Shown here piece by piece: positions 1 through 64,000 of a stretch of 64,000 nucleotides of DNA (position 1 is its first letter; each line of letters opens with the position of its first letter). The DNA comes from a virus (lineage: Duplodnaviria; Caudoviricetes), in the IMG/VR virus record IMGVR_UViG_3300036832_001498, positions 1,924-65,923 of that record. One strand, written 5' to 3'. Under the pieces are notes generated by a model. It worked only from the letters and a program-made list of their open reading frames with translations, was not told where the DNA came from and did no database searches. A program made the translations under genes and the position numbers.

Positions 1-961
1 CAATTACTTGTACGCCATGGGGGATCACATCCGGAACTTGCCTGCGGGCTATGCCCGGCCCACGGCCTTCGAGCTGTGGAATGAATTCACTCGCAGGCCG
101 ACGGCGTGGCATGGGACGAACGCGCAAATGCTGACGTTGCTACAGGATGCGATCTGCATCTTGGCGGGGCGGGGGGAGCAGCTGTGCTCAACCGGGGCCA
201 TGAACGTGCCTGCGGTGGGCCTCGTGCCCGGGGTAGAGATCCTGACTCCGAACTCGGTTATGACCGCGCCGGAAATAAACAACTTTCACGACTGGCTGAA
301 CATCGTGCCCAGCGCTTCGATCACCACCCTGGCGGTGCACGGCTACGTGCAGAACGGCAGCTGCTGTGCGCAGCCGGAGACGATTCAGAAGCGCTGGCAA
401 AACCTTGAGAATCAAACCCCTGCGCTGCATAAGGGCAAGCGGGTCTGGTCGACCGAGGGCAGCTGGGGGATCGGATCGACGAACTTGCCCGATGTCGATA
501 TGCAGCAGGGTTTTGTGCCGCGCTACTACCTGGTGGGCTGGTCGAGTGGTTTCGAGCGCCTGTACTGGTACGCCTACGACAACCTGCAGTGGGGGACGCT
601 GTACGCCAACGGAGCGCTCACTAAGGCGGGCAAGGCGTACGCGACAACCTACGGCTGGATGGTGGGCAATCGCATGACCCAGCTGTGTGCCCCGGTGGTG
701 CTGCAGCACCACGACTCCTCGCCCATCTGGAGCTGTGGCTTGACTAAGCCGGATGGCACGCTGCTGCTGGCGGTCTGGGATACCAGCCAGACCTGTTCCA
801 AGGGGGTATGTACAACTTCGACGTACACCGTGCCCACCTCGCCGCGCTACACCGGCTACTACACCCTCAACGACAATCGCCGTCACGTGCTGGGCAAGAC
901 GGTGGGCATCGGGCTGAAGCCGGTGCTGCTGGCGACCGCAGCGGGGGGAGGGACGAAGTGA
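1..961 (+). CDS. Clan GH-A glycoside hydrolase (GH39/GH5-like), 5'-truncated by window edge
   Basis: ELWNE (acid/base NE), AVHGY, VWSTEGSWG (nucleophile E), YWYAYDN; frame open to the window start. Confidence 0.7.
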   Translation, partial: NYLYAMGDHIRNLPAGYARPTAFELWNEFTRRPTAWHGTNAQMLTLLQDAICILAGRGEQLCSTGAMNVPAVGLVPGVEILTPNSVMTAPEINNFHDWLNIVPSASITTLAVHGYVQNGSCCAQPETIQKRWQNLENQTPALHKGKRVWSTEGSWGIGSTNLPDVDMQQGFVPRYYLVGWSSGFERLYWYAYDNLQWGTLYANGALTKAGKAYATTYGWMVGNRMTQLCAPVVLQHHDSSPIWSCGLTKPDGTLLLAVWDTSQTCSKGVCTTSTYTVPTSPRYTGYYTLNDNRRHVLGKTVGIGLKPVLLATAAGGGTK

Positions 962-1839
962 AGCTCGCCCGTAACCCGTTGCTGGACAGTCTGATCGCCC
1001 AGAGCCGCGATCTGTCGCTGGTGGCCCTGGGGGCCTATGCCGCGCTCGTCATCGAGTACGCCGAGCGGGGCTCGCTCGATCCTGAGCGCATCGCGGCGCT
1101 CGGGCAGTCGCGGGAGGAGCGCGAGGCCTTGATGTTCGCCCTAGGCGAGTTCTTCCTGCGCGATCCCGAGGATCCCGAGCATCGTCATCGCCACCCGGCC
1201 CTCGATGCCGCCTTGGTGGGCGAGGCTCGCCAGCGCGAGGGCCGGGCGCAGGGTGGTCGGGCCCGCTGGGAGAAATACCACCAACTGCCGCTTCGAAGCG
1301 AGCGCCCTGCTGCAGCAGGAGCGCTCCCTGCTGCAGCTCTCCCTGCTGCAGCAGGGACTCCTCCTGCTGCAGCTCTTGCGCCTGCTGCAGCAGGGAAAAT
1401 TCGGAGTCTCCGCCAAGCTGGTACACGCATTCCGGACGATTTTCAGGTGACCGAAAGCATGCGGCAGTGGGCCCGGAAAGAGGGCCTGCCCGCACCCGAT
1501 TTACACGTCGAACATTTCGTCGATTACTGGACCGCCTCGGCCTCCGCCGGGGCGGTCAAACGGGACTGGAATGCTGCCTTCCGGAACTGGCTGCGCAAGG
1601 AGGCGCAGTTCATAGGAGGAAAAAACGATGCCTATGAAACCAATCAACCCCGACGACTTCAGCCCACTGTTCAGCACGCCCGCCGCCGACAAAACAATCA
1701 GTCTCGTGGAATCGCCTTCCCCGGAGCCGAGCCCGACGCACTGGAGTGGCTTGATGACAACCATGGCGCAGGACATGCGCCACGACTTACCCCCGGACGT
1801 GTACCGGCTCTGGAAGGCAAGACTGGCGGGAATTCCTGA
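958..1839 (+). CDS. Phage replication initiator-like protein (YdaU/DUF1376-like N-terminus, DnaT-like C-terminal FVDYW...KRDWNAAFRNW domain)
   Basis: GTG overlaps upstream stop (GTGA); LGAYAALVIEY N-terminus; RIPDDF...HFVDYW...DWNAAFRNWLR; internal DNA repeats. Confidence 0.65.
   Translation: MKLARNPLLDSLIAQSRDLSLVALGAYAALVIEYAERGSLDPERIAALGQSREEREALMFALGEFFLRDPEDPEHRHRHPALDAALVGEARQREGRAQGGRARWEKYHQLPLRSERPAAAGALPAAALPAAAGTPPAAALAPAAAGKIRSLRQAGTRIPDDFQVTESMRQWARKEGLPAPDLHVEHFVDYWTASASAGAVKRDWNAAFRNWLRKEAQFIGGKNDAYETNQPRRLQPTVQHARRRQNNQSRGIAFPGAEPDALEWLDDNHGAGHAPRLTPGRVPALEGKTGGNS
1306..1395. repeat. Five copies of CCTGCTGCAGC inside initiator gene (candidate iterons/origin)
   Basis: Copies start at 1306, 1327, 1342, 1363, 1381; copies 1, 3 and 5 extend to palindrome CCTGCTGCAGCAGG. 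Confidence 0.75.
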
Positions 1840-2209
1840 CGAGACCATCTGCGCCGCGCTGCTCTCCGGGCGCTGGACGATCTTTCCTTCGGTGGGGCAG
1901 GTGCTCGACGAGATCGACGCCATGAAGCGCCTGGCAGCGGCCCAACGCGAGGATGACTATGTCCAGTGGAAGCGCGAGCAGGAAGCAGCCGCAGCGGGCG
2001 GCAAGCTCGCGACCGAAGAGGATTACGCGTGGATGCGCAGCGAGTTCTACCGCATCTTCGGCGTCGAGAAGCAGGGACGCGAGGCGGAAGCGCGAAGACA
2101 GCTGCTGAAGCAGCAGGCGGCTCAACTGCAGCAGAAAAAGCCGGTGGAGAAAGCCGAGCCGGTGACACCGGAAAGTGTGAATCCGTTTCGACAGGAGAAC
2201 AAAAAATGA
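1628..2209 (+). CDS. Hypothetical; possible helicase loader/inhibitor-like protein
   Basis: AGGAGG RBS; FPSVGQVLD motif; position directly after initiator, overlapping it by 212 nt. Confidence 0.45.
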   Translation: MPMKPINPDDFSPLFSTPAADKTISLVESPSPEPSPTHWSGLMTTMAQDMRHDLPPDVYRLWKARLAGIPDETICAALLSGRWTIFPSVGQVLDEIDAMKRLAAAQREDDYVQWKREQEAAAAGGKLATEEDYAWMRSEFYRIFGVEKQGREAEARRQLLKQQAAQLQQKKPVEKAEPVTPESVNPFRQENKK

Positions 2210-2823
2210 GAGAAGCATTTGTGCATAGCGACGTACAGCGCATCATGGCCTCGGACATGTGCCCGGGCTGCGGCTCCATGCTGCTAGGGACGCCAGACGG
2301 CAAGGTGTGTCTGACCTGCGCTACGACTAAGAGCGGCACCGAGCAGGGCGAACCGGCGTGGGATGAATTCCGCAAGCAGGCGACAGAGCCCGCCGGAGCT
2401 TCCGAAGAAATCGCCGAGCAGAACAACCAGGCGCAGCTGCGCCTCGATCCGCAGCCTGCGGTGGCAGAGGAAGCGGACAAGGTGCCTGTTCTCCGCCCGG
2501 AACAGAACAAGCTTCCTTCGCGCTTCGACTACGAGCGGATGCTGGTGGAAACGCCGCCGCCCGTCGAGCAAGCCGTGGAGGAGAGCGAGCCTGCTGCTGC
2601 CAGCTCCACCATTGGGACGGCGGAGCTGGCCGGGCCCGCTACCGATCAGAATCCCGATCAGGAGCTGGCGGTCCAGCTGGCTGGGCTGCGTCGGCTGGTC
2701 CCCTCGATCCGCAAGCATCTACTCGATGCCTACGAGGAGATGTCGCAGGTCGGCATCATCGCCGAGCAGCTGCAGATCAAGCTGGAGGCGAAATCGGAAA
2801 CCGATTTGGAGAAACAACCATGA
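2206..2823 (+). CDS. Hypothetical with N-terminal Zn ribbon
   Basis: ATGA coupling, AGGAG RBS; CPGC...CLTC. Confidence 0.6.
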   Translation: MREAFVHSDVQRIMASDMCPGCGSMLLGTPDGKVCLTCATTKSGTEQGEPAWDEFRKQATEPAGASEEIAEQNNQAQLRLDPQPAVAEEADKVPVLRPEQNKLPSRFDYERMLVETPPPVEQAVEESEPAAASSTIGTAELAGPATDQNPDQELAVQLAGLRRLVPSIRKHLLDAYEEMSQVGIIAEQLQIKLEAKSETDLEKQP

Positions 2824-3074
2824 GCGCGGTGCCCAGCCAGCAGCGGAAGACGGCGCTCAAGTGCGAGACCGAGGTCGCCGATCACATGATCGACAAAGAG
2901 TGCCTGTCGTTTCGTTTAGCGGCGGGGTTGCCTTTGCTGTGCGGCCATCCCGCTGCCTGGTATCGCATGGCGGGCTCGCTGACCTCGGTCGCGGCCAAGC
3001 TGTGCCAGCGGCACGTCGACATGTTCCAGAAGCGCGGGCTCACCGTCGTGCCCTGTGATCCGCCCAAGGAGTGA
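2820..3074 (+). CDS. Hypothetical (Cys/His-rich)
   Basis: ATGA coupling in gene chain. Confidence 0.55.
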   Translation: MSAVPSQQRKTALKCETEVADHMIDKECLSFRLAAGLPLLCGHPAAWYRMAGSLTSVAAKLCQRHVDMFQKRGLTVVPCDPPKE

Positions 3075-3077
3075 AGC

Positions 3078-3389
3078 ATGAAGCAGGAAGAAATTTTTCG
3101 TCTCTCGCAAACCTTCGAGCACGCTCTGCATGAATTGCGGACGAACGGCAAATCGCGCACCGAGCGCGAGCGAGCGCAGCAGTGGGCGGATGATCTGGCC
3201 ACTGCGCTGCATCAGACTCCTGCCTTTCACCGCTACGTCGATGCCACCATGCGGGCGGCTACCGACGCCATGATCGAGAATGTGCCCTTGATGGAAGTGA
3301 TCTGCACCGCCATCCGCTGCGGCGTCGAGCTGGGCCTGGTGGCCGCTCGCGCCGATCAGTCGGTGCGGGCCGATGAGGTGCTGCAATGA
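3078..3389 (+). CDS. Hypothetical
   Basis: AAGGAG RBS, tight packing. Confidence 0.6.
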   Translation: MKQEEIFRLSQTFEHALHELRTNGKSRTERERAQQWADDLATALHQTPAFHRYVDATMRAATDAMIENVPLMEVICTAIRCGVELGLVAARADQSVRADEVLQ

Positions 3390-3697
3390 TGGAATTAAGA
3401 ATTGCGTGGCTGCTGCTCGGACTATTCGCGGGCTTTGTGTCCGGGGTGACACTGAGTCGGCTGCTCTGGATCCGGGTGCGCTGTCTGCATTCCCTGCGCG
3501 AGGACGTCGACTGCTGCTGCGGGCATCAGGCTCACCTGCACGTGGCCGGGCCGCCTTCGGTGTGCGGGGTCAGCTACTGCCCCTGCGTGCAGTACGTGCC
3601 CCAGTACGTCAAGCGGGAGGCGGAGGTGGATTCCGCCCAGCGCGACCGCGAGTATGACGAATGGCTGCGCCGGGCAATCGATCACGGCGCGAACTGA
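3386..3697 (+). CDS. Small membrane-anchored Cys-rich protein
   Basis: N-terminal hydrophobic helix, CCCGH...C..C.C; ATGA coupling. Confidence 0.55.
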   Translation: MMELRIAWLLLGLFAGFVSGVTLSRLLWIRVRCLHSLREDVDCCCGHQAHLHVAGPPSVCGVSYCPCVQYVPQYVKREAEVDSAQRDREYDEWLRRAIDHGAN

Positions 3698-3725
3698 AAC
3701 CCAATGAGAAGCGAAAGGAGCGACG

Positions 3726-4238
3726 ATGCTTTCCGTGGAGTCCTGCTACGCGCTGGCGGTGCGCAATGGTCCGGGCAAGAGCATTGCCGGGCGAGTCGTC
3801 GAGCTGCCCGAGGAGAAGGTGTTCTATCGCTTCTGCCCCGACCTTGCCCCCAGCATGCAGCTCGATTCCCGCGTGGCCTGGTATCTCGTCTCTCATCCCG
3901 AGCTGTGTACCGGCGCGATTCACTTCTCGACCGTCGAAGCGCTCTACACCATTCCGGTGCGCAAGTTCTGGCGGAATGCCGCCTACATCAGCCTGCTGCG
4001 CACTTGGGCGGTGGCGCGAGACATCTGGCAGAAGGGTTTTCTGTGGTACGAGCCCGGGCCCACGCGAGTGGAGCGCACCGCCAGCGTGCCGGTGCCCGCT
4101 GCCCAGCCGCTGTGCGCGGCGGCGTCCACGGCGAACTATCACAAGCCGCATGTGCCCGCCCTAGGCCGCTACGACGGCCAGTACCGGCTGAGCTGCGTTT
4201 TCTGCGGCTGCTGGCTGGAACAGGAGAAAAAACCATGA
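3726..4238 (+). CDS. Hypothetical
   Basis: AAGGAG RBS; 170 aa ORF. Confidence 0.6.
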   Translation: MLSVESCYALAVRNGPGKSIAGRVVELPEEKVFYRFCPDLAPSMQLDSRVAWYLVSHPELCTGAIHFSTVEALYTIPVRKFWRNAAYISLLRTWAVARDIWQKGFLWYEPGPTRVERTASVPVPAAQPLCAAASTANYHKPHVPALGRYDGQYRLSCVFCGCWLEQEKKP

Positions 4239-4450
4239 GAGGAACTTCCAACCGGGAGCGCAGCTATCGCGATAAACCGGCGCTGCATTTTCACGAATGC
4301 GAAATGTGCGTGCTGCCCCACCGCTGGCAGCACCTGAAGAAAGACTGTCATCTCACGGTGAGCGCGGCCTGTCAGTTCTACCTGCTTCGCCAGCCGTGTT
4401 TCTGTGTTAAAACAGAGCACAGGCAGATTGCCTCGGGCGGCGCAGTATGA
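4235..4450 (+). CDS. Small Cys/His-rich hypothetical
   Basis: AGGAG RBS, ATGA coupling. Confidence 0.5.
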   Translation: MRGTSNRERSYRDKPALHFHECEMCVLPHRWQHLKKDCHLTVSAACQFYLLRQPCFCVKTEHRQIASGGAV

Positions 4451-4543
4451 CTGCTGCCCCAGTGGTCTCTATAGCCGGGAGAAAAGGTTGTCCGGAATTC
4501 GTAACAGGATGTTGCCCTGCGGGAACATTTGTTTGCAAAAACC

Positions 4544-4572
4544 TTGACAGCTTCGCGGCCCGCGACTAAGAC
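4544..4572 (+). promoter_or_regulatory. Sigma70-like promoter TTGACA-N17-TAAGAC
   Basis: Perfect -35, imperfect -10, in a 230-bp intergenic region. Confidence 0.5.
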
Positions 4573-4624
4573 TAGGGGGCAACAGTTGTCAACCGTCGTT
4601 TGCCCTACGCAGGAGGAGCAAATC

Positions 4625-4684
4625 ATGTTCGTGTCTAGCCATATTGCATTGGCTGAGGACGCAACCGAAGCGGGGTTGCGATGA
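4625..4684 (+). CDS. 19-aa leader ORF MFVSSHIALAEDATEAGLR coupled to zinc-finger gene
   Basis: Strong AGGAGGAG RBS; stop overlaps next ATG (ATGA). Confidence 0.4.
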   Translation: MFVSSHIALAEDATEAGLR

Positions 4685-5541
4685 GCGCTGCCCCGGTTCT
4701 CACCGCCGATATCAGAAAGCAGCCGGGCAAACACGGCGCTTACCTCTGCCCGGAATGCGGTTCGCGCTATCCCGGAAAATTTGCTCTGGGCGAGCATCGT
4801 CAGAAGCAGCACGACATCCCCAATGACTGGGTGAAGCACACCAAGGGCAGGCCGCCCAAGCCTGCGAGTGATCGCACCGCCAAGATCCCCACCCTCGACA
4901 TCGTCCAGCGCAACGGCCAGTTCAAGTGTCCGGAGTGCGGCGAAAAGTTTCCCAAGCGCAACACCCTCGGGGTGCACCGCGCTTCTAAGCATGGGGTGCG
5001 CGGCACCTCGGTCGCGGCCAAAAACTACGCCGTGAACCGCGCTGCCACGACTCACGTGAATGGTCACATTGCGACCACCGCCGTCAAGCTGGTGCGGGGC
5101 AAGTATCGCTGCCCGGAGTGCCAGGCGAAGTACAACGATCTGCAGCATCTCGGTCTGCACCGGCGTGCCGCCCACGACATCCACGGCGTGTTCAGCTTCA
5201 AGCACCAAGCCCGACAAAAACAAAAACAACTACTCCTGAAAGGAGCACAGCAGAATGAGTACCCAGCCAGCCATGAAACCGACAACGATCCAGCCTATCT
5301 CTCCCCGTCCCCGCAACCTGTATCACCGAACGGCGCGGGCCGAAGAAAAACAGCGTGGACAAACGAGTCCCTCTCCGGCTTCGTTTTCGCCCACGTCCAC
5401 TCTCTCATCGAAGATGCGTGCCGAGGGCGTGAAGACGCTATCCCGGACGTTACCCAGCGGATTTCAGAGCTTCTTCACCTTGAGATACATGGGCAAGCGG
5501 CGCGGGCACAGCGTGTGGGGCTGCTACGTCGTATGTCCTGA
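4681..5541 (+). CDS. Protein with three classical C2H2 zinc fingers
   Basis: Three (Y/F)xCPEC-x12-H-x4-H units with conserved aromatic and Leu positions. Confidence 0.8.
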   Translation: MSAAPVLTADIRKQPGKHGAYLCPECGSRYPGKFALGEHRQKQHDIPNDWVKHTKGRPPKPASDRTAKIPTLDIVQRNGQFKCPECGEKFPKRNTLGVHRASKHGVRGTSVAAKNYAVNRAATTHVNGHIATTAVKLVRGKYRCPECQAKYNDLQHLGLHRRAAHDIHGVFSFKHQARQKQKQLLLKGAQQNEYPASHETDNDPAYLSPSPQPVSPNGAGRRKTAWTNESLSGFVFAHVHSLIEDACRGREDAIPDVTQRISELLHLEIHGQAARAQRVGLLRRMS

Positions 5542-5653
5542 GTGTGGGGCCAAGCCTGACCCGGATCAGGTGCCGCCCCACCGCCGCTGGCAGTGGTTGA
5601 CCATGCACACGCTCGTAGCTCATCGCGAGGTCTTCGTCCCTCCGGCCAACTGA
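5255..5653 (+). CDS. Overlapping hypothetical with C-terminal CPEC...H...H motif (alternative start about 5489)
   Basis: Preceded by AAGGAGCACAGC motif; overlaps previous gene in another frame. Confidence 0.45.
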   Translation: MSTQPAMKPTTIQPISPRPRNLYHRTARAEEKQRGQTSPSPASFSPTSTLSSKMRAEGVKTLSRTLPSGFQSFFTLRYMGKRRGHSVWGCYVVCPECGAKPDPDQVPPHRRWQWLTMHTLVAHREVFVPPAN

Positions 5654-5687
5654 ACTACCGAACGAATCTTAGGTGGAGCCCAATGCT

Positions 5688-5903
5688 ATGAAGAAACGGG
5701 AGCCTCTCTCTGCGCCGGGCTACACGGTCGACCAGAACGGTGATGTGCACATCGACCACGGAGCCGCTTTACGGGCGCTGCGCATGCGGCCTACGCCGCT
5801 GCTTCACACCCTGCTCACCTCGTACACGATGATGATGTTCACCCTGTTCATGCCCCACATCGCCCTCATGCAGGATTTTTTCGATTCGGGGCCGCCGCTG
5901 TGA
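5688..5903 (+). CDS. Hypothetical
   Basis: GGAG RBS, coupled to next gene. Confidence 0.5.
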   Translation: MKKREPLSAPGYTVDQNGDVHIDHGAALRALRMRPTPLLHTLLTSYTMMMFTLFMPHIALMQDFFDSGPPL

Positions 5904-6166
5904 GCGCCGACTACGACTGGGTCACAGCCGAATTGCTGGAGGAGGTTTGCGGCGTCGATGTCGATCCCGAACTCACCCTGCGCACCATCTTCGCCGCCAC
6001 CGGCTCTCCGGCTTTCATCCGCACGATTGATTCATGCCTGCACGGCGTGAAGAATGTTCCGCTGGGTAACTCGCCCACCGTGGAACACAAGCTGGCCCGC
6101 ACCGCGCTGCTGGGTGGCATCCAGATGGGCATCCGGATGGCGCTGCGGAAGAAGGGCAACCCATGA
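5900..6166 (+). CDS. Hypothetical
   Basis: GTGA coupling. Confidence 0.5.
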   Translation: MSADYDWVTAELLEEVCGVDVDPELTLRTIFAATGSPAFIRTIDSCLHGVKNVPLGNSPTVEHKLARTALLGGIQMGIRMALRKKGNP

Positions 6167-6348
6167 GGCACAAGCTGCTCTGGGGCATACTGCTGGCCAT
6201 AGCGCTCAACGCCAGCTACGTCTGGATGTTCTGGTACAAGAACGGAAAGAACTTCCGCGATACGGGCCTCTACATCTGGGTGCTGCTCATCGCCCTTTGT
6301 CTGGCTTTCGAAGTCTTGTGGTTCATTTATGTACCAGCCGTGCCGTAA
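6163..6348 (+). CDS. Small two-TM membrane protein
   Basis: Two hydrophobic stretches; ATGA coupling. Confidence 0.6.
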   Translation: MRHKLLWGILLAIALNASYVWMFWYKNGKNFRDTGLYIWVLLIALCLAFEVLWFIYVPAVP

Positions 6349-6362
6349 AACAGGAGCAAGCG

Positions 6363-6737
6363 ATGAAATGGTTCGGGAAAAATTGGGGCGCTCCGATCTG
6401 CTCGGGCATTGAACACGCCGGGACGCCGGTCGGAATGGAGTGCGCCCATGGCTGCGGCTGCGCGATCCGGGCCGATGATCGCGGGCTGCTGATTCCTTCC
6501 GGGGCGATGCTCGGCGCTACTGGTTTCGATCCGCGCCAAAACGGAACCCAGTACAAGGTCATCGATGGCGTGCCTCACATCGCCTACCACCTGGTTTGTT
6601 TTCTGACCTCGATTGGCTCTCCTCCTCCCGGCGATCTCTACGACGTGGCTCGCGATTGCTGCCACGAACAGGGCATGGACTGGACCGATCCGCGCACCGG
6701 CAAGACCTATCCCCCACCCAAGAAGAGCAGCTCATGA
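6363..6737 (+). CDS. Hypothetical (WFG..WGAPIC-type phage protein)
   Basis: AGGAG RBS; Cys/His motifs. Confidence 0.6.
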   Translation: MKWFGKNWGAPICSGIEHAGTPVGMECAHGCGCAIRADDRGLLIPSGAMLGATGFDPRQNGTQYKVIDGVPHIAYHLVCFLTSIGSPPPGDLYDVARDCCHEQGMDWTDPRTGKTYPPPKKSSS

Positions 6738-7036
6738 TTCACATCATCCAGTGCCTGTGTCCCTCGCGCCACGCCATCTTGGGAACGGCGTACCCCTCGG
6801 AAGACACGCCCGACGATGTGGCGCTCGCCGTATTTCAGATCGCGGTCGAGAAGATGCTGGCGATGAAAGCCATCAGGCCGGAGTGTGGCATCTGCGGCAG
6901 CCGCGAGTGGCACTACGAGACAGGCCGCACGAAATGGAAAACGCTGGAAGAAGCCCAGCCGCATCTGCTCCAGCTGGAGCAGGAAAACATCGCCTCGCGG
7001 GCGCTGATCGATCAGCTGAAAGCGAGCAAGAATTGA
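6734..7036 (+). CDS. Hypothetical Zn-binding protein
   Basis: QCLCPSRH...CGICGS; ATGA coupling. Confidence 0.6.
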   Translation: MIHIIQCLCPSRHAILGTAYPSEDTPDDVALAVFQIAVEKMLAMKAIRPECGICGSREWHYETGRTKWKTLEEAQPHLLQLEQENIASRALIDQLKASKN

Positions 7037-7199
7037 AGCCCAAAAAATGAGGGTTGCATTTTTGCTGCTCTCTGGTGCACCCTAGTACCGATTCAAAATC
7101 TCTGCCGCCCATCGGATCCTCCTACCTCGCGGCTGGCCATGCGGCAAGGCCAGAAATCTAGACGCTAAATTCGACCGACAGGGAAAGTCTGTCCCTAAA

Positions 7200-7499
7200 G
7201 TGGCCGCCCGCCCCAGCTCCACGCGAGTTTGCATCTTGAATCCCAGCGAAGCGGAGACCTTCGCTCAGACCGGGATCCTGCCTTCGTGCTCCGCCCATCC
7301 GCACATTTCAAAAAGCACGGCCACCGAATACATCCAGACCCTGCTGTACTTCGACGGCAAAGTTCGCCGCATGGAGGCCAGCTGGGCAGGCAAAGGAAAA
7401 CGCGCCCTGGTGTTTGCTGAAGCCCGCTCCTGGAAGGTCACTCGTGGACCCTCCGGAATCTGGGGCTGGCAGCTGGCGCATGGAGGAGGAATTCGCTGA
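7200..7499 (+). CDS. Hypothetical preceding terminase
   Basis: Stop abuts terS start (TGATG). Confidence 0.5.
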   Translation: MAARPSSTRVCILNPSEAETFAQTGILPSCSAHPHISKSTATEYIQTLLYFDGKVRRMEASWAGKGKRALVFAEARSWKVTRGPSGIWGWQLAHGGGIR

Positions 7500-7915
7500 T
7501 GGCTAATCCACATCGTCCGCCCACTCGCGGGCATCCGCCGTTCGAGCTGGGCAACACCATCGGATTTCAGAAGGGCGTCTCGGGCAGTGCTGGCCGACCG
7601 GTCAAGTGGCGCACCCTGATCACCCATGTGCTGAAAGAAAAACTTTCCCGCATGCAGGGCTCGGGGGAGAACCGCAAGACCTTCGCCGAAGCGTTGGCGG
7701 ATCGGCTGGTGGCCTGCGGGCTGCATCCCAAGCCCGAGGAAGACAAGACCGTGATCGCGGCCATCACCGAGATCATCAACTACACCGAAGGCAAGCCCCG
7801 CCAGCAGATCGATGTCAACGACATCACCGAAGCGGTGGCCGCTCGCAGTGACGCGGATCTCGAGTTCTACATCCGCCACGGGCACTGGCCGGAAGAAAAA
7901 GTCACCACCCAATGA
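7499..7915 (+). CDS. terS: Terminase small subunit (DUF5681-like N-terminus)
   Basis: FQKGVSGSAGRP motif; GGAGG RBS; immediately upstream of TerL ATPase. Confidence 0.7.
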   Translation: MANPHRPPTRGHPPFELGNTIGFQKGVSGSAGRPVKWRTLITHVLKEKLSRMQGSGENRKTFAEALADRLVACGLHPKPEEDKTVIAAITEIINYTEGKPRQQIDVNDITEAVAARSDADLEFYIRHGHWPEEKVTTQ

Positions 7916-8583
7916 GTTCTCTGACCAGCGACCTGATGGTGGGGGTGCTGGTCAAGCAGGAACAGCAGCGCCGCCAGATCTGGAATCTATGCGGAGAACA
8001 TGTTTCGAGCTTCGAGCGCGGGCCCATGTGCTGGCTGACCCAGCACACCGCCACCGAGGATTCGCACTGGCTGAAGAAGAACTCAGCGCCCGTCGCGCCC
8101 TTCCCGGCACTGGAATATTTCCTGCCGCTGATGGCGCTGCTGCTTTCCGAGCCCACCCTGTTCATCTCCAAATCGCGGGAGATGATGACGTCGTGGCTGG
8201 TGTGCGGTTACATCGCGTGGCTCACCCAGTGGCTGCCCCAGATTCTCTGCATCATCCAGACCGAGAAGGAAGACAAGGCAGTGCAACTGATCGAGTACTG
8301 CCGCATTCTCTATCGCCGTCAGCCGGAGTGGATGCAGGACAAGAACAAGCTCACCGTCGACAACGCGGTCGAGCTGAAGCGCAGGAACGGCAGCCATGTT
8401 CTCGCCGTGCCCCAGGGCGAGAATCAGGTGCGCCTCTATCACCCTCACCTCTACATGCAGGACGAATCGGCGTTCCTGCCCGAAGCCGAGCAGTGCTTCA
8501 ACGCGGTGCGTCCGGTGGCCAAGCAGATTGTGTGTGTGAGTTCGGACGAGGTGGGCTGGTTTCATTTGCAGACCCGGCGGTGA
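7912..8583 (+). CDS. terL: Terminase large subunit, N-terminal ATPase domain only
   Basis: ISKSREMMTSW (Walker A variant), LYMQDESAF (Walker B), VCVSS..GWF coupling motif, then stop at 223 aa. Confidence 0.75.
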   Translation: MSSLTSDLMVGVLVKQEQQRRQIWNLCGEHVSSFERGPMCWLTQHTATEDSHWLKKNSAPVAPFPALEYFLPLMALLLSEPTLFISKSREMMTSWLVCGYIAWLTQWLPQILCIIQTEKEDKAVQLIEYCRILYRRQPEWMQDKNKLTVDNAVELKRRNGSHVLAVPQGENQVRLYHPHLYMQDESAFLPEAEQCFNAVRPVAKQIVCVSSDEVGWFHLQTRR

Positions 8584-8594
8584 GGCGGTGATTC

Positions 8595-8819
8595 ATGGCA
8601 AAACTTTCGTCAGCCCGGCGTAACGCGCTGCCCGCGAGCACGTTCGTGTTTCCCCAGTCGCGCAAGTTCCCCATTCCCGATCCTTCGCACGCCCGCAACG
8701 CGCTGTCGCGGGCAGCGGCTAAGGGCCCATCGACCGAGGCCCGAGTGCGGGCGGCAGTGAGCCGGAAATTTCCCGGCATCGGAAAAAAGAAAAAGTCTTC
8801 GGCGTTTTTCGGAGAGTGA
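8595..8819 (+). CDS. Small basic protein (DUF6582-like, FPIPD.SHARNALSR), C-terminus SAFFGE
   Basis: Recognisable small phage protein motif; GAGG RBS. Confidence 0.65.
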   Translation: MAKLSSARRNALPASTFVFPQSRKFPIPDPSHARNALSRAAAKGPSTEARVRAAVSRKFPGIGKKKKSSAFFGE

Positions 8820-9700
8820 TGTCGAATTTTCGCGTGCTGCTGATTTCGCCGCCCGGCTACGTGCACTCCGAAGCTCTGCGCGAAGTGGCCGAGACCCTGA
8901 TGTACGGGCTGCGCAGCCTCTCTCACCAGGCGGAGATCGCCTCCAGCTTCGCGCCCGGCGCGATCCACATCGTGCTCTGCCCCCATCTGCTTTCCTCGCG
9001 CAGCCAGCTGCCGCAGGGCACCATCCTCTACAACTTCGAGCAGCTGGGAGCGCCCCATCTCGAGTCTCTGATGCATCTCGCCCGCCACTATCCGGTGTGG
9101 GATTACAGCGCCCGTAATATGAAGCAGTGGCCGATCCGCATCGCGCCCATCGAAGTTCCGCTGGGCTATGTGAAGGAGCTGAACCGCATCGACTCTGCGC
9201 CCGAGCAGGACATCGATGTGCTGTTCTACGGATCGATCAATCGCCGCCGCCGCACGCTGGTCGAGCGGCTGCATCGCGCCGGGCTGAAGGTGATGACCCT
9301 GTTCGGCACCTACGGAGCGGAGCGCGACCGCATGATCGCCCGCTCGAAACTGGTGCTCAACATGCATTACTACCCGACGCAGATCTTCGAGGTGGTGCGT
9401 GTCTCCTACCTGCTGACCAATTCGAAGGCGGTGGTAGCGGAGTGCGACGACTCGACCGAGATCGACAAGGAGATGCGCTCGGCGGTGGCCTGCGTGCCCT
9501 ACGAGCTGCTGCGCGACAAATGCGTCGAGCTGGTACGCAATCAGCCGCTGCGCCGAGGCCTCGAGATTCGCGGCCACATCATTTTTTCGAAACGAAGCGA
9601 GAAAGAAATTTTGCGCACTGCGCTGGAGAAAACCTATGCCCCCAACCCGACCTTCATTGAATGCGATGCCTCCGATGCCACCATCGCCCGCGCCTGGTAA
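8819..9700 (+). CDS. Glycosyltransferase-like protein (GT-B fold)
   Basis: YNFEQL, VWDYS, DIDVLFYGSIN.RR, SKLVLNMHYY, FEVVRVSYLL. Confidence 0.75.
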   Translation: MSNFRVLLISPPGYVHSEALREVAETLMYGLRSLSHQAEIASSFAPGAIHIVLCPHLLSSRSQLPQGTILYNFEQLGAPHLESLMHLARHYPVWDYSARNMKQWPIRIAPIEVPLGYVKELNRIDSAPEQDIDVLFYGSINRRRRTLVERLHRAGLKVMTLFGTYGAERDRMIARSKLVLNMHYYPTQIFEVVRVSYLLTNSKAVVAECDDSTEIDKEMRSAVACVPYELLRDKCVELVRNQPLRRGLEIRGHIIFSKRSEKEILRTALEKTYAPNPTFIECDASDATIARAW

Positions 9701-9899
9701 CGGCACCGGCGATGACGATGAAGCTGCCGAATCACAACAGCTGGACGATCTGGAACAGCGCGTAAGCGCTCTGGAGCAGGCGGTGTTTGGCCCGCAGGGG
9801 TCAGCCGCTCCGGGTGGCCCTCCCAGCGGTGGGCCGGGAGGCCCCACTCAGGGCGGCGGTGGTCCGGGTGGTGGGGGCAATCCGTTTTTCGGAGGTTGA
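9636..9899 (+). CDS. Low-complexity small protein with short coiled coil, C-terminus NPFFGG
   Basis: GGAG RBS; LDDLEQRVSALEQ; Gly/Pro tail. Confidence 0.6.
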   Translation: MPPTRPSLNAMPPMPPSPAPGNGTGDDDEAAESQQLDDLEQRVSALEQAVFGPQGSAAPGGPPSGGPGGPTQGGGGPGGGGNPFFGG

Positions 9900-9902
9900 G
9901 CC

Positions 9903-10517
9903 ATGGCGTTCGGACATCCCAGTCAGCAAGATCACATGATGAGCGGCATCCGCCGGGCGATCTCATCGCCGCGCACGCCGGTGCATCTGAAACCGCATTT
10001 GCAGAAACGGCTCGGAGGAGGAGCATCCACCATGCAATCACTTGGAGTCGGTCGCATTCCCGGACTGGGCGCGGAGGCCAACACGGCAGGCGGACGCACC
10101 GCTAACACGCCTCCCAAGAAAGGGGTTCCCCATCTGGGCGCGATCTCGACGCCGCGCCCCAAGGGCGTGCCCAGCTCCGCGCCCATTCGCGCTCCACGAC
10201 CGGGTGCGCCCGGTCCTTCCAGCCTGAATTTGCCGAAGCCTCGCGGCGTGCCCGGACCTTCGACGGTGCTCAACATCAAGGGCAGCTCCGCCGACAAGGG
10301 CACTGCCGGTCCCGATCCCCAGACGCTGAAGGCACCCGGCGATCCCGGCAACCTGACTTGGGACATGAACAAGATGGTGCCGTCGTTTGACAACGTGCCG
10401 CGCTCGACCACCAAGCCTGCCTATCAGCGCACGCGAAAGCTGGCCAACAAGAAATACGGCTTCGGAAAATCGAAGAACATGAATTCCGCGCCCAACGCCA
10501 TGTTCGGCGAGTACTGA
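9903..10517 (+). CDS. Basic Pro/Gly-rich disordered protein, C-terminus NAMFGEY
   Basis: GGAGG RBS; 204 aa ORF in gene chain. Confidence 0.6.
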   Translation: MAFGHPSQQDHMMSGIRRAISSPRTPVHLKPHLQKRLGGGASTMQSLGVGRIPGLGAEANTAGGRTANTPPKKGVPHLGAISTPRPKGVPSSAPIRAPRPGAPGPSSLNLPKPRGVPGPSTVLNIKGSSADKGTAGPDPQTLKAPGDPGNLTWDMNKMVPSFDNVPRSTTKPAYQRTRKLANKKYGFGKSKNMNSAPNAMFGEY

Positions 10518-10879
10518 TGCAGACTTCGAGGTTATTCACCGTGCTTGCGGATGGCTCGCTGATGGCCTCTTTAACCAGGCAGGCGGGGGCTTTCATAGGC
10601 AGCAAGGGGGTGACGCTCAACCCTGATGGCTCGCTCTACGTCTCGCAGACCACGGGAGCTGCTAAAAAAACCACCACCGGGCTCACCTTCAATGTGGACG
10701 GGGCGATGCTGGTGAACCAGTCGAAGAAGGCCGGGATGTATGTGACCAGCGATGGTTTCAGTATCAATCCCAACAACGGTGCGGTTTACATCTCGCTGAC
10801 TAGACAGCCGGGGGCGCACGTCAACACCTTTCAGCTTACCTGCAATCCGGACGGTGCTTTGTTTACGACTCTGGTCTAG
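10517..10879 (+). CDS. Small beta-repeat protein (xNPDGxL repeats)
   Basis: About five imperfect repeats LADGSL/NPDGSL/NVDGAM/NNGAV/NPDGAL. Confidence 0.6.
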   Translation: MQTSRLFTVLADGSLMASLTRQAGAFIGSKGVTLNPDGSLYVSQTTGAAKKTTTGLTFNVDGAMLVNQSKKAGMYVTSDGFSINPNNGAVYISLTRQPGAHVNTFQLTCNPDGALFTTLV

Positions 10880-10888
10880 GGAGTTTTT

Positions 10889-11077
10889 ATGCCCGCTGTT
10901 TCTGCCGCGCAACAAAAGGCGATGGCGATTGCCGAGCACGCTCCGGGAAAGTTGTACGCCCGCAATCAGGGACTGCTGAAAATGTCGCACCAGCAGCTGC
11001 ACGACTTCGCCGCCACGCCGCGAAAAAATTTACCGGCACGAAAAAAGAAAAAGCCGGATGCGTTCTATGGAGAGTGA
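10889..11077 (+). CDS. Small basic protein (DUF3008-like), C-terminus DAFYGE
   Basis: MPAVSAAQQKAMAIA...MSHQQLHDFAATPRKNLP. Confidence 0.65.
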   Translation: MPAVSAAQQKAMAIAEHAPGKLYARNQGLLKMSHQQLHDFAATPRKNLPARKKKKPDAFYGE

Positions 11078-11083
11078 TCGGCC

Positions 11084-11452
11084 ATGAGCATCACGCTTAC
11101 CACCGGGTCGTTGGTTGTGGTCAACGGCACTCAGATCGAGAACAACACGACCGGAGGAGAGAGTCATTTCTCCATGGACTTTCTCGCCAACACCGTGAGC
11201 TTCGAACTGGTGCAGGGCACGATCCAGAGCGGCAACATCAATGCCGGGAACTATCCGCCGAAAATCACCGTCACCGTGAACCTGACGACGGGCGACTGGT
11301 TTGCGACCAGCGGAATGTCGGGACATATTCCACCCTCGAATCCGCAGCTGGTGGCGATTGCCAATCAGTTCAAGGCGGATCGCAATGCCATGGAGACGTT
11401 CGCCGCCGGTGCTTCGGGAATCATGCCGGGGACGCAGGTGCCGTGGCCGTAG
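11084..11452 (+). CDS. Hypothetical beta-rich protein
   Basis: GGAG RBS; 122 aa. Confidence 0.55.
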   Translation: MSITLTTGSLVVVNGTQIENNTTGGESHFSMDFLANTVSFELVQGTIQSGNINAGNYPPKITVTVNLTTGDWFATSGMSGHIPPSNPQLVAIANQFKADRNAMETFAAGASGIMPGTQVPWP

Positions 11453-11664
11453 ACAAAATTCCGCAAGCGCAATCCGGCTACATGGAGCTGGCCGGAGCGC
11501 GGAAGGACGCAGACTGCGGCAAGGTCGAGGTCAAGGGCGGGATCAGCATGGAACTGGGCTGCTGCAATTACTTCGAACCGGAAAACAGCAGCGTGAGCGC
11601 GTTCCGCTGCGGCAACTGTGAGTACCACGAACAGAAAAAACGAAATCCCTTTTACGGAGAGTGA
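11443..11664 (+). CDS. Small Cys-rich protein, C-terminus NPFYGE
   Basis: GTG start overlapping previous stop; C...GCCNYF...CGNC. Confidence 0.55.
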   Translation: MAVDKIPQAQSGYMELAGARKDADCGKVEVKGGISMELGCCNYFEPENSSVSAFRCGNCEYHEQKKRNPFYGE

Positions 11665-11665
11665 A

Positions 11666-11968
11666 ATGACTACGACTACTACACACACACCGACGCCCAC
11701 CCACAAGCCCGAGAGCACTCCGCAGTCCAGTAAGTCAGCCAAGGATGCTCCCGAGCCGGTCAACAGCGTGTACGGATTCAGCTACAGCGTGGCTTATCCC
11801 GATCTGCCGGTCGCTCCCTCGGGCGGCGATATCGGAGTTCGTGTGGTGGCTACTAGCTGGGAGGAGGCCAAGAGCAAGCTCGATGCGGTGATCACCGAGA
11901 AGTTTCCTGCGCCTGCCATTGTCGTGGTTCGTCAGGGCACCATGCTGGTGGAAGACGTAGTCGCCTAA
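11666..11968 (+). CDS. Hypothetical
   Basis: GGAG RBS; stop abuts TerL nuclease start. Confidence 0.55.
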   Translation: MTTTTTHTPTPTHKPESTPQSSKSAKDAPEPVNSVYGFSYSVAYPDLPVAPSGGDIGVRVVATSWEEAKSKLDAVITEKFPAPAIVVVRQGTMLVEDVVA

Positions 11969-13018
11969 ATGGTCCCGGACAACGCGGTCTCCTATCCCCA
12001 TCCCGGGATGGAGGTCTGGAAAAACCAGCACGGCATCACGGTGGCGCGTTTGCATTACAGCGCCGATCCCTTCAAGGGGGACGGCGAAAAAACCTTGGTG
12101 CCGGAGATCAACCGTTCGCTGTCGCCTTGGGCGCTCGCCGCCTACAAGGCGATGACCGATCCCAACCAGTACTTGAAGGAATATGAAATTGATGCTGAGG
12201 CGGCGCTGGGTGCGTTGCTGTTCCAGTTCGAGGAGCAGGCCACGGTGGAGAAATCGTTTCCTATTCCGACGCGCTGGACCCGGCGCATGGGAGTCGATCC
12301 TCATCCCGGGATTGCGCACGCCTTCTTGTGGTGTGCCACTGACCCCTGGGGGGACCGCTGGTACTACCGCGAGCTGTGGCCCTCCAAGTCCTGCTTCCGC
12401 TGGGAAGGGGGAGCCCTGCTGGGCAAGCCCGGTCCCTGCCCGCAGGATGAGAGGGGGCCACGAATTCAGGAGTATGTGGAAGCGCTGAAGTATCTCGAGT
12501 CCCAGGACAATCCGGAAAACTCCGACGGCAAAAAGTTCGAGGAAGAAATTTTCGAACGCGTGATCGACTACGCCGCCCGGGCTTTCGGCAAAGGCTCCAA
12601 CGATGATCCCGAGCAGGAAAACTATCAGCAGCGCTACGAGCAGCACATGTACAACCTCGAGCTGCGCCATCCCTTTTTCTCCGACGCCAAGAAGGACCGG
12701 CAGGTGGGGATCGAGCTGGTGAATATGGGATTGAAACCCATCGAGGTGATGGGCAACGACGGCGAGTATCGCACTCGCAGCCGTATTCACATCTTCGAGG
12801 ACCGCTGTCCCGAGCTGATCTTCCAGCTCAAAAACAATCGCCGCCAGCGGCTCACGCCTACTCAGGTGGAGCGCCAGGATCCCACCGGCAAGCCGGTGGC
12901 GGTGCGTAATCACATGACCGATCTACTGCGCTACATCGAAATGTCGAACCCGATCTTCATCAAGGCGGAAGCCATGGAGACAACCTTCCGCCCGCTAGTC
13001 GAGGGCTTTTCCTACTGA
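11969..13018 (+). CDS. terL: Terminase large subunit, C-terminal lid plus RNase H-like nuclease domain
   Basis: LHYSADP, YLKEYEID, RMGVDPHP...WCATDP.G..YYREL, NHMTDLLRY; directly upstream of portal. Confidence 0.75.
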   Translation: MVPDNAVSYPHPGMEVWKNQHGITVARLHYSADPFKGDGEKTLVPEINRSLSPWALAAYKAMTDPNQYLKEYEIDAEAALGALLFQFEEQATVEKSFPIPTRWTRRMGVDPHPGIAHAFLWCATDPWGDRWYYRELWPSKSCFRWEGGALLGKPGPCPQDERGPRIQEYVEALKYLESQDNPENSDGKKFEEEIFERVIDYAARAFGKGSNDDPEQENYQQRYEQHMYNLELRHPFFSDAKKDRQVGIELVNMGLKPIEVMGNDGEYRTRSRIHIFEDRCPELIFQLKNNRRQRLTPTQVERQDPTGKPVAVRNHMTDLLRYIEMSNPIFIKAEAMETTFRPLVEGFSY

Positions 13019-13019
13019 C

Positions 13020-15455
13020 GTGGTCGAACACAAATTTGTAACTGACATCATCCAGCGCCGCGATGAATCGCGAAAGTGGATGAGGAAAAACTTATGGGAC
13101 GAACTGACCACGGTGTGGCAGGGCATCAAGTGCCGCACCTCGCCCATCTACAAACGCGACAGCGCGGGCAACGAGCTGAAGGAAGAAGACAAGGCTCGCA
13201 CCAACGTGGCCATGCCGGATCTGAACATCATCTACCGGCGCAATGCGGCCCGCATGACGGCGCAGCCTTACCGCCTGCACTACATCGGCGGCGATCCCCA
13301 GATCGCGGACATGCTCAGCGCTCTGGCCATGCAGCAGTACGCACGCTCCAACGAGAACCAGCAGGACGTGCGCCTGATGCTGGCCTCGGAGGCCTTCGGC
13401 TACGGCTACACCAAACTGAAGTGGGACACGTTGGCCCGGACCATGATGTTTCGCCGGGCGATTGTGAAGAACGACAAGGTGGTCTTCCGCGACCGCGCTT
13501 CCATCATGAAAGCGCAGGGCGCACCTTCGGAAGAAATCAACGCAGCGGTCACCGAACTTGGCCCCGACATGGACGACGACGAACTGTCGCTCTACATCGG
13601 CAAGTCGGGGGTCAACGTGAATGTGCCCACCGATGTGAAGAAGTACGAAGGCCCCATCGTGCAGTGGGTCTTCAACGGCAATCTGTTCATCGAGCCTTTC
13701 GCGCTCACTCTCGATCAGTCCGACTACGCCATCGAGCAGTACCGGGAGAACGATCTCTGGTTGAAAAAGCAGATGAACCTCACCTACGAGGATCCCGATA
13801 CCGGCGTGGAGTGCCGCGCCTTTGACGGCGATGCGGTGGAGGAGCTGCTCTCCATGGAACCTGATATCGAGATTCGCCCCGATGAGTTGCGCGACATGTT
13901 CTTCGGTGCCGTGGGCAAGCAGGATGAACAGCAGTATCGCCTGCCCAAAAATCTGCGGGTCCGCCCCAAGTACGACATCTTGGAGCAGCACGCGATGGAC
14001 GAAGAAGACGGGCGCATGTGGATCACGTGGGTGAGCGAGAAGTACCGCGACAAAGCGCTGGGCCGCATGCCCTATCCCTGGGATCTCTACGGCAAGTACG
14101 CCTACACCGAGTGCGTGCCCATGCCCGATCTGATGTCGGCCTTCGGCGATTCCACCCCGCGCCTGGTGCGGCACCTCTACGCCATGCACAACCTGATCGT
14201 GGCCCAGAACTTCGACTACATCACGAATTTGCTGAAGCCTTTCATCCTCAAGCAGGCGGGTATGGAGATCCAGCCCGACATCGTGGTGCGCGGTCTGTTC
14301 CGCGAGCTGACGGTGAGCAATCTGAACGGCGTGAAGCCCATGACCGAGCCGCCGCTGCCCTCGGGCGCATTCGAGCGCGAGGCGCAGGTGATGCGCATGA
14401 TGACCATGTGCGAGCCTTCCATGACTTCGGCGGACGCCGGGACCGCCGATAATCCGCAGGCGGGAAAAACCGCCACCACTGCGATTCTCGCTTCCAAGGC
14501 CGCCGACGCACTCACGCAATTCAAATTCGACAACCGCAATCTCTATCTGCGCGAGCTGGGCATGAAGAAGCTGTGGATGAACCAGCAGGCAGCCGAGGAT
14601 CCGTGGGAGATCGAGAAAAAGAATTTCCCGCCGGAGCTGAGTGACAGCATCGCGGCCATGGCGGTAAAGCCGCAGTGGGCGCTGTCGGATCGCTACGGCA
14701 AGACGGTGGCGATCCGCCTCGATCCCATGGAAATTCAGGAGGACTACGAAGTCGAGCCCGAGGCCGGGAGCTATCTCGCGGTGGACGACGAGCTGAAGCA
14801 GGCGGCGGTAGCGCAGTTGGCCCAGACCGCCGCCGCCAGCCCGGGAGTGCTCGATCCCCAGAAGATCGTGCGCTTCCAGCTGAAAACCATTCGCGGCATC
14901 GGCAACCCGGATGACTTCCTCGCGCCGCCGCAGTCCCCGCCGCCGCCCATCAAGGGCAACATCAATTTCAACGTGCCGCTGGATAAGATGCCCGCCGATC
15001 TTGTGAACCAGATTCTTCCCCTGCTGGGCATGCAGCCCAGTCAGGAGCTGGTCGAGCGTGATCAGGCGCAGTCGGTGGTGCGCACCAGCGATATGGCGGA
15101 CGCTGCCGACAACATGCTTTCACCGCCGCAGCATGAGCAGGATGGAATGCAGATGCTGCACGAATCTTCCATGCAGGGCGCGGATCACGCCCACGAAACC
15201 ACTTCAAAGCTGCTCGATCACGCCCACCAGACCAGACAGACCGCGCTGCAGGGAGCGCAGCAGCGCACCCAGCAGGCGGCGCAACACGAGCAGGAAAGTT
15301 CGACGGCGGCGCAAGATCACGCTCGCGATCTGACCAAGCAGCTGATCGATCAGGCGCACCAGCGCTCTATGCAGGTGGACAAGGCGGGGCTTGATGCCGC
15401 CAACGCGCAGCTGCCGGGCTCGCCTGCGTCGTCGAAACCTAACGGAAAAGGTTGA
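13020..15455 (+). CDS. Portal protein (P22-like, long C-terminal extension)
   Basis: 811 aa after terminase; KTATTA, YEVEPEAGSYL-type motifs; helical Gln/His-rich tail. Confidence 0.75.
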   Translation: MVEHKFVTDIIQRRDESRKWMRKNLWDELTTVWQGIKCRTSPIYKRDSAGNELKEEDKARTNVAMPDLNIIYRRNAARMTAQPYRLHYIGGDPQIADMLSALAMQQYARSNENQQDVRLMLASEAFGYGYTKLKWDTLARTMMFRRAIVKNDKVVFRDRASIMKAQGAPSEEINAAVTELGPDMDDDELSLYIGKSGVNVNVPTDVKKYEGPIVQWVFNGNLFIEPFALTLDQSDYAIEQYRENDLWLKKQMNLTYEDPDTGVECRAFDGDAVEELLSMEPDIEIRPDELRDMFFGAVGKQDEQQYRLPKNLRVRPKYDILEQHAMDEEDGRMWITWVSEKYRDKALGRMPYPWDLYGKYAYTECVPMPDLMSAFGDSTPRLVRHLYAMHNLIVAQNFDYITNLLKPFILKQAGMEIQPDIVVRGLFRELTVSNLNGVKPMTEPPLPSGAFEREAQVMRMMTMCEPSMTSADAGTADNPQAGKTATTAILASKAADALTQFKFDNRNLYLRELGMKKLWMNQQAAEDPWEIEKKNFPPELSDSIAAMAVKPQWALSDRYGKTVAIRLDPMEIQEDYEVEPEAGSYLAVDDELKQAAVAQLAQTAAASPGVLDPQKIVRFQLKTIRGIGNPDDFLAPPQSPPPPIKGNINFNVPLDKMPADLVNQILPLLGMQPSQELVERDQAQSVVRTSDMADAADNMLSPPQHEQDGMQMLHESSMQGADHAHETTSKLLDHAHQTRQTALQGAQQRTQQAAQHEQESSTAAQDHARDLTKQLIDQAHQRSMQVDKAGLDAANAQLPGSPASSKPNGKG

Positions 15456-15706
15456 TGAACTGGACTGAGATGCAGCGCACGGCGGTGATGAATTTCCTCA
15501 ATGAATCATCGCCGGTGCGGGCAGGCCTCGATGTGTTCGTGCGTGAGCAGGCCGAGCACTGGCGCTCGATGTGCGCCGCCAACATGGCCACGGTGCCGCG
15601 CAATCCGGAAGCGGCTGCCGACTACGCCGCCCGGGCGCTGGCCTATGACGAGTTTTGGAGGTTGCTGGAGTTCGCCGTCGCGCAGGATGTCGCGGTCTCA
15701 AGCTGA
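15455..15706 (+). CDS. Small helical protein between portal and scaffold
   Basis: TGATG coupling; conserved gene position. Confidence 0.55.
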   Translation: MNWTEMQRTAVMNFLNESSPVRAGLDVFVREQAEHWRSMCAANMATVPRNPEAAADYAARALAYDEFWRLLEFAVAQDVAVSS

Positions 15707-15750
15707 AGTTTTGCTGCGGAACCAACCCGCAGTGAAGTGAGGAGTAAACC

Positions 15751-17001
15751 ATGGCCGCAGAAGCGAATGAGACTGCGAACCAACCGCAGTCAGGATCGCC
15801 GGAAACAGTCAATCCGTACGCAACCCTTCTAGGCAACGAACCCGATCTGGGCTTTGACTCTTCGGAAGAAAGTCCCGAACCCAGCGAAGAGCAGGAAGCG
15901 AGAGAGGGAGAAGTTGCCGAGCCGGAACAACCAGTTGAGAGCCAAGAGGCGCAAGCGGGAGAGACCGAACAGCCCACCGTTGAGGACTGGCTTAAGGATC
16001 TGACCCAGCGCGAAGCCGAGGACTACCAGCGACGTTATCCGACTGCCTGGAAAGCTCTCGTGTCGGCGGACACACCCGACGACATGAAGCAGCTGCTGGT
16101 CGACAAGATCAACACCGATCAGGAATATGCACAACTGCGAGCCCTGCAGACCGAAGAGGAAGAGGAACCAACCCTCGAAACCGCTGAGGAAGTAGAGCCG
16201 CAGGCAGCAGCTATACCGCAAGACCCGGCCAAGCTCCGGGAAGCCTATTACCAGCGCATCAACCAGATGGTGGAAGCGGTCGTGGATCCAGTTTCTCAGA
16301 AGCAACTGGGACTCGACCTGCTCAAAGGTTTTGGCGTGAACGTCGACCGGCTCAGCGATCCCAACCTGTCCCCGCAGGACAAGCAGGAATTGCAGGCGCT
16401 GGTAGCGAATGCGCCCACCGTTGGCAAGACGCTGGCGTCTGCCGCTGTCGATCTCATCAACACCGTGTTGCCACTGATCCTTCCCGAGGCACTTGAAATG
16501 GTGCAGCCGGGATCGAGTCGCGTGTACGAAAAACAGATGTACGCGATGCAGTGGGACTCGGTGCGCAATGAGGCCGATCCGCGAGGCCGGTTCCTGCCGC
16601 AGTACGGCTCGGAACAATTCAAGCAGGCCACGCGGGCAGCAGCCGGGCAGATACCGGGCTTCATGGAGATGGTCTTTCGCGATCCGAGTGGACGCGTCCT
16701 GCCGCAGCACGATCAGGCGCGTATGAAGTATTCCATTCTAGCCAAGATGATGACCGGGCAGAAAGTTTCACCGGCGGTAGTGGCGCAGGCAGTGCAGACA
16801 GGCCGGAAGCTGGCAGGCCAAGCCGAGCGGAAACGCAACGCGGGGCGAGCGCTGGGAGCGGGGCGACCAACAGACAGGACGTTCGGACGGGGAGCGACAG
16901 GCGGAGGCGATGACGATCCGGTGATGCAGGCGTTGGACGCAGAAATCATGCGCACCAACAACGACACTAGACCGGTCAGCCGCTATATGCCCAAGCGCTA
17001 A
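15751..17001 (+). CDS. Putative capsid scaffolding protein
   Basis: Highly acidic N-terminus, helical; between portal and capsid; GAGGAG RBS. Confidence 0.6.
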   Translation: MAAEANETANQPQSGSPETVNPYATLLGNEPDLGFDSSEESPEPSEEQEAREGEVAEPEQPVESQEAQAGETEQPTVEDWLKDLTQREAEDYQRRYPTAWKALVSADTPDDMKQLLVDKINTDQEYAQLRALQTEEEEEPTLETAEEVEPQAAAIPQDPAKLREAYYQRINQMVEAVVDPVSQKQLGLDLLKGFGVNVDRLSDPNLSPQDKQELQALVANAPTVGKTLASAAVDLINTVLPLILPEALEMVQPGSSRVYEKQMYAMQWDSVRNEADPRGRFLPQYGSEQFKQATRAAAGQIPGFMEMVFRDPSGRVLPQHDQARMKYSILAKMMTGQKVSPAVVAQAVQTGRKLAGQAERKRNAGRALGAGRPTDRTFGRGATGGGDDDPVMQALDAEIMRTNNDTRPVSRYMPKR

Positions 17002-17029
17002 TCGCTGAGCGTCGGTCGAGGAGAATCAC

Positions 17030-18211
17030 TTGCCGACTCACCAAATTTCTTCCTTCCAAACCTTTGCCACGACCGAGACTTCGAACGTTCGTGATGTCTC
17101 GACGCGGCTGTTGCTGCTGGAGGTGGACCGCACGCCGCTCTACGTGCTGACCAACAACAGCAAGCGGAAAGTCAACGTCTACTCACCTCGCATCGAGTTC
17201 TTCGAGGATGCCGATCTGGTCATGACCACGACTGTGTCGGTGGCCACTACCTCGGGCGCGGGCAGCCTCACGGTCACCGATGCCACCCTGTTCGGAGTGA
17301 ACGATGTGGTGCAGGTGGCCAGTGCCAACGTCTCCGCCACCATCGATGAACTGGTGCTGGTGAGTGCGGTCGGCACCAACACCATCACTGTCACTCGCGG
17401 CTTTGCTTCGACCTCGGCCAACGCCGTGGGCTCCGGCACCATCCTCAAGATCTTGGGTGTGGCGCAGACTGAGGCGGGCCCGATTGATGTGCCCCGCGCT
17501 CCTTCGAAGAACCCGAAGACCAGCGCGGCGCAGATCTTTGAGTGGCCCATCCAGCTCACCCGCACGGCGGCATCCACCCGCGTCTACGGCGACCGCGCAG
17601 AGCGGCCCCGCCTGCAGATGCTGGGCATGCGCCGACAGAAGCTGGAGATCGAGAACGCTGGTCTGTTTGCCAGCTACACCGAGACGCTCAGCGGAACTTC
17701 ATCGCGCTACACCACGATGGGGCTGCGCTCGATCATCTCCACCTTCAACACCGATGCGGGCGGCACCTCCACCCCGATGACCCTGAAAGTCTTCATGCAG
17801 TACTCGCGCTTCGCCTTCCGTTACGGCTCGCCCGAGAAACTGTTCATGGCGGCTCCCATCGTCAAAGAGGCGCTGGATTATTTCGCCGCCAACAAGCAGC
17901 TCACCCGGGCGGAGGACAAAGTCTTTGGCGTTTCGCTGAAGCGCTTCGTGACCTCGAACGGCACCTGGATGATCGCCAACAACTACAACATGGACGGCGG
18001 CGCGGTCGACGAGGCTTACGGGATCGATCTGCCGAGCGTGGAGTATTGCCCGTTGGTTGAGAACGGCATCAACAACGACACCCAGATGATCCTCGACTAC
18101 GACAAGACCAATCCCAAGGTCATCAAGGATCTGGTCTACACCCAAGCCGGGTGGAGGATCTGGCATCAGGCACGACACTCGCGGCTGTACGACGTGGGCG
18201 ACTACGCCTGA
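17030..18211 (+). CDS. Major capsid protein (SU10/DUF5309-like, with beta insertion)
   Basis: TPLYVL, QIFEWPIQLTRTA, KLEIENAGL, RYTTMGLRSII; TTG start with GAGGAG RBS; terminator follows. Confidence 0.8.
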   Translation: MPTHQISSFQTFATTETSNVRDVSTRLLLLEVDRTPLYVLTNNSKRKVNVYSPRIEFFEDADLVMTTTVSVATTSGAGSLTVTDATLFGVNDVVQVASANVSATIDELVLVSAVGTNTITVTRGFASTSANAVGSGTILKILGVAQTEAGPIDVPRAPSKNPKTSAAQIFEWPIQLTRTAASTRVYGDRAERPRLQMLGMRRQKLEIENAGLFASYTETLSGTSSRYTTMGLRSIISTFNTDAGGTSTPMTLKVFMQYSRFAFRYGSPEKLFMAAPIVKEALDYFAANKQLTRAEDKVFGVSLKRFVTSNGTWMIANNYNMDGGAVDEAYGIDLPSVEYCPLVENGINNDTQMILDYDKTNPKVIKDLVYTQAGWRIWHQARHSRLYDVGDYA

Positions 18212-18249
18212 GGACGAGTGTTCCTCCAATGGTTGCTTGTCTCCTAGTT

Positions 18250-18287
18250 GAAGGAGAGCGGGGGTGGCCTGCTCTCCTTCGTTTTTC
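18250..18287 (+). terminator. Rho-independent terminator after capsid gene
   Basis: GAAGGAGAGC...GCTCTCCTTC stem followed by GTTTTT. Confidence 0.75.
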
Positions 18288-18305
18288 TATTCGAGGAATC
18301 CCAAA

Positions 18306-18815
18306 ATGAAAAGTGCATCTGCGGACTGGACAGCTATTTGTGAAACTTGCGGGAATGCTTTCAGCTATCCCGATTTTGATTGCCCCAAGCAGCCGGGCAA
18401 GCACACGGTGGTGGGCAAGAAGTACTACCACTTGGGCGGAGCCCACATTCAGAACGAGCGCGAGCGCCGCCTGTTCCAGCTCAGCCTGAACCTGAAGCCC
18501 GATCTCGAAGTGCGTGACAAGGTCACTGGCATGATCACTCGCGAGCCCGGCGTTCTGATCACGCTCGATCCCGGCGGCACTTATGAAACCAACGATCCGG
18601 AAGAGCAGTACTACCTCGATCACAAGCTCGGCATGCACTTCGGCGAAAGCGGCAAGCAGGCTTGGGACAAGGTCTACCTCACCAAGGATCAGCAGCTCAC
18701 CAAAGCCAACGCCGAACTGGACGACACCCGTCGCCAGATCCGCGAGAACAACATCCTGCTGGAGGATGTGAAGAAGTCGAAGACCGGAGCTGCCAATGCC
18801 GTGGGCGTGCGCTAG
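18306..18815 (+). CDS. Hypothetical (CxxC, C-terminal coiled coil)
   Basis: GAGG RBS; head-region position. Confidence 0.6.
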   Translation: MKSASADWTAICETCGNAFSYPDFDCPKQPGKHTVVGKKYYHLGGAHIQNERERRLFQLSLNLKPDLEVRDKVTGMITREPGVLITLDPGGTYETNDPEEQYYLDHKLGMHFGESGKQAWDKVYLTKDQQLTKANAELDDTRRQIRENNILLEDVKKSKTGAANAVGVR

Positions 18816-19191
18816 CTGCGGCAGCGAGACCAATCGCTCTCGCTCCACCTTTGAGCCTTCCGGCGAGCTGAAGCAGGAAGTGTGCCCGCACTGCTCGCCG
18901 GAATCCTTCGACGGCGTGATCCACATGCCCACCGACCTGAAGCTTTGGCCTGGGCCTGCCGCCATGCCCAATCTTTACAAGCGGGGCAAGGATGACGTGT
19001 ACCGCGCCAAGGATGAACTGATTTCCGACACCGTCGCGGGCTGGGACCGGGGACCGGAAGAGGAACGCAAGGAGCGCAAGCGGGCCCTGCGCCGCACCGA
19101 GCCCCTCACGTCTGATGAACTACGAGCCGCGATTCGCTGGGGAAATGAATGCCTGAAGCCGATGTTGGAGAGCGAGAGAAACTCAAACTGA
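18796..19191 (+). CDS. Hypothetical with Zn ribbon
   Basis: CASC...CPHC; GGAG RBS. Confidence 0.6.
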   Translation: MPWACASCGSETNRSRSTFEPSGELKQEVCPHCSPESFDGVIHMPTDLKLWPGPAAMPNLYKRGKDDVYRAKDELISDTVAGWDRGPEEERKERKRALRRTEPLTSDELRAAIRWGNECLKPMLESERNSN

Positions 19192-20150
19192 CGGTGGTCG
19201 AACACAAGCGCAAGAAGGTGCGCAACCTGATTGCCTCGCCCGAGGGCCGCGAAGCCCTGCGCATGGAGTTCGGGCTCAACTTCGTTTTCGTGGACGATGC
19301 CGAGCAGCAGAAGATTCCCGTGATCCGCCTGCTCACTCCGACGCACAGCGGAATTCCCAAACCGCAGATGAGTCAGGCGGTGCAGAACATGATGCTCTAC
19401 TCCAAGGGTCAGTGCATCGTGGTTCCGGATAACGGGATCAGTTCGAGCTGCGTGCACTGGGTGCGCAACGATCTCGTCCTGCGCATGCAGAAAACCAAAC
19501 AGCACTACGACTACGCGCTGCTGTGTGACGACGACATCACGCCGCCCAAGGATGCGCTGCTGAAGCTGCTGGCTTGGGACAAGGACATCATCGCGGGCGG
19601 CTGCACGGTGCGGCAGGATCCGCCCACGCCCAACTTTCGCGTCTACTACCCCGAGGAAAAAACCTACCGCACCGCCAAGGACTGGCGCGGCCTATCTCCC
19701 GATGGCCGCCTGGTAAAAGACGGTCTGGTCGAAGTGGGCGCAGTGGGCCCCGGCTTCATGCTGATCCGGCGGCAAGTGTTTGATGTGATCGGCGAGTACT
19801 ACCTCAGCTGCCGCCACGAGCGCGACTGGTTCGGCCTGCGCGGCGCACTGCTGGAGAAGGTGGAGAAGCAGCGCCGCGCCGACGCGGCCAAGACGGGCAA
19901 CCAGTGGTGGTTTGAATTTCTCAAGCATCCTGCCGGAGAAGGCGAATACGGAGAGGACATTTCCTTCTGCTACAAGGCCATGCGAACCGGCCTGAAAATC
20001 TTTGTCGACACGACAGTGCGCTGCGGTCATATCGGCTGGTATCCCTACGGCCTCGATGACTTCTGCGGCCCCCTCGATGCGGAATGTGGTGGAGAGCTGG
20101 AAGAAGTGAATGTGAATGCAGAGGAGGAGGCAGAACCGGTCTCGGACTAA
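19149..20150 (+). CDS. Glycosyltransferase family 2-like (GT-A fold)
   Basis: LLCDDD (DxD), VGPGFMLIRR, GEDISFC, DTTVRCGHIG. Confidence 0.75.
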   Translation: MPEADVGEREKLKLTVVEHKRKKVRNLIASPEGREALRMEFGLNFVFVDDAEQQKIPVIRLLTPTHSGIPKPQMSQAVQNMMLYSKGQCIVVPDNGISSSCVHWVRNDLVLRMQKTKQHYDYALLCDDDITPPKDALLKLLAWDKDIIAGGCTVRQDPPTPNFRVYYPEEKTYRTAKDWRGLSPDGRLVKDGLVEVGAVGPGFMLIRRQVFDVIGEYYLSCRHERDWFGLRGALLEKVEKQRRADAAKTGNQWWFEFLKHPAGEGEYGEDISFCYKAMRTGLKIFVDTTVRCGHIGWYPYGLDDFCGPLDAECGGELEEVNVNAEEEAEPVSD

Positions 20151-20161
20151 GAGGTGTCGCG

Positions 20162-20713
20162 TTGTCAAAACAAAATGCACTGTTCGTCCCCGCCATCAGC
20201 GAGTACCAACTCGATGAACTCGTCAACATCTTTTCCGACATCCGCGATTTCATGGGTGTCACACCAGAATGCTACTTCGAACAGATTGCGGGTCCGAACG
20301 GGCTCACGATCACCGGGAGGATCAAGAAAATGGAACTGCGAGAAGGACAGCAAGTTGATGCCACAGTCACACTGAAAACCGCTGCGGGGAATCCCGCAGC
20401 CTATCAGAAGGGCACCGCCAAGTGGACGACTTCGGATGAAACTGCCGTGCAAGTCATGCAGGCAGCGGCACCGGTAGATGAACTCAAGGCGACGATTTAC
20501 GGAGTTTCGGGAGCGAACAACACTCCCGTGCTGATCACCTTCACGTGTGACGGCGATCCCGACTCTGACCAGCAGCGCGACATTGTGGCCACGCTCGATG
20601 TGGTCTGCACGCAAGGCGAAGCGGTCGTTGCCGAGATCGACACTGGAACAGCTACCGATTCGGGCCCGCAGGTAAACCCGCTGAAAGCAGCCGTGATCGC
20701 CAAGAAGAAATAA
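20162..20713 (+). CDS. Ig-like beta-sandwich structural protein (alternative start 20330)
   Basis: TLKTAAGNPA...WTTSDE...; GAGG RBS at TTG 20162, GGGAGG RBS at ATG 20330. Confidence 0.5.
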   Translation: MSKQNALFVPAISEYQLDELVNIFSDIRDFMGVTPECYFEQIAGPNGLTITGRIKKMELREGQQVDATVTLKTAAGNPAAYQKGTAKWTTSDETAVQVMQAAAPVDELKATIYGVSGANNTPVLITFTCDGDPDSDQQRDIVATLDVVCTQGEAVVAEIDTGTATDSGPQVNPLKAAVIAKKK

Positions 20714-23700
20714 ATGGGGACCGTCACTCCAGTCCGTGGTCTGTACAAGCCTGCTCATGCGGAAATCAACTGGGATGCTCTGGTTGATGGAAACTTTGAC
20801 AACTTGGATGCGACTGCGGATGTGGCCTACGTCGATGCGCAGAACGCGCTGGACGAAAAACTCGCCAACAAAAACGTTGCCAACGGATACGCCGGGCTGG
20901 ATGCGAGCGGGCTCATTGATCTCGCTCAACTCCCGCCCGGCACCGGAGGCAACCAGCCCTACATCGTGGCCAGCGAGGCCGAGATGCTGGCCCTGCCCGC
21001 GCACGTTGGCGACACCGCGATCCGCACCGACATCAATGCGAATTTCATCTTAGGTGACTTACCGCCCTCGGTGCTGGCCAACTGGTTCGAGCTGGAAGCG
21101 CCTGCGGGTGGCGTGTCGAGCGTTGCCGGAAAAACCGGCGATGTGATTCTGGTCGAAGGTGACATCGTCAACCTGACCAGCGATCTCGCGGCGCTGGTGC
21201 CGCAGACCACCACGGTCAACGGACACGCGCTGTCCTCGAACATCACGATTGCGGCGAACGATCTGGGCGTGGGCGCACTGCCTAACGGAACCACCGCCAC
21301 CACGCAGCTCGCGCTCGACAGCTCTACCAAACTTTCCACGACCGCGTACAGCGATGCGGCGGTCGCGGTCGAGAAGACTCGCGCTCTGGCAGCAGAGGCC
21401 TTACTCGTCCCGAAAACCACCACGGTGAACGGGCATGCGCTCTCGTCGAACGTCACCATCACGGCGAGTGATCTCGGCCTGTCGGCGCTCGCCACCTCCG
21501 GTGCGTGGAGCGATTTGCAAAACGCCACCGCCGCGCTCACTCTCTCCAATGGCGCGAACGATTCCACCTTCAATCACACCTCGGCAGTCAACTGGACGCT
21601 AGCCAACACCACGGCAGCAGTCCTCGCCACGGCGCAGTCGTCACCGATTCTGAATCTCAATGGGAAATATTGGGATGGAGCCGCGTCACAAACGGATTCG
21701 TGGACGCTGCAGAATGTCGTAGGCAGCGGCACCAATGGCACCAGCTCGCTGACCATCGGGCACACGGGGAGCACGGGGCAGACGCAGCTGATCACGCCCG
21801 GGCGCATCCGCATGGTCGGCACCACGGGCCCGACGATCACCGGCTCCGGCACGCAGACGATTGACATCTGCACCAACCTCACCGCCTCCAGCAACATTGA
21901 TCTCGCTATCAATCTGGACAGTGACAACAACGGGACGTTGTTCAATTCCGGAATCCTGCAAGCTCTCCACGCTGGAGGACTGTCTCTGAGGTGCAACAAC
22001 AACCTCGGCACCACACTTCAGCAGATCACCATCTCGGGCTGTGTGAGCAACGTGGCTTCGGGTGCCGCAGTACAGCTGGGGCATGACAACGGCAACAACC
22101 GCAACCTGCTGTCGACCACCGGCGAAACCTCGGGTGTTCGCATCGGAACAGGGACCAGCGGTTCTGCTATCGGAGAAGTGGCAATCGCACCGCTGTTTGG
22201 CAATGCGCAGCTCAACGCCCTGTCCATCGCTCCGGTGGTCAACGTCCCTACCGCCACAGTCACCTTCACCTCGGCCACCATCAACTCATCCACCCAAGCA
22301 GTCCTGCTGTGCGCCAGCACGACCGGCCTGACTGTTGGTGCGACCGGGTTCGTGGTGGCAGGGTTCGTGAACGCCAACAACCTGCAGCTCAACGGTTCGT
22401 GGACGATTGCGGCGGTCGTCGTCAACACCAGCGTGACCCTCACCGGTTCAGGGTGGACAACCCACGTCGCATCCGGCGGTGAAACCGCCACCGGAACACA
22501 GCACGCCCTGTGCACCTACACCGGCATCAAGCTGAACGTCACAGAGACGGCAGTGGGAGCTGCAACCGGAAACTTCCTGCTGGACTTGCAGGTTGGTTCT
22601 GTTTCAAGATTTTCTGTTGACAACACAGGTTCACCGAGATATGCCAACCCTACGGCTGCGACCTCAGGTGTACCACAGTCCTCACCAACGGAAACGTTCT
22701 CCGGTCAGTACTGGACAGGTTCAGCATCGGCAGAAGACAAGTGGACGATTCAGAACGTCATTGCCAGCGGGACCAACGGCACCGGCAAGCTGGCACTGAC
22801 GCACACCGGAACTACAGGTGCGCTGACGTTTGCACTGCCGAGTGGGGCCACAGTGGATGCTGTCAACTGGCAGCTAAAAACCAATCCGATTGGTAACCTA
22901 TTCGGAAACGCTCAAGGGTTCGTAGTCCAAGCGTCGGGCCATGCTGTACATGTGATTGGCTTCCAACAGTTGTTTGGTGCTGGTGTACTGCTAGGAAACC
23001 AAGCTAACTTCACCAACCCTGTTCAATCTGGTATCGGAGTCCAGTATGGGGTCGCTCTGGGCAACCCCATCAACTACACAACTTTGGGAACCCTGAACTT
23101 CGCCCCGACCACCAGCCCCGTCAAAGTTGTAGGTGCTGGCGTGAACATGATTGTCAACGAGACGGGCACTGCAAGCGGGGACTACACAGGCTTGCAGGTC
23201 AACGTTCTCGAAACCGCCTTCCTCGGCAGCAACGCACGTCTTGCAGAGTTCCAGAACTCTTGCGGCATCACGAACGTGTCGGAAGACGTCAGCAGCGTTG
23301 TGACGCTCACTGTGGTTAACAACAAAGCTGTCGCCGGTCAAACGGTGCTGCTTGAGGGGTTGACTACGGCAACATGGCTCAATGGAAGATCAGTGGTTCT
23401 GACCACCGCATCAGCAACGACACTGACGTTCACCGACCCCACAGCGCATGGAACGCAAGCGTCACACGCTGAAGTAGGCAGAGTCTCGCTCACCGTGATG
23501 TCCGTGGACAGTGTGGGAAAGCTGAGATGTGCCACCGCCATTCCTACCACCATCACCGATGGAGCGGCTTCAGTCGGCTCCAGCGGAAACCTGCTCTCTT
23601 CCACCGGCACCGGCCTTGCATGGGTGGCAGCGCCCGCGACTCCGCCGCCCAGCGGAACCATGCACAGCCTGATCTTCAACGGCTCGGCCACTCTGGGAGC

Positions 23701-24292
23701 GGGCAACAACTATCCCAGCATGTGGTCGCATCTGGGCGGCACATTCGCGGTGAATAACAGCGCGGTGAGCGCGGGCAATCCTCCCAGCTACATCTCGACC
23801 AGCGCCTCGGCGGGATCGTCGACGCTGGCCGAAGATGCGATTGCGGTGCAGGCCTGCAAGAACATCATTGCCCAGTTCACTTTTTATGGCGCACTGAACA
23901 CCGTCACTAACGGAACTTTCTGGTTCGGTTTCTCGGCTCTGGAAGCGGCTGCACTGGGCGTGACCAATCCCAATGGCTCGACCATTGCGTTCCGTTTCGT
24001 GCAGGGCACCGACACCAACTTCATGGCCTATGTCGGCACCGCCACTGGAACTTTCACTGCGACCTCCACCGGCGTGGCACAGGACACCGCCTGGCACGAA
24101 TTCAAGATCGCTCAGGACGCGAGCGGAAATTTTCTGTTCTACATCGATGGCGTACTGAAGGTCACGATGGCTGCTGCGTCCACTGGCATGCCCACAGCCA
24201 ACACCGGCATGTTCGCCATCACGCAGTGCACCGCATCGTCGGGCACGGTTTCGTATCTCCTCAACTCGGTTCGCTGGTGGAGCAAGTTTTGA
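20714..24292 (+). CDS. Tail fibre / receptor-binding protein (1192 aa)
   Basis: NGYAGLDASG, VSSVAGKTGDV fibre motifs; Thr/Gly/Ser-rich; internal repeats; lectin-like C-terminus (WHEFKI...FYIDGVL). Confidence 0.8.
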   Translation: MGTVTPVRGLYKPAHAEINWDALVDGNFDNLDATADVAYVDAQNALDEKLANKNVANGYAGLDASGLIDLAQLPPGTGGNQPYIVASEAEMLALPAHVGDTAIRTDINANFILGDLPPSVLANWFELEAPAGGVSSVAGKTGDVILVEGDIVNLTSDLAALVPQTTTVNGHALSSNITIAANDLGVGALPNGTTATTQLALDSSTKLSTTAYSDAAVAVEKTRALAAEALLVPKTTTVNGHALSSNVTITASDLGLSALATSGAWSDLQNATAALTLSNGANDSTFNHTSAVNWTLANTTAAVLATAQSSPILNLNGKYWDGAASQTDSWTLQNVVGSGTNGTSSLTIGHTGSTGQTQLITPGRIRMVGTTGPTITGSGTQTIDICTNLTASSNIDLAINLDSDNNGTLFNSGILQALHAGGLSLRCNNNLGTTLQQITISGCVSNVASGAAVQLGHDNGNNRNLLSTTGETSGVRIGTGTSGSAIGEVAIAPLFGNAQLNALSIAPVVNVPTATVTFTSATINSSTQAVLLCASTTGLTVGATGFVVAGFVNANNLQLNGSWTIAAVVVNTSVTLTGSGWTTHVASGGETATGTQHALCTYTGIKLNVTETAVGAATGNFLLDLQVGSVSRFSVDNTGSPRYANPTAATSGVPQSSPTETFSGQYWTGSASAEDKWTIQNVIASGTNGTGKLALTHTGTTGALTFALPSGATVDAVNWQLKTNPIGNLFGNAQGFVVQASGHAVHVIGFQQLFGAGVLLGNQANFTNPVQSGIGVQYGVALGNPINYTTLGTLNFAPTTSPVKVVGAGVNMIVNETGTASGDYTGLQVNVLETAFLGSNARLAEFQNSCGITNVSEDVSSVVTLTVVNNKAVAGQTVLLEGLTTATWLNGRSVVLTTASATTLTFTDPTAHGTQASHAEVGRVSLTVMSVDSVGKLRCATAIPTTITDGAASVGSSGNLLSSTGTGLAWVAAPATPPPSGTMHSLIFNGSATLGAGNNYPSMWSHLGGTFAVNNSAVSAGNPPSYISTSASAGSSTLAEDAIAVQACKNIIAQFTFYGALNTVTNGTFWFGFSALEAAALGVTNPNGSTIAFRFVQGTDTNFMAYVGTATGTFTATSTGVAQDTAWHEFKIAQDASGNFLFYIDGVLKVTMAAASTGMPTANTGMFAITQCTASSGTVSYLLNSVRWWSKF

Positions 24293-24297
24293 ATCAC

Positions 24298-24573
24298 ATG
24301 GAAATTTTGGCCGAACTGAACGAAGCAGAGCAACTTGCTACTCGCAAGTTTGAAGTAGAAGAGTTGCGGGCGAAGATCAAACAGCAGGAATTCAAGATCA
24401 CGGTGGAAGCGCAATACGTCGTGCTGCAGCAGGATCTGCAAGCCAAGGTCAACGCGACGCTGGAGCATCTGCGCGAGCTGGCGAAGGCGCATGAACTCAA
24501 CTTCGAGGACGTGGCCTTCGATTTCGACAAGCTGGCCTTCATTCCCAAGAAGGGGCAGAAGGCTGCGGGGTAA
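24298..24573 (+). CDS. Small coiled-coil protein, possible fibre chaperone
   Basis: Directly after fibre; heptad-rich. Confidence 0.5.
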   Translation: MEILAELNEAEQLATRKFEVEELRAKIKQQEFKITVEAQYVVLQQDLQAKVNATLEHLRELAKAHELNFEDVAFDFDKLAFIPKKGQKAAG

Positions 24574-24861
24574 ATGGCCTGCTACGGCGAGTGGGGTAGC
24601 CCGTGGGGGCAGCCGTGGGGCGGTGGAATTTGTTACGACGGCGAGATCGTTTGCGATCCCGGCTACGCGGTCGCTGCCGTCGCACTCGACATTCCCGAAG
24701 CGCTGGGAGTGCTTTACTGCGATGCGGGCTGGTCGTTGGCTGCAGTCGCGGTGAGCATTTCGAAGTCGGTGCCATCGGTTCGGTGCGGCACATCGGAATC
24801 TAGACCGGTTGTGATCTCGATCCCGCACACCATTGTGGAGCATCCATGGCGATTCCTCTGA
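24574..24861 (+). CDS. Small tail-region protein with WG repeats
   Basis: EWGSPWGQPWGG; internal duplication. Confidence 0.5.
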   Translation: MACYGEWGSPWGQPWGGGICYDGEIVCDPGYAVAAVALDIPEALGVLYCDAGWSLAAVAVSISKSVPSVRCGTSESRPVVISIPHTIVEHPWRFL

Positions 24862-25172
24862 TCTTCTACAAGGCCAACGACAATTTTCTGACGCTGCCGA
24901 ATGTGCGCGACGCCCTCACCGCCCAACTGATCTCTGGAGCCGAGATCACCGCCTACCTGGTCGACTCGGACGGCGAATCAGTGGATGGAAACTTCGACGG
25001 CGTCGACATGACGGAGAGCGGGACGCAGCCCGGCACCTATCAATGCACCATCCCCGGCAGCTTCGATCCTCCTGCCGGGATCTACAACGTGCTCTATATC
25101 GGCGAGACCCAAGACGGCAAGCACATGCAGATCAAGCAACGCGCTGAAGTTCTCGAACGCGAGGTGAAATAA
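24846..25172 (+). CDS. Beta-sandwich tail-region protein
   Basis: GGAG RBS; PGTYQCTIP...GIYNVL. Confidence 0.55.
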   Translation: MAIPLIFYKANDNFLTLPNVRDALTAQLISGAEITAYLVDSDGESVDGNFDGVDMTESGTQPGTYQCTIPGSFDPPAGIYNVLYIGETQDGKHMQIKQRAEVLEREVK

Positions 25173-25892
25173 ATGGCGACCTCACCGGTTCCGCCACTGG
25201 GCGGATGGAAAAGATCCGAGCTGATCGATGTAGCCGACCGGCGCACCGACCGCCGCGCTTCGAAGAAGCTCGATCTCGATAGCGAGTTCCTGTCCGCGCT
25301 GCAGGAGTTCTGTCTGGAATTCCGTTGGCCCTGGCGACGCAAGACCAAGCGCTTCGATCTGATCGCGGATCAGTCCGCCTACGACATGACCGATCCGCTG
25401 CTGATGAACATGCAGGACATGCACCTGTTTCAGGAGCACGGCGTGCACCTGCTCAAGCCGCCTTCGGTGGATCCGGTAGAGCTGACGCCGGTCTTCGATG
25501 TCGATGAACAGGATCGCCTGCTGGATTCGACTGCGCCCTCTGCGCAGCCGCAGGTTTATTTCATGCAACCGTTCCTGACCTTCAACGTGGCCCCCGTGCC
25601 CGATCAGATCTACAGCATGCGGATCTCTTACTGGGCCTGCCCCAATCCGCAGCTGGTCAAGCAGGACGACACCATTCCGCTGGTGCCCGGCTATCTGCAT
25701 CACCTGCTCTGCAAGAAGCTGGAGCTGCAACTGCTGCGCTTCACCATCGGCGAGGGCGCGGCCAAGTACATGACGGTCGAGAAGGAATACGACCGGCTGC
25801 TGTTGCAGAACCAGGTGTGGGCAGACTTCGGCTCTGATCACGTCACCGAGTATCGCGACTTCGATCAGAACGATTACGTCAGGAGCACATGA
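25173..25892 (+). CDS. Head-tail adaptor (P22 gp4 / tail tubular A-like)
   Basis: WPWRRK, P.PD..Y...ISYW, PLVPGYLHHLL; position before nozzle. Confidence 0.65.
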   Translation: MATSPVPPLGGWKRSELIDVADRRTDRRASKKLDLDSEFLSALQEFCLEFRWPWRRKTKRFDLIADQSAYDMTDPLLMNMQDMHLFQEHGVHLLKPPSVDPVELTPVFDVDEQDRLLDSTAPSAQPQVYFMQPFLTFNVAPVPDQIYSMRISYWACPNPQLVKQDDTIPLVPGYLHHLLCKKLELQLLRFTIGEGAAKYMTVEKEYDRLLLQNQVWADFGSDHVTEYRDFDQNDYVRST

Positions 25893-26107
25893 GCCCGATT
25901 CGTCCCGTCGATGATCCGGTGCCGGGCGGCGGCGTTGACAGCCGCTCCAACCCGGTCAACATGCCGCAGAACCGATACCTGCTGCTGCGCAACTGGGTGC
26001 CGAAGCAGGACGGGCATCTGCAGCTGCGCAATGGCTACACGCTGATTCCCACCAGCCCGGTAAATGCGCAGGGCTGGGGCATTGCGTGGGCGATTTACTG
26101 GGGGTAA
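25889..26107 (+). CDS. N-terminal fragment of nozzle/tail tubular B-like protein
   Basis: GGVDSRSNP...LLRNWVP..DG.L.LRNGY resembles nozzle N-termini; ends after 72 aa. Confidence 0.5.
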   Translation: MSPIRPVDDPVPGGGVDSRSNPVNMPQNRYLLLRNWVPKQDGHLQLRNGYTLIPTSPVNAQGWGIAWAIYWG

Positions 26108-26110
26108 GAA

Positions 26111-27016
26111 ATGGCCGTTCTCACTGGACCGAAGATCGGAGTGATGGTTGGCGCGGCGCTGGGCGATGGCTACCTCGCGCAGGGCAACCAGATGCTGCGC
26201 TCGCTGCAGGCGCTCGTGCAGTCGAACGTGCTCGGGCGGCTCACCATTCCCCCGGTGTCTCCGGCAAACGGCGACACCTACATCGTGGGCGTGGGCGCGA
26301 CCGGCACGTGGAGCGGACACGACGGCGCGATTGCCTACTGGTCAACGCAGAACCTGAGCGCCTCGGCGTGGGATTTTTTCGCGCCGCAAGAAGGTTGGCT
26401 CACCTACAACCAGTCGGACGCCCAGCTCTATTACTACAACGGAGCGATCTGGGTTCCCTTCGGTGGCGTGCGCCTGGAAACTTCCGGGCAGGGATTTTTT
26501 TGCGGCGCGGGTATGGGCTACGTCGGTCTGTTCCAGAACCAGAACGCCAACGCCGCGATCACCGGCACCACTGCCGACAAGGTGGTGGTCTACCAGTTCG
26601 TTCTCGAAGCGACGTGGGTGCTGTCGTCATGCTCCTACAAGTTGTCCGCAACCTCAGCGGCTACGCATTTCAGCTTCGGCCTCTATAACGCCAGCGGCGC
26701 GAAGCTGGTCGATTGCCTGTTTGATGGTTCGATCTCGACGCTGCAGACGGTGAGCTTCGCGCCGGTGACCTTGCAGCCTGGTACTTATTACTTCGCCTGC
26801 TCGGCTACCAGCGCGACGCCGACGGGCCCGGTCTTCTTCAGCTCCGGCGGAACCTCAATTCAGGAGCTGGTCATGCTGAACGCGGTGCATCCTCTGCTGG
26901 CGACGGCAGCCAATTCCACCAGCGGCAATGTGATGCCCGCAACTCTGGGAGCACTTACCGCGATTACGACAGCGGCGTTCTGGACCGGCATGCCGATCCC
27001 GGTGTGGGCGGTATAA
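26111..27016 (+). CDS. DUF2793-domain tail protein
   Basis: PPVSPANGDTYIVG.GATG.WSGHDGAIA...W.F..PQEGW. Confidence 0.75.
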   Translation: MAVLTGPKIGVMVGAALGDGYLAQGNQMLRSLQALVQSNVLGRLTIPPVSPANGDTYIVGVGATGTWSGHDGAIAYWSTQNLSASAWDFFAPQEGWLTYNQSDAQLYYYNGAIWVPFGGVRLETSGQGFFCGAGMGYVGLFQNQNANAAITGTTADKVVVYQFVLEATWVLSSCSYKLSATSAATHFSFGLYNASGAKLVDCLFDGSISTLQTVSFAPVTLQPGTYYFACSATSATPTGPVFFSSGGTSIQELVMLNAVHPLLATAANSTSGNVMPATLGALTAITTAAFWTGMPIPVWAV

Positions 27017-27162
27017 CAAAAATGTGATATCACTCGTCGCACTCGCACGGTTCTTAAGCGACGAGTGCCACGAGTGGTTCGCTATCGCCATGGAAACAAA
27101 GTCACTAGAGAACTCGCACTCGCCGGTTAACAAACGCACGAGTGCGACGAGTCTGGCTTGAA

Positions 27163-30100
27163 ATGATTCATTCTCTCTGTCCCTTCCAGTCTCCTGACGG
27201 CATCGACTACGTGCTGTACTGGATCGATCTGGTGCCGCAGGCGCTGAATCTTTCCAATCACGTCGTGGTCACGCCTGCAGTGAACGGCGCACCGGTGACT
27301 TCGTCCGACCGCTGGAACTACGCGCTCGGGCGCACCGGATTTCTCTACGCCTGCAACGGCAGCGACAAGAAATTCTTCGATGGGCTGGTGTGGCGCGAGT
27401 ACGGCCTGCCCGCCCTGACCGAAGCTGAAGTCGAAGGCATCACCTTCTCGCTCGGCACTGCCGGGCTCAGCGACGCGCAGGTGGGCGCAGTGACGCTGGC
27501 CATGGGCGGAGCCTCTGCTCCCTACCTCACCGGCGCGAGTCCGACCACCTGCGTCGATCTGAATTTCTGGAACATGCCGCACGACATGAACGGCGCGTTC
27601 GGCTACTTCAACGCGGCTGATCCCAACATCGGTTCCAGTCCTGCAGTTCCGGCTGCGGCGCATACCACCACCGGCGACAGCTTGATGTTCAACCCGCGCT
27701 CCATGAATCAGCATCCGCTGGAGATGACCAACTACGACGGCAGCGGAGTGAACGATGGCACCTACCCACATCCGTGGCCTGCCATGCCCACCCAGTTCTG
27801 GCTGATGGCTGCAGCCTCGACACTGGTCATTCCCGCCGAAGGCAACTACACCATGCTGGTCGAGCACGATGATGGCTTCTTCTTCGGCATCGACAGCAGC
27901 GCGGCTCTGATCTCCGGGCCCACGGTCGACGGCTTCATCCACACCATCACCGCGCTCAATTCCTATCCCGTGATCGGCGCGAACAATGTCAGCGGGCATG
28001 CGACCGACACCTTCATCATTTACTTCCCGGCAGCGGGCAACTACAACATCGAGTTCAACTACGCCCAGTGGTACACCGGCCAGCGCCTGACGGTGAAGAT
28101 CGACAACTCGGAAGTGCGCAACGTGGTGCCCATCACTCCCGGATCATCGACCGCCGACAGCATCGGGCGTGATGTGTACTGCGTGCTCTTCGATGAAGAT
28201 GCGGATGTGAGCGCGGATCCGGATGTGGCCCTCTCTCCGCCCGCATTTCTGGGGCGCGTGATTTTCCCCGCAGGCGAGCAGCTGCTGGTGACCGGGCTGC
28301 CCGACTTCACCGGCACCAGTGTGCCGCCTGCAGTTGCCACCAAGCATCTCGACAAGCTGATTGCCATGACCGGCGACGGCGATGTCACTTCGCGCTTCGC
28401 TGTCGATCACAATCTGGGATGCGTTTCAGTCACCGGCTCGCCGGGATCGTCAACCGTCACCACATCAGGATCCGGGGCTGATGTGGCTGCTGGCGACATC
28501 GTGGGTTTTGCGGGCACCGGAGATCCCACGCTCGATGGCAACCTCTACCAGGCGCAGTCGGTCCCGGGTGCGCATCAGTTCACCATCAAATCGATCCCGG
28601 GTGTGCAGACCGGGCTGGTTGTCACCGGCACCGTGAGCGTGCTCTATCGCGCCACCTTTGATCAGACCTCGATGCCGCCCATCAACAACCTGCTCTTCTT
28701 TGGGGGATCGAGCGTTGACACCACCGGCGAGATCGGGATCGCGGGCTCGACCGTGGACACTGCGGATCGCGGCTACCAGTTTTACGCCTGCATCTACAAC
28801 CCGCTGACTGGCCACATCGGCAATCGCATCGCCATCGGCAATCGTGTGATTCCCACAGGACGAACTTCGATCACTCTCGGCAACCTGCCGCAGGTGACGC
28901 TGCGCGATCCCGAGTGGCAGCTGCTGATCGGACGCACCGGCGACGGCGGCGAGGTGCCCTACGCCATCATGCATGCCAATGGCGAATGGCTCACCACCGA
29001 TCAGACCACGCTGAAGATCACCGCATCACAGATCGACGGCGCAGCCGAGCTGCCCATCAACAACGATGAGCCTCCGGCCTTCAACCTGCTGTGGCGTGAA
29101 GGCGACCGCATCTGTGGGGTGAAGTTCGCTGCCGGGCTGCGTGCAACTGTGTGGAGGAGCGGCTCGGAAGCGGATGCCATGACCGGGGACTTCATGGGAG
29201 ACCCCGGCCAGGCGTGGAGTCCCTCGAAGATTGAAACCTTTCCCACGGCGCAGGCCATCGTCGGCGGCTTCGGCTACGACGGCTCCAGCTGGGTCTACAC
29301 CGCGAATGATTTCGCCGAACTGAGCGAACTCACCGGCGAGACCCTGTGGAACGGACCATGGAACGCAGGCATCGCGGGAGCGCATGCTTTCACTCGCGGC
29401 TGGAAGAATCTTCCCTTCTGGCTCTCGCAGGACAAGCAGCTGATGGTGATGATGCCCAACGCCGATCAGACCGAGGGCATTCCCATCTCCAACGAATACG
29501 AAGCGGCGCTGCTCTCGAAGATCGCCGATCCCTACCTCTCGTTCACCGAGGTGCTGTATTTCCGCGCTCCTGAAAAGCAGCTTGACCTGCTGCGCATCAA
29601 GGGCCTCGATCTTTTCCGCAGACCCTTCACCATCATTCACGATTTCAATTTGCGCGATGAGCGCTCGCCCTACGGACAGGGCTATGAGGAAGTCTTCGCG
29701 GGCGAACTGGCGCAGGACTTCACTCACGAAATTGTCCGCGATGGCAATGGACATCAACGTGTGTGGGCAGGCGACACACTCGATCAGCTCTACCAGCTCT
29801 ATGACGGCGACAACGACAACAGCAACGAGTTCACTGCCGATGCACTGGCGCTGGTCTACATCGGACCCAACCGCACAGCGGTGCAGTTCGTCGACTACTA
29901 CGGAGACGAGAACGTGGAGTGGTTTGTGGCGGATCAGCTCAACGCTCAACCCAATCCTTTGCTCATGGAAGATCTGAGCGAGAATGTGCAGCTGGTTCCC
30001 GGGCAGGATTCCGATTCGCACTACCAGATCTCGCTCAACCGTCCCGAGCTGATCCACGCCTATCTGTGGTTTCGCCTGGAGTCACATTCCGCCGACGGCA

Positions 30101-30195
30101 CGACGGCGCTGAACGATCCACCGCACATGCCGGTCGAGACCTACGGACGCGTGCTCATGGTGTCGCCGCTGATGGGAACTACTGCAGGCCGATGA
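27163..30195 (+). CDS. Nozzle / tail tubular B-like beta-propeller protein with inserted PA14-like domain
   Basis: About 1010 aa beta-rich; YTMLVEHDDGF...GNYNIEFNYAQ (PA14-like); position before ejection genes. Confidence 0.6.
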   Translation: MIHSLCPFQSPDGIDYVLYWIDLVPQALNLSNHVVVTPAVNGAPVTSSDRWNYALGRTGFLYACNGSDKKFFDGLVWREYGLPALTEAEVEGITFSLGTAGLSDAQVGAVTLAMGGASAPYLTGASPTTCVDLNFWNMPHDMNGAFGYFNAADPNIGSSPAVPAAAHTTTGDSLMFNPRSMNQHPLEMTNYDGSGVNDGTYPHPWPAMPTQFWLMAAASTLVIPAEGNYTMLVEHDDGFFFGIDSSAALISGPTVDGFIHTITALNSYPVIGANNVSGHATDTFIIYFPAAGNYNIEFNYAQWYTGQRLTVKIDNSEVRNVVPITPGSSTADSIGRDVYCVLFDEDADVSADPDVALSPPAFLGRVIFPAGEQLLVTGLPDFTGTSVPPAVATKHLDKLIAMTGDGDVTSRFAVDHNLGCVSVTGSPGSSTVTTSGSGADVAAGDIVGFAGTGDPTLDGNLYQAQSVPGAHQFTIKSIPGVQTGLVVTGTVSVLYRATFDQTSMPPINNLLFFGGSSVDTTGEIGIAGSTVDTADRGYQFYACIYNPLTGHIGNRIAIGNRVIPTGRTSITLGNLPQVTLRDPEWQLLIGRTGDGGEVPYAIMHANGEWLTTDQTTLKITASQIDGAAELPINNDEPPAFNLLWREGDRICGVKFAAGLRATVWRSGSEADAMTGDFMGDPGQAWSPSKIETFPTAQAIVGGFGYDGSSWVYTANDFAELSELTGETLWNGPWNAGIAGAHAFTRGWKNLPFWLSQDKQLMVMMPNADQTEGIPISNEYEAALLSKIADPYLSFTEVLYFRAPEKQLDLLRIKGLDLFRRPFTIIHDFNLRDERSPYGQGYEEVFAGELAQDFTHEIVRDGNGHQRVWAGDTLDQLYQLYDGDNDNSNEFTADALALVYIGPNRTAVQFVDYYGDENVEWFVADQLNAQPNPLLMEDLSENVQLVPGQDSDSHYQISLNRPELIHAYLWFRLESHSADGTTALNDPPHMPVETYGRVLMVSPLMGTTAGR

Positions 30196-30198
30196 AAG

Positions 30199-30657
30199 AT
30201 GAAAAGCGTTTTGCCACTGCGCATCAACTCGACGGTCAGGCTGCGGCTGCGTAATCGCATCGCAGCCCGGACGCAGGTGACTTCGCACGGCACGCCGCGA
30301 ATTCCCGACGCACCTCGCGGTGTGATCCTGCAGCCTGGTGCGCGGAAGATCCTGCTGAACTGGAGTCTGCCGGTGATCAACAAGAACATCACCGGCTGGC
30401 GGATCTACAAGGACACCGAATCGAATCTCGCCATGGAGATCAAGGACAAGGGCACGCGTCAGATGTTCATGGATGTGACCACCGCCGATGCGCCGCCGGT
30501 GCACAACTTCTTCGTGTGCGCGGTGAATGGATTGATCGAGGGACCGAAGGTGCAGGTTCAGGGCAGCGCCAAGCCGGAAACCGCGCCCACCGATCCCACT
30601 TCACCTCCGGAGTGGACAGTGGAGATGGCGGGAGGAAGGAACCGGAATCTTCGATGA
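30199..30657 (+). CDS. FN3-like domain protein
   Basis: PDAPRGV...LLNWSLP...GWRIYK...FFVCAVNG. Confidence 0.55.
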   Translation: MKSVLPLRINSTVRLRLRNRIAARTQVTSHGTPRIPDAPRGVILQPGARKILLNWSLPVINKNITGWRIYKDTESNLAMEIKDKGTRQMFMDVTTADAPPVHNFFVCAVNGLIEGPKVQVQGSAKPETAPTDPTSPPEWTVEMAGGRNRNLR

Positions 30658-31085
30658 AGGTGCGCGTGTTTCAGGTGCTCTACAAGCCCGATGGCTCGAT
30701 GACGCCGAGCGATCCCGAGCTGTACGAACTCGCGAAGGAGTACGCCGCCAAGCAGCTCTCTGCTCCCTGCGATTTTCTGAACTACAAACATCTCTGGGCA
30801 GCGTGCGAAGTGAACGAAGACGACCGGCCCGTGCGCTGTCTGGGATTGCTGGGCATGGCGCTGGCGGCGGATTTCCCGCTGTTCCGTTTCACCGACAACG
30901 TGGCCTGCAAGAAGCTGGTGGAACGCGCTAACGATTTTCTCCACGATCAGGGCGCAGCTGGAACCACAGCGCTGGTGCGGATCGATCTCGAAGAGACCGG
31001 CGAGATCGCGTGCCCGGATCGCGAGCAGTGGATGCAGGCATTCAAGATCGAGCCCGCCAAGCGGTGGACGATCAAGGTGAGGTGA
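30654..31085 (+). CDS. Hypothetical (position of GNAT-like tail/ejection accessory gene)
   Basis: ATGA coupling; synteny only. Confidence 0.5.
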   Translation: MKVRVFQVLYKPDGSMTPSDPELYELAKEYAAKQLSAPCDFLNYKHLWAACEVNEDDRPVRCLGLLGMALAADFPLFRFTDNVACKKLVERANDFLHDQGAAGTTALVRIDLEETGEIACPDREQWMQAFKIEPAKRWTIKVR

Positions 31086-31088
31086 GTT

Positions 31089-31661
31089 ATGGGAAGCGGA
31101 CCAACGCCACAGCAGACGCAAGCGCAGACCAACCTCGGCTCTCTTGCCGGAACCGGGCAGTCGGAAATGGCCAAGGGCATCACCGCGATGAACAACGCGA
31201 GGGCCCGGGTCTCGCCCTTCTATCAGACGCGCATGAACACCGGCCTGCCCTTCTTTCCTGCGATGACTGATTTCAGTTCGGGCACGAGTGCGCAGGCCTT
31301 CGCTCCGGCTCGCGCCAGTCTGCTCAGGGCCACCAGTCGCTACGGCACGAACATGCCTTCGGGCTATCGCGATTCCATGCTGACGAATCTGGAAGCAGCG
31401 CGAGGCCGCGCTTTCGATCAGTCGCTCACCGGAAACCTCATGATGAACGAGCAGGCGAAGCAAGGCGGAGCGCAGGGGCTGATGAATACCGCCATGTCGA
31501 CCAACCCGATGGCATGGGCCAATTTTGGTGCAGGCACGAATCAGTCGATCATGCAGGCCGACAACATGCGCAAGCCGAACGTGTGGGGAACAGTGGGCGG
31601 ACTCGTCGGGCAGGGGCTGCAGACAGCCGGGCAGCTGGGTTCAGCGGCGATGATGGCCTAG
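31089..31661 (+). CDS. Putative ejection (DNA transfer) protein, P22 gp7-like
   Basis: Gly/Ala/Gln/Met-rich, hydrophobic Gly-rich C-terminus; synteny. Confidence 0.55.
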   Translation: MGSGPTPQQTQAQTNLGSLAGTGQSEMAKGITAMNNARARVSPFYQTRMNTGLPFFPAMTDFSSGTSAQAFAPARASLLRATSRYGTNMPSGYRDSMLTNLEAARGRAFDQSLTGNLMMNEQAKQGGAQGLMNTAMSTNPMAWANFGAGTNQSIMQADNMRKPNVWGTVGGLVGQGLQTAGQLGSAAMMA

Positions 31662-31670
31662 GAGGCGATC

Positions 31671-32006
31671 ATGGGAAAAAGTTTCGCGGAAGGTGGCAGC
31701 GGAGGATTTGATCCTTCGCAGATTGTGCCCGGCACCGGCATGACGGTGGACGAGCTGCAGCGCACCGGCGATTACTCCCGTAGCGATCTCTCCAAGATGG
31801 GAGCCCGCACCACCATGGGTCCGCGAGCGGTCGGCGCTCTGGGCGATATGGCGGGCAATATCGGGAAGGGCCTTCAGACCATGGGCCAGCAGCCGCGACC
31901 AGCTGCGCCGGTGCAGTTTCAGGCTCCGCCCATGCAGCAATTTCAAGCGCCGGATGCGAGCTACCTCTCGCCACGCATCGATCCTCGCGCATTCTTCGGA
32001 GGTTGA
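31671..32006 (+). CDS. Small Gly/Gln-rich ejection-region protein, C-terminus RAFFGG
   Basis: AGGAGG RBS. Confidence 0.6.
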   Translation: MGKSFAEGGSGGFDPSQIVPGTGMTVDELQRTGDYSRSDLSKMGARTTMGPRAVGALGDMAGNIGKGLQTMGQQPRPAAPVQFQAPPMQQFQAPDASYLSPRIDPRAFFGG

Positions 32007-32009
32007 GTC

Positions 32010-33704
32010 ATGGGAATTCTCGATCAACTCGGTGGCTTCGGTTCCGCGATCAAGCAGAAGCTGCAGGATCTCGCGGTCACCAGCGGCGATGTAGTGATCG
32101 ATCCCGATACCGGTCAGCCGACCAAAAGGAAATACGTCGCCGCTACTGCGATCACGCCCGGGCCGAAGCCCACGCCTGAACCGACCGATCCCAACGTCAC
32201 AGCGCCCACGAGCGCCGATGGCCCTCCAGTGCTTCCGAATTCTGCGGTGCCCATGTTCCGACGCCCCGGCTACTCGATGAGTCCGACTGACATCACCGCC
32301 GGGCCCGCGCCCGCGCCTCTACCAGGAGGAGGAGACATTGATCCGGACGCGCAGCTCTATCGCCGTCCGGGCGAAACCATGACCGCGCCGAATCCGGAAA
32401 TTCACAACGCGAATTATTTGCAGCTCACGGCTCGCAGTCCGGTCACCGGCGAGCCCAACCCGGCTGCACTGGGTGGACTCAGCAAGCTGGGGAAGCTGTT
32501 GTTCCTCGGACAAAAAATGGCGGAGGGCGGAATCGTCGGCTCGACGCAGCGCGGACTGGGCCACGGCTACGAAGCAGCGCAGCAGTACGAAAATCAGCAG
32601 GCGCAAATCCGGCAAGGCCTCACCCGGGGCGGGCTGGAAAATCAGACTGCGATGGCGAATCTGCAGTTCATGCCATGGAGACTGCAACAGGAAGCGCTTC
32701 TGCAGCAGGCGCAACTGGGTGAGATCCGTGCGAAGACAGCCGGAGAGCGTTACCAGCTGCCGCGTGGCGGCGGTGTGTTCGACACGCAGGCTCAAGCCTA
32801 CGTGCCGGGAACCGAGCCGCCGGATAAACCCAAAACCGTGAACACCGGCGCAGGGCCGATGCAGTACAACGCAGACACGGGGCGCTACGACATTCCGGTG
32901 GCAGGTGGACCGACGCACGAAGCGCCAGCGCCCAAGACCGTGTCCACCGGCAAAGGGCAGATGATGTACAACAAGGCCTCGGGTCGCTACGACATCCTAG
33001 TGCCGGGTGGCCCGCCGAGGCCAGCCAATGCAGCAACTGCGCTGACGCCGGATCAGGTGAGCAACATTGCGGACGCAATTGAAAGCGGCCTGCAACCTCC
33101 AACACTGCAGGGCCTCTATCGCAACGGTGCACAAATCAGAGCGGAGCTGGCAGCTCGCGGGACCAACCTGTCGAGAATGCAGACCGACTGGACGGCGACG
33201 CAGAAGCACATCGCAACCATGAATGGGCCTCAATTTGAGAAGCTGAAGGAATCGATCACCACTCTCGAAGGACTGCTGCCTGAGGTCGAAAATCTCTACA
33301 ACGAATGGAAGCAGTATCCGCTGGTGAGCGGCTACAAGGCCTTCAATCGTGCAGCACTGCGAGCTGCCATGAATTTGCCGGGACGAGCAGGAGCGGTTGC
33401 ATCCGCGCTGGACAGCAAGATTGCAGATATCACAGCGGATCTTGGCAGTGTCTACATGGGCGGCAACACGCCGACTGAAATGGGTCTGCAGCTTGGCGGG
33501 AAGGCTCTGGCATCTGAGTGGAATGACGAAACGTTCAAGGAAGGACTGAGGCAGGTGAAGCAAAACATTGGGGTCCGAAAGAATTCGATCTTCACTTCGC
33601 AGCCCATCGGCGTGAGTCCGAATTCGCCTTACTTGCCGAGCGCAACGCCGACGCCCACTGGTGGAGCGAAGGATCATTCCGACATCGGCTTCGTGGCGGA
33701 TTAG
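32010..33704 (+). CDS. Putative ejection protein (564 aa)
   Basis: Disordered N-terminus, PKTVxTG.G.M.YN...GRYDI repeats, helical C-terminus; synteny. Confidence 0.55.
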   Translation: MGILDQLGGFGSAIKQKLQDLAVTSGDVVIDPDTGQPTKRKYVAATAITPGPKPTPEPTDPNVTAPTSADGPPVLPNSAVPMFRRPGYSMSPTDITAGPAPAPLPGGGDIDPDAQLYRRPGETMTAPNPEIHNANYLQLTARSPVTGEPNPAALGGLSKLGKLLFLGQKMAEGGIVGSTQRGLGHGYEAAQQYENQQAQIRQGLTRGGLENQTAMANLQFMPWRLQQEALLQQAQLGEIRAKTAGERYQLPRGGGVFDTQAQAYVPGTEPPDKPKTVNTGAGPMQYNADTGRYDIPVAGGPTHEAPAPKTVSTGKGQMMYNKASGRYDILVPGGPPRPANAATALTPDQVSNIADAIESGLQPPTLQGLYRNGAQIRAELAARGTNLSRMQTDWTATQKHIATMNGPQFEKLKESITTLEGLLPEVENLYNEWKQYPLVSGYKAFNRAALRAAMNLPGRAGAVASALDSKIADITADLGSVYMGGNTPTEMGLQLGGKALASEWNDETFKEGLRQVKQNIGVRKNSIFTSQPIGVSPNSPYLPSATPTPTGGAKDHSDIGFVAD

Positions 33705-33874
33705 CTGCGTTTTCGGATTCGATTCCAGATCCAATCGCTGCTGTCGGGATCGCCGCTACTCAGGAAATAAACCACGGCTGTGTCGACCACGACCACAGCG
33801 AATACGACCGGCGCTAAAGCGCAAATGATTTGCACGATGAAGTACGCGACGATCAACGCGATTGATGCATCCAT
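33701..33874 (-). CDS. 57-aa membrane protein antisense to late operon (not in ORF track)
   Basis: GGAGG RBS; MDASIALIVAYFIVQIICALAPVVFAVVVVDTAVVYFLSSGDPDSSDWIWNRIRKRS; upstream TGCTAAACT extended -10. Confidence 0.6.
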   Translation of the reverse strand: MDASIALIVAYFIVQIICALAPVVFAVVVVDTAVVYFLSSGDPDSSDWIWNRIRKRS

Positions 33875-33925
33875 GTTCCGCCTCCGAAACAGCTTCAGTT
33901 TAGCACGCAGTCGAGGGGCTCTCTA

Positions 33926-36900
33926 ATGGCACTATCGGGCGATAACTCCGGCAACCCGCAGCCCGTCGTGACTCCCGATCTCACCGCACCGCCTGATCTC
34001 ACTCAGCCCGGCAAGGGGCCGGAGTTCGCCGCGAAGAATGCGGATCCCAATCGGATCGATGTGGTCATGCCTCCCTCGCCAGACAATCCGAAAGGTTTGA
34101 AGGGCAGCGTTCCCAAAGAGAATCTCCCGGCTGCTCTGCAGCGGGGTTTCAAAGTTGGCGTGCAGGCAGTGTCGCCGGAGGGCAAGTGGGGTGTCCTGCC
34201 TGCCGACAAGGACTCAGTCGCGGAAGCGAAAAAGCGCGGCTTTCATTTTGGTCCCGCTGCGTCACTGGGCGGCATCCGTCCGCCGCAGCCACCCGCGATG
34301 CAAGAGGCACCCTCAGGCGTGCTCGGCTTAATGGCTGAACCGTGGCAGCAGCATTCCGAGCTTTCGCGAGAGGAAGCGCAGCGCCATGCCAATCTCGCTT
34401 ATGGACCGGACGCAGCTCCTGGAGTTTTGGGCGCACCATCTCGGATCTTCCATGCAATCGCTTCGCCGATACAAGAAGCCGAGGCAGCCGCTTCGGGAGT
34501 GGTCGGTGGTTTGACCAGCGATCCCAAGGCGCTGGCTGCCGTGGCGGCGGGCGCTGTAAATCCAGCGATCCCAGCGGCCTATTTCGGAACGCAGGGCGCA
34601 GCCGGGTTGCTTGGACTCGGTGACAGGCCAAGTTCGGTGAAGCAGGCGATCCTACATCCGACGCCAGAAAATGTTCAGCAGGCACTGTTCGATGCGTCGA
34701 TGGCGTTTGGCGCAGCCGGAGAGGGAGTGCGAGGCTTCAAGCCGATTGAAGCAACGCCGGGTGTGCCCGGTTCACCCGTTAACCGTCCGCCCGCTCCTGC
34801 CGAGGGCGCTGCGATGCCTTTACTAAGGGCGGCAAAGCGGGGCGCGATAGATCCGTTGCTGCAGGGTGTGCGCGGGATCTATGACCCAGCAGCGCTGACT
34901 CCGACTGAAGCCGCGACCAAAGCGTTTCGCCCGAGAAACTCCAAAGCTAACTGGCAGGCTGAAATTCAATCCTCGCTTCCGCATATGCGCCGCGCCGCCG
35001 ATGACCTGGGCATTGATCCGGAAAACATGACGATGGAGGAGGGCATTCAGGCAACGCAGAAAGCAGCTGTTGACAAGTGGATGGAGTACAAGCGCAACTT
35101 CCTCGGGCCGAATGCGGATGTGGTAGTTGATGCCAGCCCGGTGGCCGCCGCCATTCGCGACAAGATCACAGATCGCATGCGCGAACAGAATCCGGAACTC
35201 GCCGCGAAGATCGAGGCCGTGGCCAAGACCTATGACGGTCGCTCGCTCACCATGGCGCAGCTGCAGCAGCGCGTCTCTGAACTGAACAACGAAATGCGTG
35301 CTACGGAGGCGAAGTTCGTCGGCGACAAGCGAGCTGCGAAACTCAGCCCCAAGAATGCTTACAAGTTTGCCGAGCGCGACACCATGCGCGGGATCATGGA
35401 CGACCGCATGAATCAGCTGAGTGGTCCCGGTGCCGCTCAGATGCGCAAGGACTATGGCGCTCTTCGCTCCGTGGAAGATGTGATGCAGCGCCGCATCAAT
35501 GTTGTGGATCGAGCGGCCCGCGAACCGCTGGCGGCGATGATGGCGAAGATCTATGCCGCCGGTCACATCGTTACCGGTCTTGCCACTGCGAATCCGTGGA
35601 GCGTCTTAAAGGGCGCAACGGCGCTGGCGGCAGAACGTCGCATGCGGTTGCAGCAGGATCCGGATTACCTCACGCAGCTGGCGTTTAAGAACACCAAGCC
35701 CAGCACGCCGATGGAGCCGGAGCCGCCCCCGCAGGGACAGCTGCCGTTCGGCCCGAGCACGCTCTGGGACATCAACCAGACTCCGGCCCCAGAGCCGATT
35801 CAGCCTCCGCTGGCGCTTCCCCCGGGGCAGTACGAGCAGCCGCCCAGCCCTCTGGGCCCGATCTTCCGCTCCCGTCAGCCCCAGCTGGGCAAGGGTGCCG
35901 AGCCGCCGGTGATCCCGCCTTCGAGGCAGCTGGGCCCGGCCAGACCGCACCAGCTCGGGCCGGTGCCAGAACCCCCGGTAAACCCCCTTTTCCCGCGCCT
36001 AGGACGCCGCCAGGGCGTCGCGGAGGCTCCGGGTGGACCTCAGGGGGCAGCCCCAGCGTCTTTACAAAACGTTCCTATAGGAACACTCCCCAAGGATCTG
36101 AAGTCCATGCCGCTGGGCGAGCCCACCACGGTCGGCGGCAGGGCCACGGTCGAGACCGCCAAGGCCGACAACATGTTCTGGGAGCAGGCCAAGCAGGCTC
36201 TGGGACCGAAGGCCACCTTCTCCGAGATCAGCTCCAAGGCTTTGCAGCTGAAAGCTGATGCACTGCGTGAGCGTGGGCCTTCCCCCAGCGGTCGACCTCA
36301 GCCCTTTGAGACGACCACCGGCGCAATGCAGACCATTGAGAATGATCCCAACCTGCCGGTCCACCCGGGCCGGAAACCTCCGCAGGGCACCATCGAGAAC
36401 ATCCCGCCCTTCAGCGGCACCGGCGATCTGGAAGCTCGCCCGCTGGCGATTGGTCCGCCGGGGCCGGAAAGTCCGCAGATGGATCTCGGATTCGGACTGC
36501 CGCGCCGGGCTGGGCAGTTCTTCTCGAAGGCCGAGCAGATCGCCGAAGCCAAGCTGCCGAAGTCCGGAACCGGCGACAGTTTCTTGGCCACGCTGCGCAA
36601 CAACGGAGTCAAGGCTGAGGAAATCTCTGATCTCGGGCTGGATGAATTCGCGGGCAAGCCGAAGGTGACCAAGCAGGAATTTCTGGACGCGGTGCAGAGC
36701 CGCAGGCCTGAGCTTTCGCAGACAGTGCTCGCTGGCGATGACGCCAGATTTGAGAAGTACGCCACCCCGGGCGGCGAGAACTACCGCGAGATTCTCACAC
36801 ATTTTCCACAGAGCGACGCGGCAGCGGCGGCGGAATCGTTCAAGCAAGAAGCCGATGCGCGAGAGCGCGAGATGAACGATGAAATTGATCGGCACAACAA

Positions 36901-39900
36901 CGCGAGCGCTGAGGATCAGGCGCAGTGGCCTGACGACTATTTCGAGAAGGAGAGGGAGGCGCTGCGCAACCTGCGAGCGCAGCAACGCGCTGCCGAGGCT
37001 GAAGCTCGCACCACGGACTATCGAGGCGGGCACTTCACGAACGAACAGCCGAACACCATGATGCACCGTCGTGAAAGCGACTTCGTTACCACCGACCGCA
37101 TGCCGGTGACGCAGGTGCATGAGATCCAGAGCGATCTTCATCAAGAGGGCCGGGATGAGGGCTACCGCCTCAAGCCGATCCGCCAGCTGCCCGAGGGATA
37201 CACGACGAAGCACATGAGTGGCGGCGGCTACGTCATCCTCGATCAGCGAGGTCGGCCTGCAATGGTGGCTGGCGATGAGGCGTGGTTCCCGGGAGCGCAG
37301 TCTCCTGAAGATGCCATCGATGGATTCCTCGGGAAATTCAACCAAACCCACAGCACCGGTGGCCCTCCCAATGCGCCCTTCAAGAAGTCGCATTGGGAAC
37401 TGAACATGAAGGACGCGATCCGCCAGGCTGTCGAGGACGGCAAGGGAGGCCTGACGTGGGACACGGGCGACACGCAGAATGATCGCTACAACCTCGCCAA
37501 GCAGGTGAGCCGCGTTGAGTACGACCCCAGCGACAGCACTCTCACGGCTTACGACCACAGCGGCAATCGCGTGATTCACGAGACTGCAGAGCCGGATGAA
37601 CTGCACCGCTACATCGGCGACGAGCTGGCGGAGAGGCTGCAGAAAAAGATCGACAACTACTACCCGGTGAATGAAGACGATTATTACATCGAGCCTGATC
37701 CTGACGAGGAAGACACCTACCGCGTTATGCGCGATGGTGAAGCGATAGACGAGGGGCTCACGCGCAAAGAGGCTGAACGGTCGCGGCAATCCTACATCGA
37801 CGAGGACTACAACAACCAGGAGCTACCCGCGTTACGCGGCCTCAACGACCTGACCGTTGGCGGCGAGGGCATGAAGGGCTTTTACGACAAGATGGTCCCC
37901 GACTTCGTGAAGAAGTACACGAAGAAGTGGGGCGGGAAAGTCGACACCGCAGAGCTACCCACCGGCGAATCGACCAAAGAGCACGTGTACGTCGGACCTG
38001 AGCTGACCAAGGAACAGGTCGAGCAGAAGTTCAAGGACGCAGGACGCAATGGCCCGCAGGAGTGGAAGAAGACTCCCTACGGCGGAGGCTCGTGGGCGTG
38101 GTTTCAGGACGGCCAGCAGATCAGCGGTGCATTCCCGGAAGAGAGCGAGCGCAACTTGGCAGCGCGGACGATCTCTGTCCCCAAGGCGCAATCCGACTGG
38201 CATCGCGTCTTCATCGCCATGGATCACGGCATCCCCTTCAAGGAGGAAATGGCAAACCACCCGGAGCTGGCGGAAGACATCGGCGGCAAGATCCAGACCA
38301 ACGAGACGCCGGTCACCACCACGGTTCACCGCCTCACCTTCACTCCCGAGATGGCCCGCGCCATCAGGGAAGAAGGCCAGCCGCTCTACTCGCGGGAGCC
38401 CGGCGAGAAAGCCACCGCGCCACGTTCGCGAACTGTGGGCAGCGTCATCAAAACACTGCGCGACGTGGAAAGCTCGGTGGATCCCGGCGATGAAACCACC
38501 GCAGCGCACATCAAAGTCAACGACGCCGGTCAGGATTTTCTCTCCTCCGGTTCGAAGTGGCTGGGCATCAACTGGAAAGGCTCCGACGCTCCCTCCCGCG
38601 TGGCGCTACTGCGCCAGTTCGCCGACAGCGTTGAGAAGACGCGGCCCACCACCGGCGGCCCCGAAGCTGCTGCCAAGCTGCGGCAGCTCGCCGATCAGAT
38701 CGAGCAGGTGCACGCTGCCAACTATGACCCCAACGCCGGGCACGCAGGCGTTCCCATCGTGCATGATCCATCAACCGTGAGCCATGAAGCTCACATTCAC
38801 GGTGGCCAGCGAACCTTCGATCCTGAAGGCGATGTCGAGAACTTCACCAACGTCGAAAAAACCTTGGCGCATCCTGCCGTTGAAGTTGCGCGGCCAACTC
38901 TCGAAGCCGCCTATGGCGGCGAGATGCGCCCGGCACACATGGTTGCCGAGCTGCAGGCGCACATTCTCGATGGCAGTCACGAAGAGCTTGGTCTCAGCAA
39001 GGAACAAGCTGTAGACTTCATCAAGCATTCGCTGGATGTTCTGGCCGAGCACCACGGGCCCGAAGTGATGGCGAATCCTCCGCGCCTGAGCCAGCGTTAT
39101 CTGCAGGCAATGCGCGACTACGTAGGAGAAGAGAATTATGCCGGTGAATCCGCTGAACCCGCTGAACCGCAAACCACCCAAGAAGAAACTCAAGCTGCAT
39201 ACCCCGGAGGAGCTGGTGGCGGCCCAGCAGAAAATGTTGGGGCTGGCCAGCCTGCCCAAGAAGGAGCGGGACACGCAGGTGGAGAAGCTGGTGTCGGGCA
39301 AGAAGTAATTCCCAGGTTCCTGCGCCAGCGTGGCAACCAGATCGCCTTTCAAGACCTCAGCCCCGAGCACCAAGACGGCGTTCACGAATATGTCGAGGAC
39401 ACTGAGCCCGACTGGAAACCAGAAAACCAAAAGTTCGTGAAGCAGACCGTGCAGCTGTCCGATCTGACGAAGGCAAAGAATCGCCCGCTGCCTTCGCTCG
39501 ATGATGTCGACAAGAGCATGGCTGGAAAGTCAATGACAAAAGGGCCGCTACTGCTGGACAGCGATCTCTCGGTGATGGACGGGATGCACCGGCTTGCTGA
39601 CGCGATCAAGAGCGGCAAGGACTCCGTCGACGCCTACGTGCGCCAGCCAGAGAGTCCCGACGATCTGAAATTTGTGCAATTGCGCAAGAAGCCTGCGCCG
39701 GTCAAGCCCACAGGCCCAGGCGGACGCACGCTGGTGGAGGATGTGGGCAGAACCTTGCAGAAATACTCCCGGGAAAATGTCGGCAAGCCGCTCAAGCTGA
39801 CGGCGGACAATGTTCCCCAAGCTGTCGAGCGCTACGTGAAAGCCGCTCTGCCTGAGGCCAAATACCAGCTCGTCAGTCAGGGCAGCGAGCAGAGCGGAGC

Positions 39901-40885
39901 AGACTGGTACACCAAAGCCATCTCCGACATGCAGTCAGAGTTCGCTAAGAACGGTCACCCCGAGCTTGATCCCAAGAAAGGCGATCCCACCAAGCAGACG
40001 TTGTTCAAGGCCATGCTGGCGGGCGCGAGTCTGGGTAATAAAGAGCTGCAGACGGTGCGCAACGGCGATGGCATCTGGAGTGAGTACAAGCGCACCGGCA
40101 AGGTGCCGATTGTGAATCCTGAAACCGGCAAGGGTTGGCCCAACGGGCAATTCAATGCCTACATGCATGGCTTTCGTGCACTGCAGCAACTGATCGACGA
40201 GAAGGGCGAGAAGGGCGCAGCGGATTTCCTGATGTCGCAGCATCCCATCAGCGAGCTGCGCCAGTACCGCGACTCGGTGCCGGGAAAAGCTGGCGATCAG
40301 CGGTATGGCGGGCTCATCCTCGGCGACAAGATGGGACCATTCTTCCTCAATATGAACGGCATTCGCTCTGAGCTGACAGCAGATATGTGGGAGGCTCGTC
40401 ACTGGAACCGGATCATGGGCACGCTGCAGGATCCCAATTCAGAGACCGGTTTGGTGGACGCGCCGCGCAACGAAACCGAACGCCGGGCGATGAAGCAGGC
40501 CAAAGAAGTTCTTGCTGGGAAACTAGGTCTTGATACAGCATCCACTCAGGCGGTAAATTGGATCTATGAACAGGCTCTCTACAACGCACACGGCATCACC
40601 CGAACAGTCTCCGACTACGGAGAAGCAGCTCGGGCCCACTTCGCAAGCCGAAATGCAGGCCACGGTGAGGAAGCTCCAGCGGCAAGGCCGCATGCCATCC
40701 CTGCGCGAGTGGCTCCGGGCCGTCGAGGAGACGAGCGCCGTGATAAGGCCAAAAGTGCTCGCGGCCCGTCGACGGCAAGCTCGCTGATTCCTTCTTTCCT
40801 GCGGCGCAAGCAACTCGAATCGATTACTCCCCCACCCGCAGCTCCCGGCGCGATCCCAAAATTTCTGCAACAACGCAACGTCTAG
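33926..40885 (+). CDS. Giant ejection / large polyvalent protein (2319 aa)
   Basis: Multiple globular modules with Pro-rich linkers; HEAHIH..E (zincin-like), VMDGMHRL (ParB/Srx-like), GDKMGPFFLN...TADMW module. Confidence 0.7.
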   Translation: MALSGDNSGNPQPVVTPDLTAPPDLTQPGKGPEFAAKNADPNRIDVVMPPSPDNPKGLKGSVPKENLPAALQRGFKVGVQAVSPEGKWGVLPADKDSVAEAKKRGFHFGPAASLGGIRPPQPPAMQEAPSGVLGLMAEPWQQHSELSREEAQRHANLAYGPDAAPGVLGAPSRIFHAIASPIQEAEAAASGVVGGLTSDPKALAAVAAGAVNPAIPAAYFGTQGAAGLLGLGDRPSSVKQAILHPTPENVQQALFDASMAFGAAGEGVRGFKPIEATPGVPGSPVNRPPAPAEGAAMPLLRAAKRGAIDPLLQGVRGIYDPAALTPTEAATKAFRPRNSKANWQAEIQSSLPHMRRAADDLGIDPENMTMEEGIQATQKAAVDKWMEYKRNFLGPNADVVVDASPVAAAIRDKITDRMREQNPELAAKIEAVAKTYDGRSLTMAQLQQRVSELNNEMRATEAKFVGDKRAAKLSPKNAYKFAERDTMRGIMDDRMNQLSGPGAAQMRKDYGALRSVEDVMQRRINVVDRAAREPLAAMMAKIYAAGHIVTGLATANPWSVLKGATALAAERRMRLQQDPDYLTQLAFKNTKPSTPMEPEPPPQGQLPFGPSTLWDINQTPAPEPIQPPLALPPGQYEQPPSPLGPIFRSRQPQLGKGAEPPVIPPSRQLGPARPHQLGPVPEPPVNPLFPRLGRRQGVAEAPGGPQGAAPASLQNVPIGTLPKDLKSMPLGEPTTVGGRATVETAKADNMFWEQAKQALGPKATFSEISSKALQLKADALRERGPSPSGRPQPFETTTGAMQTIENDPNLPVHPGRKPPQGTIENIPPFSGTGDLEARPLAIGPPGPESPQMDLGFGLPRRAGQFFSKAEQIAEAKLPKSGTGDSFLATLRNNGVKAEEISDLGLDEFAGKPKVTKQEFLDAVQSRRPELSQTVLAGDDARFEKYATPGGENYREILTHFPQSDAAAAAESFKQEADAREREMNDEIDRHNNASAEDQAQWPDDYFEKEREALRNLRAQQRAAEAEARTTDYRGGHFTNEQPNTMMHRRESDFVTTDRMPVTQVHEIQSDLHQEGRDEGYRLKPIRQLPEGYTTKHMSGGGYVILDQRGRPAMVAGDEAWFPGAQSPEDAIDGFLGKFNQTHSTGGPPNAPFKKSHWELNMKDAIRQAVEDGKGGLTWDTGDTQNDRYNLAKQVSRVEYDPSDSTLTAYDHSGNRVIHETAEPDELHRYIGDELAERLQKKIDNYYPVNEDDYYIEPDPDEEDTYRVMRDGEAIDEGLTRKEAERSRQSYIDEDYNNQELPALRGLNDLTVGGEGMKGFYDKMVPDFVKKYTKKWGGKVDTAELPTGESTKEHVYVGPELTKEQVEQKFKDAGRNGPQEWKKTPYGGGSWAWFQDGQQISGAFPEESERNLAARTISVPKAQSDWHRVFIAMDHGIPFKEEMANHPELAEDIGGKIQTNETPVTTTVHRLTFTPEMARAIREEGQPLYSREPGEKATAPRSRTVGSVIKTLRDVESSVDPGDETTAAHIKVNDAGQDFLSSGSKWLGINWKGSDAPSRVALLRQFADSVEKTRPTTGGPEAAAKLRQLADQIEQVHAANYDPNAGHAGVPIVHDPSTVSHEAHIHGGQRTFDPEGDVENFTNVEKTLAHPAVEVARPTLEAAYGGEMRPAHMVAELQAHILDGSHEELGLSKEQAVDFIKHSLDVLAEHHGPEVMANPPRLSQRYLQAMRDYVGEENYAGESAEPAEPQTTQEETQAAYPGGAGGGPAENVGAGQPAQEGAGHAGGEAGVGQEVIPRFLRQRGNQIAFQDLSPEHQDGVHEYVEDTEPDWKPENQKFVKQTVQLSDLTKAKNRPLPSLDDVDKSMAGKSMTKGPLLLDSDLSVMDGMHRLADAIKSGKDSVDAYVRQPESPDDLKFVQLRKKPAPVKPTGPGGRTLVEDVGRTLQKYSRENVGKPLKLTADNVPQAVERYVKAALPEAKYQLVSQGSEQSGADWYTKAISDMQSEFAKNGHPELDPKKGDPTKQTLFKAMLAGASLGNKELQTVRNGDGIWSEYKRTGKVPIVNPETGKGWPNGQFNAYMHGFRALQQLIDEKGEKGAADFLMSQHPISELRQYRDSVPGKAGDQRYGGLILGDKMGPFFLNMNGIRSELTADMWEARHWNRIMGTLQDPNSETGLVDAPRNETERRAMKQAKEVLAGKLGLDTASTQAVNWIYEQALYNAHGITRTVSDYGEAARAHFASRNAGHGEEAPAARPHAIPARVAPGRRGDERRDKAKSARGPSTASSLIPSFLRRKQLESITPPPAAPGAIPKFLQQRNV

Positions 40886-40894
40886 GAGGTTTCT

Positions 40895-41137
40895 ATGGGT
40901 GCAGGCATGCCCGCCGCCAAACAATTTCCGCCGCCCAGTGGAGTCGGAGCCAGTCAGGGCTCGAATGTGGTCACACCGGCGCAGCCTGCGCAGCCTGCAT
41001 CAGCTGCGCCCAATCCCCTGTTTCGACCACAGCAGACCGTGCCCGGCTTGGGAGCCGTGCCCGTGCCCGCGAATCCCTATGCAGATTTGCTGAAGGCGCG
41101 AGGCTCTATGCGCTCTCGGACGGGGACTTCTTACTAG
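40895..41137 (+). CDS. Small Pro-rich hypothetical
   Basis: AGGAGG RBS. Confidence 0.55.
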   Translation: MGAGMPAAKQFPPPSGVGASQGSNVVTPAQPAQPASAAPNPLFRPQQTVPGLGAVPVPANPYADLLKARGSMRSRTGTSY

Positions 41138-41594
41138 ATTTTTTCTTCTTGCTTTTGCTGGGCTCGAAGGGATCGATGTAGACCGAGCGCACCGGCAGCA
41201 GGCTCACCACATCTGTGCCCTCGTTGTAGACGAAAACTTTGGGATTGTTTCGACAGGTGATCTTGACGTTGCGCACATGGCGCTCGGGCAGGCCCAGTGC
41301 AGCCCCGCCGGTTTTCAGATCGCTGAGCAATTCTTCGAGAGCCGCTTCCCTGTTCTTGGCGAAGAACAGCAGGTAAGTCTTCATCGCTTCGGCGATTCCC
41401 ATTCCCTCAAATGTCTTGCCGTGCAGCCGCAGGATTTCGCCCTTGCCGGTCGACGGCACTGGCTGATTCAAAATGAGCAAAAAATCTTCCAGTTCTTTCA
41501 CCTTGGCTCGATAGCTCATCAATCGTTTCTCCACTTCTTGAATGGTCTGTTGTTTGATGTCGACATCAGCGTCGAAGGCCAGAGTGGTTTCCAT
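41106..41594 (-). CDS. Coiled coil plus winged-helix-like protein (moron orientation)
   Basis: Lower GC; opposite strand at end of late operon. Confidence 0.5.
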   Translation of the reverse strand: METTLAFDADVDIKQQTIQEVEKRLMSYRAKVKELEDFLLILNQPVPSTGKGEILRLHGKTFEGMGIAEAMKTYLLFFAKNREAALEELLSDLKTGGAALGLPERHVRNVKITCRNNPKVFVYNEGTDVVSLLPVRSVYIDPFEPSKSKKKKSSKKSPSESA

Positions 41595-41738
41595 AGGTTT
41601 GGGATCCTTGTTCCTGCAGCGAAACAAGCCTAGCCTAAGCCAGCAGCGGCTTGCAGGTCAAATGAAATTCCCTTCAGGGAAGTGTCTGGGGTGGAACTTA
41701 GGGAAAATCCTTAGGGGTGTTGGTGTAGAATTCCCGCC

Positions 41739-41948
41739 ATGCCCACTCAGGCGATTGAACTCACTCCGGATCGGATCAAGCTCTGCCGCGAGGCCACCGA
41801 CCAGGTGCTGGCTGCCTTCGCAGCGTCCCGGCTCACGGATCATGAGATCATGCTGACGCTCTCCATGATGCTGCGCTACTACGAGGACAAGACCGGTACG
41901 CAGATCACCGGCATGGTCGGAGTACCCAAGGGAGCGGTGGGGGCCTAA
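41739..41948 (+). CDS. Small hypothetical, probably leaderless
   Basis: TAGAAT -10 at 41726-41731, 7 nt before ATG; no SD. Confidence 0.5.
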   Translation: MPTQAIELTPDRIKLCREATDQVLAAFAASRLTDHEIMLTLSMMLRYYEDKTGTQITGMVGVPKGAVGA

Positions 41949-42754
41949 TGAAAAGCTTCGTGCACTGGCTGGGCTGGCACGGCACGCAGGGTCACGTGCC
42001 TTTGATCTACGTCGGATCCGACGGCGTCGCCCAGCCTTACATCTCATCTTCCATCGCGATCTGCGACGACCAGTGCAAGCGCATGCTGGAGCGTGAGATC
42101 GATGGCGTGAACGTCGACTACTACGGCCCCAAATCCGCGAGCGCTCTGGCGTACCTCAGAATGCTGTACGCGTGCGAGCGGGCAGGCCTGAGCTACTCGG
42201 TGTGCATCGATCAGGGCGCGGTCAAAAACGCCAGCGACAAAACGCAGGCCTACATCGATGTGATCAACTTCGTGGTCGATGCGTTCTGTGTTTCGCCTGC
42301 CTACGAGCGCACCGGCGATGGCAGGCCGATGATGAATTTTTTCAACGAGCCTCCGAACGTCGACTGGGGCAAGGTGCGGGCAGGAATCCCCAACGGTGAT
42401 CAGATCGCATTTCTGTTTCAGGGCGGCGTGGGTTTCACGCACGCCGAATCGGATGGCGGGTACGGCTGGGTCAACCCCACTTCCAATCCCGGTGACATCA
42501 ACATTCCGGCGCTCGACACCTTCGTGAACGCGGCGAAGCAGAACCCGAACAAGATCGCGTGGTATCCGATTTATCCCGGCTTCGATGATTCCATCGCGGG
42601 CTGGTCGAAGCATCGCTTCATGGCGCGGCAGCTCGACCGCACCCTGAAACAGACGCGAGCCAAGGTGCCGCTGGATGCCGAGTACGAGCTGGTTGTGACG
42701 TGGAACGATCACGAAGAAGGAACCGCAATTGAGACTGGAGTGTGCACGCTCTGA
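41948..42754 (+). CDS. Glycoside hydrolase, GH71/GH99-like
   Basis: IDGVNVDYYG, YPGFDD, VTWNDHEEGTAIE. Confidence 0.7.
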   Translation: MKSFVHWLGWHGTQGHVPLIYVGSDGVAQPYISSSIAICDDQCKRMLEREIDGVNVDYYGPKSASALAYLRMLYACERAGLSYSVCIDQGAVKNASDKTQAYIDVINFVVDAFCVSPAYERTGDGRPMMNFFNEPPNVDWGKVRAGIPNGDQIAFLFQGGVGFTHAESDGGYGWVNPTSNPGDINIPALDTFVNAAKQNPNKIAWYPIYPGFDDSIAGWSKHRFMARQLDRTLKQTRAKVPLDAEYELVVTWNDHEEGTAIETGVCTL

Positions 42755-42770
42755 GTGCTAGAATTGAGCC

Positions 42771-42845
42771 GCATCAGTAGGTGAGTCGCGAGGCTCATTT
42801 GCTGTGCTCCTTGGCCCCGGCTGCTAACCGGGGCCGTAATTATTT
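42771..42845 (+). ncRNA. Candidate trans-acting antisense small RNA (anti-RBS seed GCUGUGCUCCUU)
   Basis: Extended -10 TGCTAGAAT (42756-42764); GNRA hairpin 42781-42798; seed 42801-42812; 8-bp GC hairpin 42813-42835 plus AU tail. Confidence 0.5.
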
Positions 42846-43043
42846 GGGGAGCATCGAAGGCAGTTGGGGCAGCGCTCTCTCCAGCAGTTTCAACTCCAGC
42901 GCAGTTGGCTGAGCTTCTCCGCGCTCGATCAGCGACAGATGCGTGGCCGAGATTCCGCAGAGATGGGCCACGTCCACTTGCCGCAGGCCTGCTGCAATCC
43001 TCCGCAATCGAAAACTCAAGCTGCGTGGAATTTCCTCTGGCAT
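42840..43043 (-). CDS. XRE-family HTH regulator (repressor/Cro-like), probably leaderless
   Basis: RRIAAGLRQVDVAHLCGISATHLSLIERG; TAGAAT 6 nt before ATG. Confidence 0.8.
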   Translation of the reverse strand: MPEEIPRSLSFRLRRIAAGLRQVDVAHLCGISATHLSLIERGEAQPTALELKLLERALPQLPSMLPK

Positions 43044-43102
43044 GCGGACATTCTAAAACAACTGTTGCAATCGGAATCTCTCGTACTACGACGAATTACG
43101 AA

Positions 43103-43177
43103 TGGTGGCCGGGGGGAGAATTGAACTCCCCACGCCTGCCTTTTCAGGGCAGCGCTCTACCGATGAGCTACCCGGCC
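43103..43177 (-). tRNA. tRNA-Phe(GAA) with encoded CCA
   Basis: Acceptor GGCCGGG/CCCGGCC-ACCA; anticodon arm CTGCC-CTGAAAA-GGCAG; T arm GGGAG-TTCAATT-CTCCC. Confidence 0.9.
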
Positions 43178-43189
43178 ACAGGCGAAAAA

Positions 43190-43385
43190 CCGGTCACACA
43201 ACTATCACACGGCTGTGTAACCAGACTGACCTAACTGACCTAACTAACCACGTAGAATCTGCAACTTGCTGATTCCACATGCCGCTAGGCAGATGGAGTT
43301 GTTCTCCGGCCCCTCTTTTAAATAGAGCGACTTGCAAAAGATTCTTCGAAGTTTGTTACACAACTATTACGCGAACTGTGCTAGG
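43190..43385. mobile_element. Candidate attP region
   Basis: Direct repeats GT(C/T)ACACAACTAT(C/T)AC at 43193 and 43355; 9-bp tandem ACTGACCTA; IHF-like CAACTTGCTGATT at 43262; next to integrase. Confidence 0.55.
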
Positions 43386-43423
43386 ATGTTCTCGGGTTGA
43401 AACACACCCAAGGAGCACAGCCA

Positions 43424-44998
43424 ATGAACACCACGATTGATCTCGCCGCTGAGCAGGCCGCGATGCGAGCCCGCCAGATCCCAGCCAAGACTGTTCAACC
43501 AATCGCAGTTGAAGACTTCTCCACTGAAAATGAAGTCGCCGTCGCATGCGCTCACAAGTGGACCGAATTCCTGATCAAGCAAACTCCCGGGATCCGCCCC
43601 GAAGCGAAGGCCATTGTTCTTCGTCACGCGAAGACGTGCAAGCACCAAGACGGCAGCGAGGAATGCGAGTGCAGCAAGTGGATGTATGTGCGCGGCGAGC
43701 GCGAGCGGTTCCCTCTCTTTGTGAGAAACTGGGCAGCGGCCCGAGAGCGCGTGAAGGAATACTGCGACCGCCGCGATGTCAAGATGGTGCGCGAGCTGCA
43801 ACGCGCCGAGGAGTGGGACGCCGAGCACAGCTACCAACGCATGCTGCTCACCGATGGCATCCAACTGATGATCCAAGCCAAGCTGACCGCGAAGGACACC
43901 ACTAGGAATCTGGGCCGCGACGTCGCCACCAGCAAGATCGCCACCATCTCGAAACACTTCTTTGCGTTTCTCGACCGTTACAACCGGAGCCGACCGAGCG
44001 CCGAGCCGATCCGCTATTTCGATCAGATCACCACCGGCCTCTTGCAGGATCAGTGGAGGCCGACGTGGCCAGCGCGGACCTTCAACACGAAATTCAACTA
44101 TCGCACCAACGTCATCCACATTTTCCACTACGCCATGGATCAGCACTGGATGCCCGACACGCGCAAGCTGGGTGGCGATGGCAAGTGCCAGTGCGTGGCG
44201 TGCCGGATGCTCGCACTCACCGGCAAGGGCGACGTGCAGTCGAAGCTGCCCTTCAACATGCCCGACAAGGTCCACACCAGCCCTGAGTGGCAGATGCGCT
44301 ACATCCTCGATGCATGCAAGAAACTCAAATCGGATGTTCGCCCGCACCTCGGCCAGCGCCTCGCAGCTTTGATCGAGGTGGGCAGCTGGGGCGGCGCTCG
44401 CATCTCCGACACATCGCTGATGGCGCGAAGTGCGGTTGATCTGAACACGGGCTCGTGGACGTATCAGCCGCTGAAGACGCGCAACACCAGCAAGAAGTGG
44501 GTCACCACGCAGCTGCCGCCTCACGTTTGCCAGCTGCTGCGCGAGCTGCCTGCCGCCGCTGACTCCGATCCCGATTACTTCTTCTGGACCGGGAAATCGC
44601 TGGAGCAGAACGCCGCTGATCCGTGGCACGACGATCTCTCGCAGCTCTGGGCGCTGGTCGACAAGCGAGCGGGAATTCGTCAGCACAAAAACGACAAGGG
44701 GCAGATGGTCTGGGGGATTCGTGATCCCAAGCAGGGTGGCCGCTGGTCGAAGGTTTCGTTTCACAGTTTCCGGAACACGTTCGCGGTTCGGTGCCGCATG
44801 AGTGGTATGAGCTTCGCCCGCATCGGGGAGCTGATCGGCGACACCGAGCAGACTGTGAAGGATCACTACGCGCACTACACAGAAGGCGTCATGAATGCCA
44901 CCACCGCCGATCTGCGGCAGACTTGGCCGACGCGGCAGCACGAGGAGCTGGTTCTCAGAGAATCAGCTTCCTCGGTGGGCCACGTCGCACAGGCTTAG
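43424..44998 (+). CDS. int: Tyrosine recombinase / integrase
   Basis: GARISD (R), PLKT (K), FHSFRNTFA (HxxR), LIGD, DHYAHY (Y). Confidence 0.9.
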   Translation: MNTTIDLAAEQAAMRARQIPAKTVQPIAVEDFSTENEVAVACAHKWTEFLIKQTPGIRPEAKAIVLRHAKTCKHQDGSEECECSKWMYVRGERERFPLFVRNWAAARERVKEYCDRRDVKMVRELQRAEEWDAEHSYQRMLLTDGIQLMIQAKLTAKDTTRNLGRDVATSKIATISKHFFAFLDRYNRSRPSAEPIRYFDQITTGLLQDQWRPTWPARTFNTKFNYRTNVIHIFHYAMDQHWMPDTRKLGGDGKCQCVACRMLALTGKGDVQSKLPFNMPDKVHTSPEWQMRYILDACKKLKSDVRPHLGQRLAALIEVGSWGGARISDTSLMARSAVDLNTGSWTYQPLKTRNTSKKWVTTQLPPHVCQLLRELPAAADSDPDYFFWTGKSLEQNAADPWHDDLSQLWALVDKRAGIRQHKNDKGQMVWGIRDPKQGGRWSKVSFHSFRNTFAVRCRMSGMSFARIGELIGDTEQTVKDHYAHYTEGVMNATTADLRQTWPTRQHEELVLRESASSVGHVAQA

Positions 44999-45176
44999 GC
45001 GTGCTGTTGCGCATGCGCAACAGTGTTTGCTCGACCACGGAGTGAGGGACGAAGAATCTTCTGCCGTCCCTCACCGTGAGCGGGTGGTGTTTGAAGTGGC
45101 GCGATATCCGCTGACGGGTCCAGCTCAGCAGCGGCACCAGTTCTTTCGCGGTGTAGTACTTCTCAATCGCCGCCAT
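44955..45176 (-). CDS. Excisionase-like small basic wHTH protein
   Basis: YYTAKELVPLLSWTRQRISRHF; convergent with int; GGAG RBS. Confidence 0.6.
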   Translation of the reverse strand: MAAIEKYYTAKELVPLLSWTRQRISRHFKHHPLTVRDGRRFFVPHSVVEQTLLRMRNSTPKPVRRGPPRKLIL

Positions 45177-45177
45177 A

Positions 45178-45978
45178 TCAAAACTCCAGTTCTTCTTTTT
45201 CTTCGGCTTCGCAATGCGGGCATTCGTAGCCTTGAAAGCGGCCATGCTTGTAGCACTGCGACCAAAGATCTTCCGCATCCTCGGGGTAGTCGGGATAGTC
45301 GCGATACTCGCGATGCTCGGGATAGTCGTGATACTCGGGAGCGGCGGGGCCATGGTCGGGATCGTGCAGCAGCGGATCAGGCAGCGCCGCCAGCTTGGGT
45401 GAGTAATCCGTTGTCGACAAGGTTTCCATCTTTCGCGTCACCGATTGCCTCACCCAATACGCAAAGCTCTTGTCGTAGGGGTTTTTATTTCTAGTGGCAT
45501 TGCGCCACCAGTCCTCGTGCTTTCCTTCTTTTGCGAACAGCCAGCCGAAGATCGTGAACCTCGGTAATCGATCTGCGAGCACCAGAATGAACTTCTCGTG
45601 GTCGAGATCTTCGTTGTGCAGAGTCAGGTCGCCCCACTTTTCGCTGTTGCCCCGCACCTGGAGCGTGCCGACGTCGGGCTTGAAATACTCCCCCAAGCGA
45701 CCTGACCAGTATTCGTTGCGCCACTTAGCGACCGAGTATTCGCAGCAGCCACCGATGAAGTTGTTCTGAACACCGCGCTTGGGATCGGGACCGCCGCCCC
45801 GGTAAGGCACGACCGGCTCACCCCGCCTCTCCCTGTCCTCGATGTAAGCAATGAAGCGGTCGGTTCCGGCGGTATTCGCAATGCGCAGCTCAGTTGACGA
45901 CAAGTAAACCTCGATGACCCTTCTGCCCTTCAGAGTGGTCTCGATGATCGGTTTTTTCAGCGTCGCCTCGACCATCAC
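45178..45978 (-). CDS. Hypothetical with PDY-type repeats and C-terminal CxxHG...CPxC motif
   Basis: GCCEYSVAKW, PDVG..QVR, FILV, GWL motifs; GAGGAG RBS. Confidence 0.6.
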   Translation of the reverse strand: MMVEATLKKPIIETTLKGRRVIEVYLSSTELRIANTAGTDRFIAYIEDRERRGEPVVPYRGGGPDPKRGVQNNFIGGCCEYSVAKWRNEYWSGRLGEYFKPDVGTLQVRGNSEKWGDLTLHNEDLDHEKFILVLADRLPRFTIFGWLFAKEGKHEDWWRNATRNKNPYDKSFAYWVRQSVTRKMETLSTTDYSPKLAALPDPLLHDPDHGPAAPEYHDYPEHREYRDYPDYPEDAEDLWSQCYKHGRFQGYECPHCEAEEKEELEF

Positions 45979-46820
45979 ACTCTCGCGGTTTCGCGCTCCT
46001 CGTCCTTCATCGCAGCGGGCATGATGGGGCGGCGGGTCTTGAGTTGAACGTGCATGCGGTCGCGGATGTCTTCCATAGCGCGGATGTGGACCTTGGCTTG
46101 ATGCAGCAGATGCTCCCAGACCTCGCGCAGCTGACCTTCGTCAATGGCTCCGGATTCGTACTGATCGATCATTTTTTTGTAGCTGGTGTTGTTGCGCTTG
46201 GTGAGTCCGTAGTAGCGCTGCGTCACCGCTCCCTTCCACGCGCCGGTGTTAGGAGTGCTGAAGTCATCGTGCTCGATCCTGCCGCGCAGCTTGCACTCCA
46301 CGTCAGTCACGTCGACGCGATAGAACGCAGCCGCCTTTTCCAGCGGCTCGCCGTCACTCACCGCTGCAGCTGCAGCGGCCACCCGCTGCCGCACCCAGCG
46401 CCGCGACGCCGCATCGAACATTTTCTTGCCGATGCTTTTGGGGTAAGGCAGAGCTGCCTTGATGCGCCGCGAGGAGTTCCCTGCAATCAGCAGATCGATG
46501 ATGGACTTGCACACATCGTTCCAGCTCAGCTCCTTCGAGCCACCCAGGTTGGCCTTGATCGCAGTCATCACCAGCTCAAGGTCGTCGTGCACCGGCGTCA
46601 CCTTGCACTCGACCTCCTCGACTTCCAGACGCTGCAGCGCCATCAGGCGATGACGGCCATCGATCAGGCGATTGTCCTGCGCGATCTCGAGCGGCGGTAT
46701 GGGCCCGGCATCGGCGGCGGTGTAGAGATCCATGAACATGTTGACGCGCTCTTCGCTGGCGTTGGAGCGCACGTAGGTGGTCACGCGAATCTGGTCGAGT
46801 CGGATGGTTTTTGTGCTCAT
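45975..46820 (-). CDS. ParB/Srx N-terminal domain protein
   Basis: IPPLEI...LIDGRHRLMAL. Confidence 0.75.
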   Translation of the reverse strand: MSTKTIRLDQIRVTTYVRSNASEERVNMFMDLYTAADAGPIPPLEIAQDNRLIDGRHRLMALQRLEVEEVECKVTPVHDDLELVMTAIKANLGGSKELSWNDVCKSIIDLLIAGNSSRRIKAALPYPKSIGKKMFDAASRRWVRQRVAAAAAAVSDGEPLEKAAAFYRVDVTDVECKLRGRIEHDDFSTPNTGAWKGAVTQRYYGLTKRNNTSYKKMIDQYESGAIDEGQLREVWEHLLHQAKVHIRAMEDIRDRMHVQLKTRRPIMPAAMKDEERETARV

Positions 46821-47095
46821 TGCTGTGCTCGATTCAGGATCTGCGCAGCGCTGTAGGTGCGCGATCCGGCTGGGGCTGTGCCCACGCTGTAGGAGGTTTG
46901 CTGATATTGGGCGTCGCTGCTGGTCTTCCGGCCCTTGGCGGTGACGGCGTAAGCCTCCTGGATCTCGCTGCTCACGTCACCCGGGCCCAGAACACCGAGA
47001 TTGCCACCACCGAGACCGCCATGCGCCGCCCGACGCAGCACCTGCTTGCTTTCCAGCTGCTTCAATACCTGCAGCGCCGGGCTTACGCAAAAGGG
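46817..47095 (-). CDS. Start-less -1 frame extension of 47083-47304 gene (frameshift product)
   Basis: About 90 open codons without own RBS/ATG; C CCT TTT slippery site at 47089-47095; stop coupled to ParB-like start. Confidence 0.55.
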   Translation of the reverse strand, partial: PFCVSPALQVLKQLESKQVLRRAAHGGLGGGNLGVLGPGDVSSEIQEAYAVTAKGRKTSSDAQYQQTSYSVGTAPAGSRTYSAAQILNRAQQ

Positions 47096-47304
47096 CTGAC
47101 GAGGATCTCCACCTGATCGAGGTCGTCGAGGTACTTCTCGGGAATGGCGCGAGCCGCGAGGATGCTTACCTGATCGGGATTCGCGGCCAGCACCCACTTC
47201 GGATCCTGCACGATCTCGGAGGCCAAGGCGATCTCCTCACCGTCTTTCTGCTTTTTGGGTTTGGGGTGGTACAGGACTGCATAAGCAAAGAGTCTTTTCT
47301 GCAT
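47083..47304 (-). CDS. Small phage protein (73 aa, ends VSPFA)
   Basis: AAGGAG RBS. Confidence 0.7.
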   Translation of the reverse strand: MQKRLFAYAVLYHPKPKKQKDGEEIALASEIVQDPKWVLAANPDQVSILAARAIPEKYLDDLDQVEILVSPFA

Positions 47305-47485
47305 AGGGATGCTCCTTCAAAAGCTCCTTCAAAATGAAAATTCCCCTGACTGGCTCGATGTCTTTCGAACTCCACCACGAGTGCCCGGCGAAGTTGCGCT
47401 CGTACTCCACCGGGCTGGGCTCGCCGTACTTGTACGCCGCGAGACGCTCGAAGAGCCGGGCTTCTATTTCAACTTCGCTTGCCAT
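47237..47485 (-). CDS. Hypothetical
   Basis: Fills gap in leftward gene chain. Confidence 0.4.
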   Translation of the reverse strand: MASEVEIEARLFERLAAYKYGEPSPVEYERNFAGHSWWSSKDIEPVRGIFILKELLKEHPYAEKTLCLCSPVPPQTQKAERR

Positions 47486-47853
47486 TCAGCACCCGGATCT
47501 TTGAAGTCTCCGAAGTTTTCGAACTGGAATGAACCATCCGGCATCAGCACCGCTGCGCGAAATTTGATGGGAAACATTTCCGCAGCGACCTTGATCTTGA
47601 CCCGCGCATCGTCCAGCCATCCGGCGCGGCCCGCGCTTTGCCAGTGCGCCTTGATCTCGACTGCTTCCAGCCGATCCTCGGCATCGACTACGAGAAAATC
47701 CGGCGTGTACCAGGTGCGGTCGGCCAGCCGGAACTTCACGCACTCGTACTCGTACCACTTGATCAGCTGCGCCTTTTGCATGTTGAACAGCTCGCGGGAG
47801 TACGCAGCCTCGGTCTTGTTCATCTCGCGAACCTGAAACGTGGCCAGTGTCAT
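47464..47853 (-). CDS. DUF1064-like PD-(D/E)xK nuclease
   Basis: MNKTEAAY, YTPDFLV...EIK, DDARVKIKVAA. Confidence 0.75.
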   Translation of the reverse strand: MTLATFQVREMNKTEAAYSRELFNMQKAQLIKWYEYECVKFRLADRTWYTPDFLVVDAEDRLEAVEIKAHWQSAGRAGWLDDARVKIKVAAEMFPIKFRAAVLMPDGSFQFENFGDFKDPGAEWQAKLK

Positions 47854-48119
47854 TCCGGCACCAGCGGCTTCAGGAATTTGGTCAGTCGTTCGTTGAAGGC
47901 ATTGCTCAGTGCGACCAGCTCATCGAGTCGGGGATTCTTCCCCCGGTTCTCGAACTGGTAAATGCTGGTGTGCGGCATCTGCGCCCGCTTGGCCAGCGCC
48001 CGCAGCGTCAGATGGCTTCTCCGCCGCCGCCGGTACAGATAGTTGCCGAACCTCTTCACCACCGGCGCGGGTTCGTCTCGCAAGCTTCTGGTCGTCTTCT
48101 TCTTTTTTCCCTTTGTCAT
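47850..48119 (-). CDS. XRE-family HTH protein
   Basis: LTLRALAKRAQMPHTSIYQFENRGKNPRLDELVAL. Confidence 0.75.
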   Translation of the reverse strand: MTKGKKKKTTRSLRDEPAPVVKRFGNYLYRRRRRSHLTLRALAKRAQMPHTSIYQFENRGKNPRLDELVALSNAFNERLTKFLKPLVPE

Positions 48120-48324
48120 TCGTTGCCTCATGCGCGAGGTGCCACTGCTTGCAGTACGGGCAGTGATACACAGTTGCCTTCGCGCCAATTTTGGAATTGC
48201 GTGTGAGATAGTCCGCCGTGCGCTCGGCCTGCTTCTTGGTTTCGTAGCGCCGCTTTCTCAGACAGCGCCAGTCGCGATCCGAGAAGCGGACGCCATGGAA
48301 CCGCGCATCGGACACCTCAGCCAT
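47920..48324 (-). CDS. Small Zn-binding phage protein (Y.CP.C..WHL type)
   Basis: KRRYETKKQA...VYHCPYCKQWHL. Confidence 0.55.
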   Translation of the reverse strand: MAEVSDARFHGVRFSDRDWRCLRKRRYETKKQAERTADYLTRNSKIGAKATVYHCPYCKQWHLAHEATNDKGKKEEDDQKLARRTRAGGEEVRQLSVPAAAEKPSDAAGAGQAGADAAHQHLPVREPGEESPTR

Positions 48325-49609
48325 CCTTTCTCGGCGTTGGCCGTCGAAATGGTTGTCGTTTCTGGTAGCGCTCGGAGGGGCCGCTGTAGGGCACCGGCGG
48401 GTGAGTTTCCTCGGCGGCGCACTTGGGGCACTCCGCTCCCTGGTAGTCCCCATGCTGATGGCAGCGTGACCAGAGTTCTTCCAGCGCAGGCTCAGGCTCG
48501 GCCAGCGCCTCCTGAGCTGCAGGCGTGGGCTCCGGCGGCGCGGCTTTGGGTTCTTCCTCGGGCTCGGGCTTGGGGCGATGTCTGGGTGCCGCGCTCGCCG
48601 CACCCAGAAATTTGGGTGCGCCACTCTCTGCCGCCGCTGGCGGCGCTGCGGCTGAGGAAGCAGGCGCAGGCACCGTCGCGGCAGGCGCTCCGGTGGCAGC
48701 AGCACTCGTCGCAGGCGGTGCTGCTGCGCTTGCCGGAGCAGCTGGCTGGGTTGAGTAGCGTTCTTTGATCTTGTTCAGACCAACCGCGCTCTTAGCAGCC
48801 AGATTCTCATCGCCCTTGGGGGCGAAGATCGATTCCACTGTGGCCGATCCCTCTTTCAACGCGTTGATGACGCCGCGCAGGGTCAGCAGATGTTCGCTGG
48901 TGATGTCCTCGATGCCCCTCACATCGAGCAAGGTGTAGATCTGCTCGGGCTTCACGCCCATCAGCAGAAAATGTTTCAGGGCGGCATCGCGGCGCACGCC
49001 CAGTGTCTTGACATCGCCCGCCACCACCTTGCGGGCCGCCTGATACGCCGCTTCCCAGTAGGGGCGCGGGATGCCACCGAGGATGGCGTTGCGCCGCGCA
49101 ATCGAGAGACCGGCGTTGGTGGTGGTCGCAATCATGTCGGCGTTGTAGCGCTTGCCGTCCTTGTCGGTGATGCGACGCTTCACCTCGTAGGTCACGCCCA
49201 TGTTGGTTTCGTAATCGCGGAACACGCCCTGCACCGTGATGAACTCATCGTCTTCGGCAATGGGCCGGGCTCCCGAGGTGTTGTTGCGCCAGGTTTGCGC
49301 GATGATTTCGGCGAAGCGGATCGAGGGCCCCTCGATGCTCTTGCCGCCACGAGGCAGCGCGTAGATGCATTCGTCCGCGATCTCCACGGACTTGGTCACC
49401 AGATCGCGAGCCTCGTTCGTGAAGATCTGGATGTTGCGCCGATTGGCCTGCGCCATCTCGATGCAGATCTGCATCTCACCGCGAGTGATCTGGGTGAGAG
49501 CGCTGTTGTCTCTCTTCGAGGGCGAGGGCGCGAGCAGCTCCTGCCGCTGCTGGATCACACCGGGTTGTATCTCCTGATTGAAGTCCGGGCTGTCGTCGTA
49601 GTAGGTCAT
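48317..49609 (-). CDS. Putative single-strand annealing/recombination partner of YqaJ
   Basis: YALPRGGKSIEGPSIRFAE motif; directly downstream of YqaJ exonuclease; Ala/Pro linker. Confidence 0.55.
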   Translation of the reverse strand: MTYYDDSPDFNQEIQPGVIQQRQELLAPSPSKRDNSALTQITRGEMQICIEMAQANRRNIQIFTNEARDLVTKSVEIADECIYALPRGGKSIEGPSIRFAEIIAQTWRNNTSGARPIAEDDEFITVQGVFRDYETNMGVTYEVKRRITDKDGKRYNADMIATTTNAGLSIARRNAILGGIPRPYWEAAYQAARKVVAGDVKTLGVRRDAALKHFLLMGVKPEQIYTLLDVRGIEDITSEHLLTLRGVINALKEGSATVESIFAPKGDENLAAKSAVGLNKIKERYSTQPAAPASAAAPPATSAAATGAPAATVPAPASSAAAPPAAAESGAPKFLGAASAAPRHRPKPEPEEEPKAAPPEPTPAAQEALAEPEPALEELWSRCHQHGDYQGAECPKCAAEETHPPVPYSGPSERYQKRQPFRRPTPRKDG

Positions 49610-49619
49610 TGCACTCCCT

Positions 49620-50717
49620 TCATCGTCGCCGCTTCTTTTCAAGCGATGAAACTGTGAGCCGCTTGCCCCCGGTGGCTTTGCCGCGAATGAAATATTTCTC
49701 GTAGATCTCGGGCTGCTCTTGCTTCAGGCGCTGCTGATCGAGGCCGCTCCAGGAGCCGTCGGTGCACAAAACTTTCCACTGGCGATTGACGATCACACCC
49801 GGCAGATCGCCGACCAGCTCCTTGATGCGCTGCGTGATCAGCTGCAGCGTGCCGCGCTCCATGGGGTCTTCGCTCTCGTGGGTCAGGTCCTCGATCTCGT
49901 CCCGGGTGTCGGTGTAGTCCTCGCAGGCCTGCGCCAGTTCGTCGTCCACGATCACCTTCAGAGGAGTTTTCTTTTCGTGCATGATGCGCTGCAGTTCGGC
50001 GGGATCGATCTGCTCGCCGCGACAGCTGAGCCGCCACGGGCAGAGCTTGCAGCGCACATCGTTGGGATCCTCGAGCGGCTCGGGCAGCTTGCCCTGGTCG
50101 ACCAGATCCCAGAAGCGGTCGTGTTCGCGGGCGAAGATCTCGAAGGTTTCCGGATCGGCTTCGATGTCGAAATATTTCAGCGGCGCTTCCGGCAGGAAGC
50201 CCAGCACGATGAACGCGCCCCACGCATGGCCGGTGATCCACAGACTCCACTGCAGCTGCAGCATGTGGCCGACCGGTAGGCCTTCGCGCAGAATGTGCAG
50301 GAACGGGCCTTCGGCGTGGGTCTTGATTTCAACGTCGCCGGTCGAGTGCCGGTCATCCGCGAGCACGATGCGATCTGTGTGCACGCCTGCTCCGGGGTAG
50401 TCCGGATGAAGGCGCAGGTTGTTCTGGCGGATCAGCTTTCTGCCCGTCAGCTCCATGTACATCTGCGCTGCTACATCCTCGAAGCGATGGCCGCGAGCGA
50501 ACAGGGCCCGGCGCGAGCTGGAGATGCGCTCGGGAAAATCTTCCGGAACTTGCAGCTTGCGATAACCCAGCGCCCGGGCGCAGCCGCGTCCGTACTGGCG
50601 CGTCGACAGCAGCTCAAAAACTTCGGAACCGCCGATGAAGCGGTGACAGATGCACACCTGTTCATGGCAGCGGGAGCAGGTGGAGGTCGAAGCAGGAGTC
50701 TGGGCCGGAGTGGCCAC
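49620..50717 (-). CDS. YqaJ / lambda-exonuclease family protein
   Basis: IGGSE, GHRFE, HTDRIV, VEIKT, QLQW. Confidence 0.85.
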   Translation of the reverse strand: MATPAQTPASTSTCSRCHEQVCICHRFIGGSEVFELLSTRQYGRGCARALGYRKLQVPEDFPERISSSRRALFARGHRFEDVAAQMYMELTGRKLIRQNNLRLHPDYPGAGVHTDRIVLADDRHSTGDVEIKTHAEGPFLHILREGLPVGHMLQLQWSLWITGHAWGAFIVLGFLPEAPLKYFDIEADPETFEIFAREHDRFWDLVDQGKLPEPLEDPNDVRCKLCPWRLSCRGEQIDPAELQRIMHEKKTPLKVIVDDELAQACEDYTDTRDEIEDLTHESEDPMERGTLQLITQRIKELVGDLPGVIVNRQWKVLCTDGSWSGLDQQRLKQEQPEIYEKYFIRGKATGGKRLTVSSLEKKRRR

Positions 50718-50802
50718 GGAACACTCTCGCTGCTGTAGACCTCATGCGACGGGGAAAATCAATCGCGTGGGAGCGTGCACTTCAAAACCGGGAACGAAGA
50801 CG

Positions 50803-50832
50803 ACCCTAACGCCGCCGCCTGTGAATTGTCAA
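50803..50832 (-). promoter_or_regulatory. Leftward promoter TTGACA-N18-TAGGGT for recombination operon
   Basis: AT-rich intergenic region upstream of YqaJ. Confidence 0.45.
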
Positions 50833-50891
50833 TAGTGATTTGAAAATTTTGTTTCCAGCGGGAACCATTCATGTTCTCGTGCTGCTACATC

Positions 50892-51596
50892 TCAAACCGC
50901 AGGCAGCAATGCCTGCATCTCGGCGACGGCCTGCTCGGCATCGCGCTTGCTCTCTGCGCCTTCCTCCTCGGCCATTTTCATCAGATCCGGCAGCCCGCCT
51001 GCAATCGAGGCATCGATCTCGGCGCGGGTGGCAGCTCGTCCCTGGCAGTACCACAAGGTCTCGAGCGGCGCTCCGACCTTGAACAGATAATCATTCGCGG
51101 TCGGCCCGCAATGCATCAGCGAAAAGCTGTGGGTGATCCACATCAGGGTCACGCCCGGATTGCGCAGCGACATGATGCCGGGCGCGTCCTTGTAATCGGC
51201 AGGCAGGTCGTCCATGCGTCTCACCACCTGCGGTTTGGTCAGGAAAGGACAGGCGATGGCGGCGAACTCGGCGCAGGCGCGATGCGAGGGCGGTTCGCTC
51301 GAGATGCGATTGATGGCGCACATGGGGCCGATCACGAACGCCAGATTGCTGCCCAGATTGCCGCCGCAGATCCAGCACAGCTTCAGCCGCACCGCCAGAT
51401 GCTTCTTGCGGGAATCGACCACCCGGAAGTCGGCGTGATCGATCTCCGGATCCGGCGGCAGCGTGCACGCCGAGCCGTCGGGGTGAAACCACTGCACGAA
51501 CCAGGGCACGGGGTAGCCGCGATGATCGACCGGCAGAGTCTTGATGCGCGAAGGCAGCGGGGGCAGATCGGGACGCAGTTCCATGAGATTGTCCAT
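50892..51596 (-). CDS. Conserved-type phage hypothetical (GYPVPWFV, CWICG, EPPSH..CA..CPFL)
   Basis: Cys/His motifs; GAGG RBS. Confidence 0.7.
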   Translation of the reverse strand: MDNLMELRPDLPPLPSRIKTLPVDHRGYPVPWFVQWFHPDGSACTLPPDPEIDHADFRVVDSRKKHLAVRLKLCWICGGNLGSNLAFVIGPMCAINRISSEPPSHRACAEFAAIACPFLTKPQVVRRMDDLPADYKDAPGIMSLRNPGVTLMWITHSFSLMHCGPTANDYLFKVGAPLETLWYCQGRAATRAEIDASIAGGLPDLMKMAEEEGAESKRDAEQAVAEMQALLPAV

Positions 51597-51933
51597 GAGA
51601 TCCTCGTCAATGTGTCTGGGGTGAAACGCTGAGGGAAATTCTAGCGCTCACGGGTACGGGCTGCAAGTCCGGAAGTTGTTTGGATTTCCGGCGGGCTCGT
51701 TTTCGTGTCTGCACTCGCGCCGCTGGTCGCCCGGTTCCGCCTCTGCCTTGGAGCGCCTTCCACTCGCGGCGTTTCTCCTCGCGAGGCCGGGTCTTCATTC
51801 GCACCCAGTCGCGGCAGGCCTCATAGCTCCCGCTCCACAGTCTGGACTTTCCCAGACACACCTCCCACATCGCTACTGAATCGAAGCAGGCGTAACGACG
51901 CATGCTGTATTTCGCGTGCACGGGCACCGCCGT

Positions 51934-52089
51934 TTATTTCGTCGTGATGTGTCCGAGATCGCCGACGATCAGCGACAGGAAGTAGCAGGCCAGCGCGGCC
52001 CAGCCCAGACTCCAGTTGGGAGCGCCAAAATTCTTCGCGGCCAAGCAGCAAAGCACGAAAGCAAACACCAGCAAAATGATCGAGATCAT
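51934..52089 (-). CDS. Small two-TM membrane protein
   Basis: GGAGG RBS; two hydrophobic segments. Confidence 0.6.
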   Translation of the reverse strand: MISIILLVFAFVLCCLAAKNFGAPNWSLGWAALACYFLSLIVGDLGHITTK

Positions 52090-52150
52090 GCTGTCCTCCG
52101 GAAGGGAATTTCCGCGAAGCCTATCACGGCGGCTGGTGTCTGCGCCAGAA

Positions 52151-52663
52151 CTAAACCCGCAGGATCCCGAGGCCATAGCTGCCGGGGTGGTACTCAGGGG
52201 TGAGCTTCAATCCCCCGGCATAGTCCTCCAGGGCGTTTCTGACTCCGGCCCCTAGCAGGTCGACGTCATGCATCAGGATTAGCCCTCCGCTGCGCATTAG
52301 AGGCCCGTACACGCGCAAATCGCTGCGGGCTGCGTCATAGGAGTGGTCGCCGTCGATAAACAGCACGTCGAGGGGTTCCGGGACGGCGGCAAGGATGTTG
52401 GGGGCATCGGTGAGCGAGTGCATCTGCAGGAAGGTCCAGCGCGGGTGCTGGGGGAAATGCATGCAGGGTTGGAAGTCGACCGACCACAGGTGGCCGCCTT
52501 CCTTGTCATCGAGCCCGCTCAGCAGGGCCGAGGTGGAAGCCCCGCCCCGGACTCCGATCTCCAGCATGTCGCCATGGGCGGACTCGCGCAGGAACGGCAG
52601 GTGGGCGACGATGTCGCAGCCCGGCTGCGCCAGATACAGGTCGTAGAGTGCCTGTGGTGTCAT
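52151..52663 (-). CDS. Class I SAM-dependent methyltransferase (Methyltransf_24-like)
   Basis: LEIGVRGGAST, LWSVD, LFIDGDHSY, GGLILMHD. Confidence 0.85.
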   Translation of the reverse strand: MTPQALYDLYLAQPGCDIVAHLPFLRESAHGDMLEIGVRGGASTSALLSGLDDKEGGHLWSVDFQPCMHFPQHPRWTFLQMHSLTDAPNILAAVPEPLDVLFIDGDHSYDAARSDLRVYGPLMRSGGLILMHDVDLLGAGVRNALEDYAGGLKLTPEYHPGSYGLGILRV

Positions 52664-52899
52664 GGCTTCTCGCTTTCCTCAGGCCTTGGCATCTCGGCCA
52701 ATTTTACCGGGTCTCCGGATTGCATCAGCTCCGGCACGTGCTCGATCCGGCCCTGCTTGAATTTGACCCAGCGCGAGATGTCTTCCAGGGTCTTACCCAG
52801 CATCCAGCTCGCAATGGGCGCGGTCCTAATGACCACGCCTGCCCGAAGAATCACTCCGAAGCAGGCGTAGTCCAGCGTGATGCGATAGAGACGGCTCAT
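52660..52899 (-). CDS. Hypothetical
   Basis: YACFGV...TAPIASWM.GK; coupled. Confidence 0.6.
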   Translation of the reverse strand: MSRLYRITLDYACFGVILRAGVVIRTAPIASWMLGKTLEDISRWVKFKQGRIEHVPELMQSGDPVKLAEMPRPEESEKP

Positions 52900-53096
52900 G
52901 GATACCGCTCCCGTTCGACGAAGTGGATCAGCGCTTTCACATCGATGAGTACGCGCCGCCCCAGCCTGTAGGCAGGCAGCTCGCCATGCCGTATGGCGTC
53001 ATCGATGGTTCGCGTGGAAACATCGATCAGCCGGGCGGCGTGCTGCCGACCTACGAACAGCTTTTCCTTGAGGTCGCTGGGGAGTTCCTCGCTCAT
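52896..53096 (-). CDS. Excisionase-type HTH (HTH_17) DNA-binding protein
   Basis: AARLIDVSTRTIDDAIRHGELPAYRLGRRVLI. Confidence 0.8.
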   Translation of the reverse strand: MSEELPSDLKEKLFVGRQHAARLIDVSTRTIDDAIRHGELPAYRLGRRVLIDVKALIHFVERERYP

Positions 53097-53347
53097 GCCG
53101 CCTTCTGTATGTCACCGAGCGGAACGCGGCAGCGCCGCTCGGTCCCCAGTGGCAGGATCGTCGCCCACTTGCGCCCCAGCTTCACCAGTACGGCGTGGCC
53201 CCATCCGCCCTGCCGCTTTCTCCAGAAGCGAATGGTCTCGCCGCAGCTGGGGCGGTGCTGTTTGCGGCAGCAGCTGCAACTGCCGTCCGGGTTGAGTTCG
53301 ACGACTTCGACATGTTCCATCAGACATTCTCCGCATTTCATTGTCAT
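53093..53347 (-). CDS. Small Zn-ribbon protein
   Basis: CGEC...CSCC; AGGAGCACAGC RBS. Confidence 0.6.
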   Translation of the reverse strand: MTMKCGECLMEHVEVVELNPDGSCSCCRKQHRPSCGETIRFWRKRQGGWGHAVLVKLGRKWATILPLGTERRCRVPLGDIQKAA

Positions 53348-53371
53348 TGTGCTGTGCTCCTGTTTTTGTGA

Positions 53372-53420
53372 GTCACCCAGTTTTGGGTGACTGAGAGTTG
53401 GTCACCCAAACTTGGGTGAC
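53372..53420. repeat. Two tandem 20-bp palindromes GTCACCCA-N4-TGGGTGAC
   Basis: At 53372-53391 and 53401-53420, between leftward -10 (TAAAAT) and RBS. Confidence 0.8.
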
Positions 53421-53544
53421 TCCTCAATTTTACCACCGCGGTTTCCGCAGACATGCGTTTTAGCCAGTGTTCATGCGGGTTTCAGCCATGTCGGCATTGC
53501 AAGCAAAGGAAATAAAAAATTTTCCAAGGGGGCTTGACAGCGGT

Positions 53545-53829
53545 TCACGCGTTGCCGCTCCCGGTCTGGCTCATGAAGCTTTGGCTCTCGGTCTGAACGA
53601 ATTCCTCCAGCTCGCGGGTCAGGACTTGGAGGCTTTCGTAGTAGGCCTTGACCTCGCCCGTTTCGCCTTTGCGCGGCAGCTTGGCGTTGGTCAGATCAAA
53701 CGCCGACAGTGCACCGGCATAGAAGATCAGGCGGGCATTGTGCGTGCTCGCCTGATCAAGACTGCCCTGCGCTTTCAGCACCTTCTCCAAGAAGTTTGCC
53801 CACTTCTGTTCAATCTGGCTTTCGCTCAT
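53545..53829 (-). CDS. Hypothetical (AFYAGA-type phage protein)
   Basis: RLIFYAGA; coupled. Confidence 0.6.
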   Translation of the reverse strand: MSESQIEQKWANFLEKVLKAQGSLDQASTHNARLIFYAGALSAFDLTNAKLPRKGETGEVKAYYESLQVLTRELEEFVQTESQSFMSQTGSGNA

Positions 53830-54227
53830 TTTCCGTGCTCCCGTGTGATCGTTCCAACTTTGAAACCGGTCGGGGGCTGCGGCTGCGCCAGAGCTGCTGG
53901 CGTGGTCGCGGTCGCTTCGTTGGATGCTATCGAAAGCCCGGGGCAGTTGGCGTTGCCATAAGCTTTCGCGGTGTAGTAGTACGTGGTCGAGGCTTGCACG
54001 GTCGCATCGGTGTAACTGCAGGCCGATGTCGCGGTGGGGTTGAGCGAGGTCGTGGACTCTCCTCCCGGCGTGGTCCCCCGATAAAACATGTAGCCTGCGA
54101 CGCAGGTGGAATTCGATGCCGTACAGGTGAGCAGAATCGTGTGTGCGCTCAGCGCCCTCGCTCCCACCTCTTGCGCCATCAGGCTCGAAGAAAAAAAGAC
54201 GAGGACGGCGATGAGAGCTTTTCTCAT
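53826..54227 (-). CDS. Secreted FN3-like protein (one domain)
   Basis: Signal peptide; LTCTAS...GYMFYRGTTPG...YTD..V....YYY. Confidence 0.7.
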   Translation of the reverse strand: MRKALIAVLVFFSSSLMAQEVGARALSAHTILLTCTASNSTCVAGYMFYRGTTPGGESTTSLNPTATSACSYTDATVQASTTYYYTAKAYGNANCPGLSIASNEATATTPAALAQPQPPTGFKVGTITREHGK

Positions 54228-54880
54228 GGGTTCCTCCTCCGCGTCTGCACTGCCGAGACGATGTTGCTGGGTGGGCTGTAGGCGTAGCTCAATCCGCTCT
54301 TGATGTTGTAGCTCTTCACCTCGTAATAGCACGTGTGGGAGCAAGTGGTGTCGGCGTAGTTCTGAGTGTTGGCGGGCACGATCCGCAGGATCGCCGGGCC
54401 CGGCAGCGTGGGCTGCGTGCCGCGATAGATGGCGTAGGCGATCACCGTGTAGCTCAGCTGGGTGGGAGGCGCAACCCAGTGCAGGGGCACGTTGTGAGCG
54501 GTGATCGTGCCCACCGTCAGGCCGGTCGGCGGCAGGGGCTGCGGATCTACCTGGGTAGTGCCGCTGGCCTCATTCGAAGCAGCCGACAGGCTGGGTGAGC
54601 AGGTATTGCAGAAAGCTTTGCTCACATAGAAGTAGGTCGTCGACGCCGCCGCCGTGGTGTCGGTGTAAGCGCATGCCGTCATCGGCGCAGCGTTGAGCGG
54701 AGTGGAGCTTTCGGCACCCGACGCCGTGCCCCGATAAAAGTTGTAGCCGGTCACCCCGGTGCTGGGCGAAGCGGTGCAGCTGAGCGCGATGGAGTGTGCG
54801 CCTTTGACGTTGGTTTCGAGGGGCGCTTGCTGCGCCGCCAGAGATGCGGCGAGCAGTGCGAAAACGAGAAGTAGTTTCAT
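54224..54880 (-). CDS. Secreted FN3-like protein (two domains), paralog of neighbour
   Basis: Signal peptide; LSCTAS...GYNFYRGT...YTD. Confidence 0.7.
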   Translation of the reverse strand: MKLLLVFALLAASLAAQQAPLETNVKGAHSIALSCTASPSTGVTGYNFYRGTASGAESSTPLNAAPMTACAYTDTTAAASTTYFYVSKAFCNTCSPSLSAASNEASGTTQVDPQPLPPTGLTVGTITAHNVPLHWVAPPTQLSYTVIAYAIYRGTQPTLPGPAILRIVPANTQNYADTTCSHTCYYEVKSYNIKSGLSYAYSPPSNIVSAVQTRRRNP

Positions 54881-54892
54881 TGGGTGCTCCTT

Positions 54893-55303
54893 TCAGTTAA
54901 TTCGAACCCCTCCTCGCAGTTCGTGGCTCTCGCCTGCCTTCTTGATCAGCAGATGCGCCAGATCGAGCGCCTGCTCGGCAGAGAAAACAATGTGCCCGCA
55001 CCCTTCCTGGTCGGGCTTCAGATCGGGATGGTTGATGACCACCTCGTGTTGCGCGGTCAGCCCCACTTCCAAAAACCCGGCGGCGATCTCGTGCGATCCT
55101 CCTTCCCCGGGCTGCGGCTTTTTGAAATAGGTCACGCATAGCGCGTGCTGGTTCGAGATGCCGTTGATCTGGGGTTCAATCTCGCAGCAGGAACACTCGA
55201 TGGCAAGGTCGACGCGCCCGGCACTCTCGTAGCGATAAACAGTGAGCGCATTCTCCTTGCAACGCGGACACTTTCCAAGGGCGTAGAAGCCGCGAAATTT
55301 CAT
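54893..55303 (-). CDS. Hypothetical with Zn ribbon
   Basis: CPRC...CSCC. Confidence 0.55.
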   Translation of the reverse strand: MKFRGFYALGKCPRCKENALTVYRYESAGRVDLAIECSCCEIEPQINGISNQHALCVTYFKKPQPGEGGSHEIAAGFLEVGLTAQHEVVINHPDLKPDQEGCGHIVFSAEQALDLAHLLIKKAGESHELRGGVRIN

Positions 55304-55304
55304 G

Positions 55305-55526
55305 TCAGTTCGCTCCGAACTTCTCGATGAATTCGCGCATCACCTTGATCATGTCCTCGCGCTCCGCGCTGCTCATGTAGAACATTTCATCGTTCTTGTA
55401 GCCAAACATCATCAGGGTGAAGCCGTAGCCGGGCGGCATGGTTTCCTTGAGCAGTCGCCCGAGGTTCTTGAGTGTTTTCTCCGCTTCCGGATTGCGCACT
55501 TCGTACTTGAAGGGATCATGCGGCAT
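55305..55526 (-). CDS. Small phage protein (GF.L..F...Y.S.A.R.D type)
   Basis: GYGFTLMMF...YMSSAEREDM. Confidence 0.65.
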   Translation of the reverse strand: MPHDPFKYEVRNPEAEKTLKNLGRLLKETMPPGYGFTLMMFGYKNDEMFYMSSAEREDMIKVMREFIEKFGAN

Positions 55527-55938
55527 CGGGCTTCTCCTTCTTCAGCTCCTCGATGGGCTTGGACACCCCGAAGACGCAGCCGCACACCGCGCAGAAGGTG
55601 ATCCACAGCGGCGACGTGTCGCTGCGCCACACCCCCAGCTGCTCGATGGTCGACTTGCATTCGTAGCAGTGGGGCTGGATCTTCTCGGTAATGGGAGCGC
55701 GTTCGTCCTGCACGTTGTCGATGCCGATCAGCTTCGAGATCTGCCGCGCATCCGCCACCGGCGTGTCGGAATAGCTGATCACCACCTGCAGCTTGGCGGG
55801 CAACCCGTGCTTCCACGGGCCCGCGTTGAGGTCGATGGTGATGGGCTGGTTGAGTTTGGTGAGGCGGTTGATGTTGCCCGGCTCCAGAATGCAGAGCATG
55901 ACCTTGCCGTTCGGTCCATCGCCATAGAGCTTGTTCAT
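55516..55938 (-). CDS. Hypothetical with Zn ribbon
   Basis: CYEC...CAVC. Confidence 0.6.
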   Translation of the reverse strand: MNKLYGDGPNGKVMLCILEPGNINRLTKLNQPITIDLNAGPWKHGLPAKLQVVISYSDTPVADARQISKLIGIDNVQDERAPITEKIQPHCYECKSTIEQLGVWRSDTSPLWITFCAVCGCVFGVSKPIEELKKEKPDAA

Positions 55939-56369
55939 TGGCCTGATATTCCTTTCAGGAACCTCAGCAGACTGGCCTTCTCGTCGTCTTTGGGAGCGAT
56001 CACGAACTGCCAGTCCTTGCGCACGCCCACCTTGCCATCGATGCCCCAGCAGCCGAACAGCTCCTGCCCGCTCGCCCAGAACATCTGCATCAGGATCTCG
56101 TTCTTGTCGTTGGCCTGATCCACCTTGGCCTCGAAGGGAGCGTGCTCTTCGCTCTTGGAAGAGAACTCGATCTCCAGCGCCGCCTGCTTCATTTCGCGGT
56201 GGTGGTAACGGGCCAGCGAGTACAGCTTGCGCATGTAGTCGGAGCAGGTGCCGACCACTTTCTCGTTCTTGGCCACCGGCTCCGAAGGCGGAAACATTTC
56301 GCCATCGAAGCTCTCGATCTCTTCCATCAGTTTGTACACCCAGTTGGTCTGCTTCACGTTCTCCGTCAT
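55935..56369 (-). CDS. Hypothetical
   Basis: AAGGAG RBS; coupled. Confidence 0.6.
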   Translation of the reverse strand: MTENVKQTNWVYKLMEEIESFDGEMFPPSEPVAKNEKVVGTCSDYMRKLYSLARYHHREMKQAALEIEFSSKSEEHAPFEAKVDQANDKNEILMQMFWASGQELFGCWGIDGKVGVRKDWQFVIAPKDDEKASLLRFLKGISGQ

Positions 56370-56767
56370 TGTGCCGCTCCTTTCAAATTCTTGGACTCGC
56401 TGATCGACTCCGTAATGAGGCTGCGGATGTCTTTGTGGATGGAGGCGGCGAGGCAAACAGCGGAGCTATCGCCGCCCTGGCCGTGAAGTACGTGGCCTCC
56501 ATCATTTTCCGCCTCCACGAGAAATGGGGGATCACCGGCTTCGCTGTGGGTGACCTTGCCGGTCGCGATGGCACACAGCGGGCAAGCGGCGGCGGCCATC
56601 GACTCCAGCGCATTCACCAGCATCGGGGCTTTATCGCGGGAGAAGCGCTGCACCTCCAGGTAGCGGCGGCGCAGGCGGAAGCCGTTCACGAAATTCACCA
56701 CCAGCAGAATGCCGATGGTGACATCGAAAAACAAACGCCAGTAGATTTCCGCCTTCGCCCAGTTCAT
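56366..56767 (-). CDS. Membrane-anchored hypothetical
   Basis: N-terminal TM; CPLC...H...C. Confidence 0.55.
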   Translation of the reverse strand: MNWAKAEIYWRLFFDVTIGILLVVNFVNGFRLRRRYLEVQRFSRDKAPMLVNALESMAAAACPLCAIATGKVTHSEAGDPPFLVEAENDGGHVLHGQGGDSSAVCLAASIHKDIRSLITESISESKNLKGAAQ

Positions 56768-58875
56768 TTTTTCCTGCTCGCTTGCGTGACCGTGGAGCGC
56801 ACGCCTTGGGTGTAGAGGTTGACGGCATCGACGTCGGCCCCGGGATCTTTGCCATCGAGCGCCTTGCCCCGGAACGGACTGGTGGGTGCGAGGTGATAGT
56901 CGCCGCCGTCGCCATTGTTGTAATTCACGAAGCCCACGGTTGACCAGTCGGTGACCGTGAAATTTCCCGGAGGCCACGAAGTCGAAGGCAGGCTCACGCC
57001 GTGATAGCCGACCAGCAGATTTCCCGACATCAGACTGTCGCCGATCCAGCAGTTCGCAAATTTCGAAATAGGGCGCAGATCGCCTTTGATGTTGGAGCAG
57101 TTCTGGGTTGAATCCCCGCCCGTGGGATAGGCACCATTCTCGCCTGCAGCGGCGATCCAGTTGGTGAGTTTGATGTTGGACATCTGCGGAGTCTTGGTCG
57201 GATTTCCCGGCGGAGGTCCGTTCATCTGCAGCAGGGAGTGTTGCTGGTAGCGCCCGGTGCCCAGAAACTGATTGGCGATCAGGGTGAAATGGTCGAGCAG
57301 GATGTCGTGAAAAATTTCGTTGTGAGGCGGATTGGTGGTCGAGTAATAGTTCGAGAATCCGTTGAGGCTGCCGCCTTGGCAGGCATAGCAGGTCAGATAT
57401 TGCATCCCGTCGAAGATCAGGTCGTGCATGCTGATGCGCCCGCCACCGGAAGACCACAGACCGGAATCGTTAGGCGAATTGAACAGGTTCAGACCAACGC
57501 CGGAGTGCACCATGAGGTTGTAGCGCATGGTGAGATCAGTGATCGAGCACAGCGGACACTGATTGGGCGGAACTCCATCCTGATTTTTTGGACCGATCAC
57601 CAGCCCGAAGCCGACTTGGCTGAATCCGCCCCAGTTGTTTTCGAGCACGTTGCCTTCGAACAAAATCCTGCAGCCCGTCTTCAGTTCGAAAAGATTTTTG
57701 ACCACGTAGGTCGGTTTGACGTAGCCCGGGTCACTGGGGTTCCAGGTGGCGGGCTTGTACATGTGGTTGCGGCGGATCTCGATGTCGTAGGGACAGCCAT
57801 CGCCGACGCTTCCGCCGAAGAGAATGGTCTCGGCGGCCCCTTCCAGAAAATTGTTCTTGATCGCCCACACTCCGGCCTGCGCGGTGTTAGCCCCAGCTCC
57901 GCCCGCAATGGCCTGCGCGTCGACGCATGCGCCCGTCACAGCAATGCAGTGAAATTCGCTGAACCAGGAATCGACCACGCCCACGTAGCTGGTGGCGTTG
58001 TGCAGCTGGATGCCGCGCCGCGATTCTTGGCCCGGGTTGCCGTGCATAAAAACTCTGTCAAATACGACATGGTTGGTGTCGGTGAGCTGCGCGAAATTCA
58101 CCGTGGGCACGGTGCTGCCCTTCGCGACCTCCATCCCGATGAAGCGGATGTGGTCGCCGACGTTCATGGCACTGCTGCCGAAAACATTCACGCGAAACAT
58201 TTCCGGCGCATCGGCAGGTGTGACCCGCGTGCCTTCCGGCGGCAAGGCCGTGCTGGTGGAGCGAATGGTGATCCAGTGCCCGTCGTCGCAGTTCTTGGGC
58301 GCGAAGTTGAGCGCCTTGACGGTGCCCCACACACTGCCTTTGGGGACGTAGATGGTCTGCCCGCACTGCGCCCCGTCATAGGCGGCCTGCAGGTTTTGGA
58401 GATTGCCTGCGCCCACGCTGATGCCGCCACCGGGTGAGGGAGTCGAGGCCAGCGCTGTGTTGAAGCAGCGGATGGGCAGGTTTGCCGGGCCATCCGTTTT
58501 CGCGCCCAGCCACACATTGCCGGGTCCGCAGTATTCGTTGCCTGCTGCCGCAGCTGCCGTGACCTTGACAATGATGTCGGCATTGGCGCTGTGTCCTTGC
58601 CCGTCCGAGGCTGCGACTGCGGCATCGAATTCGCCCGCCTGCGCGTAGGTGTGCTGCTGCACTGCGCCGGGAACTGTGTTGTGCGTGCCATCGCCAAAAT
58701 CCCACGCGTAGGCGACGCAGCCGGTGCAGGTCGCGGTCAGCGTCACGGCCAGAGGCGCAGCCCCGGTCTGCGGCACCACGGCCAGGGAGATGGCGGAGGT
58801 AGAGCGGCGGCAGGCGGGAGCGAAGGTGAGCAGCGAAGCCATGAGAGCGAGGGCGAAGATCCTGAGCGTGGGCAT
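56764..58875 (-). CDS. Secreted (possibly lipo-) protein: PKD domain plus parallel beta-helix (pectin-lyase-like)
   Basis: Signal peptide; YAWDFGDG...HTY (PKD); NLFELK, EGNVLEN, GDYHL..SP..G...DG.DPGAD. Confidence 0.75.
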   Translation of the reverse strand: MPTLRIFALALMASLLTFAPACRRSTSAISLAVVPQTGAAPLAVTLTATCTGCVAYAWDFGDGTHNTVPGAVQQHTYAQAGEFDAAVAASDGQGHSANADIIVKVTAAAAAGNEYCGPGNVWLGAKTDGPANLPIRCFNTALASTPSPGGGISVGAGNLQNLQAAYDGAQCGQTIYVPKGSVWGTVKALNFAPKNCDDGHWITIRSTSTALPPEGTRVTPADAPEMFRVNVFGSSAMNVGDHIRFIGMEVAKGSTVPTVNFAQLTDTNHVVFDRVFMHGNPGQESRRGIQLHNATSYVGVVDSWFSEFHCIAVTGACVDAQAIAGGAGANTAQAGVWAIKNNFLEGAAETILFGGSVGDGCPYDIEIRRNHMYKPATWNPSDPGYVKPTYVVKNLFELKTGCRILFEGNVLENNWGGFSQVGFGLVIGPKNQDGVPPNQCPLCSITDLTMRYNLMVHSGVGLNLFNSPNDSGLWSSGGGRISMHDLIFDGMQYLTCYACQGGSLNGFSNYYSTTNPPHNEIFHDILLDHFTLIANQFLGTGRYQQHSLLQMNGPPPGNPTKTPQMSNIKLTNWIAAAGENGAYPTGGDSTQNCSNIKGDLRPISKFANCWIGDSLMSGNLLVGYHGVSLPSTSWPPGNFTVTDWSTVGFVNYNNGDGGDYHLAPTSPFRGKALDGKDPGADVDAVNLYTQGVRSTVTQASRKK

Positions 58876-58936
58876 GAGTTCTCCTTCTTCAGAAAGACGG
58901 GAGCGCTCCTGCGAAACTCTCCACGGTTGCAGATTG

Positions 58937-58969
58937 AAAAAATGGGGAGAGCTAGCCGACTCTCCCCCA
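58937..58969 (-). terminator. Rho-independent terminator (minus strand)
   Basis: GGGGAGAG...CTCTCCCC stem followed by ATTTTTT. Confidence 0.7.
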
Positions 58970-58973
58970 CTTC

Positions 58974-59504
58974 CTAGGCGAATGTTTCATCCCAACATTC
59001 GAAGTAGTACTCCTCGCTGCCCAGCTTGGCAATGAGGAATGGGTCATAGCTGGCCGAGCGTGATTCCAGTGTGTCAGTCTGGAAAATCACGCCGGGAACT
59101 TCGTGCGCGATCTGCATCGCCTTGCGTTGCACGTAGGCCGGAACCAGGCTCGCGGGTGCGAAGGCAAAGATGTCGCGATGCCAGCCGTAGGCGAAGCACA
59201 GCGGGCTGCGAAAATCCCGGCAGCGGAACAGGTAGCAATCGTCATCTTTCCAGCGCGGGCCCAAATCGTTGCGTACGTCGTCGCCGTAGTTGTCAGCGCC
59301 GCCGATGTCGGTCGACCAGCCGCAGTCGGCCAGCCTCTGGCTTTCGGACGCGACTAGCTGGTCGCGTTTGGCTTGCTTGTAGTCGCGCACGGTGACCGCG
59401 TTGAAAGGTTCGATGTCGAGTTTGATGAGAGCGGCGGCGAGCGGTTGAGCGGGTGTGGTGGGTTCGAGTTTCTGACGGGTGAGCAGTTCAAGCAATGTGG
59501 TCAT
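58974..59504 (-). CDS. Hypothetical
   Basis: AAGGAGG RBS; DPFL...Y...WDE C-terminus. Confidence 0.65.
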   Translation of the reverse strand: MTTLLELLTRQKLEPTTPAQPLAAALIKLDIEPFNAVTVRDYKQAKRDQLVASESQRLADCGWSTDIGGADNYGDDVRNDLGPRWKDDDCYLFRCRDFRSPLCFAYGWHRDIFAFAPASLVPAYVQRKAMQIAHEVPGVIFQTDTLESRSASYDPFLIAKLGSEEYYFECWDETFA

Positions 59505-59552
59505 GTTCCTCCTTGGTGACGAAGCGGCGGAACTTTTTCCGGAACTTGGGAA

Positions 59553-59753
59553 TCACGGCTCGACCTCCAGCTGATATTCCTCGCAGTACTCGCGGCCTTT
59601 GGCGGTGAGCTTCCACTCGGTGATGTCGGAGGAGCGCAGATAGCCGGAGCGGATGAGCACGCGAAACATGCGATAGTCGCTGGCATCCACAGTCCGGGAG
59701 TGGAAGACGGCGAAGAGAACTCTTTCTTGCGGAGGCGAGAGGCGGTGGGTCAA
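59553..59753 (-). CDS. Small wHTH-like hypothetical
   Basis: GAGG RBS, TTG start; LIRSGYL...LTAKG. Confidence 0.5.
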   Translation of the reverse strand: MTHRLSPPQERVLFAVFHSRTVDASDYRMFRVLIRSGYLRSSDITEWKLTAKGREYCEEYQLEVEP

Positions 59754-59806
59754 GGGGAGAACACCTCTGTTCTGCTGGCGAACCAAAGTGAAAGTGATTC
59801 GCCAGC

Positions 59807-59836
59807 AGTATGCAGAGGGAAACCTCAGGCTGTCAA
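59807..59836 (-). promoter_or_regulatory. Leftward promoter TTGACA-N18-CATACT with adjacent 11-bp inverted repeat
   Basis: CTGCTGGCGAA (59772) / TTCGCCAGCAG (59798). Confidence 0.55.
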
Positions 59837-59975
59837 GAGCGCTTGCGTTTTTTTCTTGGCCTGCCACCCAGCCGACCATTCTGCGCGGCGGTCTTGGCCT
59901 TGAGTTCGGAGCGGATCGAGCCCAGCATGCCAGCCAGCTGCTTGCGGGTGAGGGTGCCACCACAGTGAGGACACA

Positions 59976-60245
59976 TCATGCCCGGCCACCTTTCTTGCGC
60001 TTAGACGGCAGCACAGCGCGGCCCGAGGCCTTCTTGCGCGACTGTGGGATCTCGATCTCGACGATCTCGTCCAGCAGTTGTTGATCGATAGCGGCGTCGC
60101 CGCTGGTGCACCAGCAGGTGATCAGCTCCGCCAGCGCTTCCCTATTGCCCCGGAATTCGTTGCCCTGGAAGCTGACGCCGCGCTGACGGCACCAACGGTT
60201 GAAGTCTTCGCCCTGGTCCGCCAGGTCGATGTAGAGTTTGTGCAT
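59976..60245 (-). CDS. Hypothetical
   Basis: AGGAGCAC RBS. Confidence 0.55.
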   Translation of the reverse strand: MHKLYIDLADQGEDFNRWCRQRGVSFQGNEFRGNREALAELITCWCTSGDAAIDQQLLDEIVEIEIPQSRKKASGRAVLPSKRKKGGRA

Positions 60246-60517
60246 TAGCGTGCTCCTCGGATGAAATGGTTGAAATTGCTGCGGGCCCACTGGTAGCCGC
60301 AGTTCAACCCGCAGAACAGGTTGTCGCCGTAGCCGCCATAGGTGCCCTTGAAGATCTTGTGCTCGCGTTTGAATTGTGCGCTGCGCTGGTGCGAGTCCTC
60401 ACCGCAGAAAATGGGGCGCGGAACGTCGTAGCCGTAGTTGGGACGGAGTTCCTTGTTGCAGAACAGGCAGCGCGGTCGCAGGCCGACAGCGCGAGGTTTG
60501 AGTTTGGCTTCAGGCAT
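60245..60517 (-). CDS. Small Zn-binding hypothetical
   Basis: CLFC...FCGLNC. Confidence 0.6.
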   Translation of the reverse strand: MPEAKLKPRAVGLRPRCLFCNKELRPNYGYDVPRPIFCGEDSHQRSAQFKREHKIFKGTYGGYGDNLFCGLNCGYQWARSNFNHFIRGAR

Positions 60518-60680
60518 GGCGCATCTTCCTTTCCAGTTTTCGGAGCAGCTGGCGGATCTCGATCTCCAGCGCGTTCACCTCGGCCTGCTGCTCACGGTTG
60601 CGCTCGCCGCAGCAGGTGCAGGCGAGCGAGTAGCACTCATGATGCTCGCCTGCAGCGCAGAAGTAACACTGGCCGGTCAT
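60510..60680 (-). CDS. Small Cys-rich hypothetical
   Basis: CYFC..G.H..C....CTCC. Confidence 0.55.
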   Translation of the reverse strand: MTGQCYFCAAGEHHECYSLACTCCGERNREQQAEVNALEIEIRQLLRKLERKMRHA

Positions 60681-61297
60681 GCCTGCGCCCCCTTGGCCAG
60701 CTGCTCGGCGATCTGCTCGCACTCCTGGACTTCACGCTCCGAGATCCGGTCCCAGTCGACACTGCAGGAGGATTCAGAGTCGGGCACTTCCTGTCCGATG
60801 GGGCCGATCATGGGGCACATTTCGAGCGTGCCTTCAAACAGGCGGTAGTAGCGGGTGACCGCCGCCGGAGAGCCATCAGGGAAGCCCTGCAGCCAGCAGG
60901 CCTGCCAGGCTGTGGTCAGGTTGCCGTAGCGATGCGCGGACTTGCCTACCCCAGGCCCCTTGACCTCCGCAATGCCGTGCCTGCGCTTCAACACTTCCAC
61001 GCGCTTGTCGAGAGACGGCGCGAGGTCAGGCCGCCACTGGTGAATAGCTTCCAGAATCGCTTCCGGCGTGTCCGCCTCTTGGTTGCTGGCGGCGCAGTAC
61101 GTACCCGCTTCGCGGGAGATGCGATCCGCGTCCTTCAGGGTGATGGCATCGCGCAAGATTTCCAGTTGCCGCTCCAAAGGCAGTTCGGAAACCCGGCTGT
61201 CACCGTCCGCGCTGTGGCGGTGGGCGTAGGCCAGGCAGGCTTCGTTGAAGTACACGCCGTCGTTGGCGTTAGGATCTTGCTTCTTTTTGTCAGTCAT
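60677..61297 (-). CDS. Hypothetical
   Basis: AAGGAGCACAGC RBS. Confidence 0.65.
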   Translation of the reverse strand: MTDKKKQDPNANDGVYFNEACLAYAHRHSADGDSRVSELPLERQLEILRDAITLKDADRISREAGTYCAASNQEADTPEAILEAIHQWRPDLAPSLDKRVEVLKRRHGIAEVKGPGVGKSAHRYGNLTTAWQACWLQGFPDGSPAAVTRYYRLFEGTLEMCPMIGPIGQEVPDSESSCSVDWDRISEREVQECEQIAEQLAKGAQA

Positions 61298-61335
61298 GCT
61301 GTGCTCCTTTTTTGTATGTACAAAGTTGTGGTGAC

Positions 61336-61602
61336 TTATTTCGCATCCGGCCTGAAGGCGCGACCGAAGGCGTAGTCCTTGCCCGTGCCGCCGGATTGCG
61401 CCCAGTTGGCGTTGCCCAGCCGGTCGAGATGCTGCAGGGTGATATGGCCGGTGATGCGGCCATCGGCGGCGATGAGAGTGATCTCGTCGATGGCGTCAAG
61501 ACCGGCGATGTACAAGATGTTCTTGTTGCCGCTGCCGAGGCGCAGCATGGGCTGACCCTCGGCGAACTGCTTGGCGGCGGAATAGCGCTTGAAGGCTTTC
61601 AC
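61336..61602 (-). CDS. Hypothetical
   Basis: GGAGG RBS, GTGA coupling. Confidence 0.55.
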   Translation of the reverse strand: MKAFKRYSAAKQFAEGQPMLRLGSGNKNILYIAGLDAIDEITLIAADGRITGHITLQHLDRLGNANWAQSGGTGKDYAFGRAFRPDAK

Positions 61603-61904
61603 TGTTTCACCTCCAGCGCGGCTTCGGCTTCGCGGATGCGTTTCTGGTAGTGGAGAAAGTCGGTAGTGAGATCCATCGAGGCCTCGCTCAGCGCGGTCAT
61701 CAGGCGATCCAGCTGCTGCCCGACCGCGACCAGTGATTTCGCGGACTTCTCTGACATGGGATGGCGGACGCCCCGGTGAAATGATCCCTTGGCGCGATGC
61801 GCGTGCGCCGCCACGCGCTCCATGGCTTCGCGGGTTTCCTTGGCAGCGTTGAATCCCATGCGGGAGAACTTCAGAACCTCGAGTGGCTGTTCCATTTTTT
61901 CCAT
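61599..61904 (-). CDS. Hypothetical coiled coil
   Basis: AGGAGCACAGC RBS. Confidence 0.6.
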   Translation of the reverse strand: MEKMEQPLEVLKFSRMGFNAAKETREAMERVAAHAHRAKGSFHRGVRHPMSEKSAKSLVAVGQQLDRLMTALSEASMDLTTDFLHYQKRIREAEAALEVKQ

Positions 61905-61971
61905 GTGCTGTGCTCCTGATGCGAGTTGCATCGATCACCGGCTGCGAGGGCAGCCGGTCAACGTTGCAGCC

Positions 61972-62151
61972 CTAGCGCTGATAGCAGGCTTGGTAAACCA
62001 GATGTTCGAGTTCGCGTTGAGCCTGACGCAACACGTCGGTCACGGCGCATGCGTTGGGGCTGAAGCCCTGAGTCGCGGTGATGTAGTCGCGAACCCGGAG
62101 CAGCTTGTTGATGTAGATGGATCGTTGGCGGCGAGTGATTTTTTTCGTCAT
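61972..62151 (-). CDS. Small hypothetical
   Basis: AAGGAGCACAGC RBS. Confidence 0.55.
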   Translation of the reverse strand: MTKKITRRQRSIYINKLLRVRDYITATQGFSPNACAVTDVLRQAQRELEHLVYQACYQR

Positions 62152-62162
62152 GGCTGTGCTCC

Positions 62163-63098
62163 TTAGCTGAGATTGGTGTAGAAGCCGTAGTTCGAGGCGA
62201 CCAGCCGGAACTTCTCGACCAGCGCGTTCCAGTCGCCCTCGGCGAAGCGTTCGCAGCCGTCGTGATCCTCGAAGCTCCAGCCGTTCTGGGCGGCGTCGCG
62301 CCACACTCTCCAGATGTAGACCGCGCCATCGGCATCGGTCAGGCGCACCCGGATGCGCGTGTCGTTGCGCTTGCCGCTGACCACCCGCGCCTGCTGATGG
62401 GCGGCGTCGGAAGCCCGTCCCGGCTTGTCGTGGCGCGTCTGCAGGGCCCGCAACTCGCAGCCCTCCGAGTGTCCCAGGTTCAGGTCGTTGCCCTCACCGC
62501 AGCCGCAGCCCACGGTGCGGAAGGCCAGCGTGTCGCCGATGAAGCCGGAGAGAATCTGCTCCGCCATTCGCTTGCCGTACTTGCTCACGAAGGCGGCCAT
62601 GGTCATCAGCTCCTGCCCTTTGGTGGCCACGATCTCGACCACTACGAAGCGCCGCGCCTTCTTCGCCTTCGCCTTCGCCGGTGCGGGGGAAACCACTCCC
62701 GGCCCCTGACACTCGGGACAGGTGTGGCCATCCACTTCGCCCTTGCCTCGGCAATATCGGCACATCGTGTTCTTGGCTGGCGCTGCCGGATCACACTGCA
62801 GAGTGCGAGCATGCTTATTACCGCCATGAACTGCTTTGCATTCGCAGTACACCTTCGCCGGTGCCCTGAAGGGCAGCACGGCGCTGCGCAGCTCGCTGGG
62901 GCTGCCCTTGCAGTAGCTCAGCCAGTTGCCGTCCTTGAGAATTTCGGTGTAGAGCATGACCACCCCGGAATCATTCACGTAGGACGAATAGGGCGAGATG
63001 CGGAAGGTTTCGTTGGGACAGCTGCGAAGTGCGAAGGTGGCGGGGAATTCCGCCGAGGCTTTTTCGATCTGCGTTTTCTGCTGTTGAGTTCCCATCAT
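62163..63098 (-). CDS. Multi-module hypothetical with DnaJ-type CxxCxGxG Zn repeat
   Basis: CRYCRGKG...CPECQGPG; AAGGAGCACGGC RBS. Confidence 0.65.
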   Translation of the reverse strand: MMGTQQQKTQIEKASAEFPATFALRSCPNETFRISPYSSYVNDSGVVMLYTEILKDGNWLSYCKGSPSELRSAVLPFRAPAKVYCECKAVHGGNKHARTLQCDPAAPAKNTMCRYCRGKGEVDGHTCPECQGPGVVSPAPAKAKAKKARRFVVVEIVATKGQELMTMAAFVSKYGKRMAEQILSGFIGDTLAFRTVGCGCGEGNDLNLGHSEGCELRALQTRHDKPGRASDAAHQQARVVSGKRNDTRIRVRLTDADGAVYIWRVWRDAAQNGWSFEDHDGCERFAEGDWNALVEKFRLVASNYGFYTNLS

Positions 63099-63153
63099 GG
63101 CCGTGCTCCTTTTGAGTTTGAGTTGTACGTACAAAGTTGTTGTGACGCTGAGG

Positions 63154-63408
63154 CTATTTACCGAACCCGCCAAAGCATTTCTCGCAGCGCTCCATGCGGT
63201 CCGCCTGGGCCACCGTCAGCTTCCAGTGGTCGACCACATGCTTGCACCAGTGACCACAACCCAAGCACGAAGAGCCGGAGGTAGCGACGTGCACCATGCG
63301 CCCCGTCTTGCCGCCCTTGACCAGGATGTCCTGAATCACGTGACCATCGGCGCAGGTGAACTGCCGCAGCTTGAATTCGCTTAGCGACTTGTTGTAGCTG
63401 ACCATCAT
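63154..63408 (-). CDS. First gene of leftward early operon, Cys-rich
   Basis: AAGGAGCACGGC RBS; CLGC...CEKC. Confidence 0.6.
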   Translation of the reverse strand: MMVSYNKSLSEFKLRQFTCADGHVIQDILVKGGKTGRMVHVATSGSSCLGCGHWCKHVVDHWKLTVAQADRMERCEKCFGGFGK

Positions 63409-63441
63409 TGCCGTGCTCCTTGCGGTAAAAACCGCATGTCA

Positions 63442-63599
63442 AATTTAACCGAACGTTGGGTTTTGTGTCAATGGGAAAAGCAGGGTTGTGGAGATTTTTA
63501 GCCAGTATTGATGCGGGTAAAGCGCTGGTGTTTTCACCAGACCCGCATGGAATGGCCTTAGAATTGCCTCTTGACAGGCTCTGGTGTCCGGAGTAGAAC
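63442..63599. promoter_or_regulatory. Divergent promoters: leftward TTGACA-N18-TAAATT (63471-63442), rightward TTGACA-N17-TAGAAC (63571-63599)
   Basis: Both -35 boxes perfect; AT-rich intergenic region where transcription direction switches. Confidence 0.65.
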
Positions 63600-63778
63600 C
63601 AACTGGTTTAACAGCACAACCTGTTCGCTCGACTGATCGACACCAGCAGTCAGCCCTCTCGGATCTCCCAAGGACTCTGCGCCGCCGACGCGCCATTTGT
63701 TCCAGGCTGTGCGCTTTAAATCCGAAGCAGCATTGAACCCGGGCAGTTTCACACACTCATCGCAGGAGGGTGAATTTC

Positions 63779-64000
63779 ATGCTGAGGGAGCCCATGCGCA
63801 AGCGCATGATTTCCGACAAGTTCTGGCGCGACGAGAAGGTCGGCCAGCTCACCCACTTCGAGCGTCTCCTGTTTATCGGCCTGTGGATGATGGCCGATGA
63901 CATCGGCGTTCTCGAGTTCGACGTGCACGAGATCAAGTGGTCGCTGTTTCCGAGCGATGAGGAGATCTCCAAGGAGGCCTGCCTGCGTGGCCTCGAGCAC
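63779..64000 (+). CDS. Replisome-organiser/initiator-like protein, N-terminus only (not in ORF track)
   Basis: AGGAGG RBS; MLREPMRKRMISDKFWRDEKVGQLTHFERLLFIGLWMMADDIG. Confidence 0.65.
   Translation, partial: MLREPMRKRMISDKFWRDEKVGQLTHFERLLFIGLWMMADDIGVLEFDVHEIKWSLFPSDEEISKEACLRGLEH

Follow-up and report, generated by a model that had tools for sequence, protein, structure and literature searches.

A candidate phage small RNA complementary to a ribosome-binding-site motif shared by the integrase gene and seven other genes

Analysis of a 64,000-nucleotide stretch of viral DNA (the window, taken from record IMGVR_UViG_3300036832_001498) singled out the plus-strand segment 42771-42849 as a putative small RNA gene. 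The RNA, some 78 nt long, would be directed against the ribosome-binding site (RBS) of the integrase gene, int, and of seven other genes carrying the same sequence tag, an assignment that we lean towards, if only slightly. The basis for this reading is the sequence itself, its predicted fold, an architecture kept in one relative and the complementarity to the tag; from these we infer transcription, in vivo pairing, repression and the timing of expression. The positions of all relevant features are collected in Table 1.

The tag, AAGGAGCACAGC, is a real shared motif. Allowing for up to one mismatch, nine copies are present in the window against 0.45 expected, a number that none of 100 shuffled sequences reached, and every copy, including the minus-strand one at 42801-42812, is followed by an ATG 0-3 nt downstream (9/9). 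The motif thus has the features of a start-associated sequence: it is asymmetric, repeated far above chance and a few nt from start codons. It consists of a Shine-Dalgarno core and six further bases; the CACAGC portion presumably makes no pairs with the usual bacterial anti-Shine-Dalgarno tail, which may not be that of the host's own 16S RNA. The two variant copies (AAGGAGCACGGC at 63100 and 63410) are real; they carry a G in place of an A and would form G-U pairs with the candidate RNA, as the initial annotation had pointed out in calling them tolerated. Operator-like palindromes lie beside several copies, both in the window and in a relative, G002. Presence of the motif in front of different genes is a feature kept across related phages, with nine copies in G002 and two in a 31-kb fragment of a second relative, G010 (portal proteins 60% and 57% identical, respectively, to that of the window phage). 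Altogether, 2 of the 30 related or neighbouring records examined contained the motif.

Table 1. Positions in the window of the candidate RNA, its neighbours and the tagged genes. Pair counts refer to contiguous pairs predicted between the candidate RNA and the gene start.
Feature	Position	Strand	Remarks
Motif copy and gene	copy 5240-5251, gene 5255-5653	+	15 contiguous pairs, 1 G-U
Last plus-strand (late) gene, GH99/GH71-like glycoside hydrolase (GH) homologue	41948-42754	+	homologues with PF16317 or PF03659
29-codon ORF behind minus-strand motif copy (AAGGAGCACAGC-aa-ATG)	42709-42798	-	overlaps convergent GH end by 46 nt
Extended -10-like TGCTAGAAT	42756-42764	+	direct reading; overlaps GH gene end (stop 42752-42754)
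Candidate small RNA, ~78 nt	42771-42849	+	stem-loop 1, UCCUU linker, terminator hairpin, U-rich tail
Stem-loop 1	42771-42807	+	16 bp, one bulge, 4 G-U pairs, GNRA loop GCGA 42788-42791
GNRA hairpin GTGAGTC-GCGA-GGCTCAT	42781-42798	+	direct reading
Anti-motif GCUGUGCUCCUU (GCTGTGCTCCTT as read)	42801-42812	+	exact complement of AAGGAGCACAGC
Intrinsic-terminator-like hairpin, tail UAAUUAUUUG	42812-42849	+	terminator scan; 9 pairs, 8 G-C, loop of 7
8-bp hairpin GGCCCCGG / CCGGGGCC	42813-42820 / 42828-42835	+	direct reading
Tail GTAATTATTTGGGG	42836-42849	+	direct reading
XRE-type HTH regulator, 67 aa	42840-43043	-	HTH_3, E 2.5e-10; convergent with candidate RNA
tRNA-Phe	43103-43177	-	ARAGORN, Rfam
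Motif copy and tyrosine integrase gene	copy 43410-43421, gene 43424-44998	+	PF00589 match
Motif copy CAGGAGCACAGC and gene	copy 53351-53362, gene 53093-53347	-	12 pairs
Motif copy and gene	copy 61298-61309, gene 60677-61297	-	13 pairs
Motif copy CAGGAGCACAGC and gene	copy 61907-61918, gene 61599-61904	-	12 pairs
Motif copy and gene	copy 62153-62164, gene 61972-62151	-	15 pairs, 1 G-U
Motif variant AAGGAGCACGGC and gene	copy 63100-63111, gene 62163-63098	-	12 pairs, 1 G-U
Motif variant AAGGAGCACGGC and gene	copy 63410-63421, gene 63154-63408	-	15 pairs, 1 G-U

The initial annotation had described an extended -10, a GNRA hairpin, a 12-mer that is the exact reverse complement of the motif at the RBS of about nine genes, and an 8-bp hairpin. 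All of these elements are present by direct reading, and the motif copies do number nine. Its view of the 12-mer as an unpaired seed between two hairpins, on the other hand, was not borne out. In the predicted fold of 42771-42850(+) (-43.0 kcal/mol, z -4.8; minus strand, -28.5 kcal/mol, z -3.0) the 3′ arm of the 16-bp stem buries the UUGCUGUGC portion of the anti-motif, leaving a toehold of five nucleotides, UCCUU (42808-42812), as its only single-stranded part (unpaired probability 0.40-0.97). Opening of the full 12-mer is predicted to cost 12.8 kcal/mol and that of the toehold 0.65. Burial of 7 of the 12 seed bases in a stem is predicted for both the window phage and G010. The promoter assignment stood in part: TGCTAGAAT is there, about 7 nt 5′ of the predicted transcription start, G42771, but a simple promoter scan of 41500-44000 found no -35/-10 promoter, and the box stands alone with no -35 element. 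At the opposite end, the U-tail of the terminator-like hairpin is interrupted (UAAUUAUUUG). Apart from the tRNA, no match to Rfam, C4 included, was obtained for 41000-45000 (cmscan, E up to 1). A bidirectional terminator was considered and ruled out, since the minus strand has no U-run behind the hairpin.

The central idea of the initial annotation, a plus-strand RNA of about 70-80 nt antisense to the RBS motif, receives independent support from the architecture of G010. An exact (12/12) copy of the motif at L354:2490-2501(+) in this relative has its first canonical start codon 26 nt away. Scanning of the antisense strand identified a TTTGCA-17-TATAAT promoter (10/12 matches), placed like the extended -10 of the window and 7-8 nt before a conserved GCA, and a terminator of 11 pairs with the tail CTATTTTTGT; the two delimit a unit some 77 nt in length. 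This strand has a predicted fold of -41.3 kcal/mol (z -4.8) and the sense strand one of -32.6 (z -2.05). Taking both phages, the antisense folds are 9-14 kcal/mol better than the sense folds, and GNRA loops are found on the antisense strand only.

An ungapped alignment of the window and G010 units spans 79 columns, 42 of which are identical (42/79); 2000 random ungapped pairings gave an identity of 26% ± 5% and never exceeded 43%, and identity of the 150-nt flanks of the two units is at the random level. In both, the stem has GCA/UGC at its base, columns 18-21 form a GNRA loop (GCGA in the window, GUAA in G010), and a UCCUU linker and a terminator follow. The eight stem pairs that they share are all formed in both (16/16 cells) and three of the eight are changed on both sides, slid controls being 19-69% paired; in a covariation test, which had only two sequences to work with, 68 of 500 shuffles reached the observed value. 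Identity drops to 28 of 65 columns once the 14-nt seed block is set aside, and the two units could be convergent rather than homologous. Both adjoin the likely attP (a tRNA or a tRNA 3′ fragment), and both lie upstream of, and co-oriented with, the motif-carrying integrase gene.

Of the competing explanations, the one that survives best holds that the element is simply where the late operon ends, with hairpins that terminate and stabilise the GH mRNA and a 12-mer that is a relic, or an RBS for the opposite strand, devoid of any antisense role. Several features of the window agree with it: just 16 nt separate the GH stop codon from the element, the -35 box is missing, the terminator scan picks up the second hairpin, and the minus-strand copy is followed by an ATG after 2 nt, as are all eight others at their own spacing. 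The G010 data are what make us judge it unlikely. There, the unit stands alone with its own 10/12 promoter, no co-oriented gene is found for about 2 kb upstream, and the unit is therefore not merely an operon terminator. Besides, a terminator has no use for an exact 12/12 anti-motif directly at its foot, which is nevertheless present in two phages with unrelated flanks.

Potential targets of the candidate antisense RNA were evaluated with energies from seed-region analysis, the values of whole-RNA duplexfold having been dropped as inflated by long, loop-rich duplexes. The 12-bp duplex between anti-motif and motif has a predicted energy of -21.5 kcal/mol, against the 12.8 kcal/mol needed to open the seed. 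Among 80 gene starts tested, nine trans sites offer 12 or more contiguous pairs, corresponding to the eight tagged genes and one partial copy, and the remaining 70 gene starts have at most 11. At the start of int, the predicted pairing consists of 14 bp, one mismatch and 5 bp across the AUG, so that 19 of 20 positions are paired; the resulting duplex (-35.4 kcal/mol) gives the strongest trans value.

Because the complementarity to int is by far the longest in the window, the RNA might be thought to act on the integrase message alone, as a trans-encoded counterpart of sar or c4, with the other motif copies representing incidental, weaker matches. Consistent with this, the element is found together with an integrase in both integrase-bearing motif phages (2/2) and is absent from the motif phage that has none, and in both of the former it is linked to attP and int. 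We nevertheless regard restriction to int as quite unlikely, since 12-15 contiguous pairs are predicted at the Shine-Dalgarno sequence of each of the seven other genes, and in G010 the pairing with int amounts to 13 bp, no better than with a generic motif copy. In bacterial small-RNA systems, 12-15 contiguous pairs over the Shine-Dalgarno sequence are ample for repression.

If the minus strand were the functional one, the hairpin and motif might drive translation of the 29-aa ORF or, within the 3′ portion of the XRE transcript, offer ribosomes a standby or decoy site. The AAGGAGCACAGC-aa-ATG spacing is perfect, the copy lies downstream of XRE in the same orientation, and the hairpin has no U-tail on this strand, so XRE transcripts could read through. 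The RBS and ATG of this ORF had been entered as a caveat in the initial annotation; they do exist but are not conserved in G010, where no start codon is found within 25 nt of the motif copy. For this reason, the ORF is probably not a conserved gene and the antisense RNA is preferred over a start motif on the minus strand. The ORF, moreover, overlaps the convergent GH gene, no sense-strand promoter was found by scanning ahead of the G010 copy, G-U pairs and GNRA loops are confined to the antisense strand, and the ORFs over the two elements differ in their frame with respect to the conserved block (determined by hand from the coordinates). A functional sense strand is, in consequence, very unlikely. 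The difference in frame between the window phage and G010 also led us to rule out a conserved ORF across the element. The last and most improbable possibility is that a regulatory protein binds the motif as DNA, in which case the copy next to attP would be an extra operator and the hairpins incidental. The operator-like palindromes in the window and G002 lend themselves to this view, and Pope et al. (2011; PMC3203893) leave open whether start-associated sequences have an RNA or a protein ligand. The view does not account for the promoter and terminator, the GNRA loops or the two-sided changes of pairs around the copy in two phages, nor for the location of every other copy 0-3 nt before an ATG.

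The situation is different in G002, whose nine motif copies are accompanied by neither the element nor an integrase. In this genome, nhmmer returned nothing with E <1 beyond the motif sites themselves, and the best match to the covariance model (E 0.026) falls at a motif site. It follows that the motif does not need the RNA in order to work. According to the initial annotation, relatives with the motif but no antisense copy would refute its proposal; G002 is such a relative, and one that is also without integrase. Matches to the covariance model were obtained in 2 of 35 sources, both being the model's own training sequences.

Wider searches added little to this picture. GenBank phages (50,697 records) contained no match for the 41900-45000 segment, the portal protein or the element. 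Single-protein searches of viral contigs with the GH protein and a 430-aa early protein gave nothing useful; the XRE query gave a single match (46%, L006) and the G010 integrase only itself. Alignment of the GH protein revealed a 49% identical homologue (L007), but with a different downstream synteny, and in metagenome and genome contigs only chromosomal homologues of 30-35% identity in Acidobacteriota MAGs. The closest GH homologues, P0003 and P0004, are on contigs of 68 and 87 kb. Scanning for the pattern AAGGAGCACAGC-N0-4-ATG yielded, among the matches listed, single, chance-like occurrences; one of them (L193/G001) turned out to be an unrelated phage. A 19-base core pattern was found in G010 only, and the exact motif in none of 20 further records. 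As for the host, tRNA-Phe was only 82-83% identical in five Acidobacteriota genomes, and none of 401 sampled Acidobacteriota genomes matched it at E 1e-20.

The mechanism that we propose would start with synthesis of the RNA from its own extended -10 promoter or with its release from the 3′ end of the late-operon transcript by processing. The linker and the 3′ arm of the stem together are the exact complement of AAGGAGCACAGC. UCCUU would nucleate on the AAGGA of a tagged mRNA, and pairing would then extend into the wobble-rich lower stem to produce a duplex of 12-19 bp that covers the RBS, blocks initiation and possibly invites RNase cleavage. Predicted targets are the integrase message, with pairing through the AUG, and those of the seven other tagged genes, mostly early ones. 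In a lysogen, the product would behave as an immunity-type RNA against tagged messages, whether the phage's own or incoming. Expression in the lysogen is favoured because the unit is self-contained and sits beside the likely attP, at the future prophage end; the data fit a late shut-off of early genes just as well.

Several known regulators resemble the candidate RNA in part. DicF-type RNAs of bacteria and prophages are trans-acting, have a short seed, a terminator hairpin and a U-tail, and recognise several targets at the RBS. Their targets, however, are host genes with unrelated initiation regions, whereas a single dedicated tag in the phage's own genome would be recognised here. T4 RegA is a protein repressor with a loose AU-rich site that shuts off translation of many early messages. 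The present proposal likewise has one phage product acting at many early initiation regions, but the effector would be an RNA working by exact pairing. In a 2025 review (PMC12197685), where DicF is also listed among small RNAs, the c4 RNA of P1 and P7 measures 77 nt and the sar RNA of P22 68-69 nt, and c4, sar and OOP have one message each. By this account c4 and sar are, like the candidate, small phage antisense RNAs of similar size that pair around the RBS and block translation, and their ties to immunity and lysogeny control are those proposed for the candidate. Whereas c4 and sar act on ant only, the candidate would address a tag of at least eight genes; furthermore, c4 matures from a longer transcript and has its seeds displayed in loops, and sar is purely cis-encoded. 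The candidate shows no match to the C4 family of Rfam. In the literature, we found no paper describing an anti-RBS RNA of this kind in a phage.

The motif itself invites comparison with the SAS and ESAS of Cluster K mycobacteriophages (Pope et al., 2011; PMC3203893). SAS is, like the motif studied here, an asymmetric tag of 12-13 nt with a Shine-Dalgarno core, and it extends beyond any 16S pairing, as the present motif presumably does; both lie a few nt before the ATG of non-structural genes, recur in related phages at genes that are not homologous and in many cases follow promoter or operator repeats. Copies number 11-19 for SAS as against 8-9 here. The sequences differ (GGGATAGGAGCCC for SAS, AAGGAGCACAGC for the present motif) and lineage and host are unrelated, making the latter an analogue rather than a member. 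A lone reverse SAS occurs in K1 mycobacteriophages, in the loop of a covarying hairpin; in Anaya this is the apical loop of a hairpin in a 385-nt gap, whereas in the window the reverse copy forms the foot of a terminator in a unit of about 78 nt. In Bryler the loop complement is not kept though the SAS is unchanged, and the parallel is therefore claimed for K1-type phages only. The role of SAS is still called unknown in papers from 2024 and 2025.

If true, a phage RNA that mirrors the tag would provide a concrete, testable reader for start-associated sequences, and one gene of 78 nt would control a whole regulon together with the integrase; if made in the lysogen, it would confer sequence-addressed superinfection immunity between phages that share the tag. 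More broadly, and only tentatively, we suggest that temperate soil phages mark int and early genes with a private RBS "address" that is mirrored by one RNA at the prophage end, acting as master off-switch and immunity factor, also against relatives of the G002 type. The principle might be widespread and explain start-associated sequences.

The surroundings of the element conform to the initial annotation, in that a regulator with an HTH_3 domain, a tRNA (tRNA-Phe) and the integrase gene were all confirmed beside it. The GH protein has no direct Pfam match. A TAGAAT box is found 6 nt 5′ of the XRE start codon, and on this account the XRE mRNA may be leaderless. The tRNA-Phe gene is the likely attP; within it, contigs from sequencing runs X1 and X2 either break off or diverge, X2 being identical to the window over 42202-43161. 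In run X3, a contig of a diverged relative joins 42850 to 43103 with seven other letters in between, weakly suggesting that this relative keeps the element next to the tRNA without the XRE cassette.

The 12-nt start-associated motif of this phage, AAGGAGCACAGC, which includes the Shine-Dalgarno core, occurs nine times in the window with one mismatch or fewer, against 0.45 copies expected; none of 100 shuffles reached nine. An ATG follows within 0-3 nt in all nine cases, including the minus-strand copy at 42801-42812; the 29-codon ORF behind this copy runs 46 nt into the convergent GH gene. Read on the plus strand, these 12 nt are the anti-motif of a candidate small RNA of about 78 nt (42771-42849), located in the 85-nt gap that separates the final late gene (GH) from the XRE gene. 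The sequence elements listed in the initial annotation are all present at their coordinates on direct reading. The source virus record has 65,923 bases, bases 1924-65923 forming the window, and an estimated completeness of 86%.

Gene layout of the window (from a codon-usage gene map) and predicted pairing of gene starts with the candidate RNA
Feature	Coordinates	Strand	Basis	Contiguous positions paired
Largely structural genes	1-42754	+	codon-usage gene map	
GH99/GH71-like hydrolase homologue, final late gene	41948-42754	+	homologues	
67-aa XRE-type HTH gene	42840-43043	-		
tRNA-Phe	43103-43177	-		
Tyrosine integrase (int)	43424-44998	+	PF00589 match	
Early genes, including RecE/Cas4-like exonuclease and ParB-like protein	64000 down to 44955	-		
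Cis ORF				24
8 tagged genes				12-15
Partial motif copy	59976-60245			12, of which 2 G-U

The segment 42771-42850(+) has a predicted folding energy of -43.0 kcal/mol (z -4.8). The initial annotation had the 12-mer unpaired; in the predicted fold, the GNRA hairpin lengthens to a 16-bp stem with 4 G-U pairs, in which GCAUCAGUAG pairs with UUGCUGUGC, burying all of the anti-motif except UCCUU (unpaired probability 0.40-0.97). No match to Rfam families other than tRNA was obtained. The second hairpin scored as an intrinsic terminator in a scan (9 pairs followed by the tail TAATTATTTG), and the same scan found no -35/-10 promoter in window 41500-44000. On these data, the simplest reading was that the locus is the terminator of the late operon together with a ninth, sense-strand copy of the motif, and before the comparison with a relative described below we held this to be fairly probable.

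With an E cutoff of 1e-20, a portal search returned 218 homologues, many on 57-72 kb contigs, and an 18-sequence portal alignment used as query identified 26 loci among viral contigs. Ten whole records (G002-G011) were compared. Two carry the motif: G002, with nine copies at one mismatch or fewer (eight reading ...GCACAG(C/A)-N2-4-ATG), and G010, with two within a 31-kb fragment; it is absent from the other eight, and 20 further records have no exact copy. By tblastn, the structural module is common to the window, G002 and G010 (portals 60% and 57% identical, respectively), and G002 also has several early genes in common with the window.

One G010 copy, TAGGAGCACAGC-ga-ATG, heads the integrase gene (822-2219, minus strand; PF00589, E 7.6e-17). 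The second (L354:2490-2501, plus strand) matches at 12/12 positions and has no canonical start codon in the 26 nt that follow. On the opposite strand, the scan identified a TTTGCA-17-TATAAT promoter (10/12 matches, 2567-2539) and a terminator with 11 pairs and the tail CTATTTTTGT (2490-2464). The unit of about 77 nt between them folds at -41.3 kcal/mol (z -4.8), compared with -32.6 kcal/mol (z -2.05) on the sense strand. In a gene map of G010, plus-strand genes occupy 2598-4507 and the next minus-strand gene lies at 4504-4740; hence the G010 unit is not an operon end. Possession of its own predicted promoter and this isolation argue against the terminator reading, which the hairpin score and empty promoter scan in the window had favored. 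A tRNA 3' fragment, recognized by eye and not called by ARAGORN, separates the unit from int.

The window and G010 units give a gap-free alignment of 79 columns, 42 of which are identical; 79-nt pairs drawn at random from the two genomes and compared ungapped show 25.8% +/- 5.0% identity (maximum 43% in 2000 trials). The 76% "mean column identity" given by the alignment tool is a different measure and not a pairwise identity. Since the 150-nt flanks are near random level (52-53% aligned with gaps, versus 50.6% +/- 2.3%), the similarity forms an island. Both units start with a predicted 5' GCA that pairs with the UGC ending the stem part of the anti-motif, carry a GNRA tetraloop at columns 18-21 (GCGA/GUAA) with a C-G closing pair, and continue through a UCCUU linker into a GC-rich terminator. 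The G-U pairs and GNRA loops are confined to the antisense strand. All 16 cells of the eight stem pairs with shared columns are paired (slid controls, 19-69%), and in three of the eight pairs both partners have been replaced (G-U to U-A, U-A to C-G, G-C to C-G); with two sequences this carries no statistical weight, as 68 of 500 shuffles score as high. The lower-stem register differs between the two.

The element is absent from G002, a record rated 100% complete, where nhmmer matches at E <1 fell only at motif sites. A covariance model built from the two units found strong matches only to its training sequences among 35 sources (631,215 bases); its best match in G002 (E 0.026) was again at a motif site. 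The initial annotation had named relatives that keep the motif and lack any antisense copy as evidence against its proposal, and G002 is such a relative, indicating that the motif does not need the element to function. Nor does G002 match PF00589, whereas the window and G010 both do; among the three motif-bearing phages (n=3), the element thus goes together with integrase. In run X3, a contig from a diverged relative, with 134/1258 letters differing over 45030-46287, has 42850 joined to 43103 through 7 other letters, at the same depth (6.73). Should this joint be real, it hints weakly that this phage keeps the element through its terminator tail, next to the tRNA, but lacks the XRE gene with its promoter (42851-43102), which would then be an insertion/deletion cassette.

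With targets, the 12-bp duplex has a predicted energy of -21.5 kcal/mol (-20.8 with the A>G variant, where a G-U pair forms; -21.2 with the C variant). The predicted cost of opening the seed is 12.8 kcal/mol for the window element and 11.75 for that of G010; for the UCCUU toehold it is 0.65 and 0.95 kcal/mol. Of 80 gene starts examined, ten could form 12 or more contiguous pairs with the seed region, and the other 70 at most 11. The best predicted trans target is the int message (-35.4 kcal/mol), paired at 19/20 positions from the Shine-Dalgarno through AUG: 14 bp in CCAAGGAGCACAGC, one C/U mismatch, then AAUGA with UCAUU. The G010 seed continues with UC, matching the GA after the motif in G010 int and in G002 copies, for 13 bp.

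Taken from the two elements, the anti-RBS small RNA of the initial annotation is the best available explanation, at somewhat better than even odds. The RNA would mask tagged ribosome-binding sites, pairing first at the UCCUU toehold and then displacing the wobble-rich lower stem. The element is a self-contained unit between the final late gene and attP, which becomes a prophage end after integration, and such a position is typical of lysogen-expressed accessory units. On this basis we lean towards an immunity-type role, in which int and early genes would be kept silent and incoming phages with the same tag could also be affected. Late shut-off, with expression via the late-operon 3' end, would fit the window equally well.

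A parallel is offered by the start-associated sequence (SAS) of Cluster K mycobacteriophages. In their account of the SAS, Pope et al. (PMC3203893) describe K1 phages with a single opposite-orientation copy away from gene starts and leave open whether the ligand is RNA or protein; 2024 and 2025 papers still term the SAS role unknown. A 2025 review (PMC12197685) gives c4, sar, OOP and other phage RNAs a single target each, and our literature search found no paper linking a phage small RNA to start-associated sequences. The reverse copy of Anaya (JF704106) lies within the 385-nt gp96-gp97 gap, which is non-coding and conserved across 182 Cluster K records. The transcribed strand folds there into a hairpin (L386 34790-34960) with CCUCCUAUCCCC in its apical loop of 12 nt. 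Across an alignment of ten phages, 94.2% of cells are paired (slid controls, 37-46%) and 14 of 38 pairs have changed on both sides, a score reached by none of 500 shuffles; covariation is strong. Against the parallel, Bryler has 13 exact canonical SAS copies, yet its homologous loop is complementary at just 9/13 positions, having drifted while the SAS stayed unchanged.

Further window starts have a degenerate motif upstream, GAGCACAGC or GGAGCAC (46822-46833, 54882-54890, 60248-60256, 53833-53841, 25882-25888), so the putative regulon may be graded instead of all-or-none; one such start, of the ParB-like gene, has 11 contiguous positions paired with the candidate RNA. Repeats that resemble operators or promoters and are built on CTTTGTAC lie upstream of window copies (63112-63135 and 61310-61335, minus strand), reading TTGTACGTACAA, a perfect palindrome, and TTGTACATACAA; similar G010 repeats (L354 2255-2290 and 2428-2462) flank the promoter of int and the terminator of the element. 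All are reminiscent of the "extended SAS" of Cluster K phages, with its promoter/inverted-repeat sequences. Several G002 copies also come after a repeated promoter/operator-like sequence: five have a ~22-nt repeat, ATAGGCGCA-N-CG-N-GTCTATT-N-T, located 12-16 nt upstream (L340 12640-12680, 13420-13460, 15297-15335, 17575-17610, 18190-18226). This imperfect palindrome with a -10-like box suggests early promoters sharing a common short leader. In an unrelated 55.6-kb phage (L193, 27057-27475), which resembles the window in neither DNA nor protein, three successive small genes each have (A/C)AGGAGCACAGC-N2-ATG; this extended RBS is therefore not confined to the window's phage family.

Contigs from two soil runs break or diverge within tRNA-Phe, which would be expected of attP, the likely identity of this tRNA. 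The closest non-phage relatives of the GH gene (30-35% identical) are chromosomal genes in Acidobacteriota MAGs. In two of five such genomes tRNA-Phe is only 82-83% identical, the other three have no match, and none of 401 sampled Acidobacteriota genomes holds a near-identical copy. Finally, a TAGAAT box lies just 6 nt upstream of the XRE ATG (43044-43055, minus strand) with no Shine-Dalgarno, so this mRNA may be leaderless; G010 ORF 2598-2999 has a like arrangement, with TATAGT 7 nt upstream of its ATG.
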